Assembly: GCA_041650805.1 (NCBI GenBank)
Contig: JBAZKM010000004.1
Span: forward strand, 41,636 to 105,635
Direction of reading: 5' to 3'
DNA length: 64,000 bases
Source of the DNA: Candidatus Omnitrophota bacterium
Lineage (GTDB): Bacteria > Omnitrophota > Gorgyraeia > 2-01-FULL-45-10
The notes below the pieces were generated by a model, which saw only the letters and a program-made list of their open reading frames with translations, was not told where the DNA came from and did not search any database. Positions 1 to 64,000 of the stretch are shown here, one piece after another. Both the position numbers and the translations under genes were made by a program. Positions within the stretch are counted from its first letter, which is position 1. Each line of letters opens with the position of its first letter.

Positions 1-288
1 ATCGGGGGAGATCACCGAGATCCCCTTCTCATCGCTCGCCGCAAGGAGCATCCCCTGGCTCTCTACGCCGCGCAGGACGGCGGGGTCGAGGTTATCGACC
101 ACTATGACCTCGCGCCCTATCAAGTCCTCTTTCTTATAAGACATCTTTATGCCTGCCACAAGCTGTTTCGTCCTGCCGCCCAGATCAACCGTTACGACGT
201 ACAGCTTGTCCGCGTTGGGGTGGTCATTCACCTCTTTGATCTTAGCTATGCGGAATTCCAGTTTTCTGAACTCTTCGATCGTTGCCAT
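1..288 (-). CDS. tRNA-binding domain protein (CsaA/Trbp111/MetRS C-terminal-like), partial; 3' end lies beyond window start
   Basis: Reverse-strand ATG at 286-288 translates MATIEEFRKLEFRIAKIKEVNDHPNADKLYVVTVDLGGRTKQLVAGIKM..., the conserved OB-fold tRNA-binding motif. The ORF runs off the window edge. Confidence 0.55.
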   Translation of the reverse strand, partial: MATIEEFRKLEFRIAKIKEVNDHPNADKLYVVTVDLGGRTKQLVAGIKMSYKKEDLIGREVIVVDNLDPAVLRGVESQGMLLAASDEKGISVISPD

Positions 289-351
289 AAGGCCCCTTAT
301 ATTGCTACTATGATAACATGAAGCGGCCGCATAAACAAGACACTCCGGCCC

Positions 352-639
352 CTAATTCAGCTCGCCCGCGGCGTCGCTTGGGACCACTATGGGAAGGCCA
401 GTATTGGGGTCGTAACTCTGCCACCTGTCCATGGTGCCGTCGCCGTTCTCGTCATAGCCTCTCCTGACCAGCCTACCGGTGTCATCATACGCATCTTTCC
501 CGTCGATGGCCCCGTCGCCGTCCCTGTCGACGTCTATCTCTTTCAACACAACGGTCTTATTATCTTCCGCCTCTCCGGCTACGCATATGCCCGCGCCCAG
601 GAAGGCGGCAAATATCACGGCGATCCACAGATACCTCAT
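352..639 (-). CDS. small secreted protein with EF-hand-like D-x-D-x-D-G calcium-binding motifs
   Basis: N-terminal signal peptide (MRYLWIAVIFAAFLGAGICVAG). Motifs DVDRDGDGAIDGKD and DENGDGTMD. Confidence 0.4.
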   Translation of the reverse strand: MRYLWIAVIFAAFLGAGICVAGEAEDNKTVVLKEIDVDRDGDGAIDGKDAYDDTGRLVRRGYDENGDGTMDRWQSYDPNTGLPIVVPSDAAGELN

Positions 640-661
640 ACGCTCCTCCTTTTTAAGATCC

Positions 662-1423
662 CTATACCTTCAACCGTCTGCCGTTATCGTCAAATATGGG
701 GAACCTTCCCAGCGAATGCTTCTGCAGGAAGTATTTACATGCCGTCGACAGGACGCCGAGGCCGTAAACGATGCTTCTCCGGAGATTTATGGATGAGGAC
801 TCCGAAGTATACCGGGACGGCGCCGTTATCTCGCCTATGCGATAGCCGAAGCGGAACGCCTGCAGCAGTATCTCGTTGTCGAATATGAAGTCGTCGGAGT
901 CCTCTTCGATAGGGAGGCTCAAAAGCACCTCTCTTGAGAAGGCCCTGTACCCGGTGTGGTATTCGGAAAGCTTCTGGCTTATTATATTATTTTCCGCAAG
1001 CGTGAGGAGGCGGTTCGCTACGTACTTATACAGCGGCATCCCGCCTTTCAGGGCGGCGTTGCCGAGTATGCGCGAACCCAGGACGACGTCGAACATCCCG
1101 GAGGTGATGAGGGCCGCCATCGGGGTTATGAGCTTCGGAGGATACTGGTAATCCGGGTGGATCATCACGACCACGTCGGCCCCCAGCCTCAGCGCCTCGC
1201 GGTAACATGTCTTCTGGTTACCCCCGTAGCCTTTGTTTTCATCGTGGACGAATATCTTCAGGTTCAGCCGCTTCGCTATCTCTACGGTCCTGTCGCGCGA
1301 ATGGTCATCCGTCAGTATTATCTCGTCTACTATGTTCTTCGGGATCTCCCCGTATGTCTTTTCGAGCGTCTTCTCCGCGTTGTACGCGGGGAGCACCGCC
1401 ACTATCTTCTTCCCGTCGAGCAT
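662..1423 (-). CDS. family 2 glycosyltransferase, dolichyl-phosphate mannose synthase-like
   Basis: KIVAVLPAYNAEKTL...ILTDDHSRDRT...DVVVMIHPDYQYPP GT2 signature. The start was moved to MLDGKK (ATG at 1421-1423) because the upstream part of the ORF is an alternate-frame artefact of the lpxD 3' end. Confidence 0.7.
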   Translation of the reverse strand: MLDGKKIVAVLPAYNAEKTLEKTYGEIPKNIVDEIILTDDHSRDRTVEIAKRLNLKIFVHDENKGYGGNQKTCYREALRLGADVVVMIHPDYQYPPKLITPMAALITSGMFDVVLGSRILGNAALKGGMPLYKYVANRLLTLAENNIISQKLSEYHTGYRAFSREVLLSLPIEEDSDDFIFDNEILLQAFRFGYRIGEITAPSRYTSESSSINLRRSIVYGLGVLSTACKYFLQKHSLGRFPIFDDNGRRLKV

Positions 1424-1425
1424 CT

Positions 1426-2430
1426 TTATCCTTTTTGTCCGCCGAGCGCTTTCTGCAGATACTTGAAGTTCTTCGTGAGCCATCCCAGGACGGCCATCTG
1501 CTTCTTCGTCTGGGCGATAGGGCGGGCCGGTATCCCCCACACCACCGTCCCCTTCTCTATATCGCCTATGACGCCGCTCTTCGCCCCTATCATCGACTCC
1601 TCGCCTATCCGGAGATTATCGGCGATGCCGACCTGTCCTCCGATCGTGACACCCTCTGCGATGACCGAGCTCCCCGCGACACCGCACTGCGCCGCCATGA
1701 GGACGTTCCTGCCCACCTTTACATTATGCGCCACCTGGCATAAGTTGTCGATCTTTGTGCCGGCTCCGATGACGGTATCGCTCAAAGAGCCCCTGTCGAT
1801 GGTCGTGTTCGCCCCGATCTCTACGTTCTCCTCTATTATCACCTGGCCCAGCTGCGGGAACTTATATATCTTTCCTTTTTCCTTAACGTAGCCGAACCCG
1901 TCTGCGCCCAGCACGACCCCGCTATGGAGCGTCACGTTGTCCTTCAGGACCACGTTTTCGTAAAGCGTGACGTTCGGATAGATGCGGCAGGAAGACCCTA
2001 TTTTACAATTCTTCTTTATGACCGTCTTGCTGTCTATAATAGCATTGTCGCCTATGGTGACACCGTCCTCTATGACCACGTTCGGACCCACCCATACGTC
2101 CTTGCCGAGACGTGCCGAACCGGATATGACCGCCGTTCCGTGGACGAACGCCTCCCTCTTCTCTTTTTGGAAGAACGCGTTATAGACCATTAGGAACGCG
2201 AATTTCGGATTTTTGACCCTTATGAGGCACTTCGCCGATCTGCGGCCGGCATGCCCGGTGAGTATGCAGGAGGCGAGCGTCTTTTCGGCTGCAGAGAGCC
2301 GTTCGTCGTCCGCTGCAAAGGTGAGGTCCCCGCGCTTGGCGGTCTCGATACCGCTCAGGCCCGTTATCTCTATATTACCGTCTCCCTCTACGACGCCGCC
2401 CACCAGAAGCGCAAGATCTTTTGTCCTCAT
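1426..2430 (-). CDS. lpxD: UDP-3-O-acylglucosamine N-acyltransferase
   Basis: Hexapeptide left-handed beta-helix repeats; N-terminal LpxD domain ([12 protein letters not shown]...[15 protein letters not shown]). 334 aa. Confidence 0.8.
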
Positions 2431-2522
2431 AAATATACCCGCCCTTTTTGAGGATGCTACCGATCGCGCTATTATACCTCTAAAGGTCTACAAATTCAAG
2501 ATTGGGTAACGGATAATCTCTT

Positions 2523-3806
2523 TTACCGGCTGGAGCTTTTTTGGTGAGAAAAAAACCTGTGGTAGCCATGCTGCTGCCCGTGCGGCCTCTGATGCCTCGG
2601 CCTGCCGTATTGCCTGGGATGTCCCGGCCGGAAACCGGAACTATGCTGGGGGTACGCCTGGAAGCTCTCCCGCGGCAGTTCGGGATGCGCGGATATCGGC
2701 AGCTGTGTCTTGATGAGCCGTTCTATGCTCTTGACATCGTCGCCCTGATCAGGCGTCGCGAAAGATATGGCATGCCCCGCATGCCCTGCGCGTGCCGTGC
2801 GGCCGATCCTGTGCACGTAATTCTCGGCGTCTTCCGGGAGGTCATAATTTATGACCACCTCTATCCCTGTCACATCTATGCCCCTGGCCGCTATATCGGT
2901 CGCGGCGAGCACCCTGTATTTACCGGACTTGAAACCGTCCAGCGCCTCGCGCCGCTGGGGAAGAGAGCGGTTAGAATGTATCTCCGCCGCGTTATGGCCC
3001 ATCGAGCGGATGAGCCTGGTGACCTTCATCGCGCCTATCTTAGTCCTTGTGAATAACAGGACGGGCCCGTGATACTGGTCTAAAAGTTTGCCGAGAAGCT
3101 TCTGCTTCGCTTCCCTCCTTACGATGAAGAGCTCCTGCGTGATCCCTTCGGCGGTAGTGCCGGACGGCGCTATCTCGACGTGGATAGGCAGCTTCATGTA
3201 TGAGGCGGCTATATGCACTATCTCCGGCGGTATCGTCGCCGAAAATAGCATCGTCTGCCTGTCTTTCGGGATGAATTTAAGGATGCGTTCTATCTGCGGC
3301 ATGAAGCCCATGTCGAGCATGCGGTCTGCCTCGTCCAGCACCAGGGCGTTAACATCGGCAAGCATCACCGTCCGCTGGCTCATGTGGTCTACCAGACGGC
3401 CCGGTGTAGCTATAAGGACGCGCGGATTTTGCCTTAACGCCTGCAGCTGCAGATGCATGGAGGCCCCGCCTATGAGAACTGCCGTCTTTATACCGAAGAG
3501 CGGCGCGAGCTTACGGAACGTTTCATCCACCTGGATCGCGAGTTCCCGGGTGGGCACAAGCACCAGACACCGTCCTTTCTTCTGCGCGAGCCGCTGTATA
3601 ATAGGTATGGCGAACGCGAGCGTCTTGCCCGTGCCTGTCTGCGCGACGGCTATGATGTCCTTGCCCTCGTTCACAACGGGTATGGCTTTATACTGGATGG
3701 GCGTCGGGACCGTGAACTTCATACGGTCCAGCGTCTCGAGTATCCTGGGCGCAATGCCCAGCCCGTAAAAAGAGGAACTTGCCGGCTGCGGATTTTGCTG
3801 TGTCAT
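2523..3806 (-). CDS. DEAD-box ATP-dependent RNA helicase (RhlE/DeaD-like) with Arg/Gly/His-rich C-terminal tail
   Basis: Motifs AQTGTGKT, DEAD (VLDEADRMLDMGF), SAT, HRIGRTARAG. Confidence 0.85.
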   Translation of the reverse strand: MTQQNPQPASSSFYGLGIAPRILETLDRMKFTVPTPIQYKAIPVVNEGKDIIAVAQTGTGKTLAFAIPIIQRLAQKKGRCLVLVPTRELAIQVDETFRKLAPLFGIKTAVLIGGASMHLQLQALRQNPRVLIATPGRLVDHMSQRTVMLADVNALVLDEADRMLDMGFMPQIERILKFIPKDRQTMLFSATIPPEIVHIAASYMKLPIHVEIAPSGTTAEGITQELFIVRREAKQKLLGKLLDQYHGPVLLFTRTKIGAMKVTRLIRSMGHNAAEIHSNRSLPQRREALDGFKSGKYRVLAATDIAARGIDVTGIEVVINYDLPEDAENYVHRIGRTARAGHAGHAISFATPDQGDDVKSIERLIKTQLPISAHPELPRESFQAYPQHSSGFRPGHPRQYGRPRHQRPHGQQHGYHRFFSHQKSSSR

Positions 3807-3827
3807 ATTATATTCGGCCCTCTGTCC

Positions 3828-4040
3828 TTACACCGTTTCCTGGACGACGCGCACATTTATCGCGCGGGGTCCTTTATCGGACTTTTCGACTTCGAATTCC
3901 AGGGCCTGGTCCTCATTCAGCGTCTCAAATTTTATGTCGACGAGGCTGTTCCTGTGAAAGAATACCTCCCTGCCGTCAGTATCATTGATGAAGCCGAATC
4001 CCCTGTCCCTGACCAGCTTCTTTATCTTGCCTTTATGCAT
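3828..4040 (-). CDS. cold-shock protein, CspA family
   Basis: 70 aa with the RNP motifs of the cold-shock domain (KGFGFI, VFFH). Sits immediately upstream of the DEAD-box helicase. Confidence 0.85.
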   Translation of the reverse strand: MHKGKIKKLVRDRGFGFINDTDGREVFFHRNSLVDIKFETLNEDQALEFEVEKSDKGPRAINVRVVQETV

Positions 4041-4281
4041 ATCGGTTCCTCCTTTTTATTACATTAATAACTGAATATGCCTGAAAAGATAAAAGCCGCA
4101 GGTTACATCAATCCTCACCTTGCGGCCAAGATCCATATTCTACCTTTAAGTCATAATCGATTGTACCCCTTTTTGTTACGTCTGTCCAGCACTATTTAAA
4201 AATAATTTAATACCACCTTTTCTCCGATTTCTGATATAATATGGTTCGATTCTATACAATCGAAAGGACGGCGATGACGCT

Positions 4282-5277
4282 ATGGAGATAAAAAAACTGG
4301 CGATACTGGTAGAAGGGGCGATCGAAGGCGACGGCGATGTCGATATCACGGGCCTGAGCGGCCTGGAGACCGCAAAATTGGGCGATCTGACGTTTGCGAT
4401 GGACGAGGAGCGTCTCGCTATAGCCGAAAAAGGCAACGCATCATGTATCCTCACCGGCCGGCTTACCAGGAAATCGACAAAACCGCTCATAAGGGTAGCA
4501 AATCCAAAGCTCTCATTCCTCATCATTTACAATAAATTCCATACCCCGGAGAGCAGAGGCGCGTTTGTCCACCCGACCGCCGTCGTTTCGCCGTCCGCCG
4601 GGATCGGCACCAACGTCTGGATAGGCGCGGGCGTGGTGATAGAAGATGGCGTAACCATAGGCGACCATGTGATAATCGAGAGCAATTCCGCGATAAAGAA
4701 AAATTGCTCTATAGGGTCATTTTGCCACCTCTACCCGAATGTCACCCTCTACGAGAATACTAAATTGAAGAAGAATGTCACCCTGCACGCCGGGGTCGTA
4801 ATAGGCTCTGACGGGTTCGGTTACGTGAAAGAAGGCGGTAAGATATATAAATTCCCCCAGCTGGGATCGGTCATAATAGAAGATGACGTCGAGATAGGGG
4901 CCAATAGCACGGTGGACAGGGGCTCCTTAAGCGATACCGTCATCGGCGCCGGCACGAAGATCGACAACCTCTGCCAGATCGCCCATAACGTGAAGATGGG
5001 CAGGAACAACCTGATAGCGGCCCAATGCGGCATCTCCGGGAGCACGACGATCGGGAACGATGTCACGATGGGAGGCCAGGCCGGGGTGGTCGATAATGTC
5101 AATGTGGGCGACAATGTTATGGTAGGCGCCAAGAGCGCCGTCATAGGCAGCATTGAGAAGAACTCTGTGGTGTGGGGGATACCGGCCCGCCCTATCGCCC
5201 AGACGAAGAAACAGATGGCCGTCCTGGGATGGCTCACCAAAAATTTCAAATCGCTCTCAAGGCTCGCCAGAGAATAA
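4282..5277 (+). CDS. lpxD: UDP-3-O-acylglucosamine N-acyltransferase, second paralog
   Basis: 331 aa, about 75% aa identity to the 1426-2430 copy, in inverted orientation. The last ~71 nt are essentially identical to the other copy. Confidence 0.8.
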
Positions 5278-5286
5278 AGAAGGGCA

Positions 5287-5649
5287 TCACTCTATACGAT
5301 CCGACCCCTCATCAGGGGTTGCGCCTGAAGCCGTTATCCAGTCCTTCAATTTTTTCTTATCCTCATCGGACATATCCAGAAACTCGAGGTGGAGTTTATA
5401 TATCTCCGCATCCTTTGTGTTGGGGTATATCGATGCAACTCTTGCGTTACAGAATACGGAGCCCGACTCTTCTCCCAGGATGAGCTCCAGGCCGACGGTC
5501 TCTTCGGTATTATAGTATTTCTGTATATTATATATGGCGACGCCGCCCAGGCTTATGTCGGCGGTCTCCGCATGTTCGTTATAAGGATGGTGTATCACTG
5601 CGGGGATGACTATCTTGAAACGCGGGTACTTTCTTCTCTCGATAGGCAT
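5287..5649 (-). CDS. PilZ domain protein (putative c-di-GMP receptor)
   Basis: RRKYPRFKI (RxxxR) and DISLGGVAI (DxSxxG) motifs. Confidence 0.6.
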   Translation of the reverse strand: MPIERRKYPRFKIVIPAVIHHPYNEHAETADISLGGVAIYNIQKYYNTEETVGLELILGEESGSVFCNARVASIYPNTKDAEIYKLHLEFLDMSDEDKKKLKDWITASGATPDEGSDRIE

Positions 5650-5670
5650 ACTCTTGTTTCGGGCATGTGG

Positions 5671-6111
5671 TTAATAGCAGATGACGCCGCGCTCTTCCAT
5701 CTTCTTTATATCTTCTTTGGTGGGTAAGACCGGGTCTCCCCGTTCGGGCGGGTATGCGCCTTTTCCGGCAACGGGCCTTTCCGTCCCGGCCGCCGCTTCC
5801 TCCGCGGGCTTATTCGCCCGCCGCTCTTTTTCGCTTTCAAATTCGGCCAGTTCCGCCTCAAGCTCTCTTCTCCTGCTATCCCTCCTGCCGATACTTTCCT
5901 CTATATCTTCGAGCGCGGGTATGGCATTTGACGGCATCTGCTGCTTTATCCGGGCTTCCATGTCGCCCGGCAGGGATGCCCGGGAAGCGCCGGGCGCGTT
6001 CACGCCGCCCTCTCTGATCAGGATGATAGGCATGACCATTATGACGATGATCGTTATGATTATGACGGCTAAAAATATCCTGATGGTCCCCATATTATCG
6101 TTGCCGGCCAT
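5671..6111 (-). CDS. hypothetical membrane-anchored coiled-coil protein
   Basis: One N-terminal TM helix (IFLAVIIITIIVIMVMPIILI) followed by a charged coiled-coil region. Co-oriented with the pilin genes. Confidence 0.3.
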   Translation of the reverse strand: MAGNDNMGTIRIFLAVIIITIIVIMVMPIILIREGGVNAPGASRASLPGDMEARIKQQMPSNAIPALEDIEESIGRRDSRRRELEAELAEFESEKERRANKPAEEAAAGTERPVAGKGAYPPERGDPVLPTKEDIKKMEERGVICY

Positions 6112-6141
6112 GTTACACTCGCCTTTTTCTATGTATGGTCT

Positions 6142-7416
6142 TCACAGTTCGCTCCATACTATTTTAAGATACACGATCCTGCCGTTACTATCCACCGCGG
6201 GAGGGAAGTAAAGGGGCGCTACGTTCGCAAACCTGTCATCATACATGTAATTTTTTGTATAGCCGCTCACCTTTTGATTGGTACTGGCATTGAAAGTCCC
6301 TACGCCGCCCCTCCTCTGCTGCGTCATGCCCCCATAAAGGGTCAGCGTTCCCTTGAGCACCGAGTCATAACCCTGCACCGAGAACGATGAGTTGAGGGCG
6401 ACTATATACGCATCGATCTCCATATTGAAAGGAGCGTTTATATCCACCAGCACGTTGTTTTGGGATACCAGGCCGAGGGCATCCGAGCTGTCCGGGTTTA
6501 TACGCGGGTCGTCATTGTACCTTAAGTTATTGACCACATATATGTTGTTATCCGTCCCCACCGTAAGCTGGCCGCTGAGCGTGCCCGATATATCCACATA
6601 ACCGCCGGAGACGAAGAGGGCCCCGTTCGGGGGAAGCGGCATATTCTGGCTTATCCAACCCTGCGCCGCATTAGTGACATTCATCGTCCCATCCGGCAGG
6701 AGCGTCATTATGGTATTCCCCGTAAGATAAACGCCGTTGGGCTGCTGCGCGGCGGCCTTCACGTCGTTGACAAAGGACGGCAGCTGGATGACCGGCGCAC
6801 CCAGAGTCAGCGAATCCTGGAAATCGGGATCGTCGGTCGGGGGCCCGCCGTGATAGTAATTTATGCTCGAGGCCGCGCTTGAGACCGCGCCTTCGAATAC
6901 GGGGCTTCCGGATATATTGAGCTGGTCGTTGCTGTATACCGGGCCTGTCAGCCTGTCTCCGGTCACGAACCATATCGGCTGCGAGCCCCACCAGAACATG
7001 AGATCTTCGCTGTTGCTCAAATACGCGTACCTGGCGCACGATATCTGCTTAAGCGTCAAAGACACCCTTTCGCTCACGTTGCGGTAAGTGCCTGTCGAAT
7101 CGAGCCGGTATGTCGGGAAGAGCCCGCCGCTCACCTGTGTCACCGTCACAGAATAACTCCCGGTGTTCCCTGCGGCTATGGTAAAAGTCCCGGAGAGGGA
7201 TGACGTGCTCCCTGACCTCAGGTCCATGAATTTTCTCGCCAGTCCCGCCTCGGCTATATAATACGCGCGCATGGTATTGCACGTCCTGTTGGCCATAGAC
7301 AGGCTGCTGTAAGCGATAGACGAGAAAGCGGTTATTATCAGCACCAGTAGGAAGACGAACATAAAGGTGTATATGATGGCAAACCCCTTATTGTCGCTTA
7401 CGGGCCTTTTACTCAT
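6142..7416 (-). CDS. PilX-like type IV pilus minor pilin / pilus assembly protein
   Basis: N-terminus KGFAIIYTFMFVFLLVLIITAFSSIA resembles the PilX_N hydrophobic segment. Lies downstream of two prepilin-type genes. Confidence 0.45.
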   Translation of the reverse strand: MSKRPVSDNKGFAIIYTFMFVFLLVLIITAFSSIAYSSLSMANRTCNTMRAYYIAEAGLARKFMDLRSGSTSSLSGTFTIAAGNTGSYSVTVTQVSGGLFPTYRLDSTGTYRNVSERVSLTLKQISCARYAYLSNSEDLMFWWGSQPIWFVTGDRLTGPVYSNDQLNISGSPVFEGAVSSAASSINYYHGGPPTDDPDFQDSLTLGAPVIQLPSFVNDVKAAAQQPNGVYLTGNTIMTLLPDGTMNVTNAAQGWISQNMPLPPNGALFVSGGYVDISGTLSGQLTVGTDNNIYVVNNLRYNDDPRINPDSSDALGLVSQNNVLVDINAPFNMEIDAYIVALNSSFSVQGYDSVLKGTLTLYGGMTQQRRGGVGTFNASTNQKVSGYTKNYMYDDRFANVAPLYFPPAVDSNGRIVYLKIVWSEL

Positions 7417-7943
7417 TTAGGCACATTCCTCAGGTTTATATAAGTGGACAGGGACCCGGATATGGTGCGGTTGCCTATTTGCCGGGAGACCGCTATATAG
7501 ATCCCCACCGTTTCGTTATCGGTGACACCCGCGGGTTCCCAAAAACGAAGCGTTACGGACGAACCCGGCGGAGCCGTATAGATTGTCTGCTGATTCGGCG
7601 ATTGCGTGGGGCTGGCGTAGATTATAGAATTACCGTTTAAAAAATAGCTCCGCACATTATCGTCGGTCCCGGTATACTGTATCCTGCTCCCGGCAGGCGT
7701 GACGACCGGGATGGTGAACGAGACGGCGCTGCGGAGCCCTACTATGCTGCCCTGCTCCGGATGGCCCCGGATGATCCTGGCGGCTATCGTATTTACATTC
7801 TGCTGCAGGTTTATCTCCGCCTCCTTGTCCCGGAAGACACCCTTCACCAGCATAAAGGCACCTATAGTGGATGCGAATATGAGAGTGACTATTACCGTAG
7901 AGACCAGGACCTCTATCGTGCTGAAGGCGCTTTTATTCCTCAT
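7413..7943 (-). CDS. prepilin-type N-terminal cleavage/methylation domain protein (PilW-like minor pilin)
   Basis: MRNKSAFSTIEVLVSTVIVTLIF class III signal peptide motif. Confidence 0.55.
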   Translation of the reverse strand: MRNKSAFSTIEVLVSTVIVTLIFASTIGAFMLVKGVFRDKEAEINLQQNVNTIAARIIRGHPEQGSIVGLRSAVSFTIPVVTPAGSRIQYTGTDDNVRSYFLNGNSIIYASPTQSPNQQTIYTAPPGSSVTLRFWEPAGVTDNETVGIYIAVSRQIGNRTISGSLSTYINLRNVPK

Positions 7944-7953
7944 GGCATATCTT

Positions 7954-8376
7954 TCAATTTGCCTGCGGGTCGTTCGCTATATAGGTGCCGCACTGCTCGT
8001 GCATGATCCTGCTTCTTCCCAGGATAGTCTCGTTCCAGCGTATATCCACTATGACCCTTTTGTAATAAGGGGAGTCGTTGTATACGGTGACCGTCTGGGC
8101 GCCCCTGAAATCGTCCGAATAATTGTCGGGTGTGCCTTTGGTGTCGATGCTCACCGCCGAGGTGCCGCCCGCTATGTCCGAGAACGGCCTCTTGCGCATA
8201 TTTTCGATGGTCGCCTGCGCCACATATATGGCCTGCGCCTTATGCTTCGCTATGGAACTGCTGATCGCCCCCACGAAGAAGAGGTCGAACGCGGCTACCC
8301 ATATCAGGGCTATTATCGCCATGCTGAGGACGGCTTCTACCATGGTAAAACCTTTGCCCTGCCCCCTTTTTATCAT
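7954..8376 (-). CDS. prepilin-type minor pilin (PilV/GspI-like)
   Basis: GKGFTMVEAVLSMAIIALI methylation motif. The start was chosen at the internal Met (MIKRGQGKGF). Confidence 0.5.
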   Translation of the reverse strand: MIKRGQGKGFTMVEAVLSMAIIALIWVAAFDLFFVGAISSSIAKHKAQAIYVAQATIENMRKRPFSDIAGGTSAVSIDTKGTPDNYSDDFRGAQTVTVYNDSPYYKRVIVDIRWNETILGRSRIMHEQCGTYIANDPQAN

Positions 8377-8389
8377 AAGGTATCCCGTA

Positions 8390-8920
8390 TCATCGGCCCT
8401 CTTTTTCCATCTTAATGAATTCGCCGTCTTTTTCCATATATCTTTCGCCATTTATTATCACATGTTTTTGTCCGGTTTTCCACTTTAATTCATCGATGCC
8501 CGCGGTTATCCTGTCTCTCACCCTTATCGCCGCCGGAAGATTTTTTTTGAACCACTCTTCCGTCTTTTCAAGGCGTCCTGTCCATTCCTCCCGGCGCCGC
8601 CTCTTCTCGGCCTCTTCCGCCTCTTTCTTCCGGTATGCGCTGTCGATACTCTGGGCCCTCATATTCCTGCGCCGCAATTCCTCGCGCAGCTTGCTATCGG
8701 TGATCTCCGGCCCGCCCGTCTTCTTATCAGAGGTCCCCGTCTTCGGGCACCATTCCGGGTTATTCATATTCACCATGTACTTCTTTTCGGCGAGCGGACA
8801 GCTGGCGCATGCAGGCGTGGCCTTTATGACATCGTTGTCCTCACTGGCGCATGTATGATACGGCGCGCATGCCAGTAAAACGGCGGAAAGCAGCGACATC
8901 CAGGTCTTTTTGTTAATCAT
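8390..8920 (-). CDS. secreted hypothetical protein, Cys-rich N-terminus plus charged coiled-coil
   Basis: Signal peptide MINKKTWMSLLSAVLLACA. No recognisable domain. Confidence 0.35.
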   Translation of the reverse strand: MINKKTWMSLLSAVLLACAPYHTCASEDNDVIKATPACASCPLAEKKYMVNMNNPEWCPKTGTSDKKTGGPEITDSKLREELRRRNMRAQSIDSAYRKKEAEEAEKRRRREEWTGRLEKTEEWFKKNLPAAIRVRDRITAGIDELKWKTGQKHVIINGERYMEKDGEFIKMEKEGR

Positions 8921-9698
8921 CGGTACTGCCGGATAGTTTCTCTTTTAAGATAACCACCAGATCACGATAGAAATGTATGCCGGCGATATTTTTGACAAAA
9001 TATGCATATGGATCATCCGGCCTTGCGGCCCCGGTATGGTTCATGCGGTCCGTAAGGCCTTTAAAGAATCCCATCGTGGTCTCCGGCCTGTCCGGATCTT
9101 TATCGCTTCCGCCCCATTCCGGGAAATATGACGTATTTGTGTCCTCCACGGAATATATGCCGCCGCCCTTCAGCAGGGGAAATAGCGTGGTGAAGGCCGT
9201 TATCACGTCCGCGCCCTTATGGCTTCCGTCGTCTATCACGATGTCCACGGAGCCCATCTCGCTAAAAACATATTCGAGGAACTTCCTGTCTGCCTGGCTG
9301 CCCCTGAATATCCTTATCCGCTCATCCTGCGGCAGTTCTTTTTCATGGATATCTATGGAATAGATCGTGCTGCGGGGAAAGTAATATTTCCACATGCGGA
9401 GGGAATTCCCGCCGGCTTTGGGGTTATCGTATCCGCCTGCGCCTATCTCCAGGATCTTCAGTTTTTTCTTTCTCAGCCCGTGGAAATACTTCATGTAATG
9501 CCTTACATAATCGTGGGCGGGCCCCTTGTCGGAGAAATTGATCACCGATAGCGCATTAAGGTCGGACGAAAATACCCTGGAGGGGATCGGCGCAAGAAAC
9601 TTTATATATGATCTCCTGATATGGTCTAACTGTACGGCGGTTAAGTTATTCTCAAAATACCGCTTAACCTTATTTAACTGGTTAGAGACGGTTTTCAT
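8913..9698 (-). CDS. class I SAM-dependent methyltransferase, CmcI/rhamnosyl-O-methyltransferase-like
   Basis: LEIGAGGYDNPKAGGNSLRMWKYYFP...SIDI...VIDDGSH pattern typical of CmcI-like sugar O-methyltransferases. Confidence 0.5.
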   Translation of the reverse strand: MKTVSNQLNKVKRYFENNLTAVQLDHIRRSYIKFLAPIPSRVFSSDLNALSVINFSDKGPAHDYVRHYMKYFHGLRKKKLKILEIGAGGYDNPKAGGNSLRMWKYYFPRSTIYSIDIHEKELPQDERIRIFRGSQADRKFLEYVFSEMGSVDIVIDDGSHKGADVITAFTTLFPLLKGGGIYSVEDTNTSYFPEWGGSDKDPDRPETTMGFFKGLTDRMNHTGAARPDDPYAYFVKNIAGIHFYRDLVVILKEKLSGSTDD

Positions 9699-9716
9699 GG
9701 TACCCCTGCCGCGTTA

Positions 9717-11153
9717 TTATTCGCCCCTCATGAACGCCAGAAGACCTATCATATTCCGTTTTACGTCTTCCATCGAACGGATCCTTGAGATCCTTTTAAC
9801 TATATAAGAGGGACGAAAATAAAATTTTTTGTAGCTTTTGTCCAGGAGGTCTTCCAGCTGCCGGCGCGTCATCGAATCGGGGACATAGCCGACCTTCAGC
9901 GCGCTATGGTCCTCAAAATCGAATTCTTCGTCACCGCTGACCATATTGAATACCTCTGTCCCGGGAAAGAGCGCCAGCGAACTGAATGCCGCGTAATCCA
10001 GGTCGAGGTCGCATGCGAATTTTATCGTCTCCAGCCCTTCTTCGTACGTTTCGCCGGGTATACCGAAGATCATCGTGCCGTGCGCCTCGATACCCGCCTC
10101 CTTTGTCATCTTCACCGCATTCCTGGTCTGCTCCAGGGTGATCCCCTTCTTCATTATATCGAGGACCCTCTGCGAGCCGCTTTCTATGCCGAAAAGGAGG
10201 CGCCAGCATCCGGCCGCCTTCATCTTCTTCAGCATCTCTTCGTCCAGGCAATCCGCCCGCGCGTTGGCCGCCCATACGAGGTCGTACTTTCTCCTGATCA
10301 GCTCGTCGCATAACTGGAGGTTCCTGTCCCTGAACATGGTGAACGTCTCGTCATAGAAGGTCATATCCTTTATACCGTACCGCTTGACGAGTATGTCGAT
10401 CTCGTCCATTATACTCTTTACGCTCCTCTTTCTGACGACGCAGCTCGAATGGCAGAATATGCACCGGAACGGGCACCCCCTTGAACCTATTATGTCTATC
10501 GCCGGGAGCCGTTTGTAATTTGTGAGGGTGGGCCTGTACCTGTATATGTCGACACCGTCCCAATCCGGGAAGGGTATGTCGTCGATGTTCATTATGTAAT
10601 CGGGCCCGCCGTTATCGACGACCTTCGAGGTCCCGGCGTCTTTCCACGCGAGCCCGTTTATGCCGTCCAGCGGCTTATTGCCGCCGAGGCGCTCGACCAG
10701 GCCAAGCAGCGCATTTTCGCCGTCTCCGTATACCATATAATCTATGAACGGGCTGTCCTTAAAGCAGTTGGTCTTCCATCCGTTCGCGTGCGGCCCGCCG
10801 ATCACTATCCCGGTGCCGGGGAACCTCTTCTTCGTCTTCTCTATCATGAGCTGATCATCGCGCCATCCCGCGCTGTACGTAGATATCCCGAAAAGGCCGT
10901 AGCCGCCCGTCTCCATCTCCCGGAATATCTCTTCTTCCGTCGCGAACATCCCGTTCAATATCCTGGCTTCGTGGCCCGCCCTTTTCAATGCGGCGCTCAG
11001 ATACATCAACCCGAGCGGCGGGAAAGACCCCATTATCCCCTGCCCCTCCACCTTAAAGATCTTTCTTATGAAGCCCAGCCGGTCCTTGGTGGAAAAGAAC
11101 GGGTTGGTCATCTTCGAAAAATCCCAGGGGGTCGTAAAGAGGAGCACTTTCAT
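9717..11153 (-). CDS. B12-binding domain radical SAM protein
   Basis: N-terminal cobalamin-binding Rossmann region, then CPFRCIFC (CxxxCxxC) radical SAM cluster motif. Start set at MKVLLF. Confidence 0.75.
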   Translation of the reverse strand: MKVLLFTTPWDFSKMTNPFFSTKDRLGFIRKIFKVEGQGIMGSFPPLGLMYLSAALKRAGHEARILNGMFATEEEIFREMETGGYGLFGISTYSAGWRDDQLMIEKTKKRFPGTGIVIGGPHANGWKTNCFKDSPFIDYMVYGDGENALLGLVERLGGNKPLDGINGLAWKDAGTSKVVDNGGPDYIMNIDDIPFPDWDGVDIYRYRPTLTNYKRLPAIDIIGSRGCPFRCIFCHSSCVVRKRSVKSIMDEIDILVKRYGIKDMTFYDETFTMFRDRNLQLCDELIRRKYDLVWAANARADCLDEEMLKKMKAAGCWRLLFGIESGSQRVLDIMKKGITLEQTRNAVKMTKEAGIEAHGTMIFGIPGETYEEGLETIKFACDLDLDYAAFSSLALFPGTEVFNMVSGDEEFDFEDHSALKVGYVPDSMTRRQLEDLLDKSYKKFYFRPSYIVKRISRIRSMEDVKRNMIGLLAFMRGE

Positions 11154-11154
11154 G

Positions 11155-12156
11155 TCATCGCCCCGCAAATAGTGATCTCGCCATACCCAGGCATCCCGCA
11201 ACGCTTATCAGCAGAGAAAAAAACAGGTTCATGGCTACCGTATACAGCATGAACAGGAGACCGTATTCCCTGGCCGCCGTTATGAAGATGCCGAGGTGAG
11301 AAGCGGAATACGCCAGGAAGAGGAGTAACGCGATGACGAACGTCGCCGTGATATGGAAGAATGAAAAGAGGAGAAGCGAGAGGAGCAGAAAACCGGCGGT
11401 CAGGCCGCCGAGGGCGGTACGAAAGACGTTCTTCTTTATATACGCCTGCCCGTAACCTTCTCCTCCGACCAGGCCCATCACGTGCAGAGTCCGGCGGAAA
11501 TAGTCCTTACAAAGTTTTTTAAAACCGGCGAAGTGGTGCCTTGTAACTATATCCGCGTCTGCTATCATATTATACCCGCCTTTTACCAGCACCAGGGCAA
11601 GTTTATCCTGTTCGACATCCGCGCCCTTTATCTTCTCGTCAAAACCGCCCACCTTCTCGAAGACCTTTCTCTTGATACCCTCTATCCCCCCGCCTATGAT
11701 CACCTGTCTTATGGGCCCTTTCTTCTGTTCCGCGGTGAATATGAGGTCGTAATAATACGAATGGTCGGCTATGGCCCTGTACCTCTGGGCCCATCCGTCG
11801 TTAAGCGGCCTTACGGAGTATATGCCCGTGACATAATCGACGTCGTCCCTTGTCAGATGCCCGTAGATCTTTCTCAGCGTATCCTTAAAAAATACCACAT
11901 CGGAATCTATGAATACGAGCAGGCCGCCCAGGGCCGCTTTTGCCCCGGCGTTCCTGGCGGCGGCCGCCCCTTTATTCTCCTGGCGTATGACCCTGACACC
12001 CAGGTCTTTTATCTTTTCTGCGGTGCCGTCCGCGGAGCCGTCGTCCACCACTATGACCTCGAATTCCTTATCAAGGTCGGAATCGAGGACGGAGAGCGCG
12101 GCCTCCCTTATGGTATTTTCGGCATTATAGGCCGCGATGATGACGGATATTTCCAT
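11155..12156 (-). CDS. family 2 glycosyltransferase with C-terminal transmembrane segment
   Basis: MEISVIIAAYNAENTI...VIVVDDGSADGT...DSD GT2 motifs. Hydrophobic C-terminus. Confidence 0.7.
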   Translation of the reverse strand: MEISVIIAAYNAENTIREAALSVLDSDLDKEFEVIVVDDGSADGTAEKIKDLGVRVIRQENKGAAAARNAGAKAALGGLLVFIDSDVVFFKDTLRKIYGHLTRDDVDYVTGIYSVRPLNDGWAQRYRAIADHSYYYDLIFTAEQKKGPIRQVIIGGGIEGIKRKVFEKVGGFDEKIKGADVEQDKLALVLVKGGYNMIADADIVTRHHFAGFKKLCKDYFRRTLHVMGLVGGEGYGQAYIKKNVFRTALGGLTAGFLLLSLLLFSFFHITATFVIALLLFLAYSASHLGIFITAAREYGLLFMLYTVAMNLFFSLLISVAGCLGMARSLFAGR

Positions 12157-12244
12157 ATTTATTCTGCATCCCTTTGATTATTATACTCGACGACGAAACT
12201 ACGTCAATCACAATCTGCCCCGGCCATAGCATATGGAGCGGCTT

Positions 12245-13834
12245 TCAGCGCTCACCCCCAAGGGCCTCTTTTATATCGGGATGCCGCCCTAAGAATGAAG
12301 AGGCGAGGGACGGCTTCTCCCGGTACAGCTCCCTGTAAAGGGCTATGGCATTGTCCAATTCCCCCATCTTCCAGTATGTCCAGGCAAGCCAGCTCCTTAC
12401 AAATACGGATCCCGGTTTTATGGCCAAGGCCTTCTCCAGAAATTTTGCCGCTTCGCGGTAGTGCTTGGCAAGATAGCTGGCAGTGCCGGTATACACATGG
12501 AACATATTCTTGCTGTCCAGGCCGAGCGCCTTCTTCATCTCATCGATATCGCGCAGCTTATCCCACCTCCACTTTTCCCGTGGGGCCAGCAGGTTATTCT
12601 TGTATAGGATATTAACGACCTCGAGCGCCATAAGGGCCTGCCCCTCCGGCGACGGGTGTATCTGATCTACGGTGAGGTCATCACCGACTATGCCGTTCGC
12701 GGAATTCTCTTCGAACACCTTTTGGGTCTGTATGACATCGACCCCTTTCATGCCGGCCATCCTTATATTCTCATAAAGCCGGTTTACAAGCGAAGGGGCG
12801 TGGATGGGGAAATAATCATTGTCGTTCGCCAGCACATAGTTGGCGTTGGCCTTATCGGATTCCCCGAGCCGTTCGTAACATTCCGCCGCCCTGTAGTAGG
12901 TGAGCGCGTATGAAGGATCGATATTTATGCACCTGCCGTATAACTCGAGCGCCTTGCCGTACTCTTTCCCGGCAAAGAGACCTTCCGCTTCCGAAAAATA
13001 TCCCTCCCACGATGCAAGGGCATCCTTATCAACGGAGGCGCCGTGGATAGACCTGACCGGCTCATACCCCTTCCACCGGGACAGCCCTTCGAAAAATATG
13101 ACCGGGATGCCGTGCAGACGCGCCGTTTCGATGATCCTGCCCACGTTCTTTTCGAAGTTCCGCGTGACCTCCCTGAACTGCAAAGACCCGGGACGGAGCA
13201 GGTTGGCGTCTTCCCTGAAGGCCTCCGGGCTGTCCGATTCCATGTACCACGGGTCTTCCGCCGCCGCTCTGGCGTCGCGTATCCTGCTGCGTTCGAGCTT
13301 CGCCCGGATCATAAGCCTGTTAAAGATGCTGAGAAGAGCGGACCTCTTTGGAACGGCCCCGAAGAAGTCCTCTATCCTGTGCAGTAACGGTTTTTTTGAA
13401 GAATACCTGAGCCTGTATTCAACGAGGCAAAAATCGTTGTGCACCGTATAGAATACCGCAAGGTCGGGTTTGTAGGGGATCGTCTCCGCGAAGGCGTTGG
13501 CAATAAAGCTGCTGTCCGCCCCCATCCTGCCGAAGTTGACTACGGTGATATCCCTCATGACGTCTTCCGGCAGAAGGTCTGACAGGTAGAGCCTCAGCCA
13601 CTTCCCTATCACCGAACTGGGATATAGCGCCCCTCCGTGCATCGTAGATTCGCCGTACAGGAATATACGGAATTCGCGCGCCTTTTTGTGCCGGGTCAGG
13701 TTGTGTTCGATTATACGCCGTTCAATGTAGTCATAGGAAGACGGTGATGTGAAGACCCTGCTCACGAGCTCCGCGGACCCGAAGATCGCGATGATGATGA
13801 TCGCGCTGAACATTATATTTTTATAGGCCTTCAT
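12245..13834 (-). CDS. SGNH/GDSL-like hydrolase domain fused to C-terminal TPR repeats
   Basis: N-terminal TM anchor, FLYGESTMHGG (GDS-like) block. TPR repeats toward the C-terminus. Confidence 0.5.
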   Translation of the reverse strand: MKAYKNIMFSAIIIIAIFGSAELVSRVFTSPSSYDYIERRIIEHNLTRHKKAREFRIFLYGESTMHGGALYPSSVIGKWLRLYLSDLLPEDVMRDITVVNFGRMGADSSFIANAFAETIPYKPDLAVFYTVHNDFCLVEYRLRYSSKKPLLHRIEDFFGAVPKRSALLSIFNRLMIRAKLERSRIRDARAAAEDPWYMESDSPEAFREDANLLRPGSLQFREVTRNFEKNVGRIIETARLHGIPVIFFEGLSRWKGYEPVRSIHGASVDKDALASWEGYFSEAEGLFAGKEYGKALELYGRCINIDPSYALTYYRAAECYERLGESDKANANYVLANDNDYFPIHAPSLVNRLYENIRMAGMKGVDVIQTQKVFEENSANGIVGDDLTVDQIHPSPEGQALMALEVVNILYKNNLLAPREKWRWDKLRDIDEMKKALGLDSKNMFHVYTGTASYLAKHYREAAKFLEKALAIKPGSVFVRSWLAWTYWKMGELDNAIALYRELYREKPSLASSFLGRHPDIKEALGGER

Positions 13835-14753
13835 AGGATCGGCTCCATATGCCGGCTAGTATGGCGGCGCTTATGATGCACCAGGTGGCGAAGAGGGCAT
13901 TGGGTATAGCGGCCTCCGGCGATGCGTACTTGATGGCGAGGACCGCGCCCAGGCCCGCATTCTGCATGCCCACGCCTATAGCGAGGGTGCGGCACTGCCT
14001 CTTATCGAACCTGAAGAGCACGCCTGCCCAGTATCCCAGGAAGAGCCCCGAGAAGTTAAGCAGCGCGACCGCGGCAAAGGCGATGCCCGTAATGCGCTCG
14101 AGCGATCCCCTGTTCAGCGCCACTACAAGGCCGCAGATGAATGCTATGAATAAGGTGGAAAATGCCGGAAATACCGGCCTCATCTTTTCGATATGCCCGG
14201 GAAAACGATGCCTCACGATGAGCCCGGCAAAGAGAGGGATTATGACCATGAGCATTATGCTCTGCATCATGGGCCAGAATTGGACCGGGATATACTCGCG
14301 GGCAAAGAGGTATGTAAGCATCGGCGTTACGACCGGCGAGATGAGCGTGGTGCCTGTCGTAAGCGCGACGGACAGGGCCACATCCGCCTCCGCTATATAC
14401 GACATCACGCCCGCGGCCATGGCGTCGGGAACGGCGCCTGCGAGGATAAGGCCGAAGGCAAGGGCAGGCGGGAGGTCGAGGACCCGCGCTATTACAAAAG
14501 CGGCGGCCGGCATTATGGTGAACTGCGCAAGTATGCCGAGAAGGAGATACCGGGGCCTTTTAAAGATGGGCTCGAAGTCCTTCATCGAAAGGAGGGCGCC
14601 TATACCGAACATGGTGCAGGCGAAGAACCACTCCATGAACGGTTTGAGCGGCGTAAAGGCCTGCGGGAAGAGATAGGCCATGGCTACGGAGAGCACCACC
14701 CAGACGACCAGGTACCTGGTAAAATAACCGGCTATCCTGTTAATATGGCTCAT
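13821..14753 (-). CDS. bile acid:sodium symporter (BASS/SBF) family transporter
   Basis: About 9-10 TM helices. MQNAGLG and other SBF family blocks. Confidence 0.65.
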   Translation of the reverse strand: MSHINRIAGYFTRYLVVWVVLSVAMAYLFPQAFTPLKPFMEWFFACTMFGIGALLSMKDFEPIFKRPRYLLLGILAQFTIMPAAAFVIARVLDLPPALAFGLILAGAVPDAMAAGVMSYIAEADVALSVALTTGTTLISPVVTPMLTYLFAREYIPVQFWPMMQSIMLMVIIPLFAGLIVRHRFPGHIEKMRPVFPAFSTLFIAFICGLVVALNRGSLERITGIAFAAVALLNFSGLFLGYWAGVLFRFDKRQCRTLAIGVGMQNAGLGAVLAIKYASPEAAIPNALFATWCIISAAILAGIWSRSYEGL

Positions 14754-14799
14754 GACTTACCATATTATAGCACAGAATACGTATTCTTTATGCTATACT

Positions 14800-16278
14800 A
14801 TGGTCCATATGAGACATGCCTGGAACGTCTTTCTGGCGATATTTTTTGCCGGGGTTGTGTCGCTTATACTGGAACTTTCCATCCTCAGGGAATTCACCTA
14901 CGTATTCGGGGCATCATCATTCTCCAACGCTTTCATCATATCTCTCTTCCTGACCGGGCTGGCCGGCGGGACGTATCTTGGCTCCTGGGATAAGTTCAGG
15001 GCAAAGACCCCGGGATCTCCCGCTCTGCAATTTTCATTCTTCCAGTTCCTGGCGATCGTATTCATACTCCTTTTCTATATAACAAAAAAGTATTTCGTTT
15101 ATATCTGCCCGCATAAGGGGGCCGTGATAATCTATTTCGTGGCTTCCACCCTGATCCCGTCGCTGATCGCCGGCCTTACCTACGCCGTTTCGGTGGAGAT
15201 ATTATACGACAAAGGCGAAAAATACATAAAATATATATATGCATTCAGCACCCTCGGCAGCGTCTTTGGGGGCATATCCCACGGTATATTTTTTGTGCCG
15301 TTCTTCGGGATGAAATCGACTTATATCTTCGCGGCCGTATTTGCCGCAGCCGCCCTCTTATTCATGCTCCCGTTCACCAGGCGCCTTCTGATGCTCACAA
15401 CCCTCATCTTCGTGGCCGCGGTCGTCCTTATCATATTGAGCGATCGTTTTACGATCTGTCATAGTTTTAAGAACCTGCTCTTCACCGGGAATAGCCAGTT
15501 CGGCCCCGTGGAGATATGGCAGACGGAAAGCGGCGCCGTCGATATGCGGGTCAACCGTGTACACCAATACTTCAGTTATGACTGGGACACACAAAGGCAC
15601 AGGCAATGGGCGGAAACGACGCTGGAGATAGTGGACCGGCCGTGCAACGTGCTCCTTCTGGGATACGGGAGCGGCGTGAGTTCGGCGGCTTTTTTAGGAT
15701 CGCCCCTTGTAAAGAGAGTGGATACGGTCGAGAATTGCCTGCCTGTCATAGAAGCAAGCAGGGAGGTCTTCCCCGGGGAATATGCGTCGGTTTCCCGGGA
15801 CCCGCGGTCGCATATCATCATACAGGATTTCCGCAGCTACATAAGGTTCACGAAAATAAAATACGATATTATCACGCTCGACCACAGTATCGCGGACCCT
15901 GTATACCACGGTTTTTTTACCACCGATTTCTTTGACAGGTTAAAGGATATAATGAACCCCGGCGGGGTCATAGCATTGCTGGGCCTGGGTATATCGCGCA
16001 ATACCACCTCTTCGTCGTTCAATTATGTCTACAGGAACATCGATCCTGACAAGGAGCCGGGCTTTCGCAGGGGGGTCAACTTCCTGATGATGGAAAAGAT
16101 CGGCGGGAAGGCGGCGGGCAATTACGAGCAGGTCGAAAAGGAACGGTTTTCAGGCGAACCTGTCTATTCGGACGACGACGTGCAGGGCATGGACTTGAAC
16201 GAGATGGGCCGGGTATTCAGGTCAAGACTGAGCCATTTTTTATCATTCCGGGGCAGGATAGCCGCAATGCCGCGCTGA
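14800..16278 (+). CDS. membrane-anchored spermidine synthase-like aminopropyltransferase
   Basis: N-terminal multi-TM domain, then LLLGYGSGVSSAAFL...IIQDFRSY...KYDIITLD SpeE-like fold. The start is ambiguous (the ORF opens at 14752; internal Mets at 14800/14809). Confidence 0.55.
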   Translation: MVHMRHAWNVFLAIFFAGVVSLILELSILREFTYVFGASSFSNAFIISLFLTGLAGGTYLGSWDKFRAKTPGSPALQFSFFQFLAIVFILLFYITKKYFVYICPHKGAVIIYFVASTLIPSLIAGLTYAVSVEILYDKGEKYIKYIYAFSTLGSVFGGISHGIFFVPFFGMKSTYIFAAVFAAAALLFMLPFTRRLLMLTTLIFVAAVVLIILSDRFTICHSFKNLLFTGNSQFGPVEIWQTESGAVDMRVNRVHQYFSYDWDTQRHRQWAETTLEIVDRPCNVLLLGYGSGVSSAAFLGSPLVKRVDTVENCLPVIEASREVFPGEYASVSRDPRSHIIIQDFRSYIRFTKIKYDIITLDHSIADPVYHGFFTTDFFDRLKDIMNPGGVIALLGLGISRNTTSSSFNYVYRNIDPDKEPGFRRGVNFLMMEKIGGKAAGNYEQVEKERFSGEPVYSDDDVQGMDLNEMGRVFRSRLSHFLSFRGRIAAMPR

Positions 16279-16324
16279 TCTGCAAGCCGGCCGAAACAAC
16301 GCGGGGCACCCGCCTACCCTGCCT

Positions 16325-16684
16325 TCACTTCGCAAAGATCGTATAGGCCGCGACGACCGCCAGGAAGATCCCGAACGCCTTTCTAAGGGCGATATTGGAG
16401 AACCATTCCGCTATCGTTGCGCCTAAGAACCCTCCTATAAGGAAACCCACGCAGATGAACGCGGCTATATAAAAATGGACATGGCCGCTATTGTAGTACT
16501 TTATCACCGCGAGAAGCCCTATGGGTAGGAGCATGATGGCAAGCGTCGTCCCCTGCGCCTCATGCTGTGTCAGCCCGGCAAGAAAGACGAGGCCGGGGAT
16601 CAGTATCGTCCCGCCGCCTATACCGAACATGCCGGAGAACGTCCCGGCGGTAAGCCCCAGGATAAGATACAGGATCTCTTTCAT
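16325..16684 (-). CDS. TauE/SafE (DUF81) family membrane protein, half-size
   Basis: GMFGIGGGTILIPGLVFLAG motif; 4 TM helices. Confidence 0.6.
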   Translation of the reverse strand: MKEILYLILGLTAGTFSGMFGIGGGTILIPGLVFLAGLTQHEAQGTTLAIMLLPIGLLAVIKYYNSGHVHFYIAAFICVGFLIGGFLGATIAEWFSNIALRKAFGIFLAVVAAYTIFAK

Positions 16685-16782
16685 AGTCCGCCCTTTCTTC
16701 GATTTTCAGTGCTCATGATATTTTACCGGTCTAATTATAACATGCCGGGCGCTCTCTATGGGGGTAAAATCTCCTATTTTTA

Positions 16783-16811
16783 TTGACTATATTTTCCTGC
16801 GATAGTAATGT
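16783..16811 (+). promoter_or_regulatory. putative sigma70-type promoter for the downstream TMTC-like gene
   Basis: TTGACT (16783-16788), 17-nt spacer, TAATGT (16806-16811). Sits 37 nt upstream of the ATG at 16848. Confidence 0.35.
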
Positions 16812-16847
16812 AATGTCTGGCATACGAAGGAAAATATCGACCGAAGC

Positions 16848-18371
16848 ATGAAAAACGACCATAGCATCTCAGGATACACGCCGGCGCTTCTTGCCATCGG
16901 CATAGTTGCCGTGACCGCCGTTATTTACCACAGTGCGCTATGCGCGGGATTCGTGAACTGGGACGACTCCGTCTACGTCATCAACAACAAGCTGGTCCGC
17001 TCGCTCGCGCCCTCCAATATAGCCCGCATGTGGACCTCCTTTAACGGGGGCTTCTATATACCTCTCGTATGGCTTACGTATGCTGTGACGTACCATTTCT
17101 GGGGGCTCGATCCGCGGATGTACCATCTCGTCAATGTCGCCTTTCACTGCGCGAACGCGGCCCTCGTCTTTATCCTGTTCCGGCGGCTTCTGGCCGTCTC
17201 CGGGCATCGCGACGGATCGGCCCTGCCTGGCCGGGGGACCGGCCTCGCCATCGCGGGCCTTGCCGCGGTCCTCTGGAGTATCCACCCGCTCCGCGTTGAG
17301 AGTGTCGCGTGGGTCACGGAAATGAAGGATGTGGGATGTACCTTCTTCTTTCTATTGAGCCTGCTCGCCTATGTAAGGTACGCGGCCGCCCCGGCGCGCA
17401 ATATGGTATTCGGCGGCATGTCGCTCCTATTCTTCATGCTCTCGCTGCTGTATAAACAGACGGTCATCCTGCTCCCCCTCGTCATGCTCTGCCTCGATAA
17501 ATGGCCGCTCGGAAGGCTCGGACGGATCAAGGATGTCGCAGGTCTCCTCAGGGAAAAGGCGCCTTTCTTCATACTCTCGATCGTGTCCGGGGTCATGCTC
17601 TATGTGGCCCATTCAACCGTGGTGGGTATAACGCCGATAAAGGATATCCCTCTCTCCTTCAGGGTCATGAACGCCTTCCACTCCGCCTTCTTCTATCTGG
17701 CCAAGACCTTCCTGCCCGTAGGGCTATTCCCGCTCTACCCGATACTGCGCCCCCACGAGACCGCCTTCTCTTTCGAGAACGTACTGTCGTGCATCCTCGT
17801 CATCCTCATCTCGGCCGCATCTTTCATATGGGGCAGGGGCAGAAGGTCGTATATCCCGGTGGCATGGCTCATATACCTCTTCACCCTGGTCCCCTCCATA
17901 GGGATAGTGCAGTCGGGCCGCCAGGCGGCGGCAGACCGTTTTTCATACATCCCGGCCATGAGCATCACGTTCCTGGTGAGCGCTGCCATCATCTCATTCC
18001 CGTCGCTATTTAAACGCCGTATCCATGCGCGGATAGCCCGCGCGGCGGTGATCGCAATGATCCCCATCCTGCTTATCACGCTCGGCATCTTGACGGTGAA
18101 CCAGATATCGATCTGGAAGGACCCCATATCTCTGTGGAAACATGCCGCGCGGGGATATCCTGTCGATTCGTCGTTGATACACGGGAACCTGGCGGAGGCG
18201 TATATGGAGGCGGGTGAAACAGATAAGGCGATCGCGGAATACCGCATTGCGATATCGATAGATCCAAAGGAGGCAAAATTCCACCTGGGCCTCCTCAACG
18301 CTCTCCATAAGGCAAACAGACAGGATGAGGCCATGGCGGAACTGATGCAGGCCCTCTCATCGGGGAAATAG
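16848..18371 (+). CDS. TMTC/PMT-like GT-C membrane glycosyltransferase (DUF1736) with C-terminal TPR
   Basis: Multi-pass N-terminal domain (YHSALCAGFVNWDDSVYVINN) typical of bacterial TMTC-like proteins. TPR repeats at the C-terminus. Confidence 0.55.
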   Translation: MKNDHSISGYTPALLAIGIVAVTAVIYHSALCAGFVNWDDSVYVINNKLVRSLAPSNIARMWTSFNGGFYIPLVWLTYAVTYHFWGLDPRMYHLVNVAFHCANAALVFILFRRLLAVSGHRDGSALPGRGTGLAIAGLAAVLWSIHPLRVESVAWVTEMKDVGCTFFFLLSLLAYVRYAAAPARNMVFGGMSLLFFMLSLLYKQTVILLPLVMLCLDKWPLGRLGRIKDVAGLLREKAPFFILSIVSGVMLYVAHSTVVGITPIKDIPLSFRVMNAFHSAFFYLAKTFLPVGLFPLYPILRPHETAFSFENVLSCILVILISAASFIWGRGRRSYIPVAWLIYLFTLVPSIGIVQSGRQAAADRFSYIPAMSITFLVSAAIISFPSLFKRRIHARIARAAVIAMIPILLITLGILTVNQISIWKDPISLWKHAARGYPVDSSLIHGNLAEAYMEAGETDKAIAEYRIAISIDPKEAKFHLGLLNALHKANRQDEAMAELMQALSSGK

Positions 18372-18382
18372 AAGAGACGTTT

Positions 18383-18467
18383 TCCGATCTTATCGGGAAA
18401 CTGTCTGTCGAAACAGCCGGCTAAACAGTCGACGGGTACACCTTCCCGAAGAAAACGGAAAACGTCT
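18383..18467. terminator. long imperfect palindrome between convergent genes (possible bidirectional terminator)
   Basis: AGAGACGTTTTCCG (18383-18396) pairs perfectly with CGGAAAACGTCTCT (18454-18467). Inner pair ATCGGGAA/TTCCCGA. Confidence 0.35.
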
Positions 18468-18492
18468 CTAAGGACTTATCTGATTAAATATG

Positions 18493-19128
18493 CTATGAGA
18501 TTCTCTTTTTTCTTCTTGCCATTGCCATTGCTGCGGCACCAATACCGAATAGCACCATAGTGGCCGGCTCCGGGACAACTCCGGATGGATTTCCATAAGC
18601 CCTATACGCAAAGTCAAGATTATCGTTATCCGAATATGTGCCATAATTAGTAATTAAGGCTTCATCCGGTATCGGGTTTATTGGGTTTCTATCCATCGCG
18701 CCCGTATAAGTATCTCCTGTTCTTACTTCGAAAGCAACCCAATAATTACCGGCCGGCAACGCCCAATTTACGCCGCTTACACCATACCAGCCTGTAGCTG
18801 CTCCAACTAAAAAGTTCTGGTCATATAATTGGCTATTGACGTCTGGGATGATCCCTGAATAAATTCCATCACCATAAATTGCCAGGGTCGCTGTCCCGCT
18901 CACTTGAAGGTGTCTCCATCTTTGGTCTGTAAAGTGAGCTTCGATGTTAGTGAGCGAATAAGGGTCAGACAATGTAAACCTGGCGGCGTATCCTAAGCCG
19001 TTTTCCATATAACCATAGACTGCCGCATCGGGAGGGGTCCCCGTATCAAATATTACTGCCCCATAAGCCTGGCTCGAAATTAACAACATGGTAGCAAGCA
19101 GCGTATTTAATATTATTTTTATTCTCAT
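18493..19128 (-). CDS. PEP-CTERM sorting-domain secreted protein
   Basis: Signal peptide MRIKIILNTLLATMLLISSQAYG. C-terminal VPEPATMVLFGIGAAAMAMARRKKRIS (PEP motif + TM + basic tail). RBS AAGGGGG upstream of the chosen ATG. Confidence 0.7.
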   Translation of the reverse strand: MRIKIILNTLLATMLLISSQAYGAVIFDTGTPPDAAVYGYMENGLGYAARFTLSDPYSLTNIEAHFTDQRWRHLQVSGTATLAIYGDGIYSGIIPDVNSQLYDQNFLVGAATGWYGVSGVNWALPAGNYWVAFEVRTGDTYTGAMDRNPINPIPDEALITNYGTYSDNDNLDFAYRAYGNPSGVVPEPATMVLFGIGAAAMAMARRKKRIS

Positions 19129-19396
19129 CCCTACCCCCTTTTTATGATTGTTTCGATACCGCCATAACTGCCTTATATCATACAATCTAAATACAATATC
19201 TATACAAGCAATAACCGTGCCGATATCAGATACCTTCGTAATTGTTTAAAATGAGATTGGAAAGATGATAGGTATGCCATACTATGACGAGTATGGTGTT
19301 TAAGCGGCTATACACGTGACTAAAATCAGGGCTTGTATAAAAAGCTCGATGGGTCCACCAGGCAGCAGGGCACATTTAAGGATTGTGCCAATTTAC

Positions 19397-19717
19397 TCAA
19401 ACTTTTCGAGGGGACAGGTCTGGGATGCCATCCGGAACCGGTCTGGGATTGGTACGAGAACCGTCCCCGAAAACCGTGGATAAGTATATTCGGCCATCTG
19501 ACAAATGCCCAGTGTCTAATACACTAACGATATTGGCGTGTTCAGCGGCCTTGAGAATTTGTGCTTCATAAAAGAAATTTTTCTGATTAACAATTTTATC
19601 TTTGGGAATAAACTTAACCGCACATTCTGTATTTAATCCAGTGTCTATAGCCAACCAAACCTCTCCAAAATGACCAGAACCCAATTTTTCCTTTAATTCA
19701 AATTTATCTAGCGTCAT
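19397..19717 (-). pseudogene. truncated Ser/Thr protein kinase (N-lobe only)
   Basis: LGSGHFGEVW (Gly loop), AVKFI (beta3 Lys), EAQILK (alphaC Glu), HANIV. Kinase similarity ends after about 90 aa, where the GC content jumps from about 30% to about 60%. The reading frame continues into unrelated sequence. Confidence 0.5.
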
Positions 19718-20171
19718 GAAACGTGCTCCATCCGACTAAAATTGCCTCTTGAATACATGTATCTATTTCAGCAAAGTCTTGGAAAACAGAATAGTCTAAA
19801 TCTGTTTTTAAAGATTGAGTCCTTCCTTTTAATCCCAAATCTTTTGCTATAGTGCAATTAACCTTTTTATAGACTTTAATTCCTTTAATTGCCGCTGCCA
19901 ATTGAATTATGGCCTCATTTTCTGTACGTATTACAAAGGGGCTACCTCTACTTGCCATACCCTCCGTTCCCTTTATCGCTATAGCATCTATTTTATTTTT
20001 TTCTAGAATATCTGTTATTTCTTGAGAAAACCATTTAAGTTCTTGAGGCCTTGTGTAATTCTTGGGAAAGAGTATTCGATTGTGTTGTAAGAGTTTTGGA
20101 GATTTTTTGCTACCATCCAATATAGCAAAACAATAATCTTTCGTGCTACATCTTATTCCCAAAATAATCAT
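19704..20171 (-). CDS. small RNase-H-like-fold protein (possibly DUF3010-like)
   Basis: MIILGIRCSTKDYCFAILDG N-terminus resembles RuvC/YqgF-type beta-strand-1. AT-rich codon usage. Overlaps the kinase start by 14 nt. Confidence 0.3.
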   Translation of the reverse strand: MIILGIRCSTKDYCFAILDGSKKSPKLLQHNRILFPKNYTRPQELKWFSQEITDILEKNKIDAIAIKGTEGMASRGSPFVIRTENEAIIQLAAAIKGIKVYKKVNCTIAKDLGLKGRTQSLKTDLDYSVFQDFAEIDTCIQEAILVGWSTFHDAR

Positions 20172-20283
20172 TATATTTAGCGCCTTATTGTGAAACTGCC
20201 ATTTTGATCACATATTTTTCGTACGGGCAAACATACTATAAAATATAAGGTACTAGTGTTTGTTTCGTAATAATAGATTATAA

Positions 20284-23151
20284 CTAGTAAATGATTTTAT
20301 AATTAAATTTCAGCCAATCACTAATTTCTTTATTAATAAGTGGCATAACATGATCGATTAATCCCAGCTTTCTTTTTAGCAAGTCGCTGAACTTTTTTGT
20401 TACGCTTCGCGGATCTCTATCTGTTGTTACAACTTTTAAAATAATTTCTAAATATTTTCGTCTCATACCAGGGTCTGGTAGTTCGAGTATTATCAGTTTC
20501 ATAAAATCGGTTAAAACATTAAGTTGTGAATCTAGGGTGGTTTCTTTGGATTGCAGTATGTCAATAAATGCGTTAAAATCATTGGACGCTTGAAAACTAT
20601 TTTTTTCTGCACAGTATAATAGCATCTGGGCTGAGATTGAAAGATAATAATACTTTAGGCCTGCTAATTTAATTACCGCATCATAATATTCAGATTCACT
20701 CAGTAGCTTTTTTTGTACAAGCATAGTTAGAAAATTTTGTATGCTAAAGCTGTCTATTTTATAATCATTAAATAATAATTCTTTGAATAAAAGATCATCA
20801 CAAAATAACGGCAGTCTCTTCTCTTTGCATGTTTGTATAGAATAAATGTAGGGTCTCCCCAAAAGCTGTTCTTTAGTTTCTAGGTCTTTTTCTAATAGCT
20901 TATCTAGGCCAATTATATTAAAAGTATTTGCTGCAGCATCTTTGATTTTTTGTAGAAAGTCTATTTTATTTTTGCTACCTTCTGCAGAAAAATTTTGCCT
21001 ATAGGCTTTCCCCTCATGATAAAAGACCGACATTCCTTCACTATCCCCAAATCCTGTTTCATCGGCTATGCTCATATCTATTTCATCTATTGTCGCTCTG
21101 GTGACATAAACCTTATCAAAGTATTTTGTCGGCAATGTTAACATGTCTAAATACGCTAAAGTAAATAAAGAGAGCGGATCCAATAACACCTCTTTAGATT
21201 TATTAATTAATTCCTGTTCTTTTATTTGTTCTACGGCGCTTCCAGAGGCACAAAATAATCTATTGCCCATTGCAATTAAACCAGCCCAGGCAGTAAATAA
21301 ACTAATATTCATAAATTTAGACAATGCGCCTATTGTTAACTTTTTAGATAAATACATTTGGGTTATCTGTGATGCGTATTCCGATTTCCTCTTTACCATT
21401 TCTAGTACTTTTTCAGGATTCGCTTCAATTTTCTGTATTGTTTTATTGCTGGGGAAATATGTATTAAAATTGTTTAGTATACTTTGGAATAATTTTACAT
21501 ATTTACTTTTTATTCCCAAAATTTCAACTACCTCATCTCGCCCGCCTTCTATCTTAATCGTTATTTTATCGCCAATTTTTTTTCCATAAATCGCTTTGCC
21601 TAAATTTGATTCTTTATAGATTTCTGCCCTAACTAATGATGCCCCAGGATCATCTAATAATAAAAACTCGCTTTCTTGACCATCTTTTCTTAATCTTATA
21701 TAAAAATCTTCTTTAACAAATTCTGATTCTAAAATAAGATCGCCTGTTTTCTTGCCTTTTTTGAGAAATAAAAATAAGTATAAAAGCTGTGTCTCAGCAT
21801 CGCTATCAGCAAGGGCTACTACCTTATACGCTTGCTTAATTGCTTCTTCTGTATAATTAGTCCGTGCCAAGAATTTTGTTAGTAAAAGAAGGGTGTCTTT
21901 ATCATTAATACGGTTTTTGATCTCTAAGAGTGATTTTATCTGATGTTCTTTATCGCTCCCCCCGATGTCGTTGACCATTGCTGTGTAATTAATCTTATGC
22001 CTGTAATTTTGTGGTTCTATTTTTACCAATCTTAAATATAGATCCCTAGCTTTATCTAATGAGCCTAATTGTTGGTAAATCGCTGCTTGTAATTCTAACA
22101 CGAATGGGATATCGCCTTGTTTAGCTATTAGATTTTTACATACTTCTAAACATTTTTGTATGTTTTCCGCTCTGTTTTCTTTTGATTCGTATAGACATAT
22201 TAAATAATCTTTTATAAAATCGTCAAATAAAGATTCTGAAACTATAACTTCATATAGCGGTATTGCAGCATCATATGAGCCGATCTTTTTATAATGTTTG
22301 GCCAAATGTATTATTGCAATATTTTTTTCTGGTCCTGTAGCAGTTTTCATCACTTCCGTTATTAGTGATTTAAAAGCCTCTGTTTCTCCTTTAGCCCTTT
22401 TTATCTCTGCATCTAATAGTAGTATTTTTGGGTCTTTACCAAATTTGCTATATAGTTGCTTTAAAATACTGCTTGCTTCATCATAATCTTTTTTTGATAC
22501 GTAGGTTTCTGCTAATAACAAATTGGGTACAATATTTAAACTGAGAAGCTCTTCTTTATAATATTGTTTAATTGCAGCAATTGCTTCCTCAGCTCTCGGC
22601 TCTGGTTGATCTACATACGATGATACTAGGGTTGGCATTATGTCATCTTTACTAGCGCCCCCATCTAAAGCTTTCTTAAAATCTACTATTGCTTCATCTT
22701 GGTTTTTAGTTAATACATTTATTTTTGCTTTATTTGCATATGCAAGAGGGTTTTTAGGATCAATTTCCAATACGGCATTTATGTCGTTAATAGCAAGATC
22801 AAACTTATCTAATATGGCTCTAACGCTAGATCTGTTTATGTAGGCATCTTCTAGTAGGGTCTTTTTATCAGTTGTTTTTAACAAATTGATGGCTTGTGTT
22901 AATAATCGTTCCGATTCTTCTAAGTCTTTTATATTTTCTGAGGATAGACCAAAGCGCCAAGCTCGGCCTTTCATAATAAATTGCAGTAAATGCGAGCCAT
23001 ATGTTAAATAAATTTCTGGTATGTCCTTCGCCGTCTCTAACGCTTTCTGGAAATATTCCTTTGCTTTTACAATTTCGTCTTTTTTTGCATAGGCAAGAGC
23101 AATATTTAGCAAAGCGTTTTTATCTTTTTTAAATCTATCTTTAATTTCCAT
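20284..23151 (-). CDS. large TPR-repeat protein (955 aa) with uncharacterised C-terminal half, low-GC
   Basis: More than 10 TPR-like repeats in the N-terminal about 480 aa. The C-terminal half has a possible PIN-like segment (VLLDPLSLFTLAYLDMLTL...VYVTRATIDEI). GC about 30%. Confidence 0.55.
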   Translation of the reverse strand: MEIKDRFKKDKNALLNIALAYAKKDEIVKAKEYFQKALETAKDIPEIYLTYGSHLLQFIMKGRAWRFGLSSENIKDLEESERLLTQAINLLKTTDKKTLLEDAYINRSSVRAILDKFDLAINDINAVLEIDPKNPLAYANKAKINVLTKNQDEAIVDFKKALDGGASKDDIMPTLVSSYVDQPEPRAEEAIAAIKQYYKEELLSLNIVPNLLLAETYVSKKDYDEASSILKQLYSKFGKDPKILLLDAEIKRAKGETEAFKSLITEVMKTATGPEKNIAIIHLAKHYKKIGSYDAAIPLYEVIVSESLFDDFIKDYLICLYESKENRAENIQKCLEVCKNLIAKQGDIPFVLELQAAIYQQLGSLDKARDLYLRLVKIEPQNYRHKINYTAMVNDIGGSDKEHQIKSLLEIKNRINDKDTLLLLTKFLARTNYTEEAIKQAYKVVALADSDAETQLLYLFLFLKKGKKTGDLILESEFVKEDFYIRLRKDGQESEFLLLDDPGASLVRAEIYKESNLGKAIYGKKIGDKITIKIEGGRDEVVEILGIKSKYVKLFQSILNNFNTYFPSNKTIQKIEANPEKVLEMVKRKSEYASQITQMYLSKKLTIGALSKFMNISLFTAWAGLIAMGNRLFCASGSAVEQIKEQELINKSKEVLLDPLSLFTLAYLDMLTLPTKYFDKVYVTRATIDEIDMSIADETGFGDSEGMSVFYHEGKAYRQNFSAEGSKNKIDFLQKIKDAAANTFNIIGLDKLLEKDLETKEQLLGRPYIYSIQTCKEKRLPLFCDDLLFKELLFNDYKIDSFSIQNFLTMLVQKKLLSESEYYDAVIKLAGLKYYYLSISAQMLLYCAEKNSFQASNDFNAFIDILQSKETTLDSQLNVLTDFMKLIILELPDPGMRRKYLEIILKVVTTDRDPRSVTKKFSDLLKRKLGLIDHVMPLINKEISDWLKFNYKIIY

Positions 23152-23154
23152 TTT

Positions 23155-24147
23155 CTAACCCTCTTTACGATATAACGTCATCGCTTCTTCTGTCTTATCA
23201 GCAGCCATTAGTAATTCGAATTTTATATTAATTGCTTCGTTATCATTTGGATCCATTATTATAGCTGCATCTATATATGGTAGACCATCCAAAGGCTTGT
23301 CCTCAAATAAACATGCCAATGCTCTATTCTTACAAGCAATAAGTGAGGGTGGAGATATAAAATCATATGCAATTTTAAACATTTTCGACGCTTCTGCTTC
23401 ATCTCCTAATACTACATAACATACGCCAAGATTATTATAAACCTTGAATTTTGCAATCATTGGTACTTTAAGGTCTTTTTTAAAATCATTTATTAATTTT
23501 TCGTATATTATTTTTGCGCTTTCATGCTTGGCGTTATCCATTAAAACTTTGGCGTTATCGATTTCGGTTTTATACTTACACCCCTCTAGCGAATCGATGT
23601 CACTAACTTTGGCAGGTAAAATATTGGATCGAGATGTGCTTATAGATTGTTCATAAGTTAATTCTGTCGATGGTTTCTTTTCGAGCGTTTTTGCTATATT
23701 AGTTCGAACCTCTATCATCATTTTGTTAGTAGCTTCCATTGTTTGAGAAACAGAAAGAGGCACATGCTCTGCTTTGGGTAATTCTTCCGTAAAAATTTCT
23801 ATAAACCTAGCGCTTATTAACCCTATGTCTCGTTGCTTAAGATTAGTGCATTCCCCACATTTTTCGTTCAAACCTTTAGATATAGCGTCTTGCGCTATTT
23901 GAGGATTTATCTTGTAGTTTTGACCGATTACGGCGATAAGCTCTTTATTATTACTAAGCGTTTCCCATAAAATGATATCAATTCGTCCACTTTTTAATTC
24001 ATTAGAAACTCTTCGTGCAGATATAATAACTGCTTTTAGTATAGGCTCTTTTCTGAACAAAGAGAGGAGCTTTTCAACGGCCTTTTCTCCAAAAACCGTT
24101 GTTATTAACTCTGCTCCCTTTATACATATCTGGAATAATATTTCCAT
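23155..24147 (-). CDS. hypothetical protein with C-terminal TPR repeats, low-GC
   Basis: 330 aa. 4-nt gap to the downstream TPR gene (likely operon). No recognised N-terminal domain. Confidence 0.45.
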   Translation of the reverse strand: MEILFQICIKGAELITTVFGEKAVEKLLSLFRKEPILKAVIISARRVSNELKSGRIDIILWETLSNNKELIAVIGQNYKINPQIAQDAISKGLNEKCGECTNLKQRDIGLISARFIEIFTEELPKAEHVPLSVSQTMEATNKMMIEVRTNIAKTLEKKPSTELTYEQSISTSRSNILPAKVSDIDSLEGCKYKTEIDNAKVLMDNAKHESAKIIYEKLINDFKKDLKVPMIAKFKVYNNLGVCYVVLGDEAEASKMFKIAYDFISPPSLIACKNRALACLFEDKPLDGLPYIDAAIIMDPNDNEAINIKFELLMAADKTEEAMTLYRKEG

Positions 24148-24170
24148 ATAGCAGATTAATCCTATAATAA

Positions 24171-24203
24171 AAAAGCGTTAGAATTAATTCTAACGCCTTA
24201 ACA
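24171..24203 (-). terminator. rho-independent terminator downstream of tRNA-Asp
   Basis: Minus strand GGCGTTAGAAT-T-AATTCTAACGC hairpin followed by TTTTTTAT. Confidence 0.45.
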
Positions 24204-24445
24204 TTCTTAATGTTATGTAATTGCTCTTGATCTCATAACCAACCCTTTGTTGTCTGATATTATAGCAGTATCGAGATATTACTACAAGGATTAGGTTAGA
24301 GCGACAGTTGGCTTCAGTAGAGTAGTTTGACTATTATACTTACGATGAGCGAGGCAAGACACTACGTTGTGACAGGATTGTGACATAAAAAAACTCGCCC
24401 TAAGTATAGAATTAGAGCGAGTCCGCCACTTACTCGACGATAAAC

Positions 24446-24522
24446 TGGCGGGGACGACGGGGATCGAACCCGCGACCTTCAGATCGACAATCTGACGTTC
24501 TAACCAGCTGAACTACGTCCCC
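24446..24522 (-). tRNA. tRNA-Asp (anticodon GTC)
   Basis: 77 nt. GGGGACGTAGTTCAGCTGGTTAGAACG...anticodon loop TTGTCGA...CGGGTTCGATCCCCGTCGTCCCCGCCA. Perfect 7-bp acceptor stem. Close to E. coli tRNA-Asp. Confidence 0.85.
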
Positions 24523-24663
24523 AACAAAAATCCCGATATGATAAAAGTGGTGTTATTTTAGCAATTCCGGCTTGTCTTGTCGAGACAAATTTTTAATCCC
24601 GATTTTGCGTTTAAGGACCGTTAATGTACCCCCCTGGGGGGGCCGGTCCGAAATTTTCCGGCC

Positions 24664-26340
24664 TTATTTCCGGCGGCTCTCTTTTTTGAAGGCTGCCGCG
24701 CCTTCGAAGATGAGAAAGGCCGACAGGGCGAGCAGGATAAAGATAGTGATGTCGTTTGCGCCGATACCGGGCCTGCCCGATGCCAGGCGCACCAATGTGG
24801 GTTTGACCAGCAGGATGAGCGCGGTTATCGAGGTCACAAGCATAAAGACCGTCGCAAGAAGGACATGGAAAAATTTCATCTTACTCTTGAAGAGCCACAG
24901 GCTGATGATCAGGAGCACAAACCCCGCCAGAAGCTGGTTACTGGCGCCGAAGACCGTCCAGAATACCTTCCATGCCGGGATGACGTTGCCGTCCGCGTCA
25001 ACGATCTTCTGCATCAGGAAGACGGCGGGCAAAAGAAGCGTGATGAAGCTCGCGATATACGGGCTGAAACGGTTGCGCATACCGGCCAGTTCTTCAAATA
25101 TGTAACGGCCGAGACGCGTCGCCACATCGAGCGTGTCATACACAAATGTTGCGAACGCAAGGAGCGCAAAATTGAGCGCGAAGGCGTGCGGTATGCCCAG
25201 GCGGTCCAGGAATGTCGCGATACCGCTCGCGTAGATCATGTTCGGATCTTTGAGCGCATTCGCCTGCGACGCCCCGAGAACCATAAGGGTCGAGAGGGCG
25301 ATGATAGCCACCGCGCTTTCCAGGAGCATCCCGCCATACCCGACAGGCGCAGCGTCGGTCTCCTTATGGAGCTGCCGCGAAGTGGTGCCGCTTGCCACCA
25401 GCGCATGAAACCCCGAACATGCGCCGCATGCGATCGTGATGAAGAGTATCGGGAAGAGAGGAAGGCCCGAGGGGTTCTGCCAGGATATGAACGCCGGGTA
25501 CTCGACATGCAGACCCCCGAAGAGCGATCCTATCGCTATACCGATGAAGCTGACAAAGACCGTCCCTGCCAGGAAGAACCCTCCCATATACCCGCGTGGC
25601 TGCAGGAGGAGCCATACCGGGATGACCGAAGCCATAAAGCAGTAACATAAAAGGAGTATATCCCATGTCTGACGCACTTCCATCCCCGGTATCGGCGGGA
25701 TATACAACGGGAAGAGATTCCCCGCATAAATACACCCCAGTATCAACGGCGCAAATATAGCGGTTGCGAGAGCCAGGTTCATCCTGAAACGCTTGACCGC
25801 TATGCCCATCGCCAGAGCAAGGCCGAGGTATAGCATTGAACTCGATGCCACCTTGCCGCCGTTCACCGGCTCAACGAACGTGTTCACCGTAATATCGGTA
25901 AAGACGGTTATTATGTACATGAGCGAAAACCACAGGAAGATGAGGAATACGATAAACGCCCGAGGCGGCATGTAATTCTTGACCACCTCAGCGATCGACC
26001 TTCCCTCGTGCCGTATCGAAGCTACGAGGGCGCCCATATCGTGTACGCCGCCGATAAGGATGCCGCCGATGATTATCCATAACACGGCAGGGCCCCAGCC
26101 GAACCATAGACCCGCCAGGATCGGGCCGACGATCGGGCCCGCCGCGGCGATGGCCGAAAGGTGCTGGCCCAGGAGATAGGTCTTATGGATCGGTTCGTAA
26201 TCCATGCCGTCGCGAAGCGTATGCGCGGGGGTCTTACACCTGTCGTCGAGGCAAAATGATCTCTTCAGGAAAAACCCGTAGATGAAATACCCCGCCGCTA
26301 ACGGCACGAATAAAAGTATGACGGTGAAGAAGAGGTTCAC
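24664..26340 (-). CDS. cstA: carbon starvation protein A (peptide/pyruvate transporter)
   Basis: 558 aa multi-pass protein. MDYEPIHKTYLLGQHLSAIAAAGPIVGPI N-terminal signature. Confidence 0.85.
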   Translation of the reverse strand: MNLFFTVILLFVPLAAGYFIYGFFLKRSFCLDDRCKTPAHTLRDGMDYEPIHKTYLLGQHLSAIAAAGPIVGPILAGLWFGWGPAVLWIIIGGILIGGVHDMGALVASIRHEGRSIAEVVKNYMPPRAFIVFLIFLWFSLMYIITVFTDITVNTFVEPVNGGKVASSSMLYLGLALAMGIAVKRFRMNLALATAIFAPLILGCIYAGNLFPLYIPPIPGMEVRQTWDILLLCYCFMASVIPVWLLLQPRGYMGGFFLAGTVFVSFIGIAIGSLFGGLHVEYPAFISWQNPSGLPLFPILFITIACGACSGFHALVASGTTSRQLHKETDAAPVGYGGMLLESAVAIIALSTLMVLGASQANALKDPNMIYASGIATFLDRLGIPHAFALNFALLAFATFVYDTLDVATRLGRYIFEELAGMRNRFSPYIASFITLLLPAVFLMQKIVDADGNVIPAWKVFWTVFGASNQLLAGFVLLIISLWLFKSKMKFFHVLLATVFMLVTSITALILLVKPTLVRLASGRPGIGANDITIFILLALSAFLIFEGAAAFKKESRRK

Positions 26341-26414
26341 AAATACCCTTTCTTTTAAGCATCCATTACATTACAACTCTTTTGAGGGGCCATCTTGTTG
26401 GAATCGGTGTGATA

Positions 26415-26436
26415 TGGCTGGCGGAACAGGGCTCGG
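26415..26436 (-). repeat. partial direct repeat of the tRNA-Val(TAC) 3' end (att-like remnant)
   Basis: TGGCTGGCGGAACAGGGCTCGG versus the tRNA 3' end TGGTGGGCGGAACAGGGCTCGA (20/22 matches). Confidence 0.5.
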
Positions 26437-26444
26437 TCCTCCGC

Positions 26445-26561
26445 ATAAACTAATCTCTCTTTTGTGGCCCGCCTTCGCAATCAACTGTCAAACGAATCGG
26501 TGCTTCGGCGGGCTCATCCGCCGAAGCCTTCTGTCGTCTGCCTGTTGTTGGCGAAGGCGGA
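26445..26561 (-). repeat. 117-nt conserved structured element immediately 3' of tRNA-Val (copy A)
   Basis: Near-identical to 55246-55362 apart from 2-3 substitutions in the first 20 nt and a few at the distal end. Outer stem CCGCCTTCG/CGAAGGCGG; inner hairpin GGCTTCGGCGG-ATGAGC-CCGCCGAAGC. Confidence 0.6.
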
Positions 26562-26637
26562 TGGTGGGCGGAACAGGGCTCGAACCTGTGACCTCTTGAA
26601 TGTAAGTCAAGCGTTCTACCAGCTGAACTATCCGCCC
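26562..26637 (-). tRNA. tRNA-Val (anticodon TAC)
   Basis: 76 nt. GGGCGGATAGTTCAGCTGGTAGAACGCTTGACTTACATTCAAGAGGTCACAGGTTCGAGCCCTGTTCCGCCCACCA. Confidence 0.85.
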
Positions 26638-26645
26638 GAAAAGGG

Positions 26646-27224
26646 TTATTTATGGTCCGGCCGCGAGCCGGGCTTCATTACGGGGATGCCCTTCCTGCAC
26701 ATAGGGCATGCCTTTTCGTCAAACGTCTCGACGCGTATCTTAGCAAGCGCCTCGAACCTGACGCCGAGATCCGCGCCGTTATCGCTCCTATCGATGATGG
26801 CGCCCGCGCCTGCTATCTTACCGCCGGAGCCCTTCACGACCTCCATGACCTCTCTGGTCGAGCCGCCGGTCGTCACCACGTCCTCTACTACCAGCGCACG
26901 CTCCCCCGGATTGACTGAAAACCCCCTGCGGAGGACCATCGCTTTGTCCTGCCTCTCGGCGAATATGCCGCGCACGCCTAGCGCGCGGGCGACTTCATAC
27001 CCCAGGGTGATTCCGCCGAGGGCGGGGCCGACCACAAGATCGACCTTATCTTTGGAAAACCTGGCCGCAAGTTCCTTCGCGAGCCTTTCGGCGACCTCCG
27101 GATGCTGCAGTATGAGGGCACACTGGAGATACTTCCCGCTGTGGAGCCCGCTCGAAAGACGGAAGTGTCCCTCCAGGAGGGCACCATACTTATCGAACAG
27201 CTTTAAAACGTCCTTTTCGGTCAT
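26646..27224 (-). CDS. pyrE: orotate phosphoribosyltransferase
   Basis: VVGPALGGITLG...VVEDVVTTGGS PRTase motifs. Confidence 0.85.
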   Translation of the reverse strand: MTEKDVLKLFDKYGALLEGHFRLSSGLHSGKYLQCALILQHPEVAERLAKELAARFSKDKVDLVVGPALGGITLGYEVARALGVRGIFAERQDKAMVLRRGFSVNPGERALVVEDVVTTGGSTREVMEVVKGSGGKIAGAGAIIDRSDNGADLGVRFEALAKIRVETFDEKACPMCRKGIPVMKPGSRPDHK

Positions 27225-27934
27225 ATCGTCATCTCTTCTATGATCTCTTTTGCCGCCCGGACAGGGTCGGCCGCCTCGGTGATCGGCCGGCCCACGACGA
27301 TGAAGTTCGCGCCGTTCCTTACCGCTTCCGCCGGGGTCGCTATCCTCTTCTGGTCGTTCTTTGCCGCCCAGGCGGGCCTGACGCCGGGCGTCACTATGAT
27401 AAAACCCTCTCCCGCGTTCTCCCTTATGAGTTTGGCTTCGGACGGAGAGGCGACGACACCGTCGGCCCCCGCATCTTTGGCGATCAACGCAAGCCGGACG
27501 ACTTCTTTCTGTATGGTATCATGTATGCCTACCTTCTTCAACCCATTTTCATCCATGCTCGTAAGGATCGTGACGGCAAGGACCCTCGGCCTCTCTATGC
27601 CGAGGCGCTGGGCCTCGAGCTTCACCGCGCCGCATGCCTCTTTCATCATGTCGTAGCCGCCCAGGGCATGCACATTTAAGATGAATACACCGAGCCGGGT
27701 CACAGACGCGGCGGCCCTGGCGACGGTATTCGGTATATCATGGAATTTCAGGTCGAGGAATATGTCCCGCTCCCGCTCCTTTATCGCCTCCAATATGCCC
27801 GGCCCGCATGACGAGAAGAGCTCAAGACCCACCTTGAACACCCTCACATCGTTCCTGAGCTTGTCTACCAGCGCAAGCGCCTTCTTTTCGCTGTCGACAT
27901 CGAGCGCAACTATAAGCCTATCGTTCGCCTTCAT
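27221..27934 (-). CDS. pyrF: orotidine 5'-phosphate decarboxylase
   Basis: LIVALDV...FLDLKFHDIPNTV signature. Confidence 0.85.
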   Translation of the reverse strand: MKANDRLIVALDVDSEKKALALVDKLRNDVRVFKVGLELFSSCGPGILEAIKERERDIFLDLKFHDIPNTVARAAASVTRLGVFILNVHALGGYDMMKEACGAVKLEAQRLGIERPRVLAVTILTSMDENGLKKVGIHDTIQKEVVRLALIAKDAGADGVVASPSEAKLIRENAGEGFIIVTPGVRPAWAAKNDQKRIATPAEAVRNGANFIVVGRPITEAADPVRAAKEIIEEMTI

Positions 27935-28842
27935 CCGGTCCTCAGCTTTCCGACAATGCCTTTTACATTCTCTATCCCGTGTTCTTTCATGTACTCTTCG
28001 ATACCTCTCGCTGTGGCTGCCGCTGCGCCCGGATCCACAAAATTGGCGGTACCCACCTGGATGGCCGCTGCGCCCGCGAGCATGAACTCGAGCGCATCTT
28101 TATGGTCCATGATCCCGCCCATCCCTATTACGGGGATGCGGACCTTATTATAAACGGTCCAGACCATGCGAAGCGCGAGCGGCTTTATCGCCGGGCCGCT
28201 CAAACCGCCCGTGACATTTCCCAGCACCGGTCTTTGTGCCTCTATATCAACGGCCATTCCCAGAAACGTGTTCACGAGGGAGACCGCGTCCGCGCCCGCT
28301 TCCTCGGCGGCCTTCGCTATCCTGGAGATATCGGTCACGTTGGGGGATAGTTTTGCTATGACGGTAAGGCCTGTCGCGCGCCGGACCGCCTTGACCGTCT
28401 CGTACGTACCTTTCTCGTCCTGGGCTATCAGACGGTCCTTACCGCCGTACCGTATATTCGGGCAGGAGAGGTTCAGTTCGAGCGCTGCGGCTTTAGTGCC
28501 GACGGCCTTTGCCAGCTCCTTGAACTCGTCTTCATCATCCCCCGCGATACTTGCTATCACCGGGGTCCCGAACTTTTTAAGGGACGGGAGCGTCTTCTTA
28601 AGGAATATATCTACACCTTTATTCTCGAGCCCGATCGAATTTAGCATACCGGAAGGCGTCTCTATGACACGGGGCGGCGGGTTGCCTATCCTGGGGCGCA
28701 GGGTGACCGTCTTGGCCACGATAGCGCCCAACGACCGGATGTCGGTCAGTTCTCCGTACCCGTCCCCGAACGTCCCCGACGCCGCCATGACGGGGTTCTT
28801 CAGTTTCAGCTTTCCTATCTTTACGCTCAGATCCGGCTTCAC
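27931..28842 (-). CDS. pyrD: dihydroorotate dehydrogenase, class 1B catalytic subunit
   Basis: NPVMAASGTFG...SIGLENKG...GGI motifs. Confidence 0.85.
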   Translation of the reverse strand: MKPDLSVKIGKLKLKNPVMAASGTFGDGYGELTDIRSLGAIVAKTVTLRPRIGNPPPRVIETPSGMLNSIGLENKGVDIFLKKTLPSLKKFGTPVIASIAGDDEDEFKELAKAVGTKAAALELNLSCPNIRYGGKDRLIAQDEKGTYETVKAVRRATGLTVIAKLSPNVTDISRIAKAAEEAGADAVSLVNTFLGMAVDIEAQRPVLGNVTGGLSGPAIKPLALRMVWTVYNKVRIPVIGMGGIMDHKDALEFMLAGAAAIQVGTANFVDPGAAAATARGIEEYMKEHGIENVKGIVGKLRTG

Positions 28843-29687
28843 CAGATTATCTCCTTTGCGTTAAATACCGGCCCGTCCTTACAGACCATCTTGTATTCGT
28901 ATTGGGTATTGGGTATAGGGTATCGGGTATCGGGTTTGGTAAATTGCGATCTGACTTTTACCGGACAGCCGAGGCAGACTCCCACGCCGCAGGCCATCTT
29001 CTCTTCGAGCGAGACCTGGCAATCGGCGTTATGCGCCGCGGCGATCTTAGCTACCGCTTTCAACATTGCGTTAGGACCGCAAGCGTATACGGTCCATGGT
29101 CCATGGTCGACGGTCGACAGTAAAGACCCTAAGATTTCAGTGATGAATCCTTTGCACCCTTCGCTCCCGTCTTCCGTTGAAACTAATGTTTCTATGCCAA
29201 GTTCTTTAAACTCTTTTTTGCAAATTAACTGTTTTTTTGTTTTTGCGCCTATTAAGGCGTATATTTTTTTACCGTGGGCCGTGGACTGTGGACTGTGGAC
29301 TAATTTTTCTGCCAGCGCAACGAGCGGCGCGACCCCCATGCCGCCGGCGACGAGTACAACTGTGGACCGTGGACTGTGGACTGTGGACTTAATGTCGAAC
29401 CCTTTCCCCAGCGGCCCGATCACGTCGAGAAGCTCTCCCGGTTTACGCCTAGCCAATATCTCCGTGCCCTTGCCCACGACCTCATATAATATCTCGATCC
29501 CGCCCCTTATTATCCTGTGTACGCTGAAAGGCCTGCGAAGCAGCGGATCGACAGCGTCGGAAGGGCGCACCTCTATAAATTGGCCCGGTGCCGTCGCGCG
29601 CGCAAGATACGGCGCCCCGAGCCGCATCTTGTAGTACCGCGGCCCTGCCTTCCTGTTCTCCAGTATCTTCGCGCTAAGTTGTCTCAT
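28839..29687 (-). CDS. pyrK: dihydroorotate dehydrogenase electron-transfer subunit, carrying in-frame heptamer-repeat insertions
   Basis: FAD/NAD-binding ferredoxin-reductase fold and C-terminal Cys cluster (CGVGVCLGC). Contains the repeat-encoded peptides HSPRSTV, HSPQSTA, VDHGPWTV and PDTRYPIPNTQY. Confidence 0.8.
   Translation of the reverse strand: MRQLSAKILENRKAGPRYYKMRLGAPYLARATAPGQFIEVRPSDAVDPLLRRPFSVHRIIRGGIEILYEVVGKGTEILARRKPGELLDVIGPLGKGFDIKSTVHSPRSTVVLVAGGMGVAPLVALAEKLVHSPQSTAHGKKIYALIGAKTKKQLICKKEFKELGIETLVSTEDGSEGCKGFITEILGSLLSTVDHGPWTVYACGPNAMLKAVAKIAAAHNADCQVSLEEKMACGVGVCLGCPVKVRSQFTKPDTRYPIPNTQYEYKMVCKDGPVFNAKEIIW
28893..28938. repeat. heptamer tandem array (GTATNGG) x5 to x6, in-frame inside pyrK
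   Basis: gtattcg tattggg tattggg tataggg tatcggg tatcggg. On the pyrK strand this encodes KPDTRYPIPNTQYEYK. Confidence 0.7.
29274..29389. repeat. two heptamer arrays (GTGGACT/GTGGACC) inside pyrK (29274-29301 and 29360-29389), plus a related (GGTCCAT) array at 29091-29118
   Basis: Direct reading gives gtgggcc gtggact gtggact gtggact. Each array is a multiple of 21 nt in-frame, encoding 7-aa units (V)HSP(R/Q)ST(V/A). Confidence 0.7.
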
Positions 29688-29690
29688 ATT

Positions 29691-30923
29691 TCAGAAAAAG
29701 CTCAGCTGCTTCTCGGGGTCTTCCTCGCCCTTCCTGAAGACACCCACCTTCCCGTATTCCCCGTCGTAACCGGGCATTATCTCCACTTCCCCTTTGCGCG
29801 TGTTCATGATCCCTTTCGCTATCTTCGCGGGGCATCTCTCTTTCAACTCTTCTTCGGGGGCATCGAGCAGTATCGCGAACTCGTTCCCGAAATTCTTTAT
29901 CATCTGGAAATACTCCTTCTCCACGGTCATCGAATCGGGGCTGAAGCCGAGCGCGTCGCCGATGATCTCGGCGAGCGGCACCATGCTCTTGAAAGGCGGG
30001 CTCGACTCCGACACGAAGCCCTCCGGCCTGTCGGCAAGGCCCTCGAGCCGGTGGAGGACGCCTATCGTTACCGGCTTGCCGCATACGGGACACTTATTAT
30101 TCACCCTCATCGCCTCTTTCGGCTCCAGGCGTGTCTTGCATACCCTGTGGCCGTCCCAGTGGTATTTACCCTCCTCCGGGAAGAACTCTATGGTGTAGAG
30201 AAATCTCGACCTGTCTTTCTTCTTCAATATATCTATGAGCTCCTTATACCCGAACCTCGTCTTAAAGACATTTGCCTCTCTCCCTATTTTGGAAGGCGAA
30301 TGGGAATCGGAATTCGAGGTGAGGCAGAACCTGTCAAGCTTTGACCATCTCCAGTTCATGGCCGGGTCGCTGGAGAGGCCCGTCTCTATCGAAAATACCT
30401 TGGGCGTCTCCGCCTCGAAGCACTCCTCGGGGGAGTCAAACCCGGAATTCGAGCCGAATATGCTGAAGTGCGGCGTCCACGCGTGGCTCGGCACGACGAA
30501 TATATCGGGATCTATGGCAGTGAGGAGGCGCACCATCCTGTCGCACTCCAGTGCCAGTATGGGCCGCCCGTCGCTCGCGAGGTCGCCGTATTCGCCTACG
30601 GCCCTGTTTATCTCTTCGACGGCATTGAAGCTGGGCGCGAATATTATATTATGGACCTTCCGGGTCCTGCCCGCCTTGAAGTATATATTGGACACCTCGG
30701 CCGTAAGGATGAAATATACGCCGTCATGAAGATAGATGCCGTACTCGGTCTCCTGGAGCTTGTTCTTCAGCTCCGAAAGCCACATGGGGTGGGTGAAGTC
30801 GCCGGTGCCGAGCATCGACATCCCTTTTATCTTAGCCCACCTGGCAAGCGATGCCAGCTCCATCTCCCTGGATGTGGCGCGCGAGTATTTCGAGTGTATG
30901 TGGAAGTCGGCTATGAACGGCAT
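29691..30923 (-). CDS. endonuclease Q-like PHP-domain protein (TIGR00375 family)
   Basis: ADFHIHSKYSRATS and LGTGDFTHPMW PHP motifs, HAWTPH, SNSDSHSPSKIGREANVF, GKYHWDGHRVC, and CPVCGKP zinc finger. All are co-linear with archaeal EndoQ blocks. Confidence 0.65.
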   Translation of the reverse strand: MPFIADFHIHSKYSRATSREMELASLARWAKIKGMSMLGTGDFTHPMWLSELKNKLQETEYGIYLHDGVYFILTAEVSNIYFKAGRTRKVHNIIFAPSFNAVEEINRAVGEYGDLASDGRPILALECDRMVRLLTAIDPDIFVVPSHAWTPHFSIFGSNSGFDSPEECFEAETPKVFSIETGLSSDPAMNWRWSKLDRFCLTSNSDSHSPSKIGREANVFKTRFGYKELIDILKKKDRSRFLYTIEFFPEEGKYHWDGHRVCKTRLEPKEAMRVNNKCPVCGKPVTIGVLHRLEGLADRPEGFVSESSPPFKSMVPLAEIIGDALGFSPDSMTVEKEYFQMIKNFGNEFAILLDAPEEELKERCPAKIAKGIMNTRKGEVEIMPGYDGEYGKVGVFRKGEEDPEKQLSFF

Positions 30924-30930
30924 CGTCGTC

Positions 30931-32214
30931 TCATATCTTCCCGTCTTTCACGGCAGGCCGGCCGCCGGCAAAGACGTGCGTGACCTGTGACCTCAATCTC
31001 CAGCCGATGAAAGGAGAATTTTTCGATCTTGATTCTATCGAATCTCTGGCATAGACGTATTCCCCGGCGGGGTCGATCACTACCACATCTGCCGGGCTTC
31101 CCTTTTCCAGCGTCCCTGCCGTAAGGCCGAGAAGCTTCGCCGGGTTGAGCGACATCTTCTCGATAAGCCCCGGCCACGAGATGATGCCTTTATCCACAAG
31201 CTCCATCACAGAAATGCTGAGAGCGGTCTCAAGGCCGATTATGCCGAACGGCGCGAAGTCGAACTCGACGTCCTTCTCGCTATCCGTGTGAGGGGCATGG
31301 TCCGTCGCGATCACGTCGATCGTGCCGTCGCCCAGGCCTCTCTTCACCGCCTCGACATCGTCTCCGGTCCTTAAGGGAGGGTTCATCTTCGTATTGGTAT
31401 CATACGTGACGCAGCACCCGTCTGTCAGCGCAAAATAATGCGGGGCCGTCTCTGCGCTCACCTTCAGGCCCTCCTTCTTCGCCTTCCTTATAAGCTCTAC
31501 GGACTCCTTACAGCTGACGTGGGCTATATGCAGTGGGGACGATGCCCTGCCGGCCAGTTCGAGGTCCCTCTTCACCCTCTCGTATTCGGCCCTGCGCGGT
31601 ATCCCCTTAAGCCCCATCTTCGTAGATATGAAACCTTCGTTCACGACACCTTTGCCCGATATCTTCCTGTCTTCGCAGTGCACTATCACAAGGACCGAGT
31701 TCTTGCCGGCGTCCTTTAGCGCTTCCAGCATGAGGGCCCCGTCATCGACGGACGAGCCGTCGTCCGATATCGCAACTATCCCTTCTTTCTTCATGCCGCC
31801 TATATCGGCTAATTCCTTCCCCGCCCTCTTTAAGGTTATCGCGCCGACCATAACGACCCTTGCCATGGCGTCTCTCTTTATGGCAGCCGAGAGCTCCTTC
31901 ACCGCTTCAGGGCTGTCTATGGCCGGGTCGGTATTGGGCATGCATGCGACGGCCGTAAAACCGCCGCGCAGGGCTGCGCGGGTCCCCGTCAGGATCGTCT
32001 CCTCGTCCTCCCTGCCGGGCTCCCTCAGGTGTACGTGCATGTCGACAAACCCGGGTGCTACTATCCTGCCGGAGGCGTCTATGACCTCGCCCCCGTTTAT
32101 TTTCAAACCCTTCCCGACGGCTTCGATCTTTCCGCCGGAGATGACTATATCAGAAACGGCGTCTATCTTATTCTTAGGGTCGATGACCCGGCCGCTCTTT
32201 ATCAGATATTTCAT
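30931..32214 (-). CDS. pyrC: dihydroorotase
   Basis: APGFVDMHVHLREPG metal-binding motif. Start set at [13 protein letters not shown]; the ORF track's upstream 56 codons are Arg-rich and overlap pyrB. Confidence 0.8.
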   Translation of the reverse strand: MKYLIKSGRVIDPKNKIDAVSDIVISGGKIEAVGKGLKINGGEVIDASGRIVAPGFVDMHVHLREPGREDEETILTGTRAALRGGFTAVACMPNTDPAIDSPEAVKELSAAIKRDAMARVVMVGAITLKRAGKELADIGGMKKEGIVAISDDGSSVDDGALMLEALKDAGKNSVLVIVHCEDRKISGKGVVNEGFISTKMGLKGIPRRAEYERVKRDLELAGRASSPLHIAHVSCKESVELIRKAKKEGLKVSAETAPHYFALTDGCCVTYDTNTKMNPPLRTGDDVEAVKRGLGDGTIDVIATDHAPHTDSEKDVEFDFAPFGIIGLETALSISVMELVDKGIISWPGLIEKMSLNPAKLLGLTAGTLEKGSPADVVVIDPAGEYVYARDSIESRSKNSPFIGWRLRSQVTHVFAGGRPAVKDGKI

Positions 32215-33167
32215 GATACCTCTTTTGCCGTAGCGACAAGGTAAAGGACCGCCATCCTCACCGCTATGCCGTTCGTGACCTGTTCCAGTATCACGGAATT
32301 GGCCCCGTCGGCCACCTCGCTCGACATCTCTACCCCGCGGTTTATGGGGCCGGGGTGCATGACGACGATATCCTTCTTGCACTTTTTGAGCCTCTCTACG
32401 GTGAGGCCGTACTGTTTGAAATATTCCAGCTTCGACGGGAAGGCGAGCGCTTCATCCCGCTCGAACTGCATCCTGAGGACGTTGACGGCATCGGCGCATT
32501 TGAGCGCGTCGTCTATATCGTGCGTCACCCGCACCCCCATCTTATCTATGCCGGGCGGTATGAGCATCTCCGGGGCGCATACGGTGACGCGGGCGCCCAG
32601 TTTCGTCAGACCCCATATATTTGACCTGGCGACCCGGGAGTGGGAGATGTCGCCCACTATGCTCACGTTGAGGCCTTCGATCCTGCCCAGTTTCGACTTC
32701 AGGGTGAACATATCGAGAAGCGCCTGGGTAGGATGCTCGTGCCATCCGTCGCCGGCGTTCACCACGCTCGACTTCACCGCGCGCGAGAGGATGTTGGGGG
32801 CGCCGGAACAGTTATGCCTGACCACTATTATATCTATCCTTAGGGCTTCTATATTCCTGCCCGTGTCTATGAGCGTCTCGCCCTTCCTCACGCTCGACGA
32901 TTCCACCTCTATATTTATGACGTCGGCCGAAAGCCGCTTTGCGGCGAGCTCGAAACTTGTGCGCGTCCTAGTCGACGGTTCATAGAAGAGGTTGACGACG
33001 GTCTTGCCGCGTAGCGCCGGCACCTTCTTTATCTGGCGCGTCGTGACCTCCTTGAAGCTCCCGGCGGTATAAAGTATATGCTCTATCTCTTCCCTCGACA
33101 GCTCTTCGAGCCCCAGGAGGTCCTTCCTTGTCCAGACCATCTTTTTTTCCATTATACCTTCTCGCAT
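32211..33167 (-). CDS. pyrB: aspartate carbamoyltransferase catalytic subunit
   Basis: STRTR, HPTQ, HPGP motifs. Confidence 0.85.
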
Positions 33168-33697
33168 ACGACCGCCTCATCGATCCCGTCCGTCTCCGAC
33201 AACCGGACCTCGACGACTTCTTTGGGCGACGTGGGCACGTTCTTGCCCACATAGTCCGCCCGTATCGGGAGCTCCCGGTGGCCCCTGTCGATCAGGACGG
33301 CGAGCTGTATCTGCCCGGGCCTCCCGAAATCTATGAGGGCATCGAGCGCGCACCGGACCGTCCTGCCCGTATAGAGGACGTCGTCCACCAGTATCAGCCG
33401 CTTCCCTTCGATGTCGAACGGTATCTCCGTGGCATGCACGACCGGCTGCTCCGAGGCCTGGGTGAGGTCATCCCTGTAGAGCGTGATGTCGAGGGCCCCT
33501 ACCGGGGGCCTCTTCCCGGTGATCGCCTTTATGCTATCGGCAAGCCGTACGGCAAGGTGCGCCCCGCGGTTCTTGATCCCCACTATGGCGACATCTTCCA
33601 GCGGCCTGGCCTTCTCCACTATCTCGTGGGCGACCCTTTCAAGCGTCTTCGCCATAGAACCCTTGTCCAGTATCTTCGACTTCTCTTTAAGCGTCAT
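33152..33697 (-). CDS. pyrR: bifunctional pyr operon regulator / uracil phosphoribosyltransferase
   Basis: 181 aa PRTase-fold. [18 protein letters not shown]. Confidence 0.85.
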
Positions 33698-33699
33698 CT

Positions 33700-33810
33700 A
33701 TCCACCCCATAGGCATAAAAAAACCCGCCTCTCTCTTCGACAGGTGGGTCATATATTTCCATCTTTTTGCTCCTTTCCCGGCCTCTCAGGACCGGATTTA
33801 AAAGGGCCTA
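33700..33810 (-). promoter_or_regulatory. putative PyrR-binding attenuator in the pyrR leader
   Basis: Minus-strand RNA contains AUCCGG-UCCUGAGAGGCC-GGGA, matching the PyrR binding-loop consensus (RUCCNGNGAGGYU). It is followed by a CCCACCU...AGGCGGG hairpin plus U7, about 20 nt before the pyrR ATG. Confidence 0.4.
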
Positions 33811-33895
33811 TTTCGCCTGAAAACAATATTATGCTACCATAACATACGGGCATTGTCAACTACTTTTTCCCTGCGCGCGGGCTCATGAAGGCATG

Positions 33896-34558
33896 TCAGA
33901 TGATGACCACGAACTCTCCCTTTGGCTCTTTTGACCCAAAGTGTTCTATTGCGGCGCTCACTTTACCCCTGATAAGTTCTTCGAATTTCTTGGTCAACTC
34001 CCTGGCCAGCACTATCTCGACATCGCCGTAGACCTCGAGTATATCGGCCAGGAGCCTGGCGATCCTGTGCGGCGACTCGTAGAGGATGACGGTCCTCCCT
34101 TCGCTCTGTAATCTGGCCAGCTGGTTCTTCCTCTTTATGGGTTTATTTGACAGGAACCCTTCGAACGTGAACGCGTTGGTCGGTTTACCCGATATCGTAA
34201 GGGCCGCCACAAGGCCTGAAGGGCCGGGTATGGGCACGACCGGGATATTCTCCCCTATAGCCAGTCGTATTATGCTGTAACCGGGGTCCGAAATGCCGGG
34301 CGTGCCGGCATCAGAGACGAGGGCGACGGACTTCCCCTCTTTCAATAACCCTATGATATAGTCGGCCTTCCGCACCTTATTGTATTCGAAGTAGCTCGTG
34401 GTGGGGGTCTTTATCTGGTACCTCTCCAGCAATATCCTGGTGTGGCGGGTGTCTTCGGCGGCTATCATGTAGACCGACTTCAACGTCTCGATCGCCCGGA
34501 GCGTGATATCCCCGAGATTACCGATAGGAGTAGCGACGATGTATAACGTACCGGGCAT
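33896..34558 (-). CDS. rsmI: 16S rRNA (cytidine1402-2'-O)-methyltransferase
   Basis: Tetrapyrrole-methylase fold. LYIVATPIGNLGDIT...AAEDTR. Confidence 0.8.
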   Translation of the reverse strand: MPGTLYIVATPIGNLGDITLRAIETLKSVYMIAAEDTRHTRILLERYQIKTPTTSYFEYNKVRKADYIIGLLKEGKSVALVSDAGTPGISDPGYSIIRLAIGENIPVVPIPGPSGLVAALTISGKPTNAFTFEGFLSNKPIKRKNQLARLQSEGRTVILYESPHRIARLLADILEVYGDVEIVLARELTKKFEELIRGKVSAAIEHFGSKEPKGEFVVII

Positions 34559-34561
34559 AGT

Positions 34562-34633
34562 TAGTTAGGGGTTTGGGGTTAGGAGCTTGGAGTGTTGGGA
34601 ATTCTTCTCCCAACCCCATACTCCTAACTCCCG
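34562..34633. repeat. heptamer-based palindromic (REP-like) intergenic element
   Basis: gttaggg gtttggg gttagga gcttgga ...tgggaattcttctccca... then the inverted arm tcccaac cccatac tcctaac tcccgac. Lies between rsmI and glmS. Confidence 0.5.
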
Positions 34634-34637
34634 ACTA

Positions 34638-36497
34638 TCATTCAACCGTCACCGATTTCGCCAGGTTCCGGGGCTGGTCGATATCGTATCCGAACTCTTT
34701 GGCGACGTAATACGCCAGAAGCTGCAAAGGTATGACCACGAGAAGCGGGGAGAAGAGCTCATCTATCCTGGGGACCTCTATCAGGTAATTTATCTTGTGA
34801 TGGAGTATCTCTTTGTCCCCCTCCGTAGCTATGGCTATGACTATCCCGCCGCGCGCCTTTATCTCCTGTATGTTGGAGAGCATCTTATCATAGGTCTTCG
34901 ACCGGACCGCGATACAGACGACCCATGGGTTTTCATCTATGAGCGCTATCGGGCCGTGCTTCATCTCTCCGGCGGGGTAACCCTCGGCGCTTATATAGGA
35001 TATCTCTTTCAGTTTCAGCGCCCCTTCGAGCGCGTTTGGATAGTTTATGTTCCTCGCCAGGTACAGGAAACATGACTTATTCTGTTTCTCTATATAATAC
35101 CGCTTGAATTCTTCCGCATAAGCCGCGATCGTATGATAATCCGACTTATACTCGAGGAGTATCTCTTCCATGAGACCGGGCGCTTTCCTGAACTCCCTGA
35201 GCAGGGACTTGTGCCTTGAAGGGGGGATCGTCTTCCGCAGCCGTGCCAGATAGAGAGTGACGAGATACAGGATGGCCAGCTGCGCCGTATACGCCTTTGT
35301 GGATGCGACCGCTATCTCCGGCCCGGCGTGCGTGTATATGACCCCGTCCGATTCGCGCGCGATCGAGCTCCCCACCACATTGCATATAGCAAGAGTCTTC
35401 GCGCCTCTTTCCCTGGCCCTCCTCTGGGCCGCAAGGGTATCGGCCGTCTCGCCCGACTGCGATATTATGATGACGAGCGTATCCTTGTCGACCACAGGAT
35501 ATTTGTACCGGAATTCGCTCGAGGTATCGACCATGCACGGTATCCCCAGGCACTCTTCGAGCATATATTTGCCCGTCAGGCCGGCATGATAGGCGGTGCC
35601 GCAGGCGACTATGGCGATGCTCTTCAGGCGCTTCAGGTCCCATTCTTTTATTTTGAGCTCGTCAAATGAGACCTCATCTTTTTTAACGCGTTCCCCTATG
35701 ATCTTTTCGAGAATATCGCCCTGTTCGAATATCTCCTTCAGCATGAAATGGCGGTAACCCGCCTTCTCCGCCTGGCTGATGTCCCATGTGACCTTTGAGG
35801 GCTTTTTATAAACAACGTTGCCTGCCGAGTCCTTTACGATGACCTTTTCCTTCGTAGCGATAGCTATCTGATGATTTTCCAGATATATGACATCTTTCGT
35901 ATAATCGAGAAGGGCCGTCGGGTCGCTTGCGAGGAAATTCTCGTTTTGGCCTACGCCTACGATAAGGGGGGAGTCGCGGCGGGCCCCTACCAGCCTCCCG
36001 GGCTCGCCCTTGTGGATGACGGCGACGGCGTACGAACCGGTGAGTATCTTCACGACCTTCCTCACCGTTTCTTCAAGGTCCCCTTTATAGAACTTTTCGA
36101 TGAGGTGCGATATGACCTCGGTGTCGGTATCCGAGGTGAATTTATGCCCTTCTCTCAGGAGCGACTTCTTGAGCTCCATGTAATTTTCTATGATGCCGTT
36201 GTGGACGACCGCGATATTTCCTTTGCAGTCGAGATGGGGGTGGGCATTCGTCTCATTAGGTATACCGTGCGTCGCCCAGCGGGTGTGGCCGATCCCGAAA
36301 GTCCCGCCTATGGGCCGGGCGGTGAGGTCCTCTGCCAGGACCCTCAATTTCCCCTGCTTTTTATTGACGTAGATATCGCCGTCCTTAAAGATGGCGACGC
36401 CGGCCGAGTCGTACCCCCTGTATTCAAGGCGGGACAACCCTTTCATCAACACGTCCTGGGCCTTTCTCTCTCCTACGTACCCCACTATCCCGCACAT
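34638..36497 (-). CDS. glmS: glutamine--fructose-6-phosphate aminotransferase
   Basis: MCGIVGYVG N-terminal nucleophile; two SIS domains. 619 aa. Confidence 0.9.
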   Translation of the reverse strand: MCGIVGYVGERKAQDVLMKGLSRLEYRGYDSAGVAIFKDGDIYVNKKQGKLRVLAEDLTARPIGGTFGIGHTRWATHGIPNETNAHPHLDCKGNIAVVHNGIIENYMELKKSLLREGHKFTSDTDTEVISHLIEKFYKGDLEETVRKVVKILTGSYAVAVIHKGEPGRLVGARRDSPLIVGVGQNENFLASDPTALLDYTKDVIYLENHQIAIATKEKVIVKDSAGNVVYKKPSKVTWDISQAEKAGYRHFMLKEIFEQGDILEKIIGERVKKDEVSFDELKIKEWDLKRLKSIAIVACGTAYHAGLTGKYMLEECLGIPCMVDTSSEFRYKYPVVDKDTLVIIISQSGETADTLAAQRRARERGAKTLAICNVVGSSIARESDGVIYTHAGPEIAVASTKAYTAQLAILYLVTLYLARLRKTIPPSRHKSLLREFRKAPGLMEEILLEYKSDYHTIAAYAEEFKRYYIEKQNKSCFLYLARNINYPNALEGALKLKEISYISAEGYPAGEMKHGPIALIDENPWVVCIAVRSKTYDKMLSNIQEIKARGGIVIAIATEGDKEILHHKINYLIEVPRIDELFSPLLVVIPLQLLAYYVAKEFGYDIDQPRNLAKSVTVE

Positions 36498-36527
36498 GAT
36501 CTCGCGCCTCCTCCTGCCTGTATATGC

Positions 36528-37511
36528 CTATGCGGCCCTGGCGGCCGCCTTCTTATTGATCTGAGTGCGCCAGTAATTCAGGATATCCTCTAGCGTCTTT
36601 TCGAACGGTATCTCCGGGCGCCACCCGGTCCTCTTCACGAACTTGGTGTTGTCACCCACGAGGATAGGGACGTCGCTCGGACGCATCCTGTCGGGGTCTC
36701 TCTTTACGGAGAAGCCCTTTTTGGAAAACCTCTTCAGTATACCCAGCACCTGCTGTATGGTATACCCCCTGCCTGAGCATATGTTATATACTTCGCCCGG
36801 CTCCCCCTTTTCAAGAGCAAGCCAGTACCCGCGCACTATATCGCGGACATCGCTGAAATCCCTTACGGCCGAAAGGTTCCCGACGCTGATCTCCGGCCTT
36901 TGCAGGCCCGCCTCTATCTTCGCTATCTGATACGCAAAATTGGAGGAGACGAAGACCTCTCCGCGCCTGGGCCCGGTATGGTTAAAGGCGCGTGTCCGCA
37001 CTATCTTCAGGCCGTAACTCTTATGGTACTGGTACCCGAGAAGGTCCTGGCCGACCTTGGAGACGGCATACGGGGAAAGCGGGTGGAGAAGCGTCTTTTC
37101 GTTTATGGGTATCTCTTCTTTCCTGACCTCACCGTACTCTTCGCTCGACCCGGCTATCTGGATGAGCGGGTCTATCTTCAGTTGCCGCACCGCCTCAAAT
37201 ATATTAAGCTCCCCTATTATATTGGTGTCTATCGTCTCGCTCGGCGCGTTCCAGGAAGTCGGGACGAAGCTCTGGGCCGCCAGGTGGAATATCATATTTG
37301 GTCTTATCTCGCCTATGATCTCGCGCACGCTGGAAAAATCTTTGACATCGCATTCTTTGATGGTGACCCTGTCCTTGAGGAACTCGATATTGTCCATCTT
37401 TGAACGCCACCTCTTTATGCCGAATATCTGCACGTCCTTCCTGCCGAGCAGGAACTCGGCCAGGTGGCTCCCGGCAAATCCCGTGATACCGGTTATGAGA
37501 CAGCGTGTCAT
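36528..37511 (-). CDS. GDP-mannose 4,6-dehydratase / GDP-4-keto-6-deoxymannose reductase family SDR (Gmd/Rmd-like)
   Basis: ITGITGFAGSHLAEFLL Rossmann motif, YAVSK catalytic YxxxK, NHTGPRRGEVFV block. Confidence 0.55.
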   Translation of the reverse strand: MTRCLITGITGFAGSHLAEFLLGRKDVQIFGIKRWRSKMDNIEFLKDRVTIKECDVKDFSSVREIIGEIRPNMIFHLAAQSFVPTSWNAPSETIDTNIIGELNIFEAVRQLKIDPLIQIAGSSEEYGEVRKEEIPINEKTLLHPLSPYAVSKVGQDLLGYQYHKSYGLKIVRTRAFNHTGPRRGEVFVSSNFAYQIAKIEAGLQRPEISVGNLSAVRDFSDVRDIVRGYWLALEKGEPGEVYNICSGRGYTIQQVLGILKRFSKKGFSVKRDPDRMRPSDVPILVGDNTKFVKRTGWRPEIPFEKTLEDILNYWRTQINKKAAARAA

Positions 37512-38479
37512 TCTACGACCTTCACCTTTTCTGTCTTATCGGGGGATGAATAGTACCCTATCAGGTACTGTACGGCGCTGAAGTCCTTGTCGGAAAAGAG
37601 GGCGGCGTTGCCGCGCATCCGCTCTTCGAGCTTCTTCATGGCGTCCACATAGTAGGTATCCGCTATCCTGATCTTCGCCTGGGCCCTTTCGAACTCGCCG
37701 GCATAGCTCCCGCTCATGGAATACCCCTGGACCTGCAGGTCGATCGCTTCCTGCCGCTGCTGTATGGCGGTCGAGAAGATATCTATCATCTCGAGAGGCG
37801 GTTTGATGGCCGTCCTGTCATCGAGCTCTTCCAGGAGCTTTGAGCACTTGTCGAAATACTCCTTGGCCAGGTATATCTCGTAGTTCACGTCGTACCGTAT
37901 CGTGGCGCCGCCTTCGTTCTTCACCGCGCCGGTGGCTGAAGCGCCGTTCAGGAACGCGTTGTTCCCGTTCGAATATTCCTTGGATAAGAGATAGATGAAG
38001 TCGATCGCGAGGCGGTAAAAATTGTACTCCGTCTTCGCCGCGTCTATGTTAAGGAGGTTGTTCTGGGCTTCGGCGAAATTCTTGTTCAGCTGCAGCGCCT
38101 GTTGGAACGCCTTCTTGGCGTTCTCAAAGAGCCCCTCTTTCTCGAAGATGAGGCCGAGCATATTGTGGGCCTCCGGCTCCCTGGGGTCGGCATCTATGGC
38201 CTTCCTTATCATCTCTTCCGCATTCTGGAAATCTTTCTTCTTATAATAGGCCGCGCCGAGACCGTAAGAGGCATCGAAATTATCCGGCTCCATGACAAGC
38301 GCCTTCTTGAACTCCTTGATCGCGTCGTTGAGCTTGCCCTTCCCCAGATACCCCTCCCCTGAGGCGACCAGGTCCCCCGCGGTCTTCGTCCCTTCTTTCC
38401 ATTTGGTGCATCCGGTCATTAAATATGCCGCGCAGAAAAAGAGAATCATCGCGAAAATCAATCCTTTAGGCGTTCTCAT
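37508..38479 (-). CDS. TPR-repeat lipoprotein
   Basis: Lipobox (LMTGC) after the signal peptide, then several TPR repeats. Start placed at MRTPKGL to avoid tRNA-Glu. Confidence 0.5.
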   Translation of the reverse strand: MRTPKGLIFAMILFFCAAYLMTGCTKWKEGTKTAGDLVASGEGYLGKGKLNDAIKEFKKALVMEPDNFDASYGLGAAYYKKKDFQNAEEMIRKAIDADPREPEAHNMLGLIFEKEGLFENAKKAFQQALQLNKNFAEAQNNLLNIDAAKTEYNFYRLAIDFIYLLSKEYSNGNNAFLNGASATGAVKNEGGATIRYDVNYEIYLAKEYFDKCSKLLEELDDRTAIKPPLEMIDIFSTAIQQRQEAIDLQVQGYSMSGSYAGEFERAQAKIRIADTYYVDAMKKLEERMRGNAALFSDKDFSAVQYLIGYYSSPDKTEKVKVVE

Positions 38480-38494
38480 GTTTTTCTCCTTAAC

Positions 38495-38572
38495 TGGCGT
38501 CCCCACCCGGATTTGAACCGGGGTCATCAGAATGAAAATCTGATGTCCTAGACCAGGCTAGACGATGGGGAC
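38495..38572 (-). tRNA. tRNA-Glu (anticodon TTC)
   Basis: GTCCCCATCGTCTAGCCTGGTCTAGGACATCAGATTTTCATTCTGATGACCCCGGTTCAAATCCGGGTGGGGACGCCA. Closely resembles E. coli tRNA-Glu. Confidence 0.8.
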
Positions 38573-38634
38573 GCTTTCAAACAATTTCAAATTACCAATG
38601 TCAAATTAATTGGATATTTGTAATTTGTCATTGG

Positions 38635-41109
<2,475 letters not shown>

Positions 41110-41133
41110 TTTTCTCCTCGTTATAGAACCGTT

Positions 41134-41205
41134 GGTCCATAGTCGATAGTCCATGGTCCATAGTAAAAACTTTGGCCGTCGACTGTGGACCGTGGACTGT
41201 TGACC
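41134..41205. repeat. heptamer-based palindromic REP-like element in the gyrB-gyrA intergenic region
   Basis: ggtccat agtcgat agtccat ggtccat ag ...loop... gtcgact gtggacc gtggact gttgacc (imperfect inverted arms). Confidence 0.5.
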
Positions 41206-41222
41206 CGTTCATTTTTCGTATA

Positions 41223-43748
<2,526 letters not shown>

Positions 43749-43756
43749 TTAAGATA

Positions 43757-44059
43757 CTACACATCCCCTATCCTGAACCTCACGTTCCTTATCTTCTTTT
43801 TCTTCAGCTTCACCGAGAGCTTTTTGAGTATATCTTTCTTCTTCAGCGTCAATTCGTACAGCCACCCCGAGTCGTCCACGTTCACCACGAGCTCCGCCCT
43901 TCGTATGGCGACGGGCCGCGTGTGGCAGGCGGCCTTCCTGCCGGCCGCCCGGCGCCATGCGGCCCTTATATCCTCCTCCGTGACCGCCTTATCTTTCTTC
44001 AGGCCGGCTATTATATTTTCCAGTACGCCGTCCAGCGGCCCCTTAGGAGATCCGGCCAT
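43757..44059 (-). CDS. dciA: DUF721 / DciA-like protein (putative replicative helicase loader)
   Basis: 100-aa basic protein between dnaN and gyrB, the typical DUF721 position and size. Confidence 0.5.
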   Translation of the reverse strand: MAGSPKGPLDGVLENIIAGLKKDKAVTEEDIRAAWRRAAGRKAACHTRPVAIRRAELVVNVDDSGWLYELTLKKKDILKKLSVKLKKKKIRNVRFRIGDV

Positions 44060-44069
44060 GGCGCATCAC

Positions 44070-45167
44070 TTACGTAAGCTGCATCGGTAATACGACATAT
44101 ACATACTCGGTGCCTATCCTAACGACGCCCGGCTTCTCGGGATCGGCTACCTCAAAATGTATCTCGCCGACATCCGCGTTCTTCAGTATGTCCACGAGAT
44201 AGTCGGGGTTGAACCCTATGGAGATATCCTTCCCTTTATAATCGACGTCGAGCTCTACGCGCGCCTCCCCAAGATACGGCGCGCTCTTCAACAGGACCAT
44301 CTTGTCGCGCGCGAGGTCCAGCTTCACCGCCTTCGACTCCGGGTTGGTGAAGAGCGCCACCCTCTTCAGCGCCGATAAAAATTTATCCCTGGAGACGACT
44401 ATCTTCTCTTTCGTCTCTTTGGGCACAACCTGTTCATAATTGGGGAAATCACCTTCTATCAACCTTGATATGACGCGGGTGGACCCGACCTCGAAGAGCG
44501 TCTGGTTATCCCCGAAACTTATCTTCACTTCGCCTTCGTCCGTCAAGACCCTGAGCAACTCATTCACGGTCTTTGTGGGCACTATCATCTTTCTCTCCAG
44601 CGCCTTCGGGAACTGCATCTTCTCTTCCACCATCGCGAGCCGTCTCCCGTCGGTGGCAACGAGCCGTATATATGCCGGTTTTATCACGAAGAGTACGCCG
44701 TTCAGGACATACCTGGTCTCGTCGCTGCTTATGGCGAATACCGTCATGCCCAGCATCGCTTTTAACTTCTTCTGTTCCAGCATGATGAAGTCCTTGTTTT
44801 TAAACTCCGGGAGTTGCGGGAACTCGTCTTTGGGCAGCCCCATTATCTTAAAGGTGTTTTTGTCGCATTCAATGTGGATCATGTTGTTCTTTTTGACCGA
44901 CACGGATATATCTTCGTTTTCCGGCAGCTCTTTTATGATGTCGGCGAATTTCTTCGCGGGGATCGTTATGTTCCCTTCGATCGCGGGTTTTATCTGGATA
45001 GCCGATACTATACCTATATCGAAATCTGTTGCCGTAAATACGATATTTTCGCCGGCTGCTTCAACGAGTATGTTGGTCAATATAGGTGAGCTGCTCTTTG
45101 CGTTGATAGCGTTCTGGACGCTTTGTATGCCTTTAAGTAAGATATCTTTTTTTGTGTTGAATTTCAT
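44070..45167 (-). CDS. dnaN: DNA polymerase III beta sliding clamp
   Basis: 365 aa three-domain clamp. MKFNTKKDILLKGIQSVQNAI. Confidence 0.9.
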   Translation of the reverse strand: MKFNTKKDILLKGIQSVQNAINAKSSSPILTNILVEAAGENIVFTATDFDIGIVSAIQIKPAIEGNITIPAKKFADIIKELPENEDISVSVKKNNMIHIECDKNTFKIMGLPKDEFPQLPEFKNKDFIMLEQKKLKAMLGMTVFAISSDETRYVLNGVLFVIKPAYIRLVATDGRRLAMVEEKMQFPKALERKMIVPTKTVNELLRVLTDEGEVKISFGDNQTLFEVGSTRVISRLIEGDFPNYEQVVPKETKEKIVVSRDKFLSALKRVALFTNPESKAVKLDLARDKMVLLKSAPYLGEARVELDVDYKGKDISIGFNPDYLVDILKNADVGEIHFEVADPEKPGVVRIGTEYVYVVLPMQLT

Positions 45168-45334
45168 TATCTTTCGTCTCCTGTTAGTTCTACTTATCTT
45201 TTATAACAAATAGCAGCAGCACTTAGCAGTAGGGTCTGTTGATAAGTGAGTAAGTCATCAACCCCAATAGGAACAACGGATTGAAACCCGGGAGCATGAG
45301 CAATATTATAAATACTTATCAACATGATCAACAA

Positions 45335-46711
45335 TCAACTTTTAATATTTTTAATAAGCTTGTCGGTTATATCCCTTAAACCCTCTTTTGACTTAAGGTC
45401 GTTCTCTATCTTTTCACAGGCGTGTATAACGGTCGTGTGGTCCCTGCCCCCGAAGTTCTCACCTATCTCAGGTAAAGAGTAATCGGTCAGTTTGCGCGTG
45501 AGGTACATCGCGATCTGGCGCGGGTAAGCGACCGCCTTACTCCTGTTCTTCGCCTTCATGACAGAAAGTTTTATGTCGAAATATTCGCTCACCTTCTTCT
45601 GGATGAGCTCGATGGTGATCTTCTTCTCCCCCTCCACTATCATATCTTTCAGCACCTCCCTGGCAAGGTCCAGGGAGACATCCCTTCCTATGAGCTTGGA
45701 ATAAGCGACTACGCGTATAAGCGCGCCTTCCAGTTCCCTGATATTCGTCTTTATCTTCTCTCCCAGGAAGTAGAAAACGTCGTCGGGGAGCGCGATCGTC
45801 TCTTTTTCGGACTTCTTTTTCAGTATGGCGATCCTCGTCTCAAAATCGGGCGGCTGTATATCGGTGACGAGTCCCCACTCGAACCGCGATACGAGCCGGT
45901 CCTCGAGGTTCTGGATCTCTTTCGGCGGCCGGTCGCTGGAGACGACGATCTGCTTATGGGCGTCGAAAAGGGCGTTGAACGTGTGGAAGAACTCTTCCTG
46001 CGTCGACTCCTTGCCGGCGATGAACTGGATATCGTCTATCAGAAGGATGTCCACGTACCTGTACTTCTCCCGGAATTTCTGGGTGGTCCTGTTCTGGATG
46101 GCGCCTATGAGCTGGTTCGTGAACTCCTCGCTCGATATGTAGAGGATCTTCGTCTTGGGGAACTTCTGGACGGCGCTCTGCCCTATGGCGTGCATCAGGT
46201 GCGTTTTGCCCAATCCTACACCGCCGTATATGAAGAGCGGGTTGTACGCCTTTGCGGGGGATTCGCAGACGGCCATCGACGCGGCATGGGCGAACCGGTT
46301 GCTTGACCCGACGACGAAGCTCTCGAACGTATACTTGGGGTTGAGGCCTATCTCTTTCGGCGAGTCCGGGTTCTGGCGCGCGAACGGCCAGAACGGCTTC
46401 TCTTTCTTCGGCTCTTTTTTACGCGCGGGGTCTTCCCGCAGGGCCTCTTCGTCGCCCATCTCCTTGAGAGCGAATTCTACGCCGAGCTCTTTGCCGACGG
46501 CCTTTGCTATGCACGAACGTATCACATCCATGTACCGCTCGAGAAGCCAGCTCTTGAAGAACTTATTCGGGACTTCCAAAGTTATCGTGTCGGCGTTTAT
46601 GGATGAGCACCGTATCGGGCCGAACCAGATATCGAACGTCCGGTCGTTAGCGAGCTCCTTTTTGATCATCTCCCGGGCCTTGACCCATACGGCTCCGCCG
46701 TCAATCGCCAT
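45335..46711 (-). CDS. dnaA: chromosomal replication initiator protein
   Basis: Walker A GGVGLGKTHL, AAA+ boxes, C-terminal DnaA-box binding HTH (RDHTTVIHACEKI). Confidence 0.9.
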   Translation of the reverse strand: MAIDGGAVWVKAREMIKKELANDRTFDIWFGPIRCSSINADTITLEVPNKFFKSWLLERYMDVIRSCIAKAVGKELGVEFALKEMGDEEALREDPARKKEPKKEKPFWPFARQNPDSPKEIGLNPKYTFESFVVGSSNRFAHAASMAVCESPAKAYNPLFIYGGVGLGKTHLMHAIGQSAVQKFPKTKILYISSEEFTNQLIGAIQNRTTQKFREKYRYVDILLIDDIQFIAGKESTQEEFFHTFNALFDAHKQIVVSSDRPPKEIQNLEDRLVSRFEWGLVTDIQPPDFETRIAILKKKSEKETIALPDDVFYFLGEKIKTNIRELEGALIRVVAYSKLIGRDVSLDLAREVLKDMIVEGEKKITIELIQKKVSEYFDIKLSVMKAKNRSKAVAYPRQIAMYLTRKLTDYSLPEIGENFGGRDHTTVIHACEKIENDLKSKEGLRDITDKLIKNIKS

Positions 46712-46966
46712 AATATAGGACCTTACTTTGAGTTATCCACAACCCAATAACAACTTTTCAACACGAAAAAGGGGTTATCCACAAGTTACAAACAAGCATC
46801 GCAGCCGCGACGTTCAGTTATTATAGTAGATTATATAAAGTAGTGCAAGAGAAAAATGAGCCCGCCATTAAATGTATTGACTCAATTATTCTTTATGATA
46901 TAATTTAGCACACGCAATTTTGCTTTCGGGGGAAGACCGTCAGCTTAAAACAGGAAAGGGATGACC
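46712..46966. promoter_or_regulatory. oriC-like region with DnaA boxes
   Basis: Perfect TTATCCACA at 46733-46741 and 46775-46783, plus an AT-rich stretch at 46815-46860. Variant boxes TTATCAACA also occur in the dnaA-dnaN spacer (about 45215-45320). Confidence 0.55.
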
Positions 46967-47104
46967 ATGAAGTATACGCTAAGGGCGAAATCGAACCTCA
47001 GGAGAAAGAGAAAGCACGGGTTCAGGAAGAGGATGAAGGACCGCTGGGGCAGGGCCGTTCTGAAGAGGAGACGACAGAAAGGCCGGCACAAGCTCACCGT
47101 ATGA
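46967..47104 (+). CDS. rpmH: 50S ribosomal protein L34
   Basis: [45 protein letters not shown]. The ORF has no stop-free run long enough to appear in the ORF track. Confidence 0.85.
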
Positions 47105-47460
47105 TCTCCGACGGAGATTTTCCGAAAGAAGAACATCTTTTAAAGACAGGGGATTTCAGGAAGGTCTATAAGAACGGGTCGGCCCACAAGAGGGACCCCC
47201 TCTTTTTGTACCGCCTGCCGAACGCCGGGGAGACGATAAGGGTCGGTTTCTCGGTGAGCTCGCGCAGCATAAAACTGGCGACAAGACGGAACAGGATAAA
47301 GCGGCTTTTGCGCGAGGCATACCGGTTGAACAAGGCGAAGCTTAAAAAAGGGTTCGATATAGTCATAGTGGTGCGCAGGGATCCGTCCCCCGCATTGGCT
47401 TATAAAGATATAGAGAAGAAGTTCCTGGGCGTTGCCGGAGAGGCGGGTATATTGAAGTGA
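47101..47460 (+). CDS. rnpA: RNase P protein component
   Basis: ATGA overlap with rpmH. RNR motif region [23 protein letters not shown]. Confidence 0.85.
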
Positions 47461-47666
47461 AGAAGATAGCCATTTGCATGCTGAAGTTATATCGTAACTA
47501 TCTATCACCATTGAAGTTACAATGCTGCAGGTTTTACCCATCCTGTTCGGAATACGCCATCGGGGCCATAGAGAAACACGGCCTTTTATCCGGCGGCCTG
47601 AAGAGCATAAAGCGCATCCTGAGGTGCAACCCGTTCTCGCAAGGCGGGTACGATCCTGTCAAATAA
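47457..47666 (+). CDS. yidD: membrane protein insertion efficiency factor
   Basis: YRNYLSPL...[11 protein letters not shown] signature. Confidence 0.8.
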
Positions 47667-47682
47667 GAGAGAGTAATATATC

Positions 47683-49290
47683 ATGGAAAAACGGCTTGTC
47701 CTGGCAGTGGCATTATCGATATTGATCATCGTCTCATTCCAGTACTTCTTCGTGAAACCTCCTGTCCGCGCGCCGGATGTAAAGGGTGTGGTGAAGGAAG
47801 ATACGGCGCCCGTCCGGGCCGTTGTTAAGGAAGCGGCGGAACTGCCCCCATCCTTAGAGGCGCCCTCAAATATCGCTTTCGAAGAGGAAGAGCTTGAGGC
47901 AGATGCCGGGAAATATATCCTAACCTTCAGCAACGTCGGCGGTTCAATAAAAAAGATACGCCTGAAAGAGCATAAGAACCCGCATTCCACCGAAATGTTA
48001 GATTTGGTTGATCTAACAAATCCAAAGATGTATGTATTCTCTTTCTCCGATTCGACAGGCTCCCTCCCTTTCGACACAATAAAATATAATATCGAGAAGA
48101 GCGGTGACGATATAATCGCTTCTGCCAGGATAGGCGATATCGAAGTTGTGAAAAGATATGTATTACATAACTCTAAGCATATCATAGAGTTAGATATAGC
48201 AATAAAGAATATATCCGGCTCCTCGAGATCTTTCGGTTACAGAATAATAGGTGGTTCTGGGCTTAAAGAGCCGGATCCACAGGATGTAAGATTTATTGAA
48301 GTAAGATCCAAGGTGAACGGCATCATATTAAATTTTAAACATCCGAAGAAGGGGCGTATTACAAACCCCGGCATAGTGAGTTGGACCGCCATCAAGAATA
48401 AGTACTTCTGTATCGTGATGAAACCGTTCGGCGCGACGAAAGACCAGTTCTATAGCGAGGCGAAAGACGGTCTATTCAGCACAGGTATAGAATCGCCCTT
48501 GATCGAGATCCCATCGGGATCCGTTGTATCTCAGAAATTCATTCTTTATGCGGGGCCAAGCCAGATATCCCTGCTGAAGGAAGTGGGATTCGAATTTGCA
48601 GAGAGTGTAGATTATGGATTTTTCGGCGGGATAAGCAGGGCGCTCATAGCTGTGATGCGATTCTTCTATTTCCTTTTACATAGTTGGGGTCTATCCATAA
48701 TCCTCCTCTCCATATTTTTAAACCTTATACTATCCCCTCTCACATTTAAAAGTTTTAAATCTATGCAGAAGATGCAGGCCCTCCATCCGCAGATGGAGAA
48801 ATTGAAGGCACAGCATAAAGACAACCCGCAGAAATTGAATAAAGAGATGCTGGAGTTGTATAAAAAATATAAGATAAATCCTTTAAGCGGCTGTCTGCCG
48901 ATGCTCCTGCAGATGCCGATATTCATCGCCCTGTATAACGCGCTTATACGGTCTATAGAATTACGCGGGAGCACATTCTTATGGATAAGAGATCTCTCTC
49001 TGCCGGATGCGGTTAAGATCCCGATCACATTACCGATATTCGGTGACAGCATAAATATTCTGCCGCTCCTGATGGTCGGAGCCATGGTACTTCAACAGAA
49101 TATGTCTACAAAGCAGATGGGCAGCGCCGTTACCGATGAGCAGAAACAGCAACAGCGGATGATGTTGATAGTTATGCCTATCGTATTCGGGTTCATATTC
49201 TATAATATGCCATCCGGGCTCGTGTTATACTGGATAATAAATACGGTATTGACCGTTGTCGAGCAATACGCGATATTTAAGAATATATAA
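47683..49290 (+). CDS. yidC: membrane protein insertase YidC
   Basis: Periplasmic domain followed by the 5-TM core. Sits in the conserved rpmH-rnpA-yidD-yidC context. Confidence 0.85.
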   Translation: MEKRLVLAVALSILIIVSFQYFFVKPPVRAPDVKGVVKEDTAPVRAVVKEAAELPPSLEAPSNIAFEEEELEADAGKYILTFSNVGGSIKKIRLKEHKNPHSTEMLDLVDLTNPKMYVFSFSDSTGSLPFDTIKYNIEKSGDDIIASARIGDIEVVKRYVLHNSKHIIELDIAIKNISGSSRSFGYRIIGGSGLKEPDPQDVRFIEVRSKVNGIILNFKHPKKGRITNPGIVSWTAIKNKYFCIVMKPFGATKDQFYSEAKDGLFSTGIESPLIEIPSGSVVSQKFILYAGPSQISLLKEVGFEFAESVDYGFFGGISRALIAVMRFFYFLLHSWGLSIILLSIFLNLILSPLTFKSFKSMQKMQALHPQMEKLKAQHKDNPQKLNKEMLELYKKYKINPLSGCLPMLLQMPIFIALYNALIRSIELRGSTFLWIRDLSLPDAVKIPITLPIFGDSINILPLLMVGAMVLQQNMSTKQMGSAVTDEQKQQQRMMLIVMPIVFGFIFYNMPSGLVLYWIINTVLTVVEQYAIFKNI

Positions 49291-49305
49291 AAGATCGTCA
49301 AAAGC

Positions 49306-49334
49306 TTGACAAAAGACGGTTATTCAGGTATATT
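49306..49334 (+). promoter_or_regulatory. putative sigma70 promoter for parAB
   Basis: TTGACA (49306-49311), 17-nt spacer, TATATT (49329-49334). Confidence 0.4.
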
Positions 49335-49370
49335 TCTAGTAAAACGTTCCCCGTGGAACATTCCATAGAC

Positions 49371-50219
49371 ATGGCTAAAGTAATAGCGATATGTAATCAA
49401 AAAGGCGGTGTTGGAAAGACGACAACCGCAATAAATCTCGCCACTTGCCTTGCCTTATCAGGTATAAAGATACTGCTCATCGATATAGACCCACAGGGCA
49501 ACGCTACAAGCGGTTTAGGAATAGACAAGCATACTATAAAGACGAGCGTCTACGACCTCCTGGTGGACGAATCCGACCCAAAATCGGTCATTTTAAAGAC
49601 CGGCATAGATAACCTTTCCATCATACCGTCAAATTTGAATCTTACAGGCGCAGAGGTTGAGTTGGTTGGCATTATGGGTAGAGAGTATCGGCTCAAAAAG
49701 GCTCTTGCCGCAATAAGCCAGGATTACGATTTCATATTGATAGACTGTCCGCCATCGCTCGGTTTATTGACCATAAATGCTTTATCATCAGCATATTCCG
49801 TACTTATACCGATACAATGCGAATATTATGCACTTGAAGGGCTGAGTCAACTCTCTAATACTATAAATCTGGTAAGAGAAAACCTGAATCCTTCGCTGCT
49901 CATAGAAGGCGTTCTTCTTACGATGGCAGATTTCAGGACTAAGCTTACCAATGAAGTTATAAATGAAGTAAGGAACTTTTTTAAAGAGAAAGTATATAAC
50001 ACTGTGATACCCAGGAATATACGTTTAACAGAAGCGCCCGGTTTTGGGAAACCGATCGCCCTATATGATAAAAATTCGATCGGCGCTCAGAAGTACCAGG
50101 ATTTCACAAATGAATTTTTAGGAGTAAAGAAAGACGGCTCTGTTACTAGCCAGACAAATTTACATAACGATAGTATTGATAGTAACTTACAAAAAGTTGA
50201 GGAAGGAGAAGTTAAATGA
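49371..50219 (+). CDS. parA: chromosome partitioning ATPase ParA/Soj
   Basis: KVIAICNQKGGVGKTTTAINLA deviant Walker A. Confidence 0.85.
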   Translation: MAKVIAICNQKGGVGKTTTAINLATCLALSGIKILLIDIDPQGNATSGLGIDKHTIKTSVYDLLVDESDPKSVILKTGIDNLSIIPSNLNLTGAEVELVGIMGREYRLKKALAAISQDYDFILIDCPPSLGLLTINALSSAYSVLIPIQCEYYALEGLSQLSNTINLVRENLNPSLLIEGVLLTMADFRTKLTNEVINEVRNFFKEKVYNTVIPRNIRLTEAPGFGKPIALYDKNSIGAQKYQDFTNEFLGVKKDGSVTSQTNLHNDSIDSNLQKVEEGEVK

Positions 50220-51076
50220 CTCAAAGCCGAGCTTTAGGTAAAGGGTTGAGCGCACTCATCCCACAAAGGGAAGCGGCAGGTCCGGGTCCCCAGGAACAGG
50301 TGATGAACATCCCGATCTCACAGATAAGGACCAGTAAATATCAACCGCGCCTTGAGTTCAACCAGGAGAGGCTGAATGAACTGGTGAGCTCCATACGGGA
50401 GAAGGGAGTGGTGCAGCCGGTATTGGTCCGGCGTGTCGATAACGGCTATGAGTTGATCGCCGGAGAGCGGAGGCTGCGGGCCGTAAAGAATCTCGGGATC
50501 GCCAACATCCCCGCCATAGTCAGGGAGGTGGGGGAGATCGACATGCTAGAAATGGCGCTCATCGAGAACATACAGCGGGAAGGGCTGAACCCGATGGAGG
50601 AGGCCAACGCATTCCAGCGGTTCGCGACCGATTTTAATTTCACCCAGGAGAAGATAGCAAAGGTCCTCGGCAAGGACCGTTCTACCATTGCAAATACGCT
50701 TCGCCTTCTCGCCCTCCCGAAAAAGATACAGGAGTACATCTCCAAGAATATCCTGACGGCAGGACATGCGAAGGCGCTCCTTGCCCTCCCGACGGAGAGC
50801 GAGCAGCTGCGTGTCGCCACGCTCATAATAAAGAAAGCCCTCTCGGTACGGGAGACGGAACAACTGGTATCCAAAAGGGTCTCCGGCACCAAGAGGAGAC
50901 AGGCGCTCAAGGACCCCCACATAGGGGAGATCGAATCGCGCCTTCAGCAGGCGCTGGGGACCAGGGTGAAGATATTCCACGGGAAGAAGCGCGGGAGGAT
51001 ACAGATCGAATACTATTCTTACGAGGACCTTAACCGCCTCGTCGATATCTTTGCCCAGAAACCGGGCGCCAACTAA
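50216..51076 (+). CDS. parB: chromosome partitioning protein ParB/Spo0J
   Basis: GERR arginine patch (LIAGERRLRA), HTH, C-terminal dimerisation domain. Confidence 0.85.
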   Translation: MTQSRALGKGLSALIPQREAAGPGPQEQVMNIPISQIRTSKYQPRLEFNQERLNELVSSIREKGVVQPVLVRRVDNGYELIAGERRLRAVKNLGIANIPAIVREVGEIDMLEMALIENIQREGLNPMEEANAFQRFATDFNFTQEKIAKVLGKDRSTIANTLRLLALPKKIQEYISKNILTAGHAKALLALPTESEQLRVATLIIKKALSVRETEQLVSKRVSGTKRRQALKDPHIGEIESRLQQALGTRVKIFHGKKRGRIQIEYYSYEDLNRLVDIFAQKPGAN

Positions 51077-51139
51077 TCGGTTGACAGAGAGAGGGTTTTA
51101 TAGTTAAATAAGCATTCCGCATTCCACGGGGGAGGGTAA

Positions 51140-51637
51140 ATGGACCAACAGACGCTTGTATTGATAAAACCGGACGGTCTTAAGAAATCGCTCACCGGCA
51201 ATGTCCTGACCAGGTTATCCGAGACGAAGCTCGATATCGTGGCTGCCAAGATAGTCAAAGTATCGCGCGAGCTCGCCGAGCAGCACTATATATCGCTGAA
51301 AGATAAGCCGTTCTTCGAAGAGCTTCTGAAATATCTCATGGGGGAGTACCATAAGAAGAAGGTCATGGCGCTCGTATACTGGGGGGAGGATGCGATAAAG
51401 AAGGTCAGGACCATCTGCGGCGCGACAAACCCGGAAGAGGCGGATCCCGTCTCCATCAGGGGCGCATACGGCAGGATCACCACGAAGGGTGTCTACGAAA
51501 ACGTCATACACGCCTCGACGAATGACCAGGAATCGGAGCGCGAGATAAAGTTGTGGTTCCAGCCCGACGAGATCATCCTCGACCTCTACCCGACCAAGAC
51601 CGTAAAGACATCGGCCCAGCGGAGAGTGTGGGCGTAA
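51140..51637 (+). CDS. ndk: nucleoside diphosphate kinase
   Basis: LVLIKPDG..., NVIHAS (NxxHxSD-like) active-site region. Confidence 0.75.
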   Translation: MDQQTLVLIKPDGLKKSLTGNVLTRLSETKLDIVAAKIVKVSRELAEQHYISLKDKPFFEELLKYLMGEYHKKKVMALVYWGEDAIKKVRTICGATNPEEADPVSIRGAYGRITTKGVYENVIHASTNDQESEREIKLWFQPDEIILDLYPTKTVKTSAQRRVWA

Positions 51638-51642
51638 AAAGC

Positions 51643-51715
51643 GGTCCACAGTCGACTGTCCATGGTCGACCGTATAAAGCATTTACTGTGGACCATCGAC
51701 TATGGACCGTGGACT
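51643..51715. repeat. heptamer-based palindromic REP-like element between ndk and yicC
   Basis: ggtccac agtcgac tgtccat ggtcgac c ...loop... ctgtggacc atcgact atggacc gtggact (inverted arms). Confidence 0.5.
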
Positions 51716-51738
51716 AACGTAGTTATTACGAGGCGTAA

Positions 51739-52617
51739 ATGATACGATCGATGACAGGGTTCGGGCGGGGCGACGCCAGGGTGAAGAACGGCCAGATCAC
51801 CATCGAAATAAAGACGGTCAATCATAAATTTTTTGACGCCACGTTAAAGCTGCCCAATAATATCTCCACGTTCGAGGACAAGATAAAAGAGGTGATGCAG
51901 AAGAGCGTGGCGCGCGGGAAGATATATATCAACCTCATATATGACGGCGCGCTGGCCAAGGAAGAACGTATAAGCATCAATAAAAGTATCGTTAAAAATT
52001 ATTACGACGAGCTGAAGCGCCTTAAAAAGCATCTCGGGCTGAAAGACGATATCACCATAAAGGATCTGGCCGCGCTCCCCGGGGTCATAAATTATGAAGT
52101 GCGCGAAAAAGGCCTCGGCGAACTCTGGCCGAAGATAAAGAAGGCGCTCGATAAGGCGATCGCGCGGCTCACCGCCGACAGGGAAAAAGAGGGCAGGTCT
52201 ATTTATAACGATCTCAATGCCAGGGCCGGGAAGATAGAAAAGATGCTGACCGTCATAAAGTCGAGAGCGCACACCGGTCTGGACGAGTACCGTAAAAGAT
52301 TCGCGGAGCGCGTGAAGGACATCACCGGCGGGCGCGATATAGACAGGGGCCGGCTCGAGATGGAGGTCGCCATATTCGCGAAGAACAGCGATATATCCGA
52401 AGAGATCACGCGGCTCAAGAGCCACCTGGTGAATTTTAAGAAGACGATATCCGGGAGCGGCGACGTAGGGAAGAAGCTCGATTTCATAGCGCAGGAACTC
52501 CACAGGGAGATCAATACCATCGGTTCCAAGGCGGGCGACTTCAAAATATCGAAGAACGTCATCGAGATAAAGGGCGAGATAGAAAAGATCAGGGAACAGG
52601 CAAAGAACGTAGAGTAG
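51739..52617 (+). CDS. yicC: YicC family stress-induced protein
   Basis: MIRSMTGFGRG hallmark N-terminus. DUF1732 C-terminus. Confidence 0.8.
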   Translation: MIRSMTGFGRGDARVKNGQITIEIKTVNHKFFDATLKLPNNISTFEDKIKEVMQKSVARGKIYINLIYDGALAKEERISINKSIVKNYYDELKRLKKHLGLKDDITIKDLAALPGVINYEVREKGLGELWPKIKKALDKAIARLTADREKEGRSIYNDLNARAGKIEKMLTVIKSRAHTGLDEYRKRFAERVKDITGGRDIDRGRLEMEVAIFAKNSDISEEITRLKSHLVNFKKTISGSGDVGKKLDFIAQELHREINTIGSKAGDFKISKNVIEIKGEIEKIREQAKNVE

Positions 52618-52620
52618 ACG

Positions 52621-53226
52621 GTGAGCTCTCATGCAAAAGGCACGTTATTCATAATCTCCGCGCCATCCGGCTCGGGAAAGACGACCCTGTGCAAAAAGCT
52701 CCTGGCCGACGGCCTCGACCTCGTGCCGTCGGTATCGGTCACGACCAGGCCCCCGAGGCCGGGTGAGAAGAACGGCGCAGATTACCACTTCATAAAGAAC
52801 GGAAAATTCAAGGAACTGATAAGGCACGGGGGCTTTCTCGAGCACGAGGAGAATTTCGGTAACCTGTACGGCACCCCGAAAAAATTTATAAAAGACGCTC
52901 TCGACAAAGGGAAGTCGGTCGTTTTAAGTATCGACGTAAAGGGCGCGATGAAGGTGAGGGGCGCGTACCCGAAGAACAGCGTCATGATATTCATCCTCCC
53001 GCCTTCGATGAGGATCCTGAAGAAGCGTCTCCGCGAAAGGATGTCGGACGGCGAAGAGACGATGGCAGTGAGGTTGCGGCTGGCAAGGAAGGAGATGGCG
53101 TGTAAAGATAGATACGATTACAGGGTCGTTAACGATGAATTGCACACGGCATACCGCAAGTTAAAAAATATAATCAAAAGAGAGATCAAAAAGAGACAGG
53201 AGAGATCATGCAGGCAGCACCCATAG
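52621..53226 (+). CDS. gmk: guanylate kinase
   Basis: P-loop ISAPSGSGKTTL. GTG start assumed. Confidence 0.8.
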   Translation: MSSHAKGTLFIISAPSGSGKTTLCKKLLADGLDLVPSVSVTTRPPRPGEKNGADYHFIKNGKFKELIRHGGFLEHEENFGNLYGTPKKFIKDALDKGKSVVLSIDVKGAMKVRGAYPKNSVMIFILPPSMRILKKRLRERMSDGEETMAVRLRLARKEMACKDRYDYRVVNDELHTAYRKLKNIIKREIKKRQERSCRQHP

Positions 53227-53411
53227 ATAAGTTATACGACAAGGCAGGCAGTACCTATAAGCTGGTGATAATGGCATCCCGCCGGGCGGTGGAGCTTAAC
53301 GAAGGGGCGGGCAAGCTCGTCGACGCGACACCGGACATGAAGCCGGGGGCGATCGCCCTGAAAGAGATACTCGAAGGGAAGATCTCGTTCAAGATCAAAG
53401 AGGAGAAATGA
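53208..53411 (+). CDS. rpoZ: DNA-directed RNA polymerase subunit omega
   Basis: 67 aa. YKLVIMASRRARELN-like block. Confidence 0.8.
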   Translation: MQAAPIDKLYDKAGSTYKLVIMASRRAVELNEGAGKLVDATPDMKPGAIALKEILEGKISFKIKEEK

Positions 53412-53953
53412 CCGCACGTCCGAAGTCGGTGATCCTGGGGGTAACGGGGGGCATAGCCGCTTACAGGGCATGCGAGATCATCACCATGTTGAGAAGGGAT
53501 GCCGTCGACGTCACCGTCCTCCTTACGCGGGAGGCGAAAGAGTTCATAGCTCCGCTTACGCTCCAGACGCTATCCGGCAATAAGGTCATATCCGATATGT
53601 TCGAGCTGCCCGATGAATGGAACCCCGTACATACGTCCCTGGCGGATAAGGCAGACCTTGTCATCATAGCTCCGGCGAGCGCAAATATACTGGGCAAGAT
53701 GGCCCACGGGATATGCGACGACATCATCACGTGCACCGTACTGGCTACGAAGGCACCCGTCCTGATAGCCCCTGCCATGAACGAGAAGATGTATAAGCAT
53801 AAAGCCGTCCGGGAAAATATAGAGCGGCTCAAATCCTTCGGTTACAACTTCGTAGGGCCGATCAAAGGGCGCCTCGCCTGCGGGCACGAAGATATAGGCC
53901 ACATCGCCGATACAAAAGAGATCGTAAGGGAAGCGAAACGGTTTCTACGGTGA
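53408..53953 (+). CDS. coaC: phosphopantothenoylcysteine decarboxylase (flavoprotein), separate gene
   Basis: VILGVTGGIAAYRA...APAMNEKMY motifs. Confidence 0.75.
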   Translation: MTARPKSVILGVTGGIAAYRACEIITMLRRDAVDVTVLLTREAKEFIAPLTLQTLSGNKVISDMFELPDEWNPVHTSLADKADLVIIAPASANILGKMAHGICDDIITCTVLATKAPVLIAPAMNEKMYKHKAVRENIERLKSFGYNFVGPIKGRLACGHEDIGHIADTKEIVREAKRFLR

Positions 53954-54624
53954 ACCCCGCATCCAGCAAAAGACCCAAATATATAGTGGTGACGGCCGGA
54001 CCGACCCGGGAGAAGATAGACCCGGTCCGTTTCATATCCAACTACTCGACGGGGACGTTCGGGTACGAGATCGCCGGGGAGGCGCGCCGCAGGGGCCATC
54101 GCGTAACGCTCGTGAGCGGGCCTGCATGCCTCAAGAGGCCGGCAGGCGTCAGGCGGATCATGGTCGAGAGCGCGACGGAGATGCGTTCTGCGCTCTCGGG
54201 GGAGTTCAAAAAGGCCGACTGCGTGATAATGGCGGCGGCCGTATCCGATTGGAGGCCGCTGTCGAGCCGGTCGAGAAAGATGAAGAGGGCCACCGGCAGG
54301 AAGATCGTGCTAGAGATGGCCGAGAACCCGGACATACTTGCAGGGCTCGGCCGTAAAAAAGGGAATAAGGTGCTGGTAGGGTTTGCCCTGGAGACCGAGC
54401 ATATGTATACAAATGCCCTGAAGAAATTAAGAGAGAAGAATCTCGACCTTATAGTCGCGAACAGGTGTTCAAAGGGCGGCACGGCTTTCGGTCCCGGGAA
54501 GACGGATATAGCGATCATCGACAGGCGGGGAGGCCGGACCTCTGCGCGCGGGAGATCGAAGCGCGAACTCGCCAAAATTATTCTTGACAAGGTTCTTGAC
54601 CGCACGTATAGTGGCAAATTATGA
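53950..54624 (+). CDS. coaB: phosphopantothenate--cysteine ligase, separate gene
   Basis: VVTAGPTREKIDPVRFISNYSTGTFG. GTGA overlap with the coaC stop. Confidence 0.7.
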   Translation: MNPASSKRPKYIVVTAGPTREKIDPVRFISNYSTGTFGYEIAGEARRRGHRVTLVSGPACLKRPAGVRRIMVESATEMRSALSGEFKKADCVIMAAAVSDWRPLSSRSRKMKRATGRKIVLEMAENPDILAGLGRKKGNKVLVGFALETEHMYTNALKKLREKNLDLIVANRCSKGGTAFGPGKTDIAIIDRRGGRTSARGRSKRELAKIILDKVLDRTYSGKL

Positions 54625-55061
54625 GGATGATGAAAAGTTCGCGGGGTTTCACTATAATAGAGGTGGTAGTCGTCGTCGCGGTATTCCTTGCGATCATCTC
54701 GATATTGGGACCGTTTGTGCGCATGGTCAAAGACCGGGCCAGCGCGATACAATGCGAAAATAATCTGAGGCGCCTCAGCATCGCGCTGCATACGTACGCC
54801 TCCGAACACGAAGATGCGTTCCCGCCGGATCTCGGGGCGCTCTACCCGGATTACGTCGGGGACCAGAAGGTATTCGACTGCGCGGCGAGCGGCTCTTTCG
54901 GCACACCCGAAAAGCCCGACTATTCGTACGCCCCCGGCCTGACGGAATCGTCGCTTCTCAAGACGCCGATCGTCGAGGACGCCGCCGGTAACCACGGCAG
55001 GAAAGGGAAGAATATCCTCAGGGTGGACGGTTCCGTAGAGTGGGCGGGTAGAAGATTTTAA
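54621..55061 (+). CDS. prepilin-type N-terminal domain pseudopilin with DUF1559 (H-X9-DG) domain
   Basis: GFTIIEVVVVVAVFLAIISIL methylation motif. HGRKGKNILRVDGSVEW C-terminal motif. Confidence 0.6.
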   Translation: MRMMKSSRGFTIIEVVVVVAVFLAIISILGPFVRMVKDRASAIQCENNLRRLSIALHTYASEHEDAFPPDLGALYPDYVGDQKVFDCAASGSFGTPEKPDYSYAPGLTESSLLKTPIVEDAAGNHGRKGKNILRVDGSVEWAGRRF

Positions 55062-55068
55062 CGTACGA

Positions 55069-55143
55069 GGCGGCTTAGCCAAGTGGTAAGGCAAAGGTCT
55101 GCAAAACCTTTATGCTCCGGTTCAAATCCGGAAGCCGCCTCCA
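55069..55143 (+). tRNA. tRNA-Cys (anticodon GCA)
   Basis: GGCGGCTTAGCCAAGTGGTAAGGCAAAGGTCTGCAAAACCTTTATGCTCCGGTTCAAATCCGGAAGCCGCCTCCA. Confidence 0.8.
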
Positions 55144-55168
55144 ATTCTTCAGTAACTTGGCATCATGT

Positions 55169-55245
55169 GGACGCGTAGCTCAGTTGGTTAGAGTGCTTCC
55201 TTGACATGGAAGAGGTCACAGGTTCGACCCCTGTCGCGTCCACCA
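55169..55245 (+). tRNA. tRNA-Val (anticodon GAC)
   Basis: GGACGCGTAGCTCAGTTGGTTAGAGTGCTTCCTTGACATGGAAGAGGTCACAGGTTCGACCCCTGTCGCGTCCACCA. Confidence 0.85.
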
Positions 55246-55362
55246 TCCGCCTTCGTCGACAACAGGCAGACGACAGAAGGCTTCGGCGGATGAGCCCGCC
55301 GAAGCACCGATTCGTTTGACAGTTGATTGCGAAGGCGGGCCACAAAAGAGAGATAAGTTCAT
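55246..55362 (+). repeat. 117-nt conserved structured element immediately 3' of tRNA-Val (copy B)
   Basis: Near-identical reverse complement of 26445-26561. Same position relative to a tRNA-Val 3' end, and the same nested stems. Confidence 0.6.
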
Positions 55363-55620
55363 AGGGAGAGGGTATATCCCCCACCACTTAAATGCCCTCG
55401 CCTTATAATATAGTTATATCTCAAAATTCCCTCTTAATAATAGTTAATACATAAAAAAGCAAGATATTACCTCTTGTCTATATCATAATAAGCAGGTAAA
55501 CTTATGATATAAGACGCTAGAGTGCACATTACTTGCCTGTATGTTAAGCAGATCCGGGCAGGTAAATTTTTTTCATCCGTTGTTTTATGTATTTACAAAG
55601 AGCGAAGGAAACTATTGGAT

Positions 55621-58600
55621 ATGTCAGACGCTAGATCTGGTAGTACTCCTAATGTGATCTTGAATAGACGCCCATTCAGGGTGACGATCGCCATTGTCAC
55701 CCTGTGGGCGTTTTTACTTAATATTGTAGCATACGATCTGGCCTGGGCTGCCGGAACGCCTACAGAGCTTACTAGCGTCGGCCCTGATAGAGCCGGCGGC
55801 CCGGGCGTTGTGAAGGAACTGGACGCTTCGACATTTTCATTACCCCAGTATCTCGGTTCTATCCGCGACTCCTGGTCCCCTAAACCCTATACCCTATACC
55901 CTATACCCAATACTATAATCCACATCCAAGACGCCCACTGCAACTATTATGCCCAGCACAAGATAAAAGAGATAATAGAGTATCTGAATAGAGAATACGG
56001 CGTAGATACCGTAAATCTCGAGGGTGGGGCGATGGGTTACGACCTGTCCCCGTTTACGGATATACGCGACAAAGATATCCGCGAAAAGGCGACCGACCAT
56101 TTCGTGAAAGAGGGTTTGGTGAACGGCGCAGAGTACTTCGCCATCAACAACCCGGAGAAGATAGCGCTTTGGGGGGTAGAGGATGCCCGGCTCTATGTCG
56201 ATAACCTCAATGTCTACAGGAGTTCAGCCGTCCGCAAGGCCGAGATCGAGAAGCATATTAAATCGCTCAACCACATCATCAACAACTTAAAACCGAAGAT
56301 ATATTCGAAAGAGCTTCTCGAGTTCGACCTGGCATATTCCTCATACAAGGCGCACAATTCGGAATTCAAAGATTACCTGTCATACCTCATAACGAAAGCA
56401 AAAGAGAGGGCCATCAACGTAAAACAATTTACAAATATCTACATCCTAAGCCGGACGCTCGGCGAGGAGGGGAAGGTCGATTTTAAAAGAGCGAATATCG
56501 AACGCGACGTTATGATAGATGCGCTCGGGAAACGGCTTTCGAAAAGCGCTCTCGAGGAACTTGTGGTGAAGACGGTTGAATTCAAGGCGGAGAGGATATC
56601 GCAAAAGGAATTTTACGCGTACCTCACAGGTAAGGCGAAAGTCGCCGGCTTGGACATGGACGGCTTCCCCGAACTCCGCAGGTATATTATCTATATCTCT
56701 ATGTACGAAGCGGTCGATAAGCCGAGCGTCATGGAAGAGATAGATGCCCTGGAAGCGAAGCTTCTGGAAGGCCTATATCGGAACGAGGAAGAGAGGACCT
56801 TAAGCCGTCTTTCGAAGAACCTGGCGTTATCGAAGAACATATTCGACATCTCGCTTACCAGGGACGATTACCGTTACTACAAGAAGAACGAGGCGTCGTT
56901 CGATATGCGTAACTACGCCGTGTTCATCGAGCGGGAAGCGCCTGCGCGCGGTATCACGGCAAAGCTCGACAACGATATAGCCCACCTCGACAACTATAGG
57001 CGGGAGATGGCGAAGTTCTACGAGTATTCATTCAAGCGCGATGAGGCGTTCATACGGAATATTAAGTTAGGGGGTATAGGGTATAGGGTATCGGGTATAG
57101 TAACCCGAAAACCAGGGGCCGCGATCCTCGTGACCGGTGGGTTCCATTCCGAGAACCTCGCAGAACTATTCAAGAAGAACGATATCGCCTACGTATCGAT
57201 CATGCCGAACTTCAGATCCGGCGACGAGTATGAGTGCCCGTACTTCAAGATCCTTTCAGGCGAGAAGAATATCAGGATAAAAGAGTCATTACCGGCGGTC
57301 CTCACCGGCATGCTCCCGGTACCGGATCAGCTGAATCCGGCGGTGATGAGAGAGCTCGAAAAAACCCAAAAACCGTTGGGCGCGGGAAGGATGAGGATGC
57401 AGGGGGAGCATGCATTTACACAGTTTTTGACGCGCATAGAACCGCTCCTTCTTATGTCTGAGGCCCTGTTGCCCATAATAATAGACAGGGCCATACAAAG
57501 ATATGAGAGGACGAAAGAGCCGCAGGTTATCAATATAGGGATCGTGGGGGCAGGATATGGCCAGGAACCCGTATCCGTGGCGATCGCCCTTGATAGAAAG
57601 ATAAGAAGTATGCTTGAGGACCGGCGTCTTCCCGGGGATTCTGTGAAGCTTGCAGTCCATATCATGAGCAGGCCGTCCCCCATGCTCGATAAGCTTAGAG
57701 ATAATGGAATAAGGTATCCGGCAGATTCGATCGCGCGACAGATCGCTCTCGGCAATATCTCAGAGACCGAACGGGACAGGTATTTTGAAGATACGGGAAC
57801 AGGGTCAAGGCGCACCCAGGCCCTGAACGATATCATGAAGTTTTATGAAGTCGATCTTTTGGACGATCCGCAGGCAGAGGTGCCGCCTCTCGATGCGCTA
57901 TTGGTCCACAATATCCTGCAGTATCTGATGCCGGGTGATATGCAAAGTGCGCAAGCGGCATTCGGATATCTGGGTTCAATGGTAAAGCCGGGCGGGATCA
58001 TTTCAGTCACGTCCCCGGAAGGAACCGCCGACAGATACGTTAAGGCAGCGTATGATGAGATGTTTAGCGGCCGCGGCGGATATGAGCAAGCGAAATTTGA
58101 AGGGTTACCCGTAGAGACAGTATTTTTTGTGAAGAAGACACCGCCCGCGCCGCAGGCCGGGTTCGGTCGCCTTGAGGTGATCTCAGGCGTAGCGGTGCTG
58201 ACGGCAGCGGCAGCGACTTTCCACGCCGCAGGCATCGCCGCGGCGCTCGTTGTCGGGATCGCCGGCGCGCTCGCAGCAGCGCTCTTATTCAGGTATCTCA
58301 ACCGGGCAACGTCGGAAGAAAAGACGGCCACACCGACACCTCATGAGGCCATGATAAGAGAATTATGGGGAAGCGTTCCGCGACCGATCGGTGATGCGGA
58401 ATTGCGAAAAGCCATCATAGAAAGATCTTTTTCTGGTGAAGCAGCCATGCGATGGGGTGCTGACACGTTGTCGGACCTTATCGATTTTAATAAATCGAGG
58501 GCAGGGACGCTATATATTACGGCTATCATAGAAGCCAGTTTACCCAAGTTAGGGATAATGATACCGGACAATTTTATGTACGGCCCTGCAATGACACCGG

Positions 58601-61600
58601 AAGAGATAAGATCGGCAAAAGAACGCGCAGAACTCCAGGCCATCGAGAATAGGATATCTCGTTTTACCGATGAATTAAGCGCTCTATTTGCAGACCTTGA
58701 TCGCATCCGCGGGCTTATCGAAAAAGACCTGATAACGGCGGAGCAGTTAAAAACAGCCACAAGATTATCCGGCGGAAATATGAAAATAGCCTGTGAGACG
58801 TTTGCCGCATTGGAAGGTTCGATAAGAAGCAGACAGGATATAGAAAATTTAATAAGATCGGCCGAGCGCAATAACAACATATTTATCATAAATGCGGCCA
58901 ATTTTGGTATTAATGACACCTTCAGCTGGCTTGCCCGCCATAGAGAATTTATCAATCGTTATGGGACTAACGGTATAGCTGTTTTAGGGCAGGTGCTGCG
59001 CTCCGGCCGCGTTCTTTTCGGTTCAAATCAATCTGAGAAGATCTGTGATTTTCTGGAAAAAAATGCAAGATATGTCGAATTATACGGGATGGAATATTTA
59101 TGTACTGCGGTAGCCGTATTAAATGATGAGCAGCTTCAGAATATGAGCAGCCCTCGTCGCATTAATATCTTCGAACCTACCCTCAACATCGGCAAGGTTA
59201 TCACAGAGGATAGCATGCTTAACGGTGCAAGGGTATTCTTCGAAGACCTCGTGGCAGCAAATAATGAAAGCGATAGATTGAAGCCAGAGGCCCAATTTAA
59301 CGAGTCTATAATAAGAACGATTAATGAAAATACCATGTCGCGGTACGGTCTTGACAAGATGCTTATCCTAAGCAGATCCCACAACTTAACAGCAGTGGCT
59401 ATTTATTTTACGAGAATAAGGCCTGTGGTAGATAAGGTCGGCATACAGGCGTTTATCGACGCAGTAGAAAATAAGGGCGAGATATCCGCAGATCTCGTGG
59501 CGGCTATCCCGGAACTTCTCAGGGTAGATCTGACCTTTGCCGGCGCGGGCCATCAAAAGGCTCAAGAATATGCCAACTATATATTGGGCACGATAGCGAA
59601 AAGGTCTACCGATGCTCTGCAGGCGCTTGTAGAAGCCACTACAGATACAGATGATGATATAAAAAGAGGCGCATATTCAGTTTTGGATACGGTTATGCCA
59701 AATCTCGGCGCTACTCTCAGATTTCACGGCGACATAGGGCCGGTAGGGCGCAAGATCGTCGTAGAATTTCTGGCCATGTCGGACCTTGAAAGATTAAGCC
59801 CATACAGGTTATATCTGTACATAGGGCGATTGGCCGAGAACGGGAATACTATAGACCGTATAAAGAACGCGGATAGACGCAGGCAGGCGATAAATAATGT
59901 CATAAACAAGGCCGACAGGGATTATGGAAACTTCACAAAAAGCGTGTACTATGGAGGAAAGACCGGGGATTATTCAATGTATGTCGGCCTTCTCAGCATG
60001 CTTTCCGATGAGGATTTTGAGAAAGACGTTCATGATATAGCCGCGGCCCTAAACGTCACCGCAAAAGACAGGAGTATAACTGATACATTGAGCGAGATCG
60101 ATGGAAAAGTCATCACACAACCTGTGAACGTTCAATATGTAAGCGCGTTCGATTTCGAAACAAAAAAGACGGAACTGGCGCTGCCGGACGATTTAGATAT
60201 CGAATTCAAAAATATGATCAGCACGATTTTCGGGTCAGCTGGAGAAGCGGATATTGACACCATCCTGGCGAGGATCACCGCCGTCAAGGCGAGTGTTGAT
60301 GCCCTGGAAGGAAGGGATAAAGCGGAAGTGACCGCGTTTTTCAACGGTAATAATGTACCTGATAACCTCCGGGCGCAGTGGAATACGGAAGATCCTAAAA
60401 GACACGAAACCGCTAAAGTAAATATCAAAAATTTTCTATACACCAGGATGGATATTTCAGACGAAGAGAAGACGGTATTGTTCCTGAAAGTTTTTGAACA
60501 CATGGGCGCGGAATTATTGCGAAAATACATAACTCCCGGGGCCGAGCTTTCCCCGGATGAGAGGAACCTTATCTTTTCGATGCTGAGAGAGGCGGACAGA
60601 CATCTTGCTGATACCATGCAGGAAATGGGGCTTGGCGCGCTGGCCGACAACCTAAAGAAGAAACCCGAATGGAAACTGATGAAGACATTACAGGGTAAGA
60701 TAAAGACGACAGTTGACGGTAATGTAAGGTCTGGCAAAAAAATAGAGCTGGTTTTCAGGGCAAAGAACCTTCTTACCCTCTATCAGGGGGCCTACTCGGG
60801 GACGTGTTTCGGAGACCGCCCTTACGATATAGCGCGACCGGACCTTTTTGTCGTCACTATATTAAGTAACGGAGAGCTTGCGGGTTCTGTCCTGTTCAAT
60901 ATACAAGGCAATAAATTGATAATGCTCGGTTTTGACCCGTCAGAAGCGCTGATGTGCGGCCTTGATGACACAAAGAGAAATGAGCTCGTAGACCATATCA
61001 TGGCCGAGATATTCAGTTTCACCAAAGCGCGTATCGTGGATCAGGACGGCAAAATTACGGCAGAGAACGATTATGAGTTATTGATCACTACAGAAGCAGG
61101 AGGCCTATCGAACAGGGACAAGGTGCAGGATTATATAATAAGTGAATACGTAACCGGGGGTAAGGTAAGAGTGGACCGGAGGACCTATCATCCACTATAT
61201 CAATACAGCGTTACTTCGGCGCAAAAGGCGAAGACAAGAAATGTAAAACCGAAAATGATCAAAACCACGCCTTCACCCGAGGCAGGATTCGGCGGTCTTG
61301 AAGTTATGACAGGCATTGCGGTATTGGGGGCGGCAGTGGCCGCCTTCCACGCCGCAGGCATCGCCGCGGCGCTCGCCGTCGGGATAGGCGGCGCGCTCGC
61401 AGCAGTGCTCTTGTTCAGATACCTCAGCCGCAATATTTCAGTGTCTCCGGCCGTTACCGCATCTACTAAGGGGACATCCCAGAGCAGTATGACCTGGGAC
61501 CCCATCGGATATTTTGACCTTGTAAAGCGTTTTGGAGGGCATGATTATGGCGCCGATCCGGCAGCGGACAAGATGCTGCTTGAACAGACAGGGAAGTGGT

Positions 61601-64000
61601 TCGGGACTAACGAGCCCGACTGGGGCGTCTCATTAAACGAAATGCGGGGCAAGAAAGGCGTTTATATCGGCGTCGCATACGGAGGGCAGAACCTTTCGCG
61701 GCTTTGCTACGGCGATTTTGAACAGGCCCTTATCGTAGACAGCAACCCCTTCGTAACCGAAATATTCATGCCTATAAGGGCGGTCCTTATTGCCATGGCC
61801 AGGTCTCGCGCGGAATATCTCGGTTTTCTTGCCGGCGTACGATTAAATGAGACCGAACTGGAAATGCTCAGGGATGCCGACCTTTCTCATATCGAATCCT
61901 ATATCTCAGGCAGGGCATTCACGGAAAAGGACAGGACGGCCGCGTTCAGAAACGAACTCTGGGGCAGGATACAGGGGATATTCCCTTCTCATTTAGCCGG
62001 ACAGGCAAGCACATTCTGGGAACTTTATGCGCCGGGAGGCTTCGGTCTCTCCTCCATGGTGAGAAATATGGATCGCGGCGACAGCTGGCTGTCAAGCGAA
62101 AGGAATTTCGCCAGGATACGAAAGATGACCTCGGAGGGCAGAATCTACGGTGTAACGGCCGATTGGGCGGACGCAGCGTCGATAAGCCCGATAGCGCGCT
62201 ATATGTCGGATCACGGATTGAAGGCGTCCGTTATTTATGTTTCCAATATCATGGAACGGATCGACGAGATAGAAGACAGGACTAAAAGAGAAAAGACCGC
62301 TAACGCGTTCAGGGGCAATATCCTCTCGATGCCCCGTACAGATGATGCCGTCCTTTTGTCTGTTTCTGTTTCCGAAGGTACCGGTCTCGGCAGGCCTTAT
62401 AAAACAATGACCAGGAGCATAGAGGAAGAGGCAAAGAGGACGGTCTTTGACAGGAGCCGGGGAGATAATTATGCCGTTATTGCCCCTGTTCCGTTCTCCG
62501 CGCAGGCAGGTTTCGGCATGGTCGAGGTCATGACCGGCGTCACGATACTGGGAGCGGCAGCGGCCGCCTTCCACGCCGCAGGCATCGCCGCGGCGCTCGC
62601 CGTCGGGATTGGCGGCACGATCGCAATCATACTCTTCTTAAAATACGCGGGGCGCGCGAAGGCAGGAGAGAAGGTGATCCTATTGGTGCCCGAACCTGCG
62701 CCGTCAAAAGTGTATATGCGCAACGCGGCCATGAATATCCTTTTCCTGGCTGTATTGGCGGTCATCCCCACGGTCCTGAGCCTGCTCGAGCCGAACCTGC
62801 CCATGCTTTCGCTGGTGCTGGACATGTCCCGCGAAACCGGGTTGTCGAAGGTGGTTTTCTACCTGTTAGGGGTAGCAGGCATTACAAAGTTGGTTGCCAA
62901 TACGGCCATGGTGATAATGCGGGACGGATCGGTCAGGGCAATCAGGTCGCTCAGGTCTTTTGGGCGTTTCAACTCACGCGATGTCATTAAGCTCCTCGCG
63001 GTCCTCATCGTCTTTATCGGGGCCGCGGAGTGGAAAGCGGTGAGTTTCATGGCCCGCTCAGATGTCACTACAATAGACGCGCACGGCGCCAGGATCAGGG
63101 TATATTTCGACCCGGCCAGGTCGGTACGGGACGAGGTGGGCAGTTATGTCGGGCGCTATCTGAATAACCTGCCGGCAGGGCACACCGAAGGGCTTGAGCG
63201 CATATCCGTCCTGCCCTATGATGCGCTCGGGGCGTTCGAAACGGCCAACGATTCGGCCGGGACGTATCGTTTTTTAACCGACACGGTCAGGATCAGGGAG
63301 GGCAGGGTCGAAGACGGCAGCGTCGTCTATCATGAGATAGGCCATCACGTCAACGCCGCCGTATTGGGCGCAGGGCAGAAGATGAAGTGGAATGCGCTGC
63401 ACAGGGCAAGCGGGGATAGTGACGCCGGTTACGTCTCAGCATACGCCAAAACTTCCGCATCGGAGGATTTTGCCGAGACGTATGCGGCATACTGCACGGG
63501 CTCGCTCCATTGGTTGGCAGATACGGACGGTATCCTTGCCGAAAAGGTGCTATTCGTCACCCGCCTTTTTATGGAGCAGGGCGCAGGCGGCGCCAGGTAC
63601 CTTGTCTATTTCAGCGATGATAACGAAATAACAGCGTCTACCAAGCATCGTCTCAGGATAGAAGAGAAGTATATGGGGGTCGATTATCTTCGGGAAAGAG
63701 TGGGGGCGCTCAGATGGTTTTTGGAAAAAGACCGCGGCCTGAGAGATATCATGAGTAACGATGATGCGGATACATTCAGAAAGTGGCTCGAGGAGAGACA
63801 TAGCGGGACCGGAATAAATGTCAACAGTACTTATCTTGTCCCGCTTTCCATGGATGACCTATGCAGTATGCGGAGTAACCTTGATTATGCCTCGGAATAC
63901 GTCGCCAGAACCGCGGGCAGGGCGCGGGACGAAAGGATCCAGAGGCAGGCATCTGCCCTTGTCGGCAGCATAGCGGGCTACAAAAAGAAGCTGGGTATAT
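55621..64000 (+). CDS. giant multi-domain membrane protein, N-terminal 2793 codons (continues past window end)
   Basis: Manually translated with no stop from ATG 55621 (RBS GAAGGAAA; in-frame TAA at 55510) to 64000. Signal anchor at the N-terminus. TraB/Tiki-like (IIHIQDAH...VTGGFHSEN), CheR-like (IGIVGAGYGQEP...LVHNILQYL...VKPGGII) and ATLF-like zincin (YHEIGHHV...SEDFAETYAAY) blocks. Three conserved two-helix hydrophobic units (predicted TM hairpins) plus further TM helices near 62.7-63.0 kb. Confidence 0.7.
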   Translation, partial: MSDARSGSTPNVILNRRPFRVTIAIVTLWAFLLNIVAYDLAWAAGTPTELTSVGPDRAGGPGVVKELDASTFSLPQYLGSIRDSWSPKPYTLYPIPNTIIHIQDAHCNYYAQHKIKEIIEYLNREYGVDTVNLEGGAMGYDLSPFTDIRDKDIREKATDHFVKEGLVNGAEYFAINNPEKIALWGVEDARLYVDNLNVYRSSAVRKAEIEKHIKSLNHIINNLKPKIYSKELLEFDLAYSSYKAHNSEFKDYLSYLITKAKERAINVKQFTNIYILSRTLGEEGKVDFKRANIERDVMIDALGKRLSKSALEELVVKTVEFKAERISQKEFYAYLTGKAKVAGLDMDGFPELRRYIIYISMYEAVDKPSVMEEIDALEAKLLEGLYRNEEERTLSRLSKNLALSKNIFDISLTRDDYRYYKKNEASFDMRNYAVFIEREAPARGITAKLDNDIAHLDNYRREMAKFYEYSFKRDEAFIRNIKLGGIGYRVSGIVTRKPGAAILVTGGFHSENLAELFKKNDIAYVSIMPNFRSGDEYECPYFKILSGEKNIRIKESLPAVLTGMLPVPDQLNPAVMRELEKTQKPLGAGRMRMQGEHAFTQFLTRIEPLLLMSEALLPIIIDRAIQRYERTKEPQVINIGIVGAGYGQEPVSVAIALDRKIRSMLEDRRLPGDSVKLAVHIMSRPSPMLDKLRDNGIRYPADSIARQIALGNISETERDRYFEDTGTGSRRTQALNDIMKFYEVDLLDDPQAEVPPLDALLVHNILQYLMPGDMQSAQAAFGYLGSMVKPGGIISVTSPEGTADRYVKAAYDEMFSGRGGYEQAKFEGLPVETVFFVKKTPPAPQAGFGRLEVISGVAVLTAAAATFHAAGIAAALVVGIAGALAAALLFRYLNRATSEEKTATPTPHEAMIRELWGSVPRPIGDAELRKAIIERSFSGEAAMRWGADTLSDLIDFNKSRAGTLYITAIIEASLPKLGIMIPDNFMYGPAMTPEEIRSAKERAELQAIENRISRFTDELSALFADLDRIRGLIEKDLITAEQLKTATRLSGGNMKIACETFAALEGSIRSRQDIENLIRSAERNNNIFIINAANFGINDTFSWLARHREFINRYGTNGIAVLGQVLRSGRVLFGSNQSEKICDFLEKNARYVELYGMEYLCTAVAVLNDEQLQNMSSPRRINIFEPTLNIGKVITEDSMLNGARVFFEDLVAANNESDRLKPEAQFNESIIRTINENTMSRYGLDKMLILSRSHNLTAVAIYFTRIRPVVDKVGIQAFIDAVENKGEISADLVAAIPELLRVDLTFAGAGHQKAQEYANYILGTIAKRSTDALQALVEATTDTDDDIKRGAYSVLDTVMPNLGATLRFHGDIGPVGRKIVVEFLAMSDLERLSPYRLYLYIGRLAENGNTIDRIKNADRRRQAINNVINKADRDYGNFTKSVYYGGKTGDYSMYVGLLSMLSDEDFEKDVHDIAAALNVTAKDRSITDTLSEIDGKVITQPVNVQYVSAFDFETKKTELALPDDLDIEFKNMISTIFGSAGEADIDTILARITAVKASVDALEGRDKAEVTAFFNGNNVPDNLRAQWNTEDPKRHETAKVNIKNFLYTRMDISDEEKTVLFLKVFEHMGAELLRKYITPGAELSPDERNLIFSMLREADRHLADTMQEMGLGALADNLKKKPEWKLMKTLQGKIKTTVDGNVRSGKKIELVFRAKNLLTLYQGAYSGTCFGDRPYDIARPDLFVVTILSNGELAGSVLFNIQGNKLIMLGFDPSEALMCGLDDTKRNELVDHIMAEIFSFTKARIVDQDGKITAENDYELLITTEAGGLSNRDKVQDYIISEYVTGGKVRVDRRTYHPLYQYSVTSAQKAKTRNVKPKMIKTTPSPEAGFGGLEVMTGIAVLGAAVAAFHAAGIAAALAVGIGGALAAVLLFRYLSRNISVSPAVTASTKGTSQSSMTWDPIGYFDLVKRFGGHDYGADPAADKMLLEQTGKWFGTNEPDWGVSLNEMRGKKGVYIGVAYGGQNLSRLCYGDFEQALIVDSNPFVTEIFMPIRAVLIAMARSRAEYLGFLAGVRLNETELEMLRDADLSHIESYISGRAFTEKDRTAAFRNELWGRIQGIFPSHLAGQASTFWELYAPGGFGLSSMVRNMDRGDSWLSSERNFARIRKMTSEGRIYGVTADWADAASISPIARYMSDHGLKASVIYVSNIMERIDEIEDRTKREKTANAFRGNILSMPRTDDAVLLSVSVSEGTGLGRPYKTMTRSIEEEAKRTVFDRSRGDNYAVIAPVPFSAQAGFGMVEVMTGVTILGAAAAAFHAAGIAAALAVGIGGTIAIILFLKYAGRAKAGEKVILLVPEPAPSKVYMRNAAMNILFLAVLAVIPTVLSLLEPNLPMLSLVLDMSRETGLSKVVFYLLGVAGITKLVANTAMVIMRDGSVRAIRSLRSFGRFNSRDVIKLLAVLIVFIGAAEWKAVSFMARSDVTTIDAHGARIRVYFDPARSVRDEVGSYVGRYLNNLPAGHTEGLERISVLPYDALGAFETANDSAGTYRFLTDTVRIREGRVEDGSVVYHEIGHHVNAAVLGAGQKMKWNALHRASGDSDAGYVSAYAKTSASEDFAETYAAYCTGSLHWLADTDGILAEKVLFVTRLFMEQGAGGARYLVYFSDDNEITASTKHRLRIEEKYMGVDYLRERVGALRWFLEKDRGLRDIMSNDDADTFRKWLEERHSGTGINVNSTYLVPLSMDDLCSMRSNLDYASEYVARTAGRARDERIQRQASALVGSIAGYKKKLGI
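55885..55913. repeat. heptamer array (CCTATAC) x4 inside the giant ORF, inverted relative to 57074-57100
   Basis: ccctata ccctata ccctata cccaatac encodes PYTLYPIPNT. Confidence 0.6.
57074..57100. repeat. heptamer array (GTATNGG) x4 inside the giant ORF
   Basis: gtatagg gtatagg gtatcgg gtatag encodes GIGYRVSGI. The C in the third unit avoids an in-frame TAG. Confidence 0.6.
58150..58300 (+). repeat. intragenic repeat R1 encoding the hydrophobic hairpin unit AGFGRLEVISGVAVLTAAAATFHAAGIAAALVVGIAGALAAALLFRYL
   Basis: Shares an identical 31-nt core (ttccacgccgcaggcatcgccgcggcgctcg) with R2 and R3. Confidence 0.7.
61282..61431 (+). repeat. intragenic repeat R2 (AGFGGLEVMTGIAVLGAAVAAFHAAGIAAALAVGIGGALAAVLLFRYL)
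   Basis: Same 31-nt core; about 85% nt identity overall to R1 and R3. Confidence 0.7.
62504..62649 (+). repeat. intragenic repeat R3 (AGFGMVEVMTGVTILGAAAAAFHAAGIAAALAVGIGGTIAIILFLKY)
   Basis: Same 31-nt core. Followed by additional TM helices. Confidence 0.7.

Follow-up and report, generated by a model that had tools for sequence, protein, structure and literature searches.

The tufA and tufB genes of Salmonella and E. coli undergo concerted evolution by gene conversion (PMC5485169). They lie in inverse orientation on one chromosome and exchange sequence non-reciprocally in continuous tracts, and the intermediates can in principle also give inversions. A pair of lpxD genes in a metagenome-assembled genome of Candidatus Omnitrophota, an uncultured bacterium, resembles them in orientation, in location on one chromosome and, very probably, in this mode of exchange. 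However, the tuf copies are ~99% identical, lie 762 kb apart and are kept homogeneous over whole genes, whereas the lpxD copies are ~70% identical, lie 1.85 kb apart and belong to old clades. Only a 71-nt patch of lpxD is homogenised, which points to sporadic conversion, unlike the concerted evolution of tuf.

The second comparison concerns the gene products. Francisella uses the LpxD1/LpxD2 pair for temperature-dependent remodelling of lipid A (PMC3545938), and an LpxD1/LpxD2 pair is also known in Leptospira (PMC10248169). As in these bacteria, two bona fide LpxD paralogs are found in the one genome here. In the window and in several relatives, cold-shock genes adjoin them, an arrangement compatible with use that depends on temperature. 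In Francisella the two enzymes share 34% identity and differ in origin, and both their regulation by temperature and their specificity for acyl chains have been measured. In contrast, the Omnitrophota paralogs are 69% identical, and their link to cold shock is one of gene order, known from the genes alone.

The window, that is, the whole stretch of 64,000 nt that was analysed, contains the following features at this locus.

662..1423, minus strand: GT2 glycosyltransferase (Pfam Glycos_transf_2; gene call of 253 aa)
1426..2430, minus strand: lpxD-A, A-type paralog, 334 aa (TIGR01853, 339.7 bits; Pfam LpxD and Hexapep; NCBI MFA5146458.1)
1475..1545, minus strand: tract copy within lpxD-A, codons 296-319, identical to 5167-5237 at 70 of 71 nt
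2523..3806, minus strand: DEAD-box RNA helicase, 427 aa (Pfam DEAD and Helicase_C)
3828..4040, minus strand: cold-shock-domain protein (csp), 70 aa (Pfam CSD, 65 bits)
4041..4281, no strand: intergenic region that separates csp from the divergent lpxD-B gene, with back-to-back promoter-like hexamers
4282..5277, plus strand: lpxD-B, B-type paralog, 331 aa (TIGR01853, 339.6 bits; NCBI MFA5146461.1)
5167..5237, plus strand: tract copy within lpxD-B, codons 296-319, covering the final turn of the beta-helix and the beginning of the C-terminal helix
5287..5649, minus strand: PilZ-domain gene (Pfam PilZ), convergent with lpxD-B

The initial annotation had read the ORFs at 1426-2430 (-) and 4282-5277 (+) as inverted lpxD copies bracketing csp and the DEAD-box helicase gene, and gene calls and Pfam matches bear this out. 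Both proteins pass the curated equivalog cutoff of the NCBIfam model TIGR01853 (242.5 bits), and both carry the N-terminal LpxD uridine-binding domain (PF04613) followed by the hexapeptide left-handed beta-helix (PF00132). In a phmmer alignment with E. coli LpxD (3eh0), the QIAHNV of LpxD-B coincides with the E. coli QIAHNV that holds the catalytic histidine (E. coli His239), and LpxD-A has QVAHNV at this position. The alignment of LpxD-B reaches residue 335 of 341, so that the C-terminal helical extension is present, and the tract corresponds to approximately residues 300-325 of the E. coli protein. By these sequence features, LpxD-A and LpxD-B are LpxD paralogs, with a predicted activity as UDP-3-O-acylglucosamine N-acyltransferases.

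The start codons of the two inverted genes are 1.85 kb apart, with csp and the helicase gene in between. lpxD-A follows the csp-DEAD pair on their strand at a distance of 92 nt, and lpxD-B and csp point away from each other. Candidate promoter hexamers in the intergenic region, which are pattern matches to the consensus, lie at 4188..4160 (-) and 4231..4260 (+). The helicase is most similar to CshA and RhlE among NCBIfam models, each below its equivalog cutoff. Since the GT2 start codon lies only 2 nt past the lpxD-A stop codon, these two genes are probably co-transcribed. At the other end of the locus, 9 nt separate the stop codons of lpxD-B and the PilZ gene, and a pattern search found no terminator-like site between them.

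In a pairwise alignment, lpxD-A and lpxD-B share 70% of their nucleotides and 69% of their amino acids, somewhat below the value of about 75% first estimated for both. The divergence is not uniform along the genes. A near-identical stretch of about 71 nt with a single mismatch had been described near the 3' ends, and it exists in inverted orientation: 44 identical nucleotides, one mismatch and 26 identical nucleotides, that is, 70 of 71 nt against the 70% background. Its coordinates needed correction, because 1467-1537 and 5169-5239 are out of register (22 of 71 positions match); the proper ones are 1475-1545 and 5167-5237. Elsewhere in the two genes no perfect match exceeds 17 nt, the next longest being 14 and 12 nt, and none of 20,000 permutations of the variable sites of the alignment reached the observed identity run. 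The effect is clearest at silent positions. The same codon is used at 19 of the 21 amino-acid-identical degenerate codons in the tract versus 52% elsewhere (binomial P = 2.3e-4), and the longest run of same codons has a permutation p of 0.011. pS and pN are 0.11 and 0 in the tract and 0.645 (dS about 1.5) and 0.21 outside it.

As a cross-species control, the same 72 alignment columns were compared among 28 Omnitrophota lpxD genes. lpxD-A and lpxD-B are 97% identical in DNA there, whereas all other non-identical pairs are at most 83% identical, and neither lpxD-A nor lpxD-B is more than 78% identical to any other gene. This segment is the most conserved protein part of the C-terminus, and its motif ([25 protein letters not shown]) is kept everywhere despite DNA identity of at most 83%. 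All 31 other pairs of an A-type with a B-type gene have a pS of 0.48-0.97 at the tract codons. No 17-mer of the tract occurs in the other 83 loci compared.

The paralogs themselves are old. In a neighbour-joining tree built without the tract, lpxD-A and lpxD-B fall in different clades, each common to other genomes, and they are sisters in 0 of 300 bootstrap replicates. lpxD-A groups with L076_933, L079_845 and L077_3690, and the nearest relatives of lpxD-B are in L032 and L033 together with L077_6279; three genomes have one A-type and one B-type copy each. By this sequence comparison the A/B paralogy goes back to two ancient clades. The genes thus group by paralog type outside the tract and by genome inside it. 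Because the tract is near-identical only within this genome while the paralogs otherwise belong to old and separate clades, recent intragenomic conversion is indicated. The tract is, very probably, the footprint of a recent, short, non-reciprocal ectopic gene conversion between the two lpxD copies of one chromosome, from lpxD-B to lpxD-A.

Of the two explanations first offered for the near-identical tails, gene conversion or an embedded element, it is the former that the distribution of identity and the ancient clades favour. As to the polarity, V297 and I300 of the LpxD-A tract, in place of the A-type I/L at 297 and T/Y at 300, are seen in 0 of the 12 other A-type proteins and in 78% and 51% of B-type proteins, respectively, and LpxD-A retains the A-type residue G286 immediately upstream. 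Since B-type residues thus lie inside the tract and an A-type residue was kept just before it, lpxD-B was most likely the donor and lpxD-A the recipient, with codons 296-319 overwritten. This polarity rests on a handful of diagnostic amino-acid states (V297, I300 and G286), as the tract DNA matches its nearest A-type and its nearest B-type genes about equally well (74-78%). The segment, where the beta-helix ends and the C-terminal helix begins, hardly varies in protein sequence across the family. Few residues of LpxD-A would therefore have changed, and the near-invariance would also explain why the event was tolerated. Closer orthologs by which to date the event were sought, but no relative of LpxD-A closer than 71% was found among 5.8 billion proteins.

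A second Omnitrophota genome, in an independent JGI assembly (L057), has an lpxD pair that is also inverted and in which two patches, of 88/89 nt and of 38/38 nt, lie elsewhere in the gene (permutation, 0 of 20,000). The directly oriented pairs of L076 and L077 have no such patches, a contrast between inverted and direct orientation that stands at two pairs versus two. The long contigs P0113, P0020 and P0048 gave no further A/B pairs, their loci being single-copy or differently organised. Orthologs in two different genomes, L046 and L048, match at all but one position of an 89-nt run in the region of the catalytic site; long runs are thus not exclusive to same-genome pairs.

The exchange may have proceeded by RecA-mediated short-patch repair or by replication template switching between nearby inverted repeats. 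Efficient RecA-dependent exchange usually needs roughly 20-30 bp of identity. The flanks of the tract are ~70% identical and the longest perfect matches in the rest of the genes stay below this requirement, which counts against an exchange of this kind. In quasipalindrome mutagenesis, template-switch repair gives short patches with sharp boundaries that make diverged inverted arms identical, and microhomology suffices. Such a template switch fits the flanks of 70% identity and the restriction of patches to the two inverted pairs; however, its arms are classically tens of nucleotides apart, whereas the lpxD arms are 1.6-3.6 kb apart. Whichever the route, the tract would be a textbook footprint of ectopic gene conversion that leaves the way lipid A is made unchanged. 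Two genomes show that conversion can still patch paralogs that have diverged by ~25-30%, which bears on divergence as a shield against homogenisation. The tract also calls for caution with paralogs from metagenome-assembled genomes, both in phylogenies and in the quality control of assemblies.

The surroundings of the pair allow a wider but doubtful reading. csp divergent from lpxD recurs in L034, L051, L077 and L079, and the linkage of csp and the DEAD-box helicase gene to lpxD also recurs in relatives. A literature search returned nothing relevant on a csp/DEAD/lpxD linkage. The linkage hints at a temperature-linked remodelling of lipid A of the kind carried out by LpxD1 and LpxD2 in Francisella. 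Taken further, the A/B pair with csp and the helicase gene might be a module, conserved in Omnitrophota, that remodels the N-linked acyl chains of lipid A in response to cold. lpxD-A would be expressed together with csp and the helicase gene, and the promoter of lpxD-B would stand back to back with that of csp. Occasional short conversions in the C-terminal helix could then be tolerated, if not favoured, since both enzymes would need one and the same surface for acyl carrier protein docking and trimerisation, possibly in mixed trimers. The module in this full form is unlikely. The recurring order of csp, helicase gene and lpxD is a testable lead that Omnitrophota may tune lipid A acylation with temperature, as Francisella does. 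In L084, a related genome, a third, canonical lpxD is found in a bamA-skp-lpxD-lpxC-fabZ cluster.

Conversion from lpxD-B to lpxD-A has to be weighed against other explanations of the identity. One is constraint at the nucleotide level, in which selection holds an embedded RNA or regulatory element identical in both genes, for example the target of a shared small RNA or an antisense site. The same 71 nt do occur in both mRNAs, and since only 9 nt, lacking any terminator-like site, part the stop codon of lpxD-B from that of the PilZ gene, overlapping convergent transcripts are plausible. In an antisense variant, transcription of the PilZ gene would read through into lpxD-B at its 3' end, and the resulting RNA would also pair in trans with the lpxD-A mRNA. 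However, orthologs do not conserve the DNA of this segment, as seen in their identity and pS values, and the edges of the tract match nothing but codons. Compared with shuffled sequence, the tract has no excess of RNA structure (z of -0.04, +1.0 and +1.3; from -0.24 to +1.3 when both strands and the flanks are included), and an Rfam search of 1300-5500 gave nothing at E <= 1, so that the embedded RNA element was rejected. The patches of L057 lie elsewhere in the gene, which argues against a site-specific element, and conversion would still be required to make the identity in the first place. An embedded element is therefore very improbable, and this part of the initial proposal is not supported.

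Alternatively, the metagenome assembler or a polishing step may have homogenised two similar segments. The contig comes from a MEGAHIT k141 metagenome assembly, and there is essentially one data set for this organism: its sequence is known from records of two lengths, 203,739 and 203,818 nt, which may share the same reads. Records of both lengths encode exactly the same two proteins. Each lpxD copy has a complete, intact reading frame, the flanks on either side of the tract are distinct, and equal coverage of the paralogs would be expected, so that there would be no basis for correcting one copy toward the other. The patches of the same kind in the independent assembly of L057 also speak against an artefact, for which the chance appears small indeed.

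A third explanation does without any exchange and assumes strong purifying selection on the protein together with a codon bias common to one genome. The strong conservation of the C-terminal segment in protein agrees with it, and so does the somewhat lower overall pS of same-genome pairs. However, the excess of identical degenerate codons was measured against other amino-acid-identical codons of the very same gene pair, and in this segment pS is 0.60 for the pair within L076 and 0.82 for the pair within L077. Nor would selection and codon bias place B-type residues in LpxD-A that are absent from every other A-type protein. This explanation is thus extremely unlikely.

The chance is next to nil that the tract is the crossover site of a reversible switch flipping csp, the helicase gene and both lpxD bodies: a 71-nt inverted repeat (44 nt perfect) does surround a 3.6-kb segment, and by the sequence a crossover would keep both lpxD frames and swap only the final 15-18 codons together with the genes that follow, but the product would leave local gene relationships unchanged, with no obvious regulatory gain, and the A-type copy of L077, though oriented differently, does not have the arrangement that this inversion would produce. 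Hughes in 2000 reportedly linked tuf gene conversion to chromosomal inversion in Salmonella, and inversion through the copies, as raised in the initial annotation, is mechanistically possible; evidence for it did not appear. The inverted repeats, which lie inside coding sequence, have no adjacent recombinase, because the genes called in 662-5649 encode GT2, LpxD, DEAD, CSD, LpxD and PilZ proteins, and no recombinase family was seen out to ~8 kb. Likewise, a search of 5.8 billion proteins and a cluster look-up for LpxD proteins with hybrid tails, as expected of the inverted state, yielded only the two parental sequences, each 90% cluster having one member.

The shared DNA also accounts for a minor feature of the locus. 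Duplicated alternate-frame ORFs starting [13 protein letters not shown] had been reported and do exist, at 662-1540 (-) and 5172-5483 (+). The former, the 'MGDTGPP' ORF, was considered as new coding sequence and rejected; it is the GT2 gene plus an upstream in-frame extension to a GTG at 1540, and gene calling puts the start at the ATG at 1423. The latter runs antisense to the PilZ gene. Both are treated as trivial by-products of the DNA that the two lpxD genes share.

The two lpxD genes lie on opposite strands around a cold-shock gene and an RNA helicase gene. Their contig, about 204 kb long, belongs to a Candidatus Omnitrophota metagenome-assembled genome (ENA ERZ27247363 k141_736944; NCBI proteins MFA5146458.1 and MFA5146461.1).

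Gene order around the lpxD pair (window positions)
662-1423, minus strand, GT2 glycosyltransferase; start codon 2 nt past the lpxD-A stop
1426-2430, minus strand, lpxD-A
2523-3806, minus strand, DEAD-box RNA helicase
3828-4040, minus strand, csp (cold-shock-domain protein)
4282-5277, plus strand, lpxD-B; divergent from csp and convergent with the PilZ gene
5287-5649, PilZ gene; convergent with lpxD-B

Both products exceed the cutoff of TIGR01853 (an NCBIfam equivalog) by about 100 bits, and each combines the LpxD N-domain with hexapeptide repeats and contains the catalytic His known from E. coli LpxD. Only 9 nt separate the stops of lpxD-B and the PilZ gene (5277-5287), with no terminator-like hairpin detected in between; the two transcripts probably overlap at their 3′ ends. 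Runs of minus-strand ORFs at 6142-8451 and 54621-55061, accompanied by a DUF4900 protein, have prepilin-like N-termini (e.g., ...GFTMVEAVLSMAII, ...AFSTIEVLVSTVIV, ...GFTIIEVVVVV); next to the PilZ gene, they resemble a cluster of type IV pilins or pseudopilins.

In a codon-aware alignment, lpxD-A and lpxD-B are 70.0% identical in DNA and 69.3% in protein, less than the roughly 75% given in the initial annotation. The near-identical tract of about 71 nt reported there is real (70/71 bases match, in exact blocks of 44 and 26 nt on either side of a single mismatch), but it lies at 1475-1545 (minus strand) and 5167-5237 (plus strand); the positions first assigned to it are displaced by 8 nt in one copy and 2 nt in the other, so that the strings they delimit are out of register and agree at 22 of 71 bases. 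Its 44- and 26-nt blocks are among the few exact inverted matches of at least 20 nt in the 64-kb window, where only one is longer, a 96-nt repeat unrelated to the tract. The tract codes for residues 296-319, the last β-helix turn and the beginning of the C-terminal helix (in E. coli LpxD, residues 300-325 or so).

These residues are the same in both proteins, so that synonymous sites decide whether the match could have arisen by chance. The same codon is used at 19 of the 21 degenerate codons for identical amino acids in the tract, against 52% elsewhere in the pair (binomial P = 2.3e-4), and the longest same-codon run gave a permutation p of 0.011. By the Nei-Gojobori method, pS is 0.11 and pN 0 in the tract, versus 0.645 (dS about 1.5) and 0.21 outside it. 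When alignment-variable sites were permuted in the manner of GENECONV, the observed run was not reached in any of 20,000 shuffles. The strongest control is the DNA comparison across Omnitrophota, with 28 and later 31 lpxD genes collected from public genomes and metagenomes. A 25-residue protein motif of the tract segment is kept in all of them. Over the 72 tract columns, lpxD-A and lpxD-B share 97% of their DNA (68.5% elsewhere), versus 53-78% between either and all other genes and at most 83% for all other distinct pairs. Tract pS was 0.48-0.97 in all 31 other comparisons of A-type with B-type genes. No 17-mer of the tract occurs in the other fetched loci, and the only run of at least 29 nt that another pair has in these columns is one that partly overlaps them, at columns 867-896.

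Residual similarity as the source of the tract was ruled out, since the paralogs are too old for a 70/71 match. In a neighbor-joining tree built with the tract removed (300 bootstraps), lpxD-A groups with L076_933, L079_845 and L077_3690 (A-type), and lpxD-B with L032, L033, L037, L077_6279, L076_10001, both L057 copies, L001 and others (B-type); the two were sisters in none of the 300 bootstraps. One copy of each type surrounds csp and the helicase gene in three genomes, namely the window, L076 (CAYHAE010000015.1) and L077 (a Logan contig). Because of these two clades and three genomes, the A/B duplication is older than the three lineages. Among 5.8 billion proteins, LpxD-A has no relative above 71% identity. 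A 70/71 match between such old paralogs must therefore reflect a recent transfer of sequence between them. Gene conversion, one of the two explanations first offered, is thus very likely the origin of the tract, as the identity spike, the permutations, the pS contrast and the separate clades all support it.

The donor was most probably lpxD-B, to judge from diagnostic residues. V297 and I300, present in both window proteins within the tract, are found in 78 and 51%, respectively, of the 106 B-type proteins compared, and neither occurs in any of 12 other A-type proteins; LpxD-A keeps the A-type residue G286 just upstream. DNA identity of the tract to the nearest A-type and B-type relatives does not discriminate the donor. 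Since the encoded region is almost invariant across the LpxD family, few LpxD-A residues would have been altered, and the conversion was probably close to neutral for this protein.

The longest perfect matches that the genes share elsewhere measure 17, 14 and 12 nt, shorter than the minimum that RecA usually needs for efficient exchange. There are therefore two candidate routes: the exchange could have occurred by RecA short-patch repair, or by replication template switching between the nearby inverted arms. Ectopic gene conversion is best studied in the inversely oriented tufA/tufB genes of Salmonella (PMC5485169). The tract shows the same pattern, although the lpxD flanks are merely about 70% identical. 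The finding adds one more case of a known process, in an enzyme family that is itself known.

The other explanation first offered, an embedded regulatory or antisense element, is not supported as the cause of the tract. Folding of the tract with its flanks is no more favorable than that of shuffled sequence on either strand, and there is no Rfam match. Nor does its site seem to be special. A second Omnitrophota genome, L057 (JGI Ga0172381_10000166), has two convergent B-type lpxD genes around an OmpA/LysM-like gene, and they share patches at other gene positions: 88/89 nt at codons about 162-191 (6638-6726 and 9211-9299) and 38/38 nt at codons about 281-293 (6995-7032 and 8905-8942), reached by 0/20,000 permutations. 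The direct-orientation A/B pairs of L076 and L077 have no patches (permutation p = 0.45 and 0.90). With patches in two inverted pairs and in neither of two direct pairs, the contrast is only an anecdote. It would be compatible with selection that removes deletions between direct repeats, and also with template switching that acts specifically on inverted repeats. Long runs are not unique to same-genome pairs, as L046 and L048, orthologs from different peat metagenomes in a clade about 78% identical overall, share a run of 89 nt, broken by a single mismatch, in the region of the catalytic site. Codons 240-295 of the window pair (about 1546-1710 and 5002-5166) have a pS of 0.42, against 0.57-0.89 in other A-type/B-type pairs and about 0.70 in the first 200 codons of the same pair; pN is not reduced there. 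This weak hint may reflect older, eroded exchanges or shared codon bias.

Inversion of the cold-shock module through the two copies, also proposed initially, is possible but unsupported. A crossover in the tract would invert 1546-5166 with both reading frames kept, and would exchange only the last 15-18 codons and the downstream neighbors; csp and the B body would still be divergent, with the A body still downstream of the helicase gene. There is no recombinase gene near the pair and no hybrid-tail LpxD protein in public data. The A-type copy of L077 has the opposite orientation, in an arrangement that is not the product expected from such a crossover. The duplicated alternate-frame ORFs exist in both copies, as follows automatically from the shared DNA; that of copy A is an upstream in-frame extension of the GT2 gene (called start, 1423).

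The linkage to cold-shock genes is the sole lead of broader interest. Of 34 other A/B-type lpxD genes, 8 have csp and/or a DEAD-box helicase gene no more than 3 kb away, and in L034, L051, L077 and L079 a divergent csp lies 122-313 nt upstream of lpxD. This csp-lpxD micro-synteny (3828-4281 in the window) is conserved, often with an adjoining helicase gene. Promoter-like hexamers, pattern matches only, are arranged back to back between csp and lpxD-B, with a further one upstream of lpxD-A. In Francisella, temperature-dependent expression and chain-length preference of LpxD paralogs are established (PMC3545938), and in Leptospira such paralogs are implicated in thermal adaptation (PMC10248169); gene order suggests that the A/B pair may be similar. 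Omnitrophota can carry three LpxD lineages, since the related genome L084 has a more distant LpxD (342 aa, 44% identical) at 1007-2035 in a canonical bamA-skp-lpxD-lpxC-fabZ-lpxI cluster and a B-type lpxD at 10001-10990 beside lpxB. Given that cluster, and that lpxC, fabZ, lpxI and lpxB are absent from the 64-kb window, the A-type and B-type genes may be accessory copies.

As for other repeats, the 96-nt exact inverted repeat (26453-26548 and 55259-55354) starts in each copy about 13 nt past the 3′ end of a tRNA-Val gene (tac, 26562-26637, minus strand; gac, 55169-55245, plus strand). The trailer has no Rfam match and folds into an extended hairpin (-54.5 kcal/mol, z = -6.9). The repeat may represent a tRNA trailer or terminator that was duplicated, or else another homogenized segment of the genome. 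Short exact direct repeats near the window end comprise three copies of 31 nt (58219-58249, 61345-61375 and 62569-62599) and two copies of 48 nt (61338-61385 and 62562-62609).

Follow-up and report, generated by a model that had tools for sequence, protein, structure and literature searches.

The window analysed here, 64 kb in length, exhibits an AT-rich, compositionally foreign block of 4.9 kb (approximately positions 19480 to 24390, as delimited by composition and blastn). This island contains four co-oriented genes, all on the minus strand, with the ORFs as an earlier note made from the sequence had described them. Its left edge was set where homology stops to an intact cassette on another contig (L013, described below), the blastn alignment ending at 19479-19485. 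Its right edge was set where the GC content climbs towards a terminator-like hairpin beside a tRNA-Asp gene. The GC content is 0.29-0.35 per 400-nt window from about 19600 to 24400, and 0.50-0.63 on both sides. Over 19500-24440 it amounts to 0.332, versus 0.533 for the rest of the window. The GC content at third codon positions (GC3) is 0.25-0.28 in the island genes, versus 0.72-0.75 in the flanking CstA, OPRT and 507-aa genes, and the tetranucleotide distance to the host profile reaches its window maximum in the island (robust z 11-14). These contrasts in GC, GC3 and tetranucleotide usage support the foreign nature of the block. They bear out the low GC and AT-rich codon usage that the earlier note had read from the letters, and a uniform composition is refuted. 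The chromosomal level of about 57% GC given in that note is right for the DNA directly flanking the island, but too high for the window as a whole. The region to the left of the island (18400-19330) is compositionally intermediate and includes a PEP-CTERM gene with a GC3 of 0.42.

The gene nearest to the tRNA (23155..24147, minus strand) encodes a 330-aa protein, hereafter the N-partner. Pfam matches and an AF2 model delineate an all-alpha N-terminal domain (residues about 20-130), a disordered linker (about 129-184) and about four TPRs (about 190-327), the C-terminal TPRs having been correctly anticipated. Residues 1-189 have no Pfam match at E≤1, the TPR matches lying elsewhere in the protein, and a fold search with the N-terminal domain returned only TPR folds. 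This domain is rare: a clear match was obtained in only 4 clusters among 1.84 billion representatives. The genes of three N-partner homologues (P0032-34) each precede a gene of about 955 aa with PIN, TPR and GreA/B-C segments.

The adjacent gene (20284..23151, minus strand) encodes a 955-aa protein, hereafter the core, identified by PF20698, TPR_2 and GreA_GreB profiles. The 330-aa and 955-aa ORFs lie in the same frame and are separated by TAG-AAA only; the core start codon is located 3 nt past the TAG of the N-partner and is preceded by a Shine-Dalgarno-like AAAGAGGG. The TPRs of the N-partner run on into the TPR array of the core, which is spread over residues 13-400 (TPR_2, E=3.7e-19; TPR_14, E=1.5e-18; and others). 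Residues 489-548 (21508..21687, minus strand) match the GreA/B C-terminal domain (PF01272 GreA_GreB, E=3e-5; TIGR01462 greA, E=1.8e-5), with a PF01272 score of 24.4 bits that is just under the Pfam gathering score of 26.9. The GreA-C motif S.(L/F)G.A..GK.(I/V)GD is kept in seven homologues of the core, and PF01272 is also recorded for the homologues P0002 and P0004. The PIN-like C-terminal segment suspected in the earlier note is a match to PF20698 at residues 656-791 (20779..21186, minus strand; E=1.3e-18, 68 bits versus a cut-off of 27.8) covering 134 of the 138 model positions. Acidic residues at positions around 658 (D/E), 690 (E) and 787 (D), and an N(D/E) motif near 800, are kept in seven homologues, and homologues sharing the acidic residues go down to 23% identity. 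By these retained residues, the PIN domain is predicted to be catalytically competent.

Judged by their sequence features, the two genes are a split member of the TPR–GreA/B-C–PIN conflict system (PF20698), a predicted anti-invader family (Kaur, Iyer, Burroughs and Aravind, eLife 2021, PMC8195603). A long N-terminal TPR array, a GreA/B C-terminal domain and the PIN domain of the family with its acidic residues follow one another in the order typical of the system. One fused homologue of 1282 aa spans 98% of the concatenated pair. That the two genes are halves of one known system had escaped the earlier note. At least six lineages have the split at this same point, and split homologues occur at loci L005, L013, L055, L057 and L060. 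In every split locus the partner stop lies 0-10 codons from the core start codon, and the core begins with M(K/E)IK in the five full-length sequences aligned (the window, P0003 of L005, L013, L055 and L057). In the described family the N-terminal module is a variable adaptor (EAD10) or effector domain, either part of the same protein or encoded by the gene before it. Here too it varies among close relatives, the N-domain being helical in the window, DUF4365-like in L013 and marked by an HNH-like motif in P0004. Like other members, the homologues are found in defence islands and on mobile DNA: their neighbours include a PLD-SNF2 protein with an MmeI-type methylase, Thoeris ThsA/ThsB, a KAP NTPase, Fic, type I HsdS and a serine recombinase. 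Unlike the described systems, the N-terminal module is here a 330-aa protein with its own TPRs and a rare helical domain without a match in Pfam, to any EAD model that it may contain included. Here the two ORFs are split by an in-frame TAG, and a single substitution would fuse them. The host is a member of Omnitrophota, whereas "Omnitrophica" has 0 matches in the supplementary tables of Kaur et al. (PMC8195603). In a PADLOC screen, which had been suggested as a check, no model matches the 330-, 955- or 155-aa proteins.

The third gene (19704..20171, minus strand) encodes a 155-aa protein with a RuvC/RNase H-like fold, as the earlier note had surmised. It resembles the RuvC Holliday-junction resolvase (PDB 4ld0, 6lw3) and Pfam DUF3010, which belongs to RNase H-like clade D (Majorek et al. 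2014, PMC3985635), but the sequence identity is only 11-12%. The catalytic acidic tetrad of the resolvases, which includes an Asp in strand 1, is incomplete in the 155-aa protein: Arg7 stands opposite the catalytic Asp in an alignment with Deinococcus RuvC, while E70 is kept. Across the family, 19 of 20 members have an arginine at the position of the first catalytic Asp, and the remaining one, P0011, is without its N-terminus. The family further differs from the resolvases and DUF3010 in a specific invariant motif, TIAKDLGLKG, and in being coupled to a protein kinase gene rather than to ruvAB.

The kinase gene itself is represented by a remnant (19469..19717, minus strand; Pkinase E=3.3e-11 at residues 6-73), which retains the G-loop, the VAIK lysine, helix C and strands 4-5 within residues 1-83. 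The ORF is 106 aa long; past residue 83 or so it continues in unrelated, GC-richer DNA up to a stop at 19397. The HRD, DFG and APE motifs expected of a functional Hanks-type kinase are missing, and no remnant of the C-lobe was found anywhere in the window. Homology to intact relatives ceases at about 19469-19485, where GC climbs from 0.35 to 0.49-0.54. The truncation after the N-lobe thus falls at the GC jump, just as proposed earlier, and at the left boundary of the foreign block.

Among 34 distinct metagenomic loci, with GC contents from 0.31 to 0.62, about 30 have a gene for a Hanks-type kinase of about 345 aa immediately after that of a 155-aa protein homologue. Because of this recurrent adjacency the two genes form a conserved pair. 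They apparently constitute an undescribed two-gene module (module B), separate from the N-partner/core pair (module A); the existence of this separate, widely conserved pair had also been overlooked. Outside the window, 16 partner kinases of full length were compared: every one has DFG and APE, and 15 have HRD (HCD in L009); G-loop and VAIK are kept as well, and a conserved C-terminal domain of about 85 aa is common to these kinases. In being of Hanks type with all catalytic motifs, the intact kinases resemble PD-T4-6, the Stk2-type kinases, MAD6 of MADS and PglW of BREX, the best profile scores being those of the MAD6 and PD-T4-6 models. They differ from the known defence kinases in their short length (about 345 aa), their distinct C-terminal domain and their obligatory RuvC-like upstream partner, and the window copy differs in being an 83-residue stub. 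A MADS system can be rejected: with the MAD6 model (NF047741) the stub scores 56.6 bits and the intact L013 kinase 172 bits, far below the cut-off of 460, and the island contains neither a methyltransferase nor any other MADS gene; other BREX genes are likewise not present. Some copies of module B lie inside or beside restriction-modification loci, AbiEi/Fic or DUF6988 genes. About half of the informative contexts are housekeeping genes, so that the association of module B with defence is a weak one.

The same four genes are found in the same order on L013, a 7.6-kb contig with 34% GC throughout, which encodes proteins of 333 aa, 953 aa, 140/159 aa and an intact kinase of 347 aa. Identity to these is 80% for the kinase stub (residues 1-83), 66% for the RuvC-like protein, 51% for the core and 49% for the TPR part of the N-partner.

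At the right side of the island lies an intact tRNA-Asp(GTC) gene (24446..24522, minus strand; ARAGORN, Rfam tRNA 72.4 bits), with its 3' end towards the island. A consensus scan identified two terminator-like hairpins on the minus strand. The first (24391..24424, 13 pairs followed by a T-run) takes up the roughly 55 nt adjoining the tRNA and is directly downstream of the tRNA 3' end, between tRNA and island, and is probably the tRNA's own terminator; the intervening DNA would accordingly be of host origin. The second (24172..24199, 12 pairs plus a T-run) sits 25 nt upstream of the start codon of the 330-aa gene and is possibly a predicted terminator imported with the island, insulating the operon. 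The earlier note had placed the right edge of the block about 25 nt from the tRNA. The 3' end does face the island, but the compositional edge is nearer 24300-24390.

This arrangement raises the question of a decayed integrative element (genomic island or prophage) targeting tRNA-Asp, which would since have lost by deletion its integrase, its att repeats and its distal portion with the 3' end of the kinase gene. Several features are shared with tRNA-associated genomic and defence islands: foreign composition adjoining a tRNA 3' end, defence-type cargo and gene decay at the distal edge. The homologous N-partner/core pair of L060 adjoins a serine recombinase and a DUF2924 gene. However, unlike such islands, the island is small (4.9 kb), and neither an integrase nor a recombinase is among the genes called in it and in about 9-10 kb on each side, in agreement with the earlier note. 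The 25-nt tRNA 3' end has a single match within the window at up to 3 mismatches, with no second copy at the far boundary, and no direct repeats flank the island. The tRNA is complete. Elements of this kind usually recombine within the tRNA gene, whereas here a hairpin parts the tRNA from the AT-rich DNA. Nor were homologues of the RuvC-like gene found on viral contigs or plasmids. Given the missing integrase, the missing repeat and the intervening hairpin, the tRNA-targeted integration implied earlier is not supported, and we regard a decayed element of this type as unlikely.

Alternatively, the four genes might work together as a single composite system in which the RuvC-like/kinase pair regulates module A or is regulated by it; the missing kinase would then have left the whole cassette disabled or rewired. 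Their tight spacing, and their identical order and orientation in the window and on L013, are what one would expect from such a system. Yet the RuvC-like/kinase pair occurs in about 30 loci without any TPR–GreA/B-C–PIN gene, and conversely the N-partner/core genes lack the other two in L003, L005, L055, L057 and L060. Co-occurrence is confined to the window and L013, which seemingly represent one cassette lineage. We therefore hold a single composite system to be quite improbable.

It is more improbable still that the block is native DNA with a low GC content due to the encoded proteins, or an assembly chimera of two organisms. The sequence does come from a metagenome-assembled genome, the neighbouring PEP-CTERM gene is also atypical in GC3, and it is a single assembly that joins the island, across the tRNA, to the CstA side; two Logan contigs end at 24475 and 24494, each inside the tRNA-Asp. 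On the other hand, the GC3 contrast (0.26 versus 0.73) is a signal at synonymous sites, and the low GC is hence not an amino-acid effect. Two assemblies agree fully over the left junction and about 9 kb of host-like DNA. The contig name k141_736944 suggests a megahit assembly with k=141; since this exceeds the tRNA length of 77 nt, reads would have had to span the join. L013, which has the closest relative of the cassette, is AT-rich throughout.

A role of the TPR proteins as PrsT-like envelope or exopolysaccharide factors tied to the adjoining PEP-CTERM gene, rather than in defence, was suggested by weak matches to NCBIfam PrsT (TIGR02917), but is effectively refuted by the PF20698 PIN and GreA/B-C domains of the 955-aa protein, its score of 74 bits being far under the 312-bit cut-off and explained by generic TPRs, the PEP-CTERM gene lying outside the AT-rich block with a different composition, and module A homologues occurring without PEP-CTERM neighbours.

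Most probably, then, the segment from about 19480 to 24390 is a fragment of a mobile defence cassette with two independent modules, acquired from an AT-rich donor lineage and now lodged between tRNA-Asp and host genes. Its composition suggests that the acquisition was recent. In the nearest genomes retrieved (CstA 47-76% identical) the locus has no syntenic counterpart, and the retrieved set included no close relative in which the site is empty. Of the two possibilities raised in the earlier note, it is the transferred defence or effector module that we favour, given the PF20698 match, the defence-gene neighbours of the homologues and the intact cassette on a contig of 34% GC. The cassette may have arrived by illegitimate or homology-facilitated recombination, or on an element since stripped of its machinery. 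The cut in the kinase may reflect partial capture of the cassette or later deletion of the remainder.

Module A is intact, with N-partner and core as a two-polypeptide TPR–GreA/B-C–PIN system. We know of no member of this family that has been tested experimentally; by analogy with the family model, a counter-invader function acting through RNA polymerase is predicted. The GreA/B-C domain would dock on the rim of the RNA polymerase secondary channel, and the PIN RNase would cut transcripts from invader DNA. The TPR array would serve as a scaffold or sensor, and the variable N-terminal module as an adaptor or back-up effector (Kaur et al. 2021). The N-partner, with its rare helical domain, probably joins the core by continuing the TPR superhelix of the latter. 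For module B, we propose that the 155-aa RuvC-fold protein binds branched DNA without cleaving it and controls the kinase of about 345 aa. The cut after residue 83 means that module B cannot work as a pair in the window, where it would be dead. We conclude that the island is a horizontally acquired, partly decayed defence islet of an ordinary kind. Its module A belongs to a known predicted family, and the greatest interest lies in the RuvC-like/kinase module, which is apparently undescribed.

The window comes from a 203-kb contig of a Candidatus Omnitrophota MAG (ENA ERZ27247363 k141_736944), for which NCBI gives protein names of the form 'MAG: ... Candidatus Omnitrophota bacterium'. Sliding-window GC content is 0.29-0.35 across ~19600 to ~24400 against 0.50-0.63 in the flanks, and the block 19500-24440 as a whole has a GC of 0.332, compared with 0.533 in the remainder of the window. 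The contrast is a synonymous-site effect: GC3 of the three intact island genes is 0.25-0.28, versus 0.72-0.75 in the host-like neighbours CstA, OPRT and a 507-aa gene. The tetranucleotide distance of the island to the host profile (robust z 11-14) is the top value in the window. These computations all agree with the AT-rich island in a higher-GC host, and the four minus-strand ORFs with the four co-oriented genes, that an earlier note had described from the sequence alone. The host figure of about 57% GC in that note is too high for this window, where the host mean is nearer 53%.

The left flank is itself uneven. The segment 18400-19330 is of intermediate composition; it includes the gene of a PEP-CTERM protein next to the island (18493-19330) with a GC3 of 0.42 against the 0.72-0.75 of the host, and AT-rich DNA (19050-19300, GC 0.30-0.39) lies upstream of this gene. 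The PEP-CTERM gene may be an older or separate acquisition, and the left flank would then be a mosaic. Elsewhere, positions 48-50 kb stand out mildly in tetranucleotide composition (z 5.3, GC 0.42). The cumulative GC skew has its minimum, with a sign change, at ~46-47 kb, and genes for YidC (47683-49290), ParA (49353-50219) and ParB (50216-51076) follow; positions 46000-51100 are probably the region of the chromosomal replication origin, ~23-27 kb from the island.

The left junction of the island is supported by a second assembly of the same sequencing run (Logan), which is identical to the window over 10284-24475. Two Logan contigs stop at 24475 and 24494, with an 18-nt gap within the tRNA-Asp gene. 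The right junction is thus carried solely by the k=141 megahit contig, and the short-k assembly graph must branch inside the tRNA-Asp gene. Identical tRNA segments elsewhere in the community, or heterogeneity at the site, could account for this branch. A scan of species-representative genomes for CstA returned nine loci labelled Omnitrophota or Planctomycetes (47-76% identity), none of them near tRNA-Asp or other genes of the window; exact-protein matches to CstA and to the 507-aa neighbour came only from the same organism in the same sample. Neither a close relative nor an empty site turned up in these searches.

At the right edge, the GC content drops within ~24400 to ~24300. The tRNA-Asp(GTC) gene (24446-24522, minus strand) has its 3' end towards the island, and is immediately followed by a hairpin of 13 pairs with a T-run (24424-24391, minus strand), probably the terminator of tRNA-Asp itself. 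The first island gene has another hairpin with a T-run (24199-24172) 25 nt upstream of it. The tRNA was the sole structured RNA found by an Rfam scan of 18300-24700. The earlier note pointed to the tRNA 3' end as the classic target of integration. The 3' end of tRNA-Asp has no further copy at up to 3 mismatches within the window, a search for direct repeats or att-like repeats at the island boundaries found none, and no integrase is present among the genes called in or around the island, an absence that the note had already observed. Without an integrase, a second tRNA 3' end or a boundary direct repeat, a tRNA-Asp-targeted integration is not upheld; the position beside tRNA-Asp is no evidence of site-specific integration, and we infer that the island arrived by another route.

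At the left edge, the homology of the kinase gene to its intact relatives, in both DNA and protein, ends at 19469-19485, where the GC content rises from 0.35 to 0.49-0.54; the kinase is indeed cut at the compositional boundary, as had been proposed. Just past the end of this homology lies a GC-rich stretch of ~60 nt (19410-19468) with short inverted GGGGAC/GTCCCC ends, containing GGTCTGGGAT twice, at 19417 and 19440, 23 nt apart. Neither this pair nor the stretch occurs elsewhere in the window. The stretch may have been left behind as a scar when recombination severed the kinase.

The 955-aa island protein matches the Pfam model PF20698, 'PIN domain associated with the TPR-GreAB-C-PIN system' (E=1.3e-18, 68 bits, cut-off 27.8), and exhibits numerous TPR matches. 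Its match to the GreA/GreB C-terminal domain (residues 489-548) scores 24.4 bits, slightly below the cut-off of 26.9, and is supported by TIGR01462. Seven aligned homologues, with identities as low as 23%, conserve the acidic residues of the PIN domain as well as the GreA-C motif S.(L/F)G.A..GK.(I/V)GD. The TPR–GreA/B-C–PIN family was defined computationally, as a constant core preceded at the N-terminus by either an EAD10 adaptor or any of about 13 effector domains, with genes that mostly stand alone (Kaur, Iyer, Burroughs, Aravind, eLife 2021, PMC8195603). These authors predicted that it engages the secondary channel of RNA polymerase and cleaves transcripts, the N-terminal domain being a back-up suicide effector (PMC8195603). 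By its domain content, the intact part of the island appears to be a new member, within a split clade, of this predicted family.

The 330-aa N-partner and the 955-aa core are encoded in one frame, separated by TAG-AAA alone. A Shine-Dalgarno-like AAAGAGGG sits just upstream of the core ATG. We rejected a fresh nonsense mutation as the main reading of this in-frame TAG: a Shine-Dalgarno-like sequence and an ATG follow the stop, and the split form is also present in five other lineages (loci L005, L013, L055, L057 and L060). At every split locus, the stop of the partner lies 0-10 codons from the start codon of the core, and in most cases the two overlap in different frames. M(K/E)IK opens each of the five full-length cores in the alignment (the window, P0003 of L005, L013, L055 and L057). 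Fused forms do exist, since one homologue of 1282 aa (P0002, 50% identity) spans 98% of the concatenated pair. Because the other lineages share the split point, the split appears to be an established two-gene form rather than a fresh pseudogene; recoding or read-through at the TAG is possible but not needed.

In the N-partner, an all-alpha N-domain is joined through a disordered linker to TPRs that run on into the array of the core. The N-domain has no Pfam match at E<=1, yielded only TPR matches in a fold search, and is rare: a search of 1.84 billion representatives gave four clusters that match it clearly. The N-module position is otherwise occupied by a DUF4365-like (restriction-endonuclease-like) domain in L013 and by an HNH-like motif in the homologue P0004, a variation that fits the variable N-module of the family and clearly reflects domain shuffling at the effector position. 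In L013 the exchange has occurred within one cassette lineage: its N-partner (1509-2510) carries the PD-(D/E)xK-like domain versus the helical one of the window, with C-terminal TPRs still 49% identical to those of the window. The motif at the P0004 N-terminus reads CxxC...HH. From the literature, GreA/B-C would dock on RNA polymerase, PIN would cleave invader transcripts, and the N-module would act as adaptor or effector; we further suggest that the N-partner would dock onto the core by extending its TPR superhelix.

Homologues elsewhere neighbour a PLD-SNF2 protein, an MmeI-type methylase, DUF5677 and GIY-YIG genes (L003), Thoeris ThsB/ThsA, a KAP NTPase and Fic (L005), a type I HsdS (L055), or a serine recombinase and DUF2924 (L060). 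L057, another contig of the metagenome of the window (ENA ERZ27247363 k141_1061840), carries a second split pair (1228-2250 and 2219-5098) preceded by a small HTH gene, its N-partner 44% and its core 50% identical to those of the window. Within this community the system is in circulation. On plasmids, only distant core homologues (19-21% identity) occur, and most of the plasmids that carry them are predicted to be conjugative.

The two remaining genes, encoding a RuvC-like protein of 155 aa and the kinase, appear to be a second module, separate from the first. Using a metagenome scan followed by tblastn, we found a kinase of ~345 aa at 0-20 nt after the RuvC-like homologue in about 30 of 34 distinct loci (GC 0.31-0.62). 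No kinase accompanies the homologue in L008 (2307-2768), L024 and L026, and in L048 the kinase start is shifted 1.2 kb downstream, which suggests an insertion; decay or remodelling of the pair seems common. In L024 (7001-8102) the GC content is locally low around the solitary homologue, and a PEP-CTERM gene comes after it; we treat this parallel with the window as a coincidence, the two PEP-CTERM proteins being unrelated. The partner kinases have retained the G-loop, VAIK, HRD, DFG and APE motifs, and a conserved C-terminal domain of ~85 aa is common to them. Their best scores, with the MAD6 and PD-T4-6 models, are far under the family cut-offs. Some pairs are in or beside restriction-modification loci, AbiEi/Fic or DUF6988, and others lie among housekeeping genes. 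The RuvC-like gene has no homologue on the viral contigs or plasmids searched. The pair is not described in what we could search of PADLOC, NCBIfam, Pfam and the literature, limited sources in which a lack of hits is only absence of evidence. A tentative and somewhat doubtful proposal is that the Asp->Arg RuvC-fold protein and the Hanks-type kinase, with its private C-terminal domain, form an undescribed two-gene immune or stress module, in which the dead resolvase homologue would bind branched DNA (e.g. phage recombination or replication intermediates) as a sensor, and so control and switch on the kinase effector.

In the window, the kinase stub (residues 1-83) lacks HRD, DFG and APE, and no remnant of the C-lobe occurs anywhere in the window; the second module is presumably non-functional here. 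On the contig L013 (JGI 3300035701, 7.6 kb, GC 0.34 throughout), the four genes occur together in unchanged order and the kinase is intact, at 347 aa. Compared with the window, kinase residues 1-83 are 80% identical, the RuvC-like protein 66%, the core 51% and the TPR part of the N-partner 49%, whereas the N-domains are unrelated. Because this AT-rich contig holds the complete cassette and the window has no C-lobe, the island is best read as a piece of a cassette whose lineage is native to AT-rich genomes, with the cut falling within the kinase at the left edge. The two modules are treated as independent because they are found apart elsewhere, though they travel together in this lineage.

Foreign composition, domain content, the conserved split, the RuvC-like/kinase pairing and the truncation are direct, if entirely computational, observations. 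Judged from these sequence features, the island appears to be a genuine defence islet, gained by horizontal transfer and by now partly decayed, which agrees with the suggestion of a transferred defence or effector module; its intact part belongs to the predicted TPR–GreA/B-C–PIN family. The island itself will not surprise a specialist. It illustrates clearly how defence cassettes of small size pass between lineages that differ greatly in GC content, and how their edges decay. It places this computationally predicted system in Omnitrophota, and the clade having the N-module as a separate protein, split at a conserved point, offers a natural experiment on the coupling of N-module and core. The conserved pairing of a dead RuvC homologue with a kinase, which recurs in many uncultured lineages, is a candidate case of new sensor-effector logic and may matter more than the island.

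Follow-up and report, generated by a model that had tools for sequence, protein, structure and literature searches.

REPs and REPINs are mobilised by RAYT Y1 transposases, whose gene usually has the repeats on its flanks; a genome typically contains tens to hundreds of extragenic copies, with a conserved GTAG or CGTC at one end of the unit. In IS608 and ISDra2 a guide sequence pairs with the cleavage site. Correia and ERIC/IRU repeats carry defined TIRs matching IS families and fixed TSDs (TA in the case of Correia), and integron attC sites are characterised by R''/R' boxes (RYYYAAC...GTTRRRY), cassette-ORF arrays and intI. To our knowledge, almost no mobile-element biology has been described for Omnitrophota, an uncultured phylum, and we know of no REP for which flush and oriented association with tRNA ends has been described. 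REP dimers can fold either separately or as one large stem-loop (PMC3733652).

The element described here follows tRNA-Val(TAC) in a 64,000-nucleotide stretch of the genome of a Candidatus Omnitrophota bacterium, the whole of which is referred to below as the window. Its architecture is a known one, that of REP dimers and palindromic MITE-like repeats. As in REPs, BIMEs and REPINs, imperfect palindromic units are arranged as an inverted pair 0-2 nt apart, which can fold apart or together, and the copies are extragenic, located among housekeeping genes, sometimes tandem and homogeneous within a genome. It differs from REPs in several respects: the monomer is ~47 nt long with an internal 3x3 loop, whereas REPs measure 20-40 nt; a tag of GTAG or CGTC is missing, the ends being CAT-CCGCC... 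and ...GGCGG-GC; and no RAYT or other Y1/HUH transposase was detected by phmmer in the window and 417 kb of loci with an approximate IS200 TnpA query. With the PATEs of the IS200/IS605 group the element shares a hairpin at both ends, a conserved short left flank, the lack of a regular TSD and flank bases complementary to the hairpin-adjacent bases, the latter being reminiscent of guide pairing. However, these complementary bases merely lengthen the stems, the left-end geometry is unlike that of IS608, and neither TnpA nor TnpB was found for the element in the window and the loci.

Resemblance to other groups is more limited. Correia and ERIC/IRU repeats are likewise dispersed, intergenic, imperfect palindromes of 100-130 nt that are transcribed into hairpins, but the present element has neither a constant TSD nor a known parent IS. 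A MITE of a DDE-type IS was rejected as well: TIRs exist, as they must in a unit that is palindromic throughout, but the flanks contain no constant duplication. An integron attC site does not fit either, the element ending in CCGCCTTCG/CGAAGGCGG and occurring as single copies beside tRNAs and housekeeping genes. RNAs of the tRNA 3'ETS type (3'ETS-leuZ) also directly follow a tRNA in the same transcript orientation, yet they are unique sequences base-pairing with sRNAs, whereas the element is a multi-copy palindrome found also away from tRNAs. Finally, tRNA-borne islands and CIMEs are comparable in their location at a tRNA 3' end and, at tRNA-Val(TAC), in the tRNA-end direct repeat; in contrast to them, the insert comprises 147 nt without genes or integrase, most of the family has no such repeats, and the tRNA-proximal part is kept as chromosomal flank in a distant relative. 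We found no earlier description of a monomer of this size, of the lack of GTAG/CGTC, of flush, oriented docking at many tRNA genes with base pairs in common, or of covariation between flanks and loops. Searches of the literature on Omnitrophota repeats and tRNA-end MITEs yielded no description of this repeat family, and searches of viral contigs and of plasmid and phage collections no match to the element.

The element at tRNA-Val(TAC) and its second copy in the window

First-pass annotation of the window had described a conserved, structured element of 117 nt directly after the CCA end of tRNA-Val(TAC), followed by a partial copy of the tRNA 3' end, and had considered it too small to be autonomous. 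The element is real, because a second copy is located directly 3' of tRNA-Val(GAC), and its conservation, its structured nature and its insufficient size for autonomy are all supported. The described arrangement of element, tRNA and partial copy also holds, once the strand is corrected to minus (Table 1).

Table 1 Features of the two tRNA-Val loci of the window
Feature	Position	Strand	Basis and remarks
tRNA-Val(TAC)	26562..26637	-	ARAGORN; Rfam tRNA, 74 bits; CCA end at 26562
Hairpin A	26515..26563	-	Two-hairpin model; alone folds at -19.1 kcal/mol; closing stem CAU-CCGCC...GGCGG-AUG, UUC/UUC internal loop, inner stem, loop
Hairpin B	26467..26513	-	Pairs 56:102 and 57:101; alone folds at -22.1 kcal/mol; closing stem GC-CCGCC...GGCGG-GC, GAA/GAA internal loop; approximately the reverse complement of A
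3' tail CACAAAAGAGAGATTAGTTTATGCGGAGG	26438..26466 (~29 nt)	-	Alignment with the Val-GAC copy; L145 sequence
Partial copy of the tRNA-Val(TAC) 3' end	26414..26440	-	23/27 matches; abuts the cstA segment
tRNA-Val(GAC), host of the second copy	55169..55245	+	ARAGORN and Rfam
Second double hairpin	55244..55340	+	A 55244-55292, B 55294-55340; covariance model, 99.3 bits
Tail of the second copy	55341..55368	+	~26/30 identical to the Val-TAC tail

Read in the sense of the tRNA, the CCA of tRNA-Val(TAC) is followed by a single T (26561) and an imperfect 92-nt palindrome at 26469-26560, which consists of two 43-nt arms, 74% complementary, and a loop of 6 nt. Both stems named in the first-pass annotation, CCGCCTTCG.../...CGAAGGCGG and GCTTCGGCGG/CCGCCGAAGC, are present. 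When folded as RNA, a 161-nt stretch containing the palindrome reaches -64.9 kcal/mol (z = -6.4), and none of 200 shuffles was equally stable. The copy is bordered by pyrF-pyrE on one side and by cstA on the other.

The second copy, including its tail, spans positions 55246 to ~55368, and ~29 nt of the tail are common to the two copies. Their hairpins are 97.8% identical, whereas the host tRNAs are just ~75% identical. Following the tail of the Val-GAC copy, ATCCCCCACCA at 55376-55386 weakly resembles a tRNA 3' end and might possibly be a decayed remnant of such an end. This copy separates coaBC, a pseudopilin gene and tRNA-Cys from a giant ORF. Both copies run in the direction of fork movement from the dnaA-side origin, another resemblance to IS200/IS605 derivatives, although a count of two in which the host genes are co-oriented with replication anyway.

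Covariation favours two adjacent hairpins

The first-pass annotation had envisaged nested stems, that is, one long hairpin. In an alignment of 40 sequences, this long hairpin was 78% paired, compared with 78.2% when partners were shuffled, and its covariation score was 0.104 against 0.100 for the shuffles; because its covariation does not exceed that of the shuffles, it was rejected as the functional fold. A model of two hairpins, which was read off the same 40 sequences that tested it and to whose covariation subfamily kinship could contribute, was 91% paired (31-40% in slid controls), with a covariation score of 0.182 versus 0.096, none of 500 shuffles reaching the observed values, and 59 double-change cells where 21.7 were expected. 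The clue to this model came from the borders of the palindrome: its loop begins with the reverse complement of the 2-3 bases on the left flank and ends with that of the bases on the right flank, and covariation links the columns of the flanks to those of the loop. The most informative pairs include 19:41 (AU 24, CG 14), 57:101 (CG 25, UA 14) and 56:102 (GC 18, AU 12), in addition to 18:42 and 67:91. Furthermore, compensated changes in the inner stem of hairpin A introduce mismatches into the long hairpin, in which 19:90 is unpaired in 18 of the 40 sequences. Folding energies of the single arms range from -19 to -24 kcal/mol. The two arms, A and B, are ~78% complementary and 0-2 nt apart, forming an inverted doublet, and arrays of monomers occur as well. 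The stems of the first-pass annotation thus exist, but covariation backs two adjacent stem-loops of ~47 nt rather than a nested hairpin.

A selected RNA fold normally accepts G-U far more often than A-C. Mismatches at the real pairs of the element amount to 24 G-U and 19 A-C, and these nearly equal counts therefore point to folding at the level of DNA, where either strand can pair. The same symmetry argues against RNA-specific selection and bears on the possible, albeit unlikely, explanation that the element is an RNA trailer, co-transcribed with the tRNA as a processing, insulating or terminating signal. Such a trailer could provide an entry site for RNase III or RNase P/Z, block 3' exonucleases or form a tRNA-mimic minihelix ending in NCCA; it would have spread by gene conversion among tRNA genes, and the copies away from tRNAs would do the same job in mRNAs. 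The very stable RNA fold is in line with this explanation, as is the performance of the covariance model described below, which scores the two window copies 13-19 bits better on the tRNA-sense strand. However, the long hairpin that would dominate at the RNA level is the one without covariation, which is instead displayed by the much weaker separate arms. A right flank of (G/A)CCA, found in 20 of 62 copies, would be consistent with a discriminator and CCA after a helix, but the first C of GCCA is paired in hairpin B, so that the idea of a mimic with a free NCCA is weakened. Nor does an intrinsic terminator fit: the terminator scan called no site within either window copy, and there is no U-tract, the element being followed by GCCACAAAAG. 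In Rfam, no family matched the element; only tRNAs reached the gathering threshold, and the sub-threshold hits were look-alikes among plant and animal miRNA precursor hairpins.

A dispersed repeat family often flush with tRNA ends

When species-representative genomes were scanned with the apical-stem pattern, most hits were GC hairpins of high-GC taxa that had arisen by chance. The only real matches were L034, in which tRNA-Val(CAC) is followed by one T and a homologous hairpin, and in part L024, a partial relative from an Omnitrophota MAG. A more specific pattern applied to metagenome contigs recovered at least 80 loci, and ~65 of the 80 listed contain genuine copies. With a covariance model built from 40 copies, we detected two copies in the window, both at tRNA-Val, and ~61 distinct full copies in the listed loci, in addition to weaker copies and lone monomers; other contigs hold 2-4 copies within 11 kb or less. 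Further copies tied to tRNA 3' ends, a search for which had been suggested in the first pass, were thus found by the metagenome scan and the covariance model.

Sixteen copies begin exactly 1 nt past the CCA of complete tRNA genes, which represent nine isoacceptors: Val-TAC, Val-GAC, Val-CAC, Thr-CGT (five loci), Pro-CGG, Pro-GGG, Arg-TCG, Arg-ACG and Leu-CAG. Three others end on the first 2 nt of tRNA-Lys(TTT). About one third of the copies are thereby flush with tRNA gene ends, and all 19 of these share the orientation of the tRNA. Six copies are located within 400 nt of a tRNA, whereas 36 of 61 have no tRNA nearby and reside in intergenic regions among housekeeping genes. The downstream ORF has the same orientation as the element in 37 of 46 cases. 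This last count, the uniform orientation of the tRNA-flush copies and their fixed 1-nt spacing are the remaining points in favour of an RNA trailer; co-orientation with tRNAs and downstream genes would fit an RNA function equally well.

Copies from the same contig are 98% identical (window, L062), compared with a median of 74% between contigs, and the motifs S1-S4 are invariant among copies that differ by ~26% elsewhere. Tandem arrangements precede tRNA genes at two loci: the real tRNA-Leu of L122 comes after three 75-nt units, each combining one hairpin with a spacer and a duplicate of the first 12 nt of that tRNA, and the tRNA-Lys of L129 comes after three dimers. We conclude that the Val-TAC element is one copy of a dispersed Omnitrophota-type family of double-hairpin DNA repeats of ~100 bases and, since the repeats are often flush with tRNA ends, that it represents a small repeat element rather than what is left of an integrated island.

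The existence of tandem arrays might also be expected of an immobile, ancestral palindromic tRNA flank that was passively duplicated by tRNA gene duplication, gene conversion or unequal crossing-over and is now decaying. The orthologous, old copy at tRNA-Val(TAC) and the copying of the tail along with the element to tRNA-Val(GAC), both discussed below, would be compatible with such passive duplication, which we nonetheless regard as very improbable, given that the majority of copies lie in unrelated housekeeping intergenic regions, that the 1-nt junction is identical across the nine isoacceptors, and that S1-S4 have remained invariant.

The ends of the element are marked by recurrent flanking bases. 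On the left, CCAT is found in 26 of 62 copies and CAT in 36; on the right, GCCA is found in 18 and ACCA in 2. The closing stems extend 2-3 nt into what appears to be flanking DNA, through CAT...ATG in hairpin A and GC...GC in hairpin B. The ATG at the junction of A and B is the pairing partner of CAT, so that hairpin A structurally includes the CA with which the tRNA ends; in tRNA-Val(TAC), these last bases (26562-26563) form the outer pairs of the hairpin (6:54 and 7:53). Other subfamilies display matching alternatives in flank and loop, namely TAT/ATA, TGT/ACA, TAC/GT, GAT/ATC and GTTA/TAAC. The complementarity between flanks and loops could be a plain extension of the stem or, by analogy, could reflect guide-like target recognition of the IS200/IS605 type. 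No constant or regular duplication, long or short, was found in the flanks, where CCA/CAT recurs mainly in tRNA-type copies.

Taken further, the analogy would describe a self-targeting single-stranded DNA element, the junction bases ATG...GC of which pair with the insertion borders, CA followed by T at the tRNA CCA end on one side and GC on the other, which would direct the element to the precise 3' terminus of tRNA genes. Subfamilies with the junctions GTTAT, ATAAC and ATGAT would then go to the corresponding flanks. We consider this reading quite unlikely.

Integrases and tRNA-end fragments around the copies

The partial tRNA copy next to the Val-TAC element had been taken in the first-pass annotation as the signature of site-specific integration into a tRNA gene. 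Aligned with 26561-26587, it covers the 3' side of the T-arm, the 3' strand of the acceptor stem, the CCA and the T. The 20 matches over 22 nt counted originally are obtained for 26414-35, whereas the frame 26415-36, to which they had been assigned, gives 19 of 22. The duplicate is not due to chance, given that none of 2,000 shuffles of the 300 nt downstream reached 23 matches; elsewhere in the window, only the 3' end of tRNA-Val(GAC) matches the end of tRNA-Val(TAC) at 19 or more of the 27 positions. A further collinear similarity beyond the partial copy (CACCGATTC ... CCTCAAAAGAG; p ~0.05-0.13) is not significant, and a decayed second element at this place was rejected. A duplicate of tRNA-Asp bounding a low-GC island was looked for and not found.

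The duplicate could be accommodated by a miniature integrative element of 147 nt, consisting of element, tail and att core, which a tRNA-specific tyrosine integrase supplied in trans would insert into tRNA-Val 3' ends, rebuilding the tRNA end and leaving the displaced 3' end as attR. At tRNA-Val(TAC), such a unit is indeed bordered by the repeated tRNA 3' end, and element and tail recur at the second tRNA-Val, followed there by a weak ...CCCCCACCA. Comparable fragments exist in other loci. In L089, copies of the tRNA-Thr 3' end flank the element on both sides, one of 20 nt between it and the 83 nt that follow tRNA-Thr, and a second, decayed one 17 nt beyond it; each of the three monomers of L122 is preceded by its copy of the tRNA-Leu start. 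The lengths of such repeats are, however, inconsistent (5, 12 and 20-27 nt), and among ~60 copies, all of which were searched, long repeats of the left and right flanks are confined to three: the Val-TAC copy of the window, L089 and L113. The L113 repeat sits within a simple repeat. With 14 of the 16 copies that follow a tRNA, and nearly all others, devoid of a long flanking repeat, a general long target duplication was rejected. Decayed tRNA 3' halves also precede several copies away from tRNAs (L062a/b, L096, L114, L126), and in L062 a diverged element after tRNA-Ser is followed by CCCTCTCCGCCA again. Given their occurrence at all these places, including L089, the tRNA-end fragments are recurrent companions of the family but not a constant product of insertion.

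No integrase was found within ~20 kb of either window copy (phmmer over all window ORFs, Pfam on the neighbours). A Pfam scan of 148 ORFs located up to 2 kb from copies matched housekeeping families, such as RRF, Mur ligases and aminotransferases. Among the 25 commonest of the 175 families matched, no transposase family recurred, and the only recurrent family of mobile elements was Phage_integrase, encountered four times at one orthologous site. There, phage-type integrases (Int_N and Phage_integrase) lie immediately 5' of tRNA-Thr(CGT), with the element on the 3' side (L060, L081, L106, L112). This abutment could be cited in favour of the miniature integrative element; if the integrases mark islands, however, the element belongs not to the island DNA but to the chromosome flanking it. 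Pfam annotation of the neighbours in L062, L081, L089 and the window likewise revealed biosynthetic and housekeeping genes, and an integrase or island context was rejected. The possibility that copies in related genomes are flanked by integrases, raised in the first pass, therefore comes down to a single tRNA-Thr site with the element on the opposite side. It is also implausible that a double-stranded circle of 147 bp would serve as an integrase substrate, and in the relative L145 the Val-TAC copy and its tail have an ortholog without a tRNA duplicate. Collectively, these observations render the miniature integrative element decidedly improbable. Of the proposed integration signature, what stands is that the duplicate is not a chance match and that copies of tRNA 3' ends do accompany the family; the absence of an integrase nearby and the lack of a general duplication speak against the remainder.

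Since the partial tRNA copy sits exactly where the conserved tail meets the cstA segment, we infer that it is a scar of the rearrangement that joined cstA and not an attR. The source of the scar could be a truncated second tRNA-Val end, either imported with the joined segment or made during the joining.

One old copy and one recent copy

The gene order pyrF-pyrE-tRNA-Val(TAC)-(GIY-YIG gene)-tRNA-Asp is kept in relatives. In a distant relative (L145; PyrE 72% identical), a diverged element follows tRNA-Val(TAC), with the same junctions CCAT, ATGAGC and GCCA and the same start of the tail (GCCACAAtAGA..ATTA); the interiors of its arms are quite different, and no tRNA duplicate comes after it. 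No copy is present at the tRNA-Val(TAC) of L146 and L147. The absence from two of the three relatives means that the element is not essential and counts against an RNA trailer. Because L145 has an ortholog of it whose tail starts identically, the Val-TAC copy, tail included, is old and vertically inherited. The Val-GAC copy, in turn, has a tail of the Val-TAC type and for this reason is a recent intragenomic copy of element and tail, made either by transposition of both or by repair-templated copying.

In the genome to which the window belongs, cstA stands in place of the GIY-YIG gene; in relatives it is found elsewhere, and its linkage with tRNA-Val is absent in six of them. The suggestion that the element might act as a leader of cstA is accordingly unlikely, because cstA is unlinked to tRNA-Val in the relatives and the L145 element precedes a different gene. 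With no synteny of cstA and tRNA-Val in the six relatives, and a GIY-YIG gene at the orthologous locus, the leader was rejected as a candidate.

Discussion

On balance, we lean towards regarding the element, with modest confidence, as a non-autonomous DNA repeat akin to REP dimers and REPINs, composed of two single-stranded DNA hairpins, copied in trans, and either favouring tRNA termini or surviving preferentially there. The mobile unit would be an inverted dimer of a ~47-nt hairpin, often extended by a short lineage-specific 3' tail, and it may be, or may formerly have been, copied as single-stranded DNA by a putative enzyme supplied in trans. The complementarity between flanks and loops would help to set the ends or the target (NCCA followed by T). 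Hairpin-prone DNA bordering tRNA genes may, in addition, trigger local duplications; the 27-nt copy of the tRNA 3' end would then be the scar of one such rearrangement, at the point where the cstA segment was joined, and not the attR of an excised island.

If the REP-dimer-like reading holds, Omnitrophota carry a repeat that docks one base past the CCA of many tRNAs, or onto the start of tRNA-Lys, and that has base pairs in common with the end of the tRNA. Such a repeat would provide a system for studying how small palindromic repeats choose safe sites and for asking whether complementarity between flank and element sets the target. Should the less likely self-targeting reading prove true, it would mean that a candidate phylum possesses a programmable repeat that homes to tRNA ends, leaves the tRNA genes undamaged and may be driven by a HUH enzyme or recombinase not described so far. 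Hairpin DNA at tRNA borders also bears on the origin of partial tRNA duplicates, which are usually credited to an integrase: a duplicate of a tRNA 3' end together with an insert is insufficient evidence of an integrated island.

Association of the hairpin elements with tRNA genes and integrases

Phage-type tyrosine integrase genes were found next to the same tRNA gene in four different contigs (L060, L081, L106, and L112, all metagenome loci carrying the element). In each, tRNA-Thr(CGT) begins a few bases past the end of the integrase gene, on the same strand, and stands between that gene and the hairpin element, which in L112 is 5′-truncated and lies 1.3 kb from the tRNA.

Immediately before an intact tRNA-Leu(CAG), L122 carries three tandem 75-nt units. 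Every unit combines a single hairpin monomer with a 17-nt spacer and a duplicate of the opening 12 nt of this tRNA; a full double hairpin is also present after the tRNA. L129 contains three head-to-tail double hairpins, of which the last extends into the 5′-terminal bases of tRNA-Lys(TTT); such 5′-end docking on tRNA-Lys recurs in L101/L108 and L124. The strongly diverged copy 3′ of tRNA-Ser(CGA) in L062, with TCTAC/GTAGG in place of CCGCC, is followed by CCCTCTCCGCCA, a tRNA-3′-end-like fragment also found ahead of other copies (L126, L134, and L062b, one of two L062 copies preceded by a decayed tRNA 3′ half).

Genomic surroundings of the window copies

The window includes the chromosomal replication origin region, where the cumulative GC skew minimum coincides with a gene-strand switch at ~46.7-47.1 kb; both window copies of the element are oriented away from this origin. 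An AT-rich stretch of 240 nt separates the copy at tRNA-Val(GAC), located upstream, from the start of a giant ORF.

The slot between tRNA-Val(TAC) and tRNA-Asp is occupied by cstA in the window and by a small GIY-YIG gene in two relatives (L145 and L146), and the gene neighbourhoods of the nearest CstA homologues (82-87% identical) are unrelated; cstA has therefore relocated to this tRNA-bounded slot. Immediately downstream of tRNA-Asp(gtc) lies a 5-kb low-GC island (GC content of 31-34% vs ~55%). A search for a second copy of the tRNA-Asp 3′ end across the window found none. In L145, tRNA-Asp(gtc) is overlapped or abutted by a large serine recombinase gene. With the island and the recombinase at the same tRNA gene, integration in this lineage may repeatedly target tRNA-Asp.

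Coordinates of features in the window and in metagenome loci
Sequence	Feature	Position	Strand	Remarks
L060	Tyrosine integrase	2154-3293	as tRNA-Thr(CGT)	
L081	Tyrosine integrase	1952-3082	as tRNA-Thr(CGT)	
L106	Tyrosine integrase	722-1342	as tRNA-Thr(CGT)	
L112	Tyrosine integrase	1577-2140	as tRNA-Thr(CGT)	
L062	Diverged element	6625-6760		
L122	75-nt units	1830-2140		
L129	Double hairpins	444-740		
L145	Serine recombinase	4473-5570		Resolvase, Recombinase, Zn_ribbon_recom domains
Window	Low-GC island	19000-24400		
Window	955-aa TPR / GreA-GreB-C / PIN protein	within 19000-24400		PF20698 TPR-GreAB-C-PIN system
Window	330-aa TPR protein	within 19000-24400		
Window	tRNA-Asp(gtc)	24446-24522	minus	
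Window	cstA	24664-26340		
Window	Origin region	44070-51076		gene content, GC skew
Window	dnaN	44070-45167	minus	
Window	dnaA	45335-46711	minus	
Window	rnpA, yidC, parA, parB	after dnaA, within 44070-51076	plus	
Window	Giant ORF	55621-64000	plus	at least 2,793 codons; open to window end, no stop codon

Follow-up and report, generated by a model that had tools for sequence, protein, structure and literature searches.

In-Frame Heptanucleotide Arrays in Four Loop-Coding Slots of the pyrK Gene of Candidatus Omnitrophota

Introduction

The STRR heptamers of cyanobacteria (Calothrix/Anabaena) are dispersed, lineage-specific families of tandem heptanucleotides located mainly in intergenic DNA. The Rickettsia palindromic elements have a length of 100–150 bp and a family consensus, and they are found in-frame in protein genes at scattered sites. 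Heptameric SSRs have been described as GGGAATC in Xanthomonas and GGGGAYT in Nostoc (Rehm et al. 2015, PMC4692102), and over-representation of 7-nt units was noted by Mrazek 2007, as cited in the same paper. Direct repeats of the TAACTGA heptamer are known in Beggiatoaceae, cyanobacteria, and Bacteroidetes (MacGregor 2015, PMC4679880).

Tandem units whose length is not divisible by three should not persist in the interiors of conserved genes. In the Candidatus Omnitrophota DNA analysed here, a 64-kb stretch of a 204-kb contig (the window), they are concentrated in one such gene, pyrK. The initial annotation of this DNA proposed a dispersed heptamer family reminiscent of the cyanobacterial STRRs. 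Such a family does exist, and it resembles other bacterial heptameric repeats as well: the arrays of the window fit the heptameric SSR/STRR-like families in their tandem units, excess of period 7, dispersal, size of about four units, and inverted pairs in spacers. Like the STRRs, these are dispersed, lineage-specific tandem heptanucleotide families; unlike them, they have other unit sequences (GTSSACN and GGGTATN, the latter being family B) and an Omnitrophota host instead of a cyanobacterium, so that an assignment to STRR proper, with its STRR1–3 consensus units, was rejected.

As in the Xanthomonas and Nostoc SSRs (PMC4692102), tandem 7-nt units are dispersed, come preferentially in sets of about four, often form inverted pairs, lie between co-directional genes, and are generally under-represented in coding DNA, pyrK being a strong exception to the last of these. 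Family B also fits, by sequence, the G3-N4 quadruplex pattern of these SSRs, whereas most Omnitrophota units (GTGGACN and many of those in relatives) are not G-rich; for this reason, a G-quadruplex cannot explain the four-unit preference. Another difference from that report is that four arrays are found in a single housekeeping gene, at positions that recur throughout the phylum. The TAACTGA repeats (PMC4679880) are similar: they come in sets of 2–6 copies, are distributed patchily among phyla, and in a minority of cases lie in ORFs, where they encode 7-aa periodic peptides. However, those in-ORF copies have a single unit sequence and lie at protein termini or in hypothetical proteins, while the pyrK arrays have many unit sequences and occupy the interior of a conserved enzyme, where their loop positions are conserved as well.

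As with the Rickettsia palindromic elements, repeated DNA is tolerated in surface-exposed segments of conserved proteins and the frame stays open. An insertion of that type was nevertheless rejected: the pyrK arrays are only about 30 nt long (28–41 nt), share no consensus beyond the unit, recur at fixed sites, and at two of these sites bring little or no gain in length. Two spacer elements of the window (the gyrB–gyrA and ndk–yicC elements, Table 1) are comparable to REP/BIME/REPIN sequences (e.g., Bertels and Rainey 2011, PMC3116915), being imperfect palindromes between co-directional genes that form stable hairpins, but their arms are built of tandem heptamers, and an unsystematic look identified no RAYT-type gene. 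What is new relative to the known heptamer repeats is the presence of four fixed loop slots in pyrK that are reoccupied across the phylum with differing units. We found no earlier account of heptamer arrays from Omnitrophota or from pyrK in the literature, which was covered incompletely.

The pyrK Gene and Its Four Arrays

The product of the host gene is PyrK, since Pfam domains (DHODB_Fe-S_bind and NAD_binding_1), the sequence match to the solved PyrK 5ksw_B (E 6e-31), and the fold agree. The predicted model (pLDDT 82.5) has a TM-score of 0.77/0.83 to 5ksw_B, with an FAD/NAD-binding fold and a C-terminal 2Fe-2S domain, in which the candidate ligands C223, C233, C238, C241, and C269 are invariant in the homologue alignment. 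A protein 100% identical to the window's PyrK is annotated as Candidatus Omnitrophota PyrK. The adjoining pyrD overlaps the 3′ end of pyrK, and the synteny of the pyr operon is conserved.

Table 1. Heptamer arrays and related features of the window. Positions are counted from its first nucleotide; the last column gives the Tandem Repeats Finder output for the pyrK arrays.
Feature	Position	Strand	Description	Tandem Repeats Finder
pyrK	28839–29687	minus	ORF of 282 aa; electron-transfer subunit of class 1B dihydroorotate dehydrogenase; hosts all four slot arrays	
Slot 1 array	29359–29389	minus	coding strand (AGTCCAC)×3 + GGTCCAC; encodes STVHSPRSTV	29359–29389, 4.4 copies, 91%
Slot 2 array	29272–29301	minus	AGTCCAC ×3 + GGCCCAC; encodes VHSPQSTAH	29281–29301, GTGGACT ×3.0, 100%
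Slot 3 array	29091–29120	minus	coding strand GTCGACC ×2 + ATGGACC ×2; encodes STVDHGPWT	29089–29115/29091–29108, GGTCCAT, 2.6–3.9 copies
Slot 4 array	28896–28939	minus	(ATACCCN)×5–6, GGGTATN on the plus strand; encodes KPDTRYPIPNTQY	28899–28939, period 7, 6.0 copies, 88% matches, GTATTGG
Spacer palindrome	34564–34631		14-nt period (GTTAGGA GCTTGGG) with inverted partner	
AT-rich palindrome	38582–38633		arms with 7/14-nt period; between the gyrA stop codon and a tRNA gene	
gyrB–gyrA spacer element	41135–41205		four GTCCATN/GTCGATN units, 9-nt AT-rich loop, four inverse NGTGGAC-type units	
ndk–yicC spacer element	51643–51714		4+4 inverted heptamer units, family of the gyrB–gyrA element	
Giant ORF	55621–64000	plus	N-terminal part of a 6400-aa protein; continues past the window end	
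Giant-family slot 1 array	55878–55913	plus	in-frame (CCCTATA)×5; encodes PYTLYPIPNT	
Giant-family slot 2 array	57072–57099	plus	in-frame (GGGTATN)×4; encodes GIGYRVSGI	

Tandem Repeats Finder and a separate period-7 scan, which gave pyrK arrays of 37, 28, 30, and 28 nt, agree with the initial annotation on the places of the four in-frame arrays, and the translated ORF contains the array-encoded peptides quoted there (other examples of array-derived sequence are VHSPQSTAHGK and PDTRYPIPNTQYEYK). The orientation of the slot 3 array is inverse to the family of slots 1 and 2. As for array length, said to be a multiple of 21 nt in each case, the arrays in fact span 28–41 nt, or about four to six units, three of them having 28–30 nt (four units) and one 37–41 nt. 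An assembly artefact was rejected as the source of the arrays because they are far below read length and recur in many independent assemblies.

According to the predicted structure, the slots lie between secondary-structure elements, three of them ahead of beta-strands in the Rossmann (NAD-binding) domain and the fourth in the Fe–S domain. Slot 1 would encode the loop ahead of the first strand of the NAD-binding domain, between E86-93 and E109-115; slot 2, the loop from helix 116–130 to strand 142–148; slot 3, the loop from helix 182–191 to strand 198–203; and slot 4, a loop of the 2Fe-2S domain between strands 242–246 and 263–267, where the pLDDT is about 50. Model confidence is lowered in all four loops. 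Relative to the PyrK of Lactococcus (L. lactis; 5ksw_B, 1ep3_B), the net changes in length are +2, +6, 0, and +13 aa in slots 1–4, which does not correspond to an addition of 7-aa units. The repeat segments can be described as insertions in slots 2 and 4; this description, also from the initial annotation, is wrong for slots 1 and 3 because there is little or no length change compared with the solved protein. Quantisation of slot lengths by 7 aa was rejected too: pairwise differences among 120 homologues are not enriched in multiples of 7, and in slots 2 and 4 they peak at 7–8 aa, with further peaks at 3–4 and 11 aa.

The encoded peptides are polar, and the loops lie at the surface and vary in length; the arrays could be thought to diversify or lengthen PyrK surface loops under protein-level selection. 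We regard this as highly improbable, given that the 7-nt periodicity is kept while the peptides are unrelated between lineages, that PyrK is a cytoplasmic housekeeping enzyme, and that the units also occur in non-coding spacers.

Distribution of Period-7 Arrays

Arrays were counted in the window and in about 965 kb of related loci. Seven is the sole enriched tandem period of the window: nine arrays have period 7, compared with 0–2 at periods 4–13 and 0–2 in shuffles, and exact runs with at least 11 matched positions number seven at period 7 and zero at periods 4–12. In the related loci, period-7 arrays reach 0.404/kb in pyrK (binomial p 5e-15), compared with 0.311/kb outside ORFs and 0.041/kb in the remaining ORFs; pyrK has no such excess at periods 6, 8, and 9. 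In the L001, L004, L206, L207, and L209 loci, all arrays are within pyrK. ORFs generally follow the non-coding bias of the arrays, and pyrK is a strong exception. The suggestion that the repeats can colonise coding regions is borne out insofar as the frame is kept open, but it understates the pattern, in which ORFs are generally sparse in arrays and one gene is about ten times denser at four fixed positions. Tolerance of the loops fails to account for this roughly tenfold excess over other ORFs, or for a density that equals or exceeds that of non-coding DNA. Array lengths have a second mode at 27–34 nt, and the preferred size of the mini-arrays is typically about four units (28–33 nt).

Conserved Slots in PyrK Homologues

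The 120 closest PyrK homologues were analysed; the few of them that are named belong to Omnitrophota. Six-residue segments that a perfect tandem heptamer would encode were counted and compared with shuffled proteins. Such heptamer-encodable segments number 557, as opposed to 9–13 in shuffles; at least one is present in 101 of the 120 homologues, and they are confined to reference residues 99–107, 129–137, 186–196, and 245–259. The PyrD family, used as a control, has seven (8–16 in shuffles), with no excess over chance. This makes the slots detectable using protein sequences alone.

At matching slot positions, pyrK genes of different lineages carry unlike heptamers, and several unrelated heptamer families can coexist within one pyrK, as in the window and in the L003 locus. 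Slot 2 is empty in about one third of the homologues, with length modes of 14 aa and 20–22 aa; slots 2 or 4 are empty in about a third to a half. According to the orthologue alignment, the repeat segments do not represent conserved ancestral sequence, which would have spoken against the initial annotation. These comparisons show that the slots are conserved across the phylum while their contents are not. The arrays never break the pyrK frame. A phase-variable contingency locus was rejected as an explanation: all 120 homologues are full-length ORFs, and arrays are identical between independent samples (L001/L002 and L004/L005).

Turnover of Slot Contents

Pairs of alleles with a core identity of 82–92% have a slot identity of merely 33–37%. 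Between P0012 and P0086, the slot 3 array has been replaced with an unrelated one of the same length, slots 2 and 4 each occur in just one of the two alleles, and slot 1, with eight units, differs by point changes alone. Within arrays, duplication of units results in AABB and AABCC patterns, and neighbouring units are more alike than distant ones. Slot contents change in discrete steps, by replacement, loss, or swap, and also through the duplication of units in tandem inside an array. The pyrK slots use heptamers that make up further arrays of their genome as well: in the window, slots 1 and 2 contain a common 28-mer with variant units in the same order, and related pairs of arrays at different sites constitute 17.3% within one protein and 6.3% between proteins.

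In a purely local scenario, each slot was born once by slippage that duplicated native 7-nt stretches in tolerant ancestral loops of pyrK; later, units mutated, contracted, and re-expanded independently, with no exchange with other loci. The likeness of adjacent units agrees with this, as does the slot specificity of some families that continue into native codons: TCGACTA ('STIDYRLSTI') merges with the conserved STIYACGP, and in slot 4 the AATACNN units run into a native GAATAC that encodes 'EY'. Polymerase slippage has also been proposed to be favoured at 7-nt units (Mrazek 2007, as cited in PMC4692102). However, the same families are found at differing slots in separate proteins, and within one genome they also occur in spacers and other genes; slots 1 and 2 of the window share a 28-mer with an identical order of variant units, and in the P0012/P0086 pair an array was swapped wholesale at equal length while the eight-unit array was not homogenised. 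Local slippage as the whole explanation is therefore quite unlikely.

Three slots of L135 contain uniform arrays of equal length and phase (G GCTNCAC ×4 GCT), told apart by a single position of each unit; this looks more like fixed-length synthesis from a seed than drift and slippage. In one mosaic allele pair, recombination breakpoints are exactly on the outer edges of slots 2 and 3; therefore, the arrays may be active in recombination. Frequent slot-bounded mosaicism was rejected, as there is only one clear case at the DNA level and the protein-level screen is confounded because segment C evolves fast anyway. Possibly, the slots are rewritten by an undescribed directed process, in which cassettes of about 31 nt consisting of one reiterated heptamer are made in or copied into existing arrays, so that arrays give rise to arrays, and in which the arrays also mark ends of recombination tracts. 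We consider this unlikely, though by no means negligible. If it is true, Omnitrophota, and perhaps likewise other phyla with GTGGACN-type arrays, would carry a class of ultra-small, frame-tolerant mobile or mutational elements that remodel loop-coding segments of particular genes.

Spacer Elements and RNA Folding

Both heptamer families recur outside pyrK, in the spacers and the giant ORF, as the initial annotation reported. An exact 17-mer (AGTCCACGGTCCACAGT) is common to pyrK slot 1 and the gyrB–gyrA spacer, whose element folds at −30 kcal/mol on the transcribed minus strand (z −3.2). The ndk–yicC element folds at −35.1 kcal/mol on the plus strand (z −5.1).

The palindromic structure of the spacer copies (4+4 units and a loop), the inverted pair in slot 3 of L135, and the fixed size of about 31 nt are reminiscent of miniature mobile elements that bring their own machinery, comparable to Rickettsia palindromic elements, MITEs, REPINs, or small dispersed repeats; these would insert into DNA, sometimes in frame, and find preferred targets within pyrK. 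Arrays of (GTGGACN)×3 are found in at least 120 loci of many phyla, where about 17 are expected by chance according to our own estimate; there is no pyrK among the 120 GTGGACN loci from other phyla, and family B (GGGTATN ×3) is absent from the 209 loci that were retrieved. Such elements are nonetheless improbable here: conserved sequence beyond the heptamer and target-site duplications are absent, many unrelated units lie side by side, two slots have little or no length gain, and an unsystematic look identified no transposase, RAYT-type, or reverse-transcriptase gene.

In the minimum-energy fold of the pyrK mRNA, slot 1 pairs with slot 3 (z −2.5). Conserved long-range pairing between the slots was rejected since the slots of homologues carry non-complementary units. 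A search of Rfam 15 gave no match up to E 1 in 28700–29800, and only five tRNAs in the whole window. The arrays could be functional cis-elements at the RNA or DNA level. A heptamer-reading protein might bind them, or base pairing might involve them in the structure or processing of the transcript of the pyr operon; pyrK would then keep its slots as a regulated target, and the heptamers would co-evolve with the factor. The slots are conserved and the encoded peptides are not; therefore, any constraint acts on the nucleic acid. The stable hairpins of the same families within operon spacers, the slot 1–slot 3 pairing, and the preference for about four units even by units that are not G-rich are consistent with such a role, and post-transcriptional regulators have been proposed for the TAACTGA repeats (MacGregor 2015, PMC4679880). 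On the other hand, one gene and one genome contain several unrelated heptamers, slot-to-slot complementarity is not kept in homologues, the long-range fold is weak, there is no Rfam family match, and slots 2 or 4 are often empty. On balance, a cis-regulatory function seems rather unlikely.

Possible Origin and Significance

In our opinion, there is an even chance that the arrays represent a non-adaptive, STRR-like family of heptamer mini-arrays that are renewed where an array already exists and persist if the frame stays open. This is favoured by the conserved slots with differing contents, the turnover between alleles, the heptamers shared within a genome, the duplication of units, the loop positions, the stability between samples, and the slots of the giant gene; the high array density of pyrK, the coexistence of unrelated families in one gene, the L135 arrays, and the mosaic allele pair speak against it. 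The four pyrK arrays would be translated in-frame members of this dispersed family, and the underlying process, mutational or of selfish DNA, would be non-adaptive. Heptamer arrays are probably prone to slippage and structure formation, and renewal may be favoured where an array is already present, with repair templated on another array, ectopic conversion, and re-amplification of units as candidate routes. Selection would then spare only copies that preserve the frame, contain no stop codon in any of the three phases, and give peptides that fit a loop. The copies in spacers, in turn, would be inverted pairs of 4+4 units forming REP-like hairpins in operon transcripts.

Four positions of pyrK stay occupied across the phylum while the repeat sequence is exchanged. 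If this pattern holds genome-wide, it offers a tractable natural system for studying the spread and renewal of very short repeats, and loop-coding segments can evolve by cassette replacement and not by point mutation. Alignments, phylogenies, and structure predictions of Omnitrophota would then include repeat-encoded segments that are homologous in position and not in sequence.

Array Slots in the Giant Gene

The giant gene is a second family with two conserved slots of its own. Its product, to which P0241 is 100% identical, contains a CheR-like SAM domain. In homologues, giant-family slot 1 corresponds to a hot spot at residues 70–89 of P0241 and slot 2 to one at residues 470–479, the latter being occupied in 19 of 150 representatives. 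Family B is present in both pyrK and the giant gene. In the slot 2 array of the giant gene, the third unit ends with C, which avoids an in-frame TAG.

The pyrK Gene and Its Heptamer Arrays

PyrK of the window is identified as the FAD/2Fe-2S electron-transfer subunit of class 1B dihydroorotate dehydrogenase by its Pfam matches (DHODB_Fe-S_bind and NAD_binding_1), by sequence similarity to the Lactococcus PyrK chains 5ksw_B and 1ep3_B (E 6e-31) and by the fold of its AlphaFold model (pLDDT 82.5), which superposes on 5ksw_B with TM 0.77/0.83. The 3' end of pyrK overlaps pyrD, and the gene order pyrR-pyrB-pyrC-endoQ-pyrK-pyrD-pyrF-pyrE is kept in relatives. The presence of a DNA-repair nuclease inside a pyrimidine-biosynthesis operon is unusual: endoQ encodes a homologue of Endonuclease Q (5zb8_A, E 7e-53), which cuts DNA beside uracil or hypoxanthine. 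A 409-410-aa endoQ lies at the equivalent place in the comparison loci L001-L005 and L209 and is absent in L206 and L207.

Tandem Repeats Finder and our own period scan located four in-frame heptamer arrays in pyrK where the initial annotation had placed them. None is a multiple of 21 nt, as had been claimed for each; three have a length of 28-30 nt (four units) and one of 37-41 nt. The term "insertion" suits two of these sites (slots) only: compared with the solved Lactococcus PyrK, slots 2 and 4 are longer by 6 and 13 aa, whereas slots 1 (+2 aa) and 3 (0 aa) are loops of ordinary length. All four slots are predicted to be loops in the PyrK model; slots 1-3 would each be followed by a beta-strand of the Rossmann-type NAD domain, and slot 4 would lie between two Fe-S-domain strands, in a region with a pLDDT of ~50.

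Features of the window (coordinates count along the whole window)
Feature	Position	Location, strand	Description
pyrK	28839-29687	minus	282-aa ORF
Slot 1 array	29359-29389	pyrK, minus	GTGGACT type, 4 units; peptide STVHSPRSTV
Slot 2 array	29272-29301	pyrK, minus	GTGGACT type, 4 units; peptide VHSPQSTAH
Slot 3 array	29091-29118	pyrK, minus	GGTCCAT x2 + GGTCGAC x2; peptide STVDHGPWT
Slot 4 array	28899-28939	pyrK, minus	GTATTGG, 6 copies; peptide KPDTRYPIPNTQY
endoQ	29691-30923	between pyrC and pyrK, minus	Endonuclease Q homologue
Family A element	41135-41205	gyrB-gyrA spacer	hairpin, transcribed strand, -30 kcal/mol, z -3.2
Family A element	51643-51714	ndk-yicC spacer	hairpin, transcribed strand, -35 kcal/mol, z -5.1
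Giant ORF	55621->64000	plus	start of 6400-aa protein
Family B array	55878-55913	giant ORF, plus	in frame
Family B array	57072-57099	giant ORF, plus	in frame
Palindrome	34564-34631	spacer	7/14-nt periodic arms; units GTTAGGA/GCTTGGG
Palindrome	38582-38633	spacer, between gyrA stop codon and tRNA gene 38498-38572	7/14-nt periodic arms; AT-rich CAATKTC/AAATTAM pair
Inverted repeat	26469-26560	adjoins tRNA gene 26565-26637	43-nt arms, 74% complementary, 6-nt gap

Period 7 is the sole enriched tandem period in the window, its nine arrays comparing with 0-2 for any other period and 0-2 in shuffled sequences; seven exact runs of 11 or more matched positions have period 7, and the rest of periods 4-12 have none. 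Within an array, neighbouring units resemble each other more than distant ones do (AABB and AABCC patterns), which is a signature of unit duplication.

The recurrence of the same heptamers in intergenic palindromes and in the giant gene, noted initially, was also confirmed. Family A (GTSSAYN) occupies pyrK slots 1 and 2, slot 3 in inverse orientation, and two spacers, where two sets of four units in opposite orientation flank a short AT-rich loop. Family B (GGGTATN) occupies slot 4 and the giant ORF; in the giant-ORF array at 57072-57099, one unit ends in C where A would make an in-frame TAG. The exact 17-mer AGTCCACGGTCCACAGT is common to slot 1 and the gyrB-gyrA spacer, and slots 1 and 2 and the ndk-yicC spacer contain copies with one mismatch. 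That the family is a true miniature mobile element is, in our estimation, improbable.

Conservation of the Slots in PyrK Homologues

Alignment of Omnitrophota-type PyrK proteins, proposed initially as a check on whether the array segments are conserved, revealed that precisely slots 1-4 are hypervariable in both length and sequence. Six-residue windows translatable from a perfect tandem heptamer (11,401 of 6.4e7 peptides qualify) were counted in the best 120 homologues, which are at least 51% identical. There were 557 such windows versus 9-13 in shuffled versions, with at least one in 101 of the 120 proteins, and essentially all were at reference residues 99-107, 129-137, 186-196 and 245-259. 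The best 120 homologues of PyrD, the adjacent partner subunit, contained seven versus 8-16 in shuffled versions, i.e., no excess. A faint possible PyrD slot can be noted near aa 130-145 (ERRTTNHE and RASGIGHR in homologues P0171 and P0203), and two distant loci carry period-7 arrays in the ORF after pyrK (L132, 3813-3844; L135, 6800-6851).

The DNA of homologues contains true period-7 arrays at the pyrK slots, built from other units: CCGCGGC, ATCGACY and CGGTCCG in L001; ATAGCGT and TACGCAA in L003; ACCCAAT in L004; GTCAGAA (eight copies), TTTCAGC, ACGATAC and TACGAGA in L206; and GCTNCAC in L135. In ~965 kb of pyrK-containing loci, pyrK itself has a period-7 array density of 0.404/kb, compared with 0.041/kb for the remaining ORFs and 0.311/kb for DNA outside ORFs (p 5e-15); arrays of period 6, 8 or 9 show no pyrK enrichment. 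In five loci of 4-20 kb, all arrays are inside pyrK. Array lengths have a second mode at 27-34 nt, which is missing for periods 6, 8 and 9.

Position and 7-nt periodicity are conserved in the slots, and the peptide is not, which indicates that the governing process acts on nucleic acid. Diversification of loops at the protein level is accordingly a very remote prospect. Selection may merely keep the frame open, stop-free and loop-compatible. Tolerance alone does not explain the distribution, as array density in pyrK is as high as that of non-coding DNA and ~10 times that of other ORFs. A function at the nucleic-acid level, for example in protein binding or transcript structure, is unlikely but deserves some weight.

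Turnover of Slot Contents

The pool of heptamers is limited, and units recur at different slots of different proteins, including ACAGTCC (VHSPQST), ACGGTCC, ACAGCGT (AYSVQRT), AATACGC (YAIRNTQ), AACGACG (TNDERRT) and ACTATCG (STIDYRL). Related units occupy 17.3% of slot pairs within one protein versus 6.3% between proteins. Purely local slippage of native sequence seems to us a rather poor candidate for the origin of the arrays.

PyrK pairs that are 82-92% identical outside the slots are just 33-37% identical within them. Two pairs of alleles were compared at the DNA level. The P0012 and P0086 alleles are ~92% identical; the 8-unit slot 1 array common to both shows only ordinary point differences between them, slot 3 holds unrelated arrays of equal length, and at slots 2 and 4 an array in one allele faces 14 unrelated bases in the other. 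The P0020 and P0022 alleles (L208, 128-931; L209, 9505-10308) form a mosaic: identity is ~93-96% over nt 1-375 and 586-804 and 30-66% over nt 376-585. This divergent 210-nt tract starts at most a few bases from the slot 2 array and stops where the slot 3 array ends, so that the breakpoints coincide with arrays. Both comparisons indicate that arrays change through discrete events, one of which is allelic recombination with ends coinciding with slots.

In L135 (5481-5818), three pyrK slots carry arrays equal in length and phase (G GCTNCAC x4 GCT), each internally uniform; a single position of the unit, repeated throughout the array, tells the three apart (A, C or T). Slot 3 itself also holds an inverted partner array, 13 nt downstream, making this a palindromic element within a coding region.

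The reading that we favour, with about even confidence, is that the mini-arrays form a non-adaptive, slippage-prone family and are renewed preferentially at sites that already hold an array. Another array might serve as a repair template, or ectopic conversion or unit re-amplification might bring about the renewal; in this way the slots would be maintained as their contents change. This reading does not account for the L135 arrays, the four-unit mode or the coincidence of breakpoints, which keeps a directed cassette-writing mechanism, a more novel explanation, in consideration as an unlikely reading that still deserves some weight.

Heptamer Arrays Beyond pyrK

The giant ORF encodes the start of a protein with a CheR-like SAM-binding region, and its N-terminal region has many homologues. 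Heptamer-encodable windows of this family cluster at aa 70-89 and 470-479 of P0241, which is 100% identical to the window's product, and these clusters match exactly the positions of the two giant-ORF arrays. Two heptamer slots are thus conserved in this family as well, with peptides as in PyrK (RTTNDE, DHRPSTID, AVRSTQY and PDTRYPIPNT).

Heptameric repeats are over-represented in bacteria (PMC4692102). Xanthomonas repeats of GGGAATC and Nostoc repeats of GGGGAYT resemble the Omnitrophota arrays in dispersal, four-unit preference and inverted pairs (PMC4692102). They also have a bias against coding DNA (PMC4692102), which the Omnitrophota arrays show for ORFs in general, with pyrK as a strong exception; Beggiatoaceae TAACTGA repeats are occasionally found within ORFs, mostly at protein ends (PMC4679880). 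Our literature search, which was incomplete and whose silence is not proof, returned no description of heptamer arrays in Omnitrophota, nor of any housekeeping enzyme with conserved slots in its interior.

A scan for (GTGGACN)x3, the sole unit scanned, in one genome per species yielded at least 120 loci (L006-L125) versus ~17 expected by chance according to our own estimate. The matches listed come from many phyla, including Planctomycetota, Lentisphaerota, Chloroflexota, Gemmatimonadota, Saccharibacteria, Bacteroidota, Acidobacteriota and Rickettsiales; several of these genomes have multiple hits, some have inverted pairs, and period 7 is also the dominant tandem period in the listed loci. 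In the Omnitrophota isolate nzgw295 (L083, 1766-1785), the units GGTCCAT, AGTCCAC, GGTCCAC and AGTCCAC encode TVHSPRSTVH in frame, directly after a sequence that ends in VMPKYK and is similar to the N-terminal end of glycogen-synthase-type glycosyltransferases, the candidate identity of this gene.
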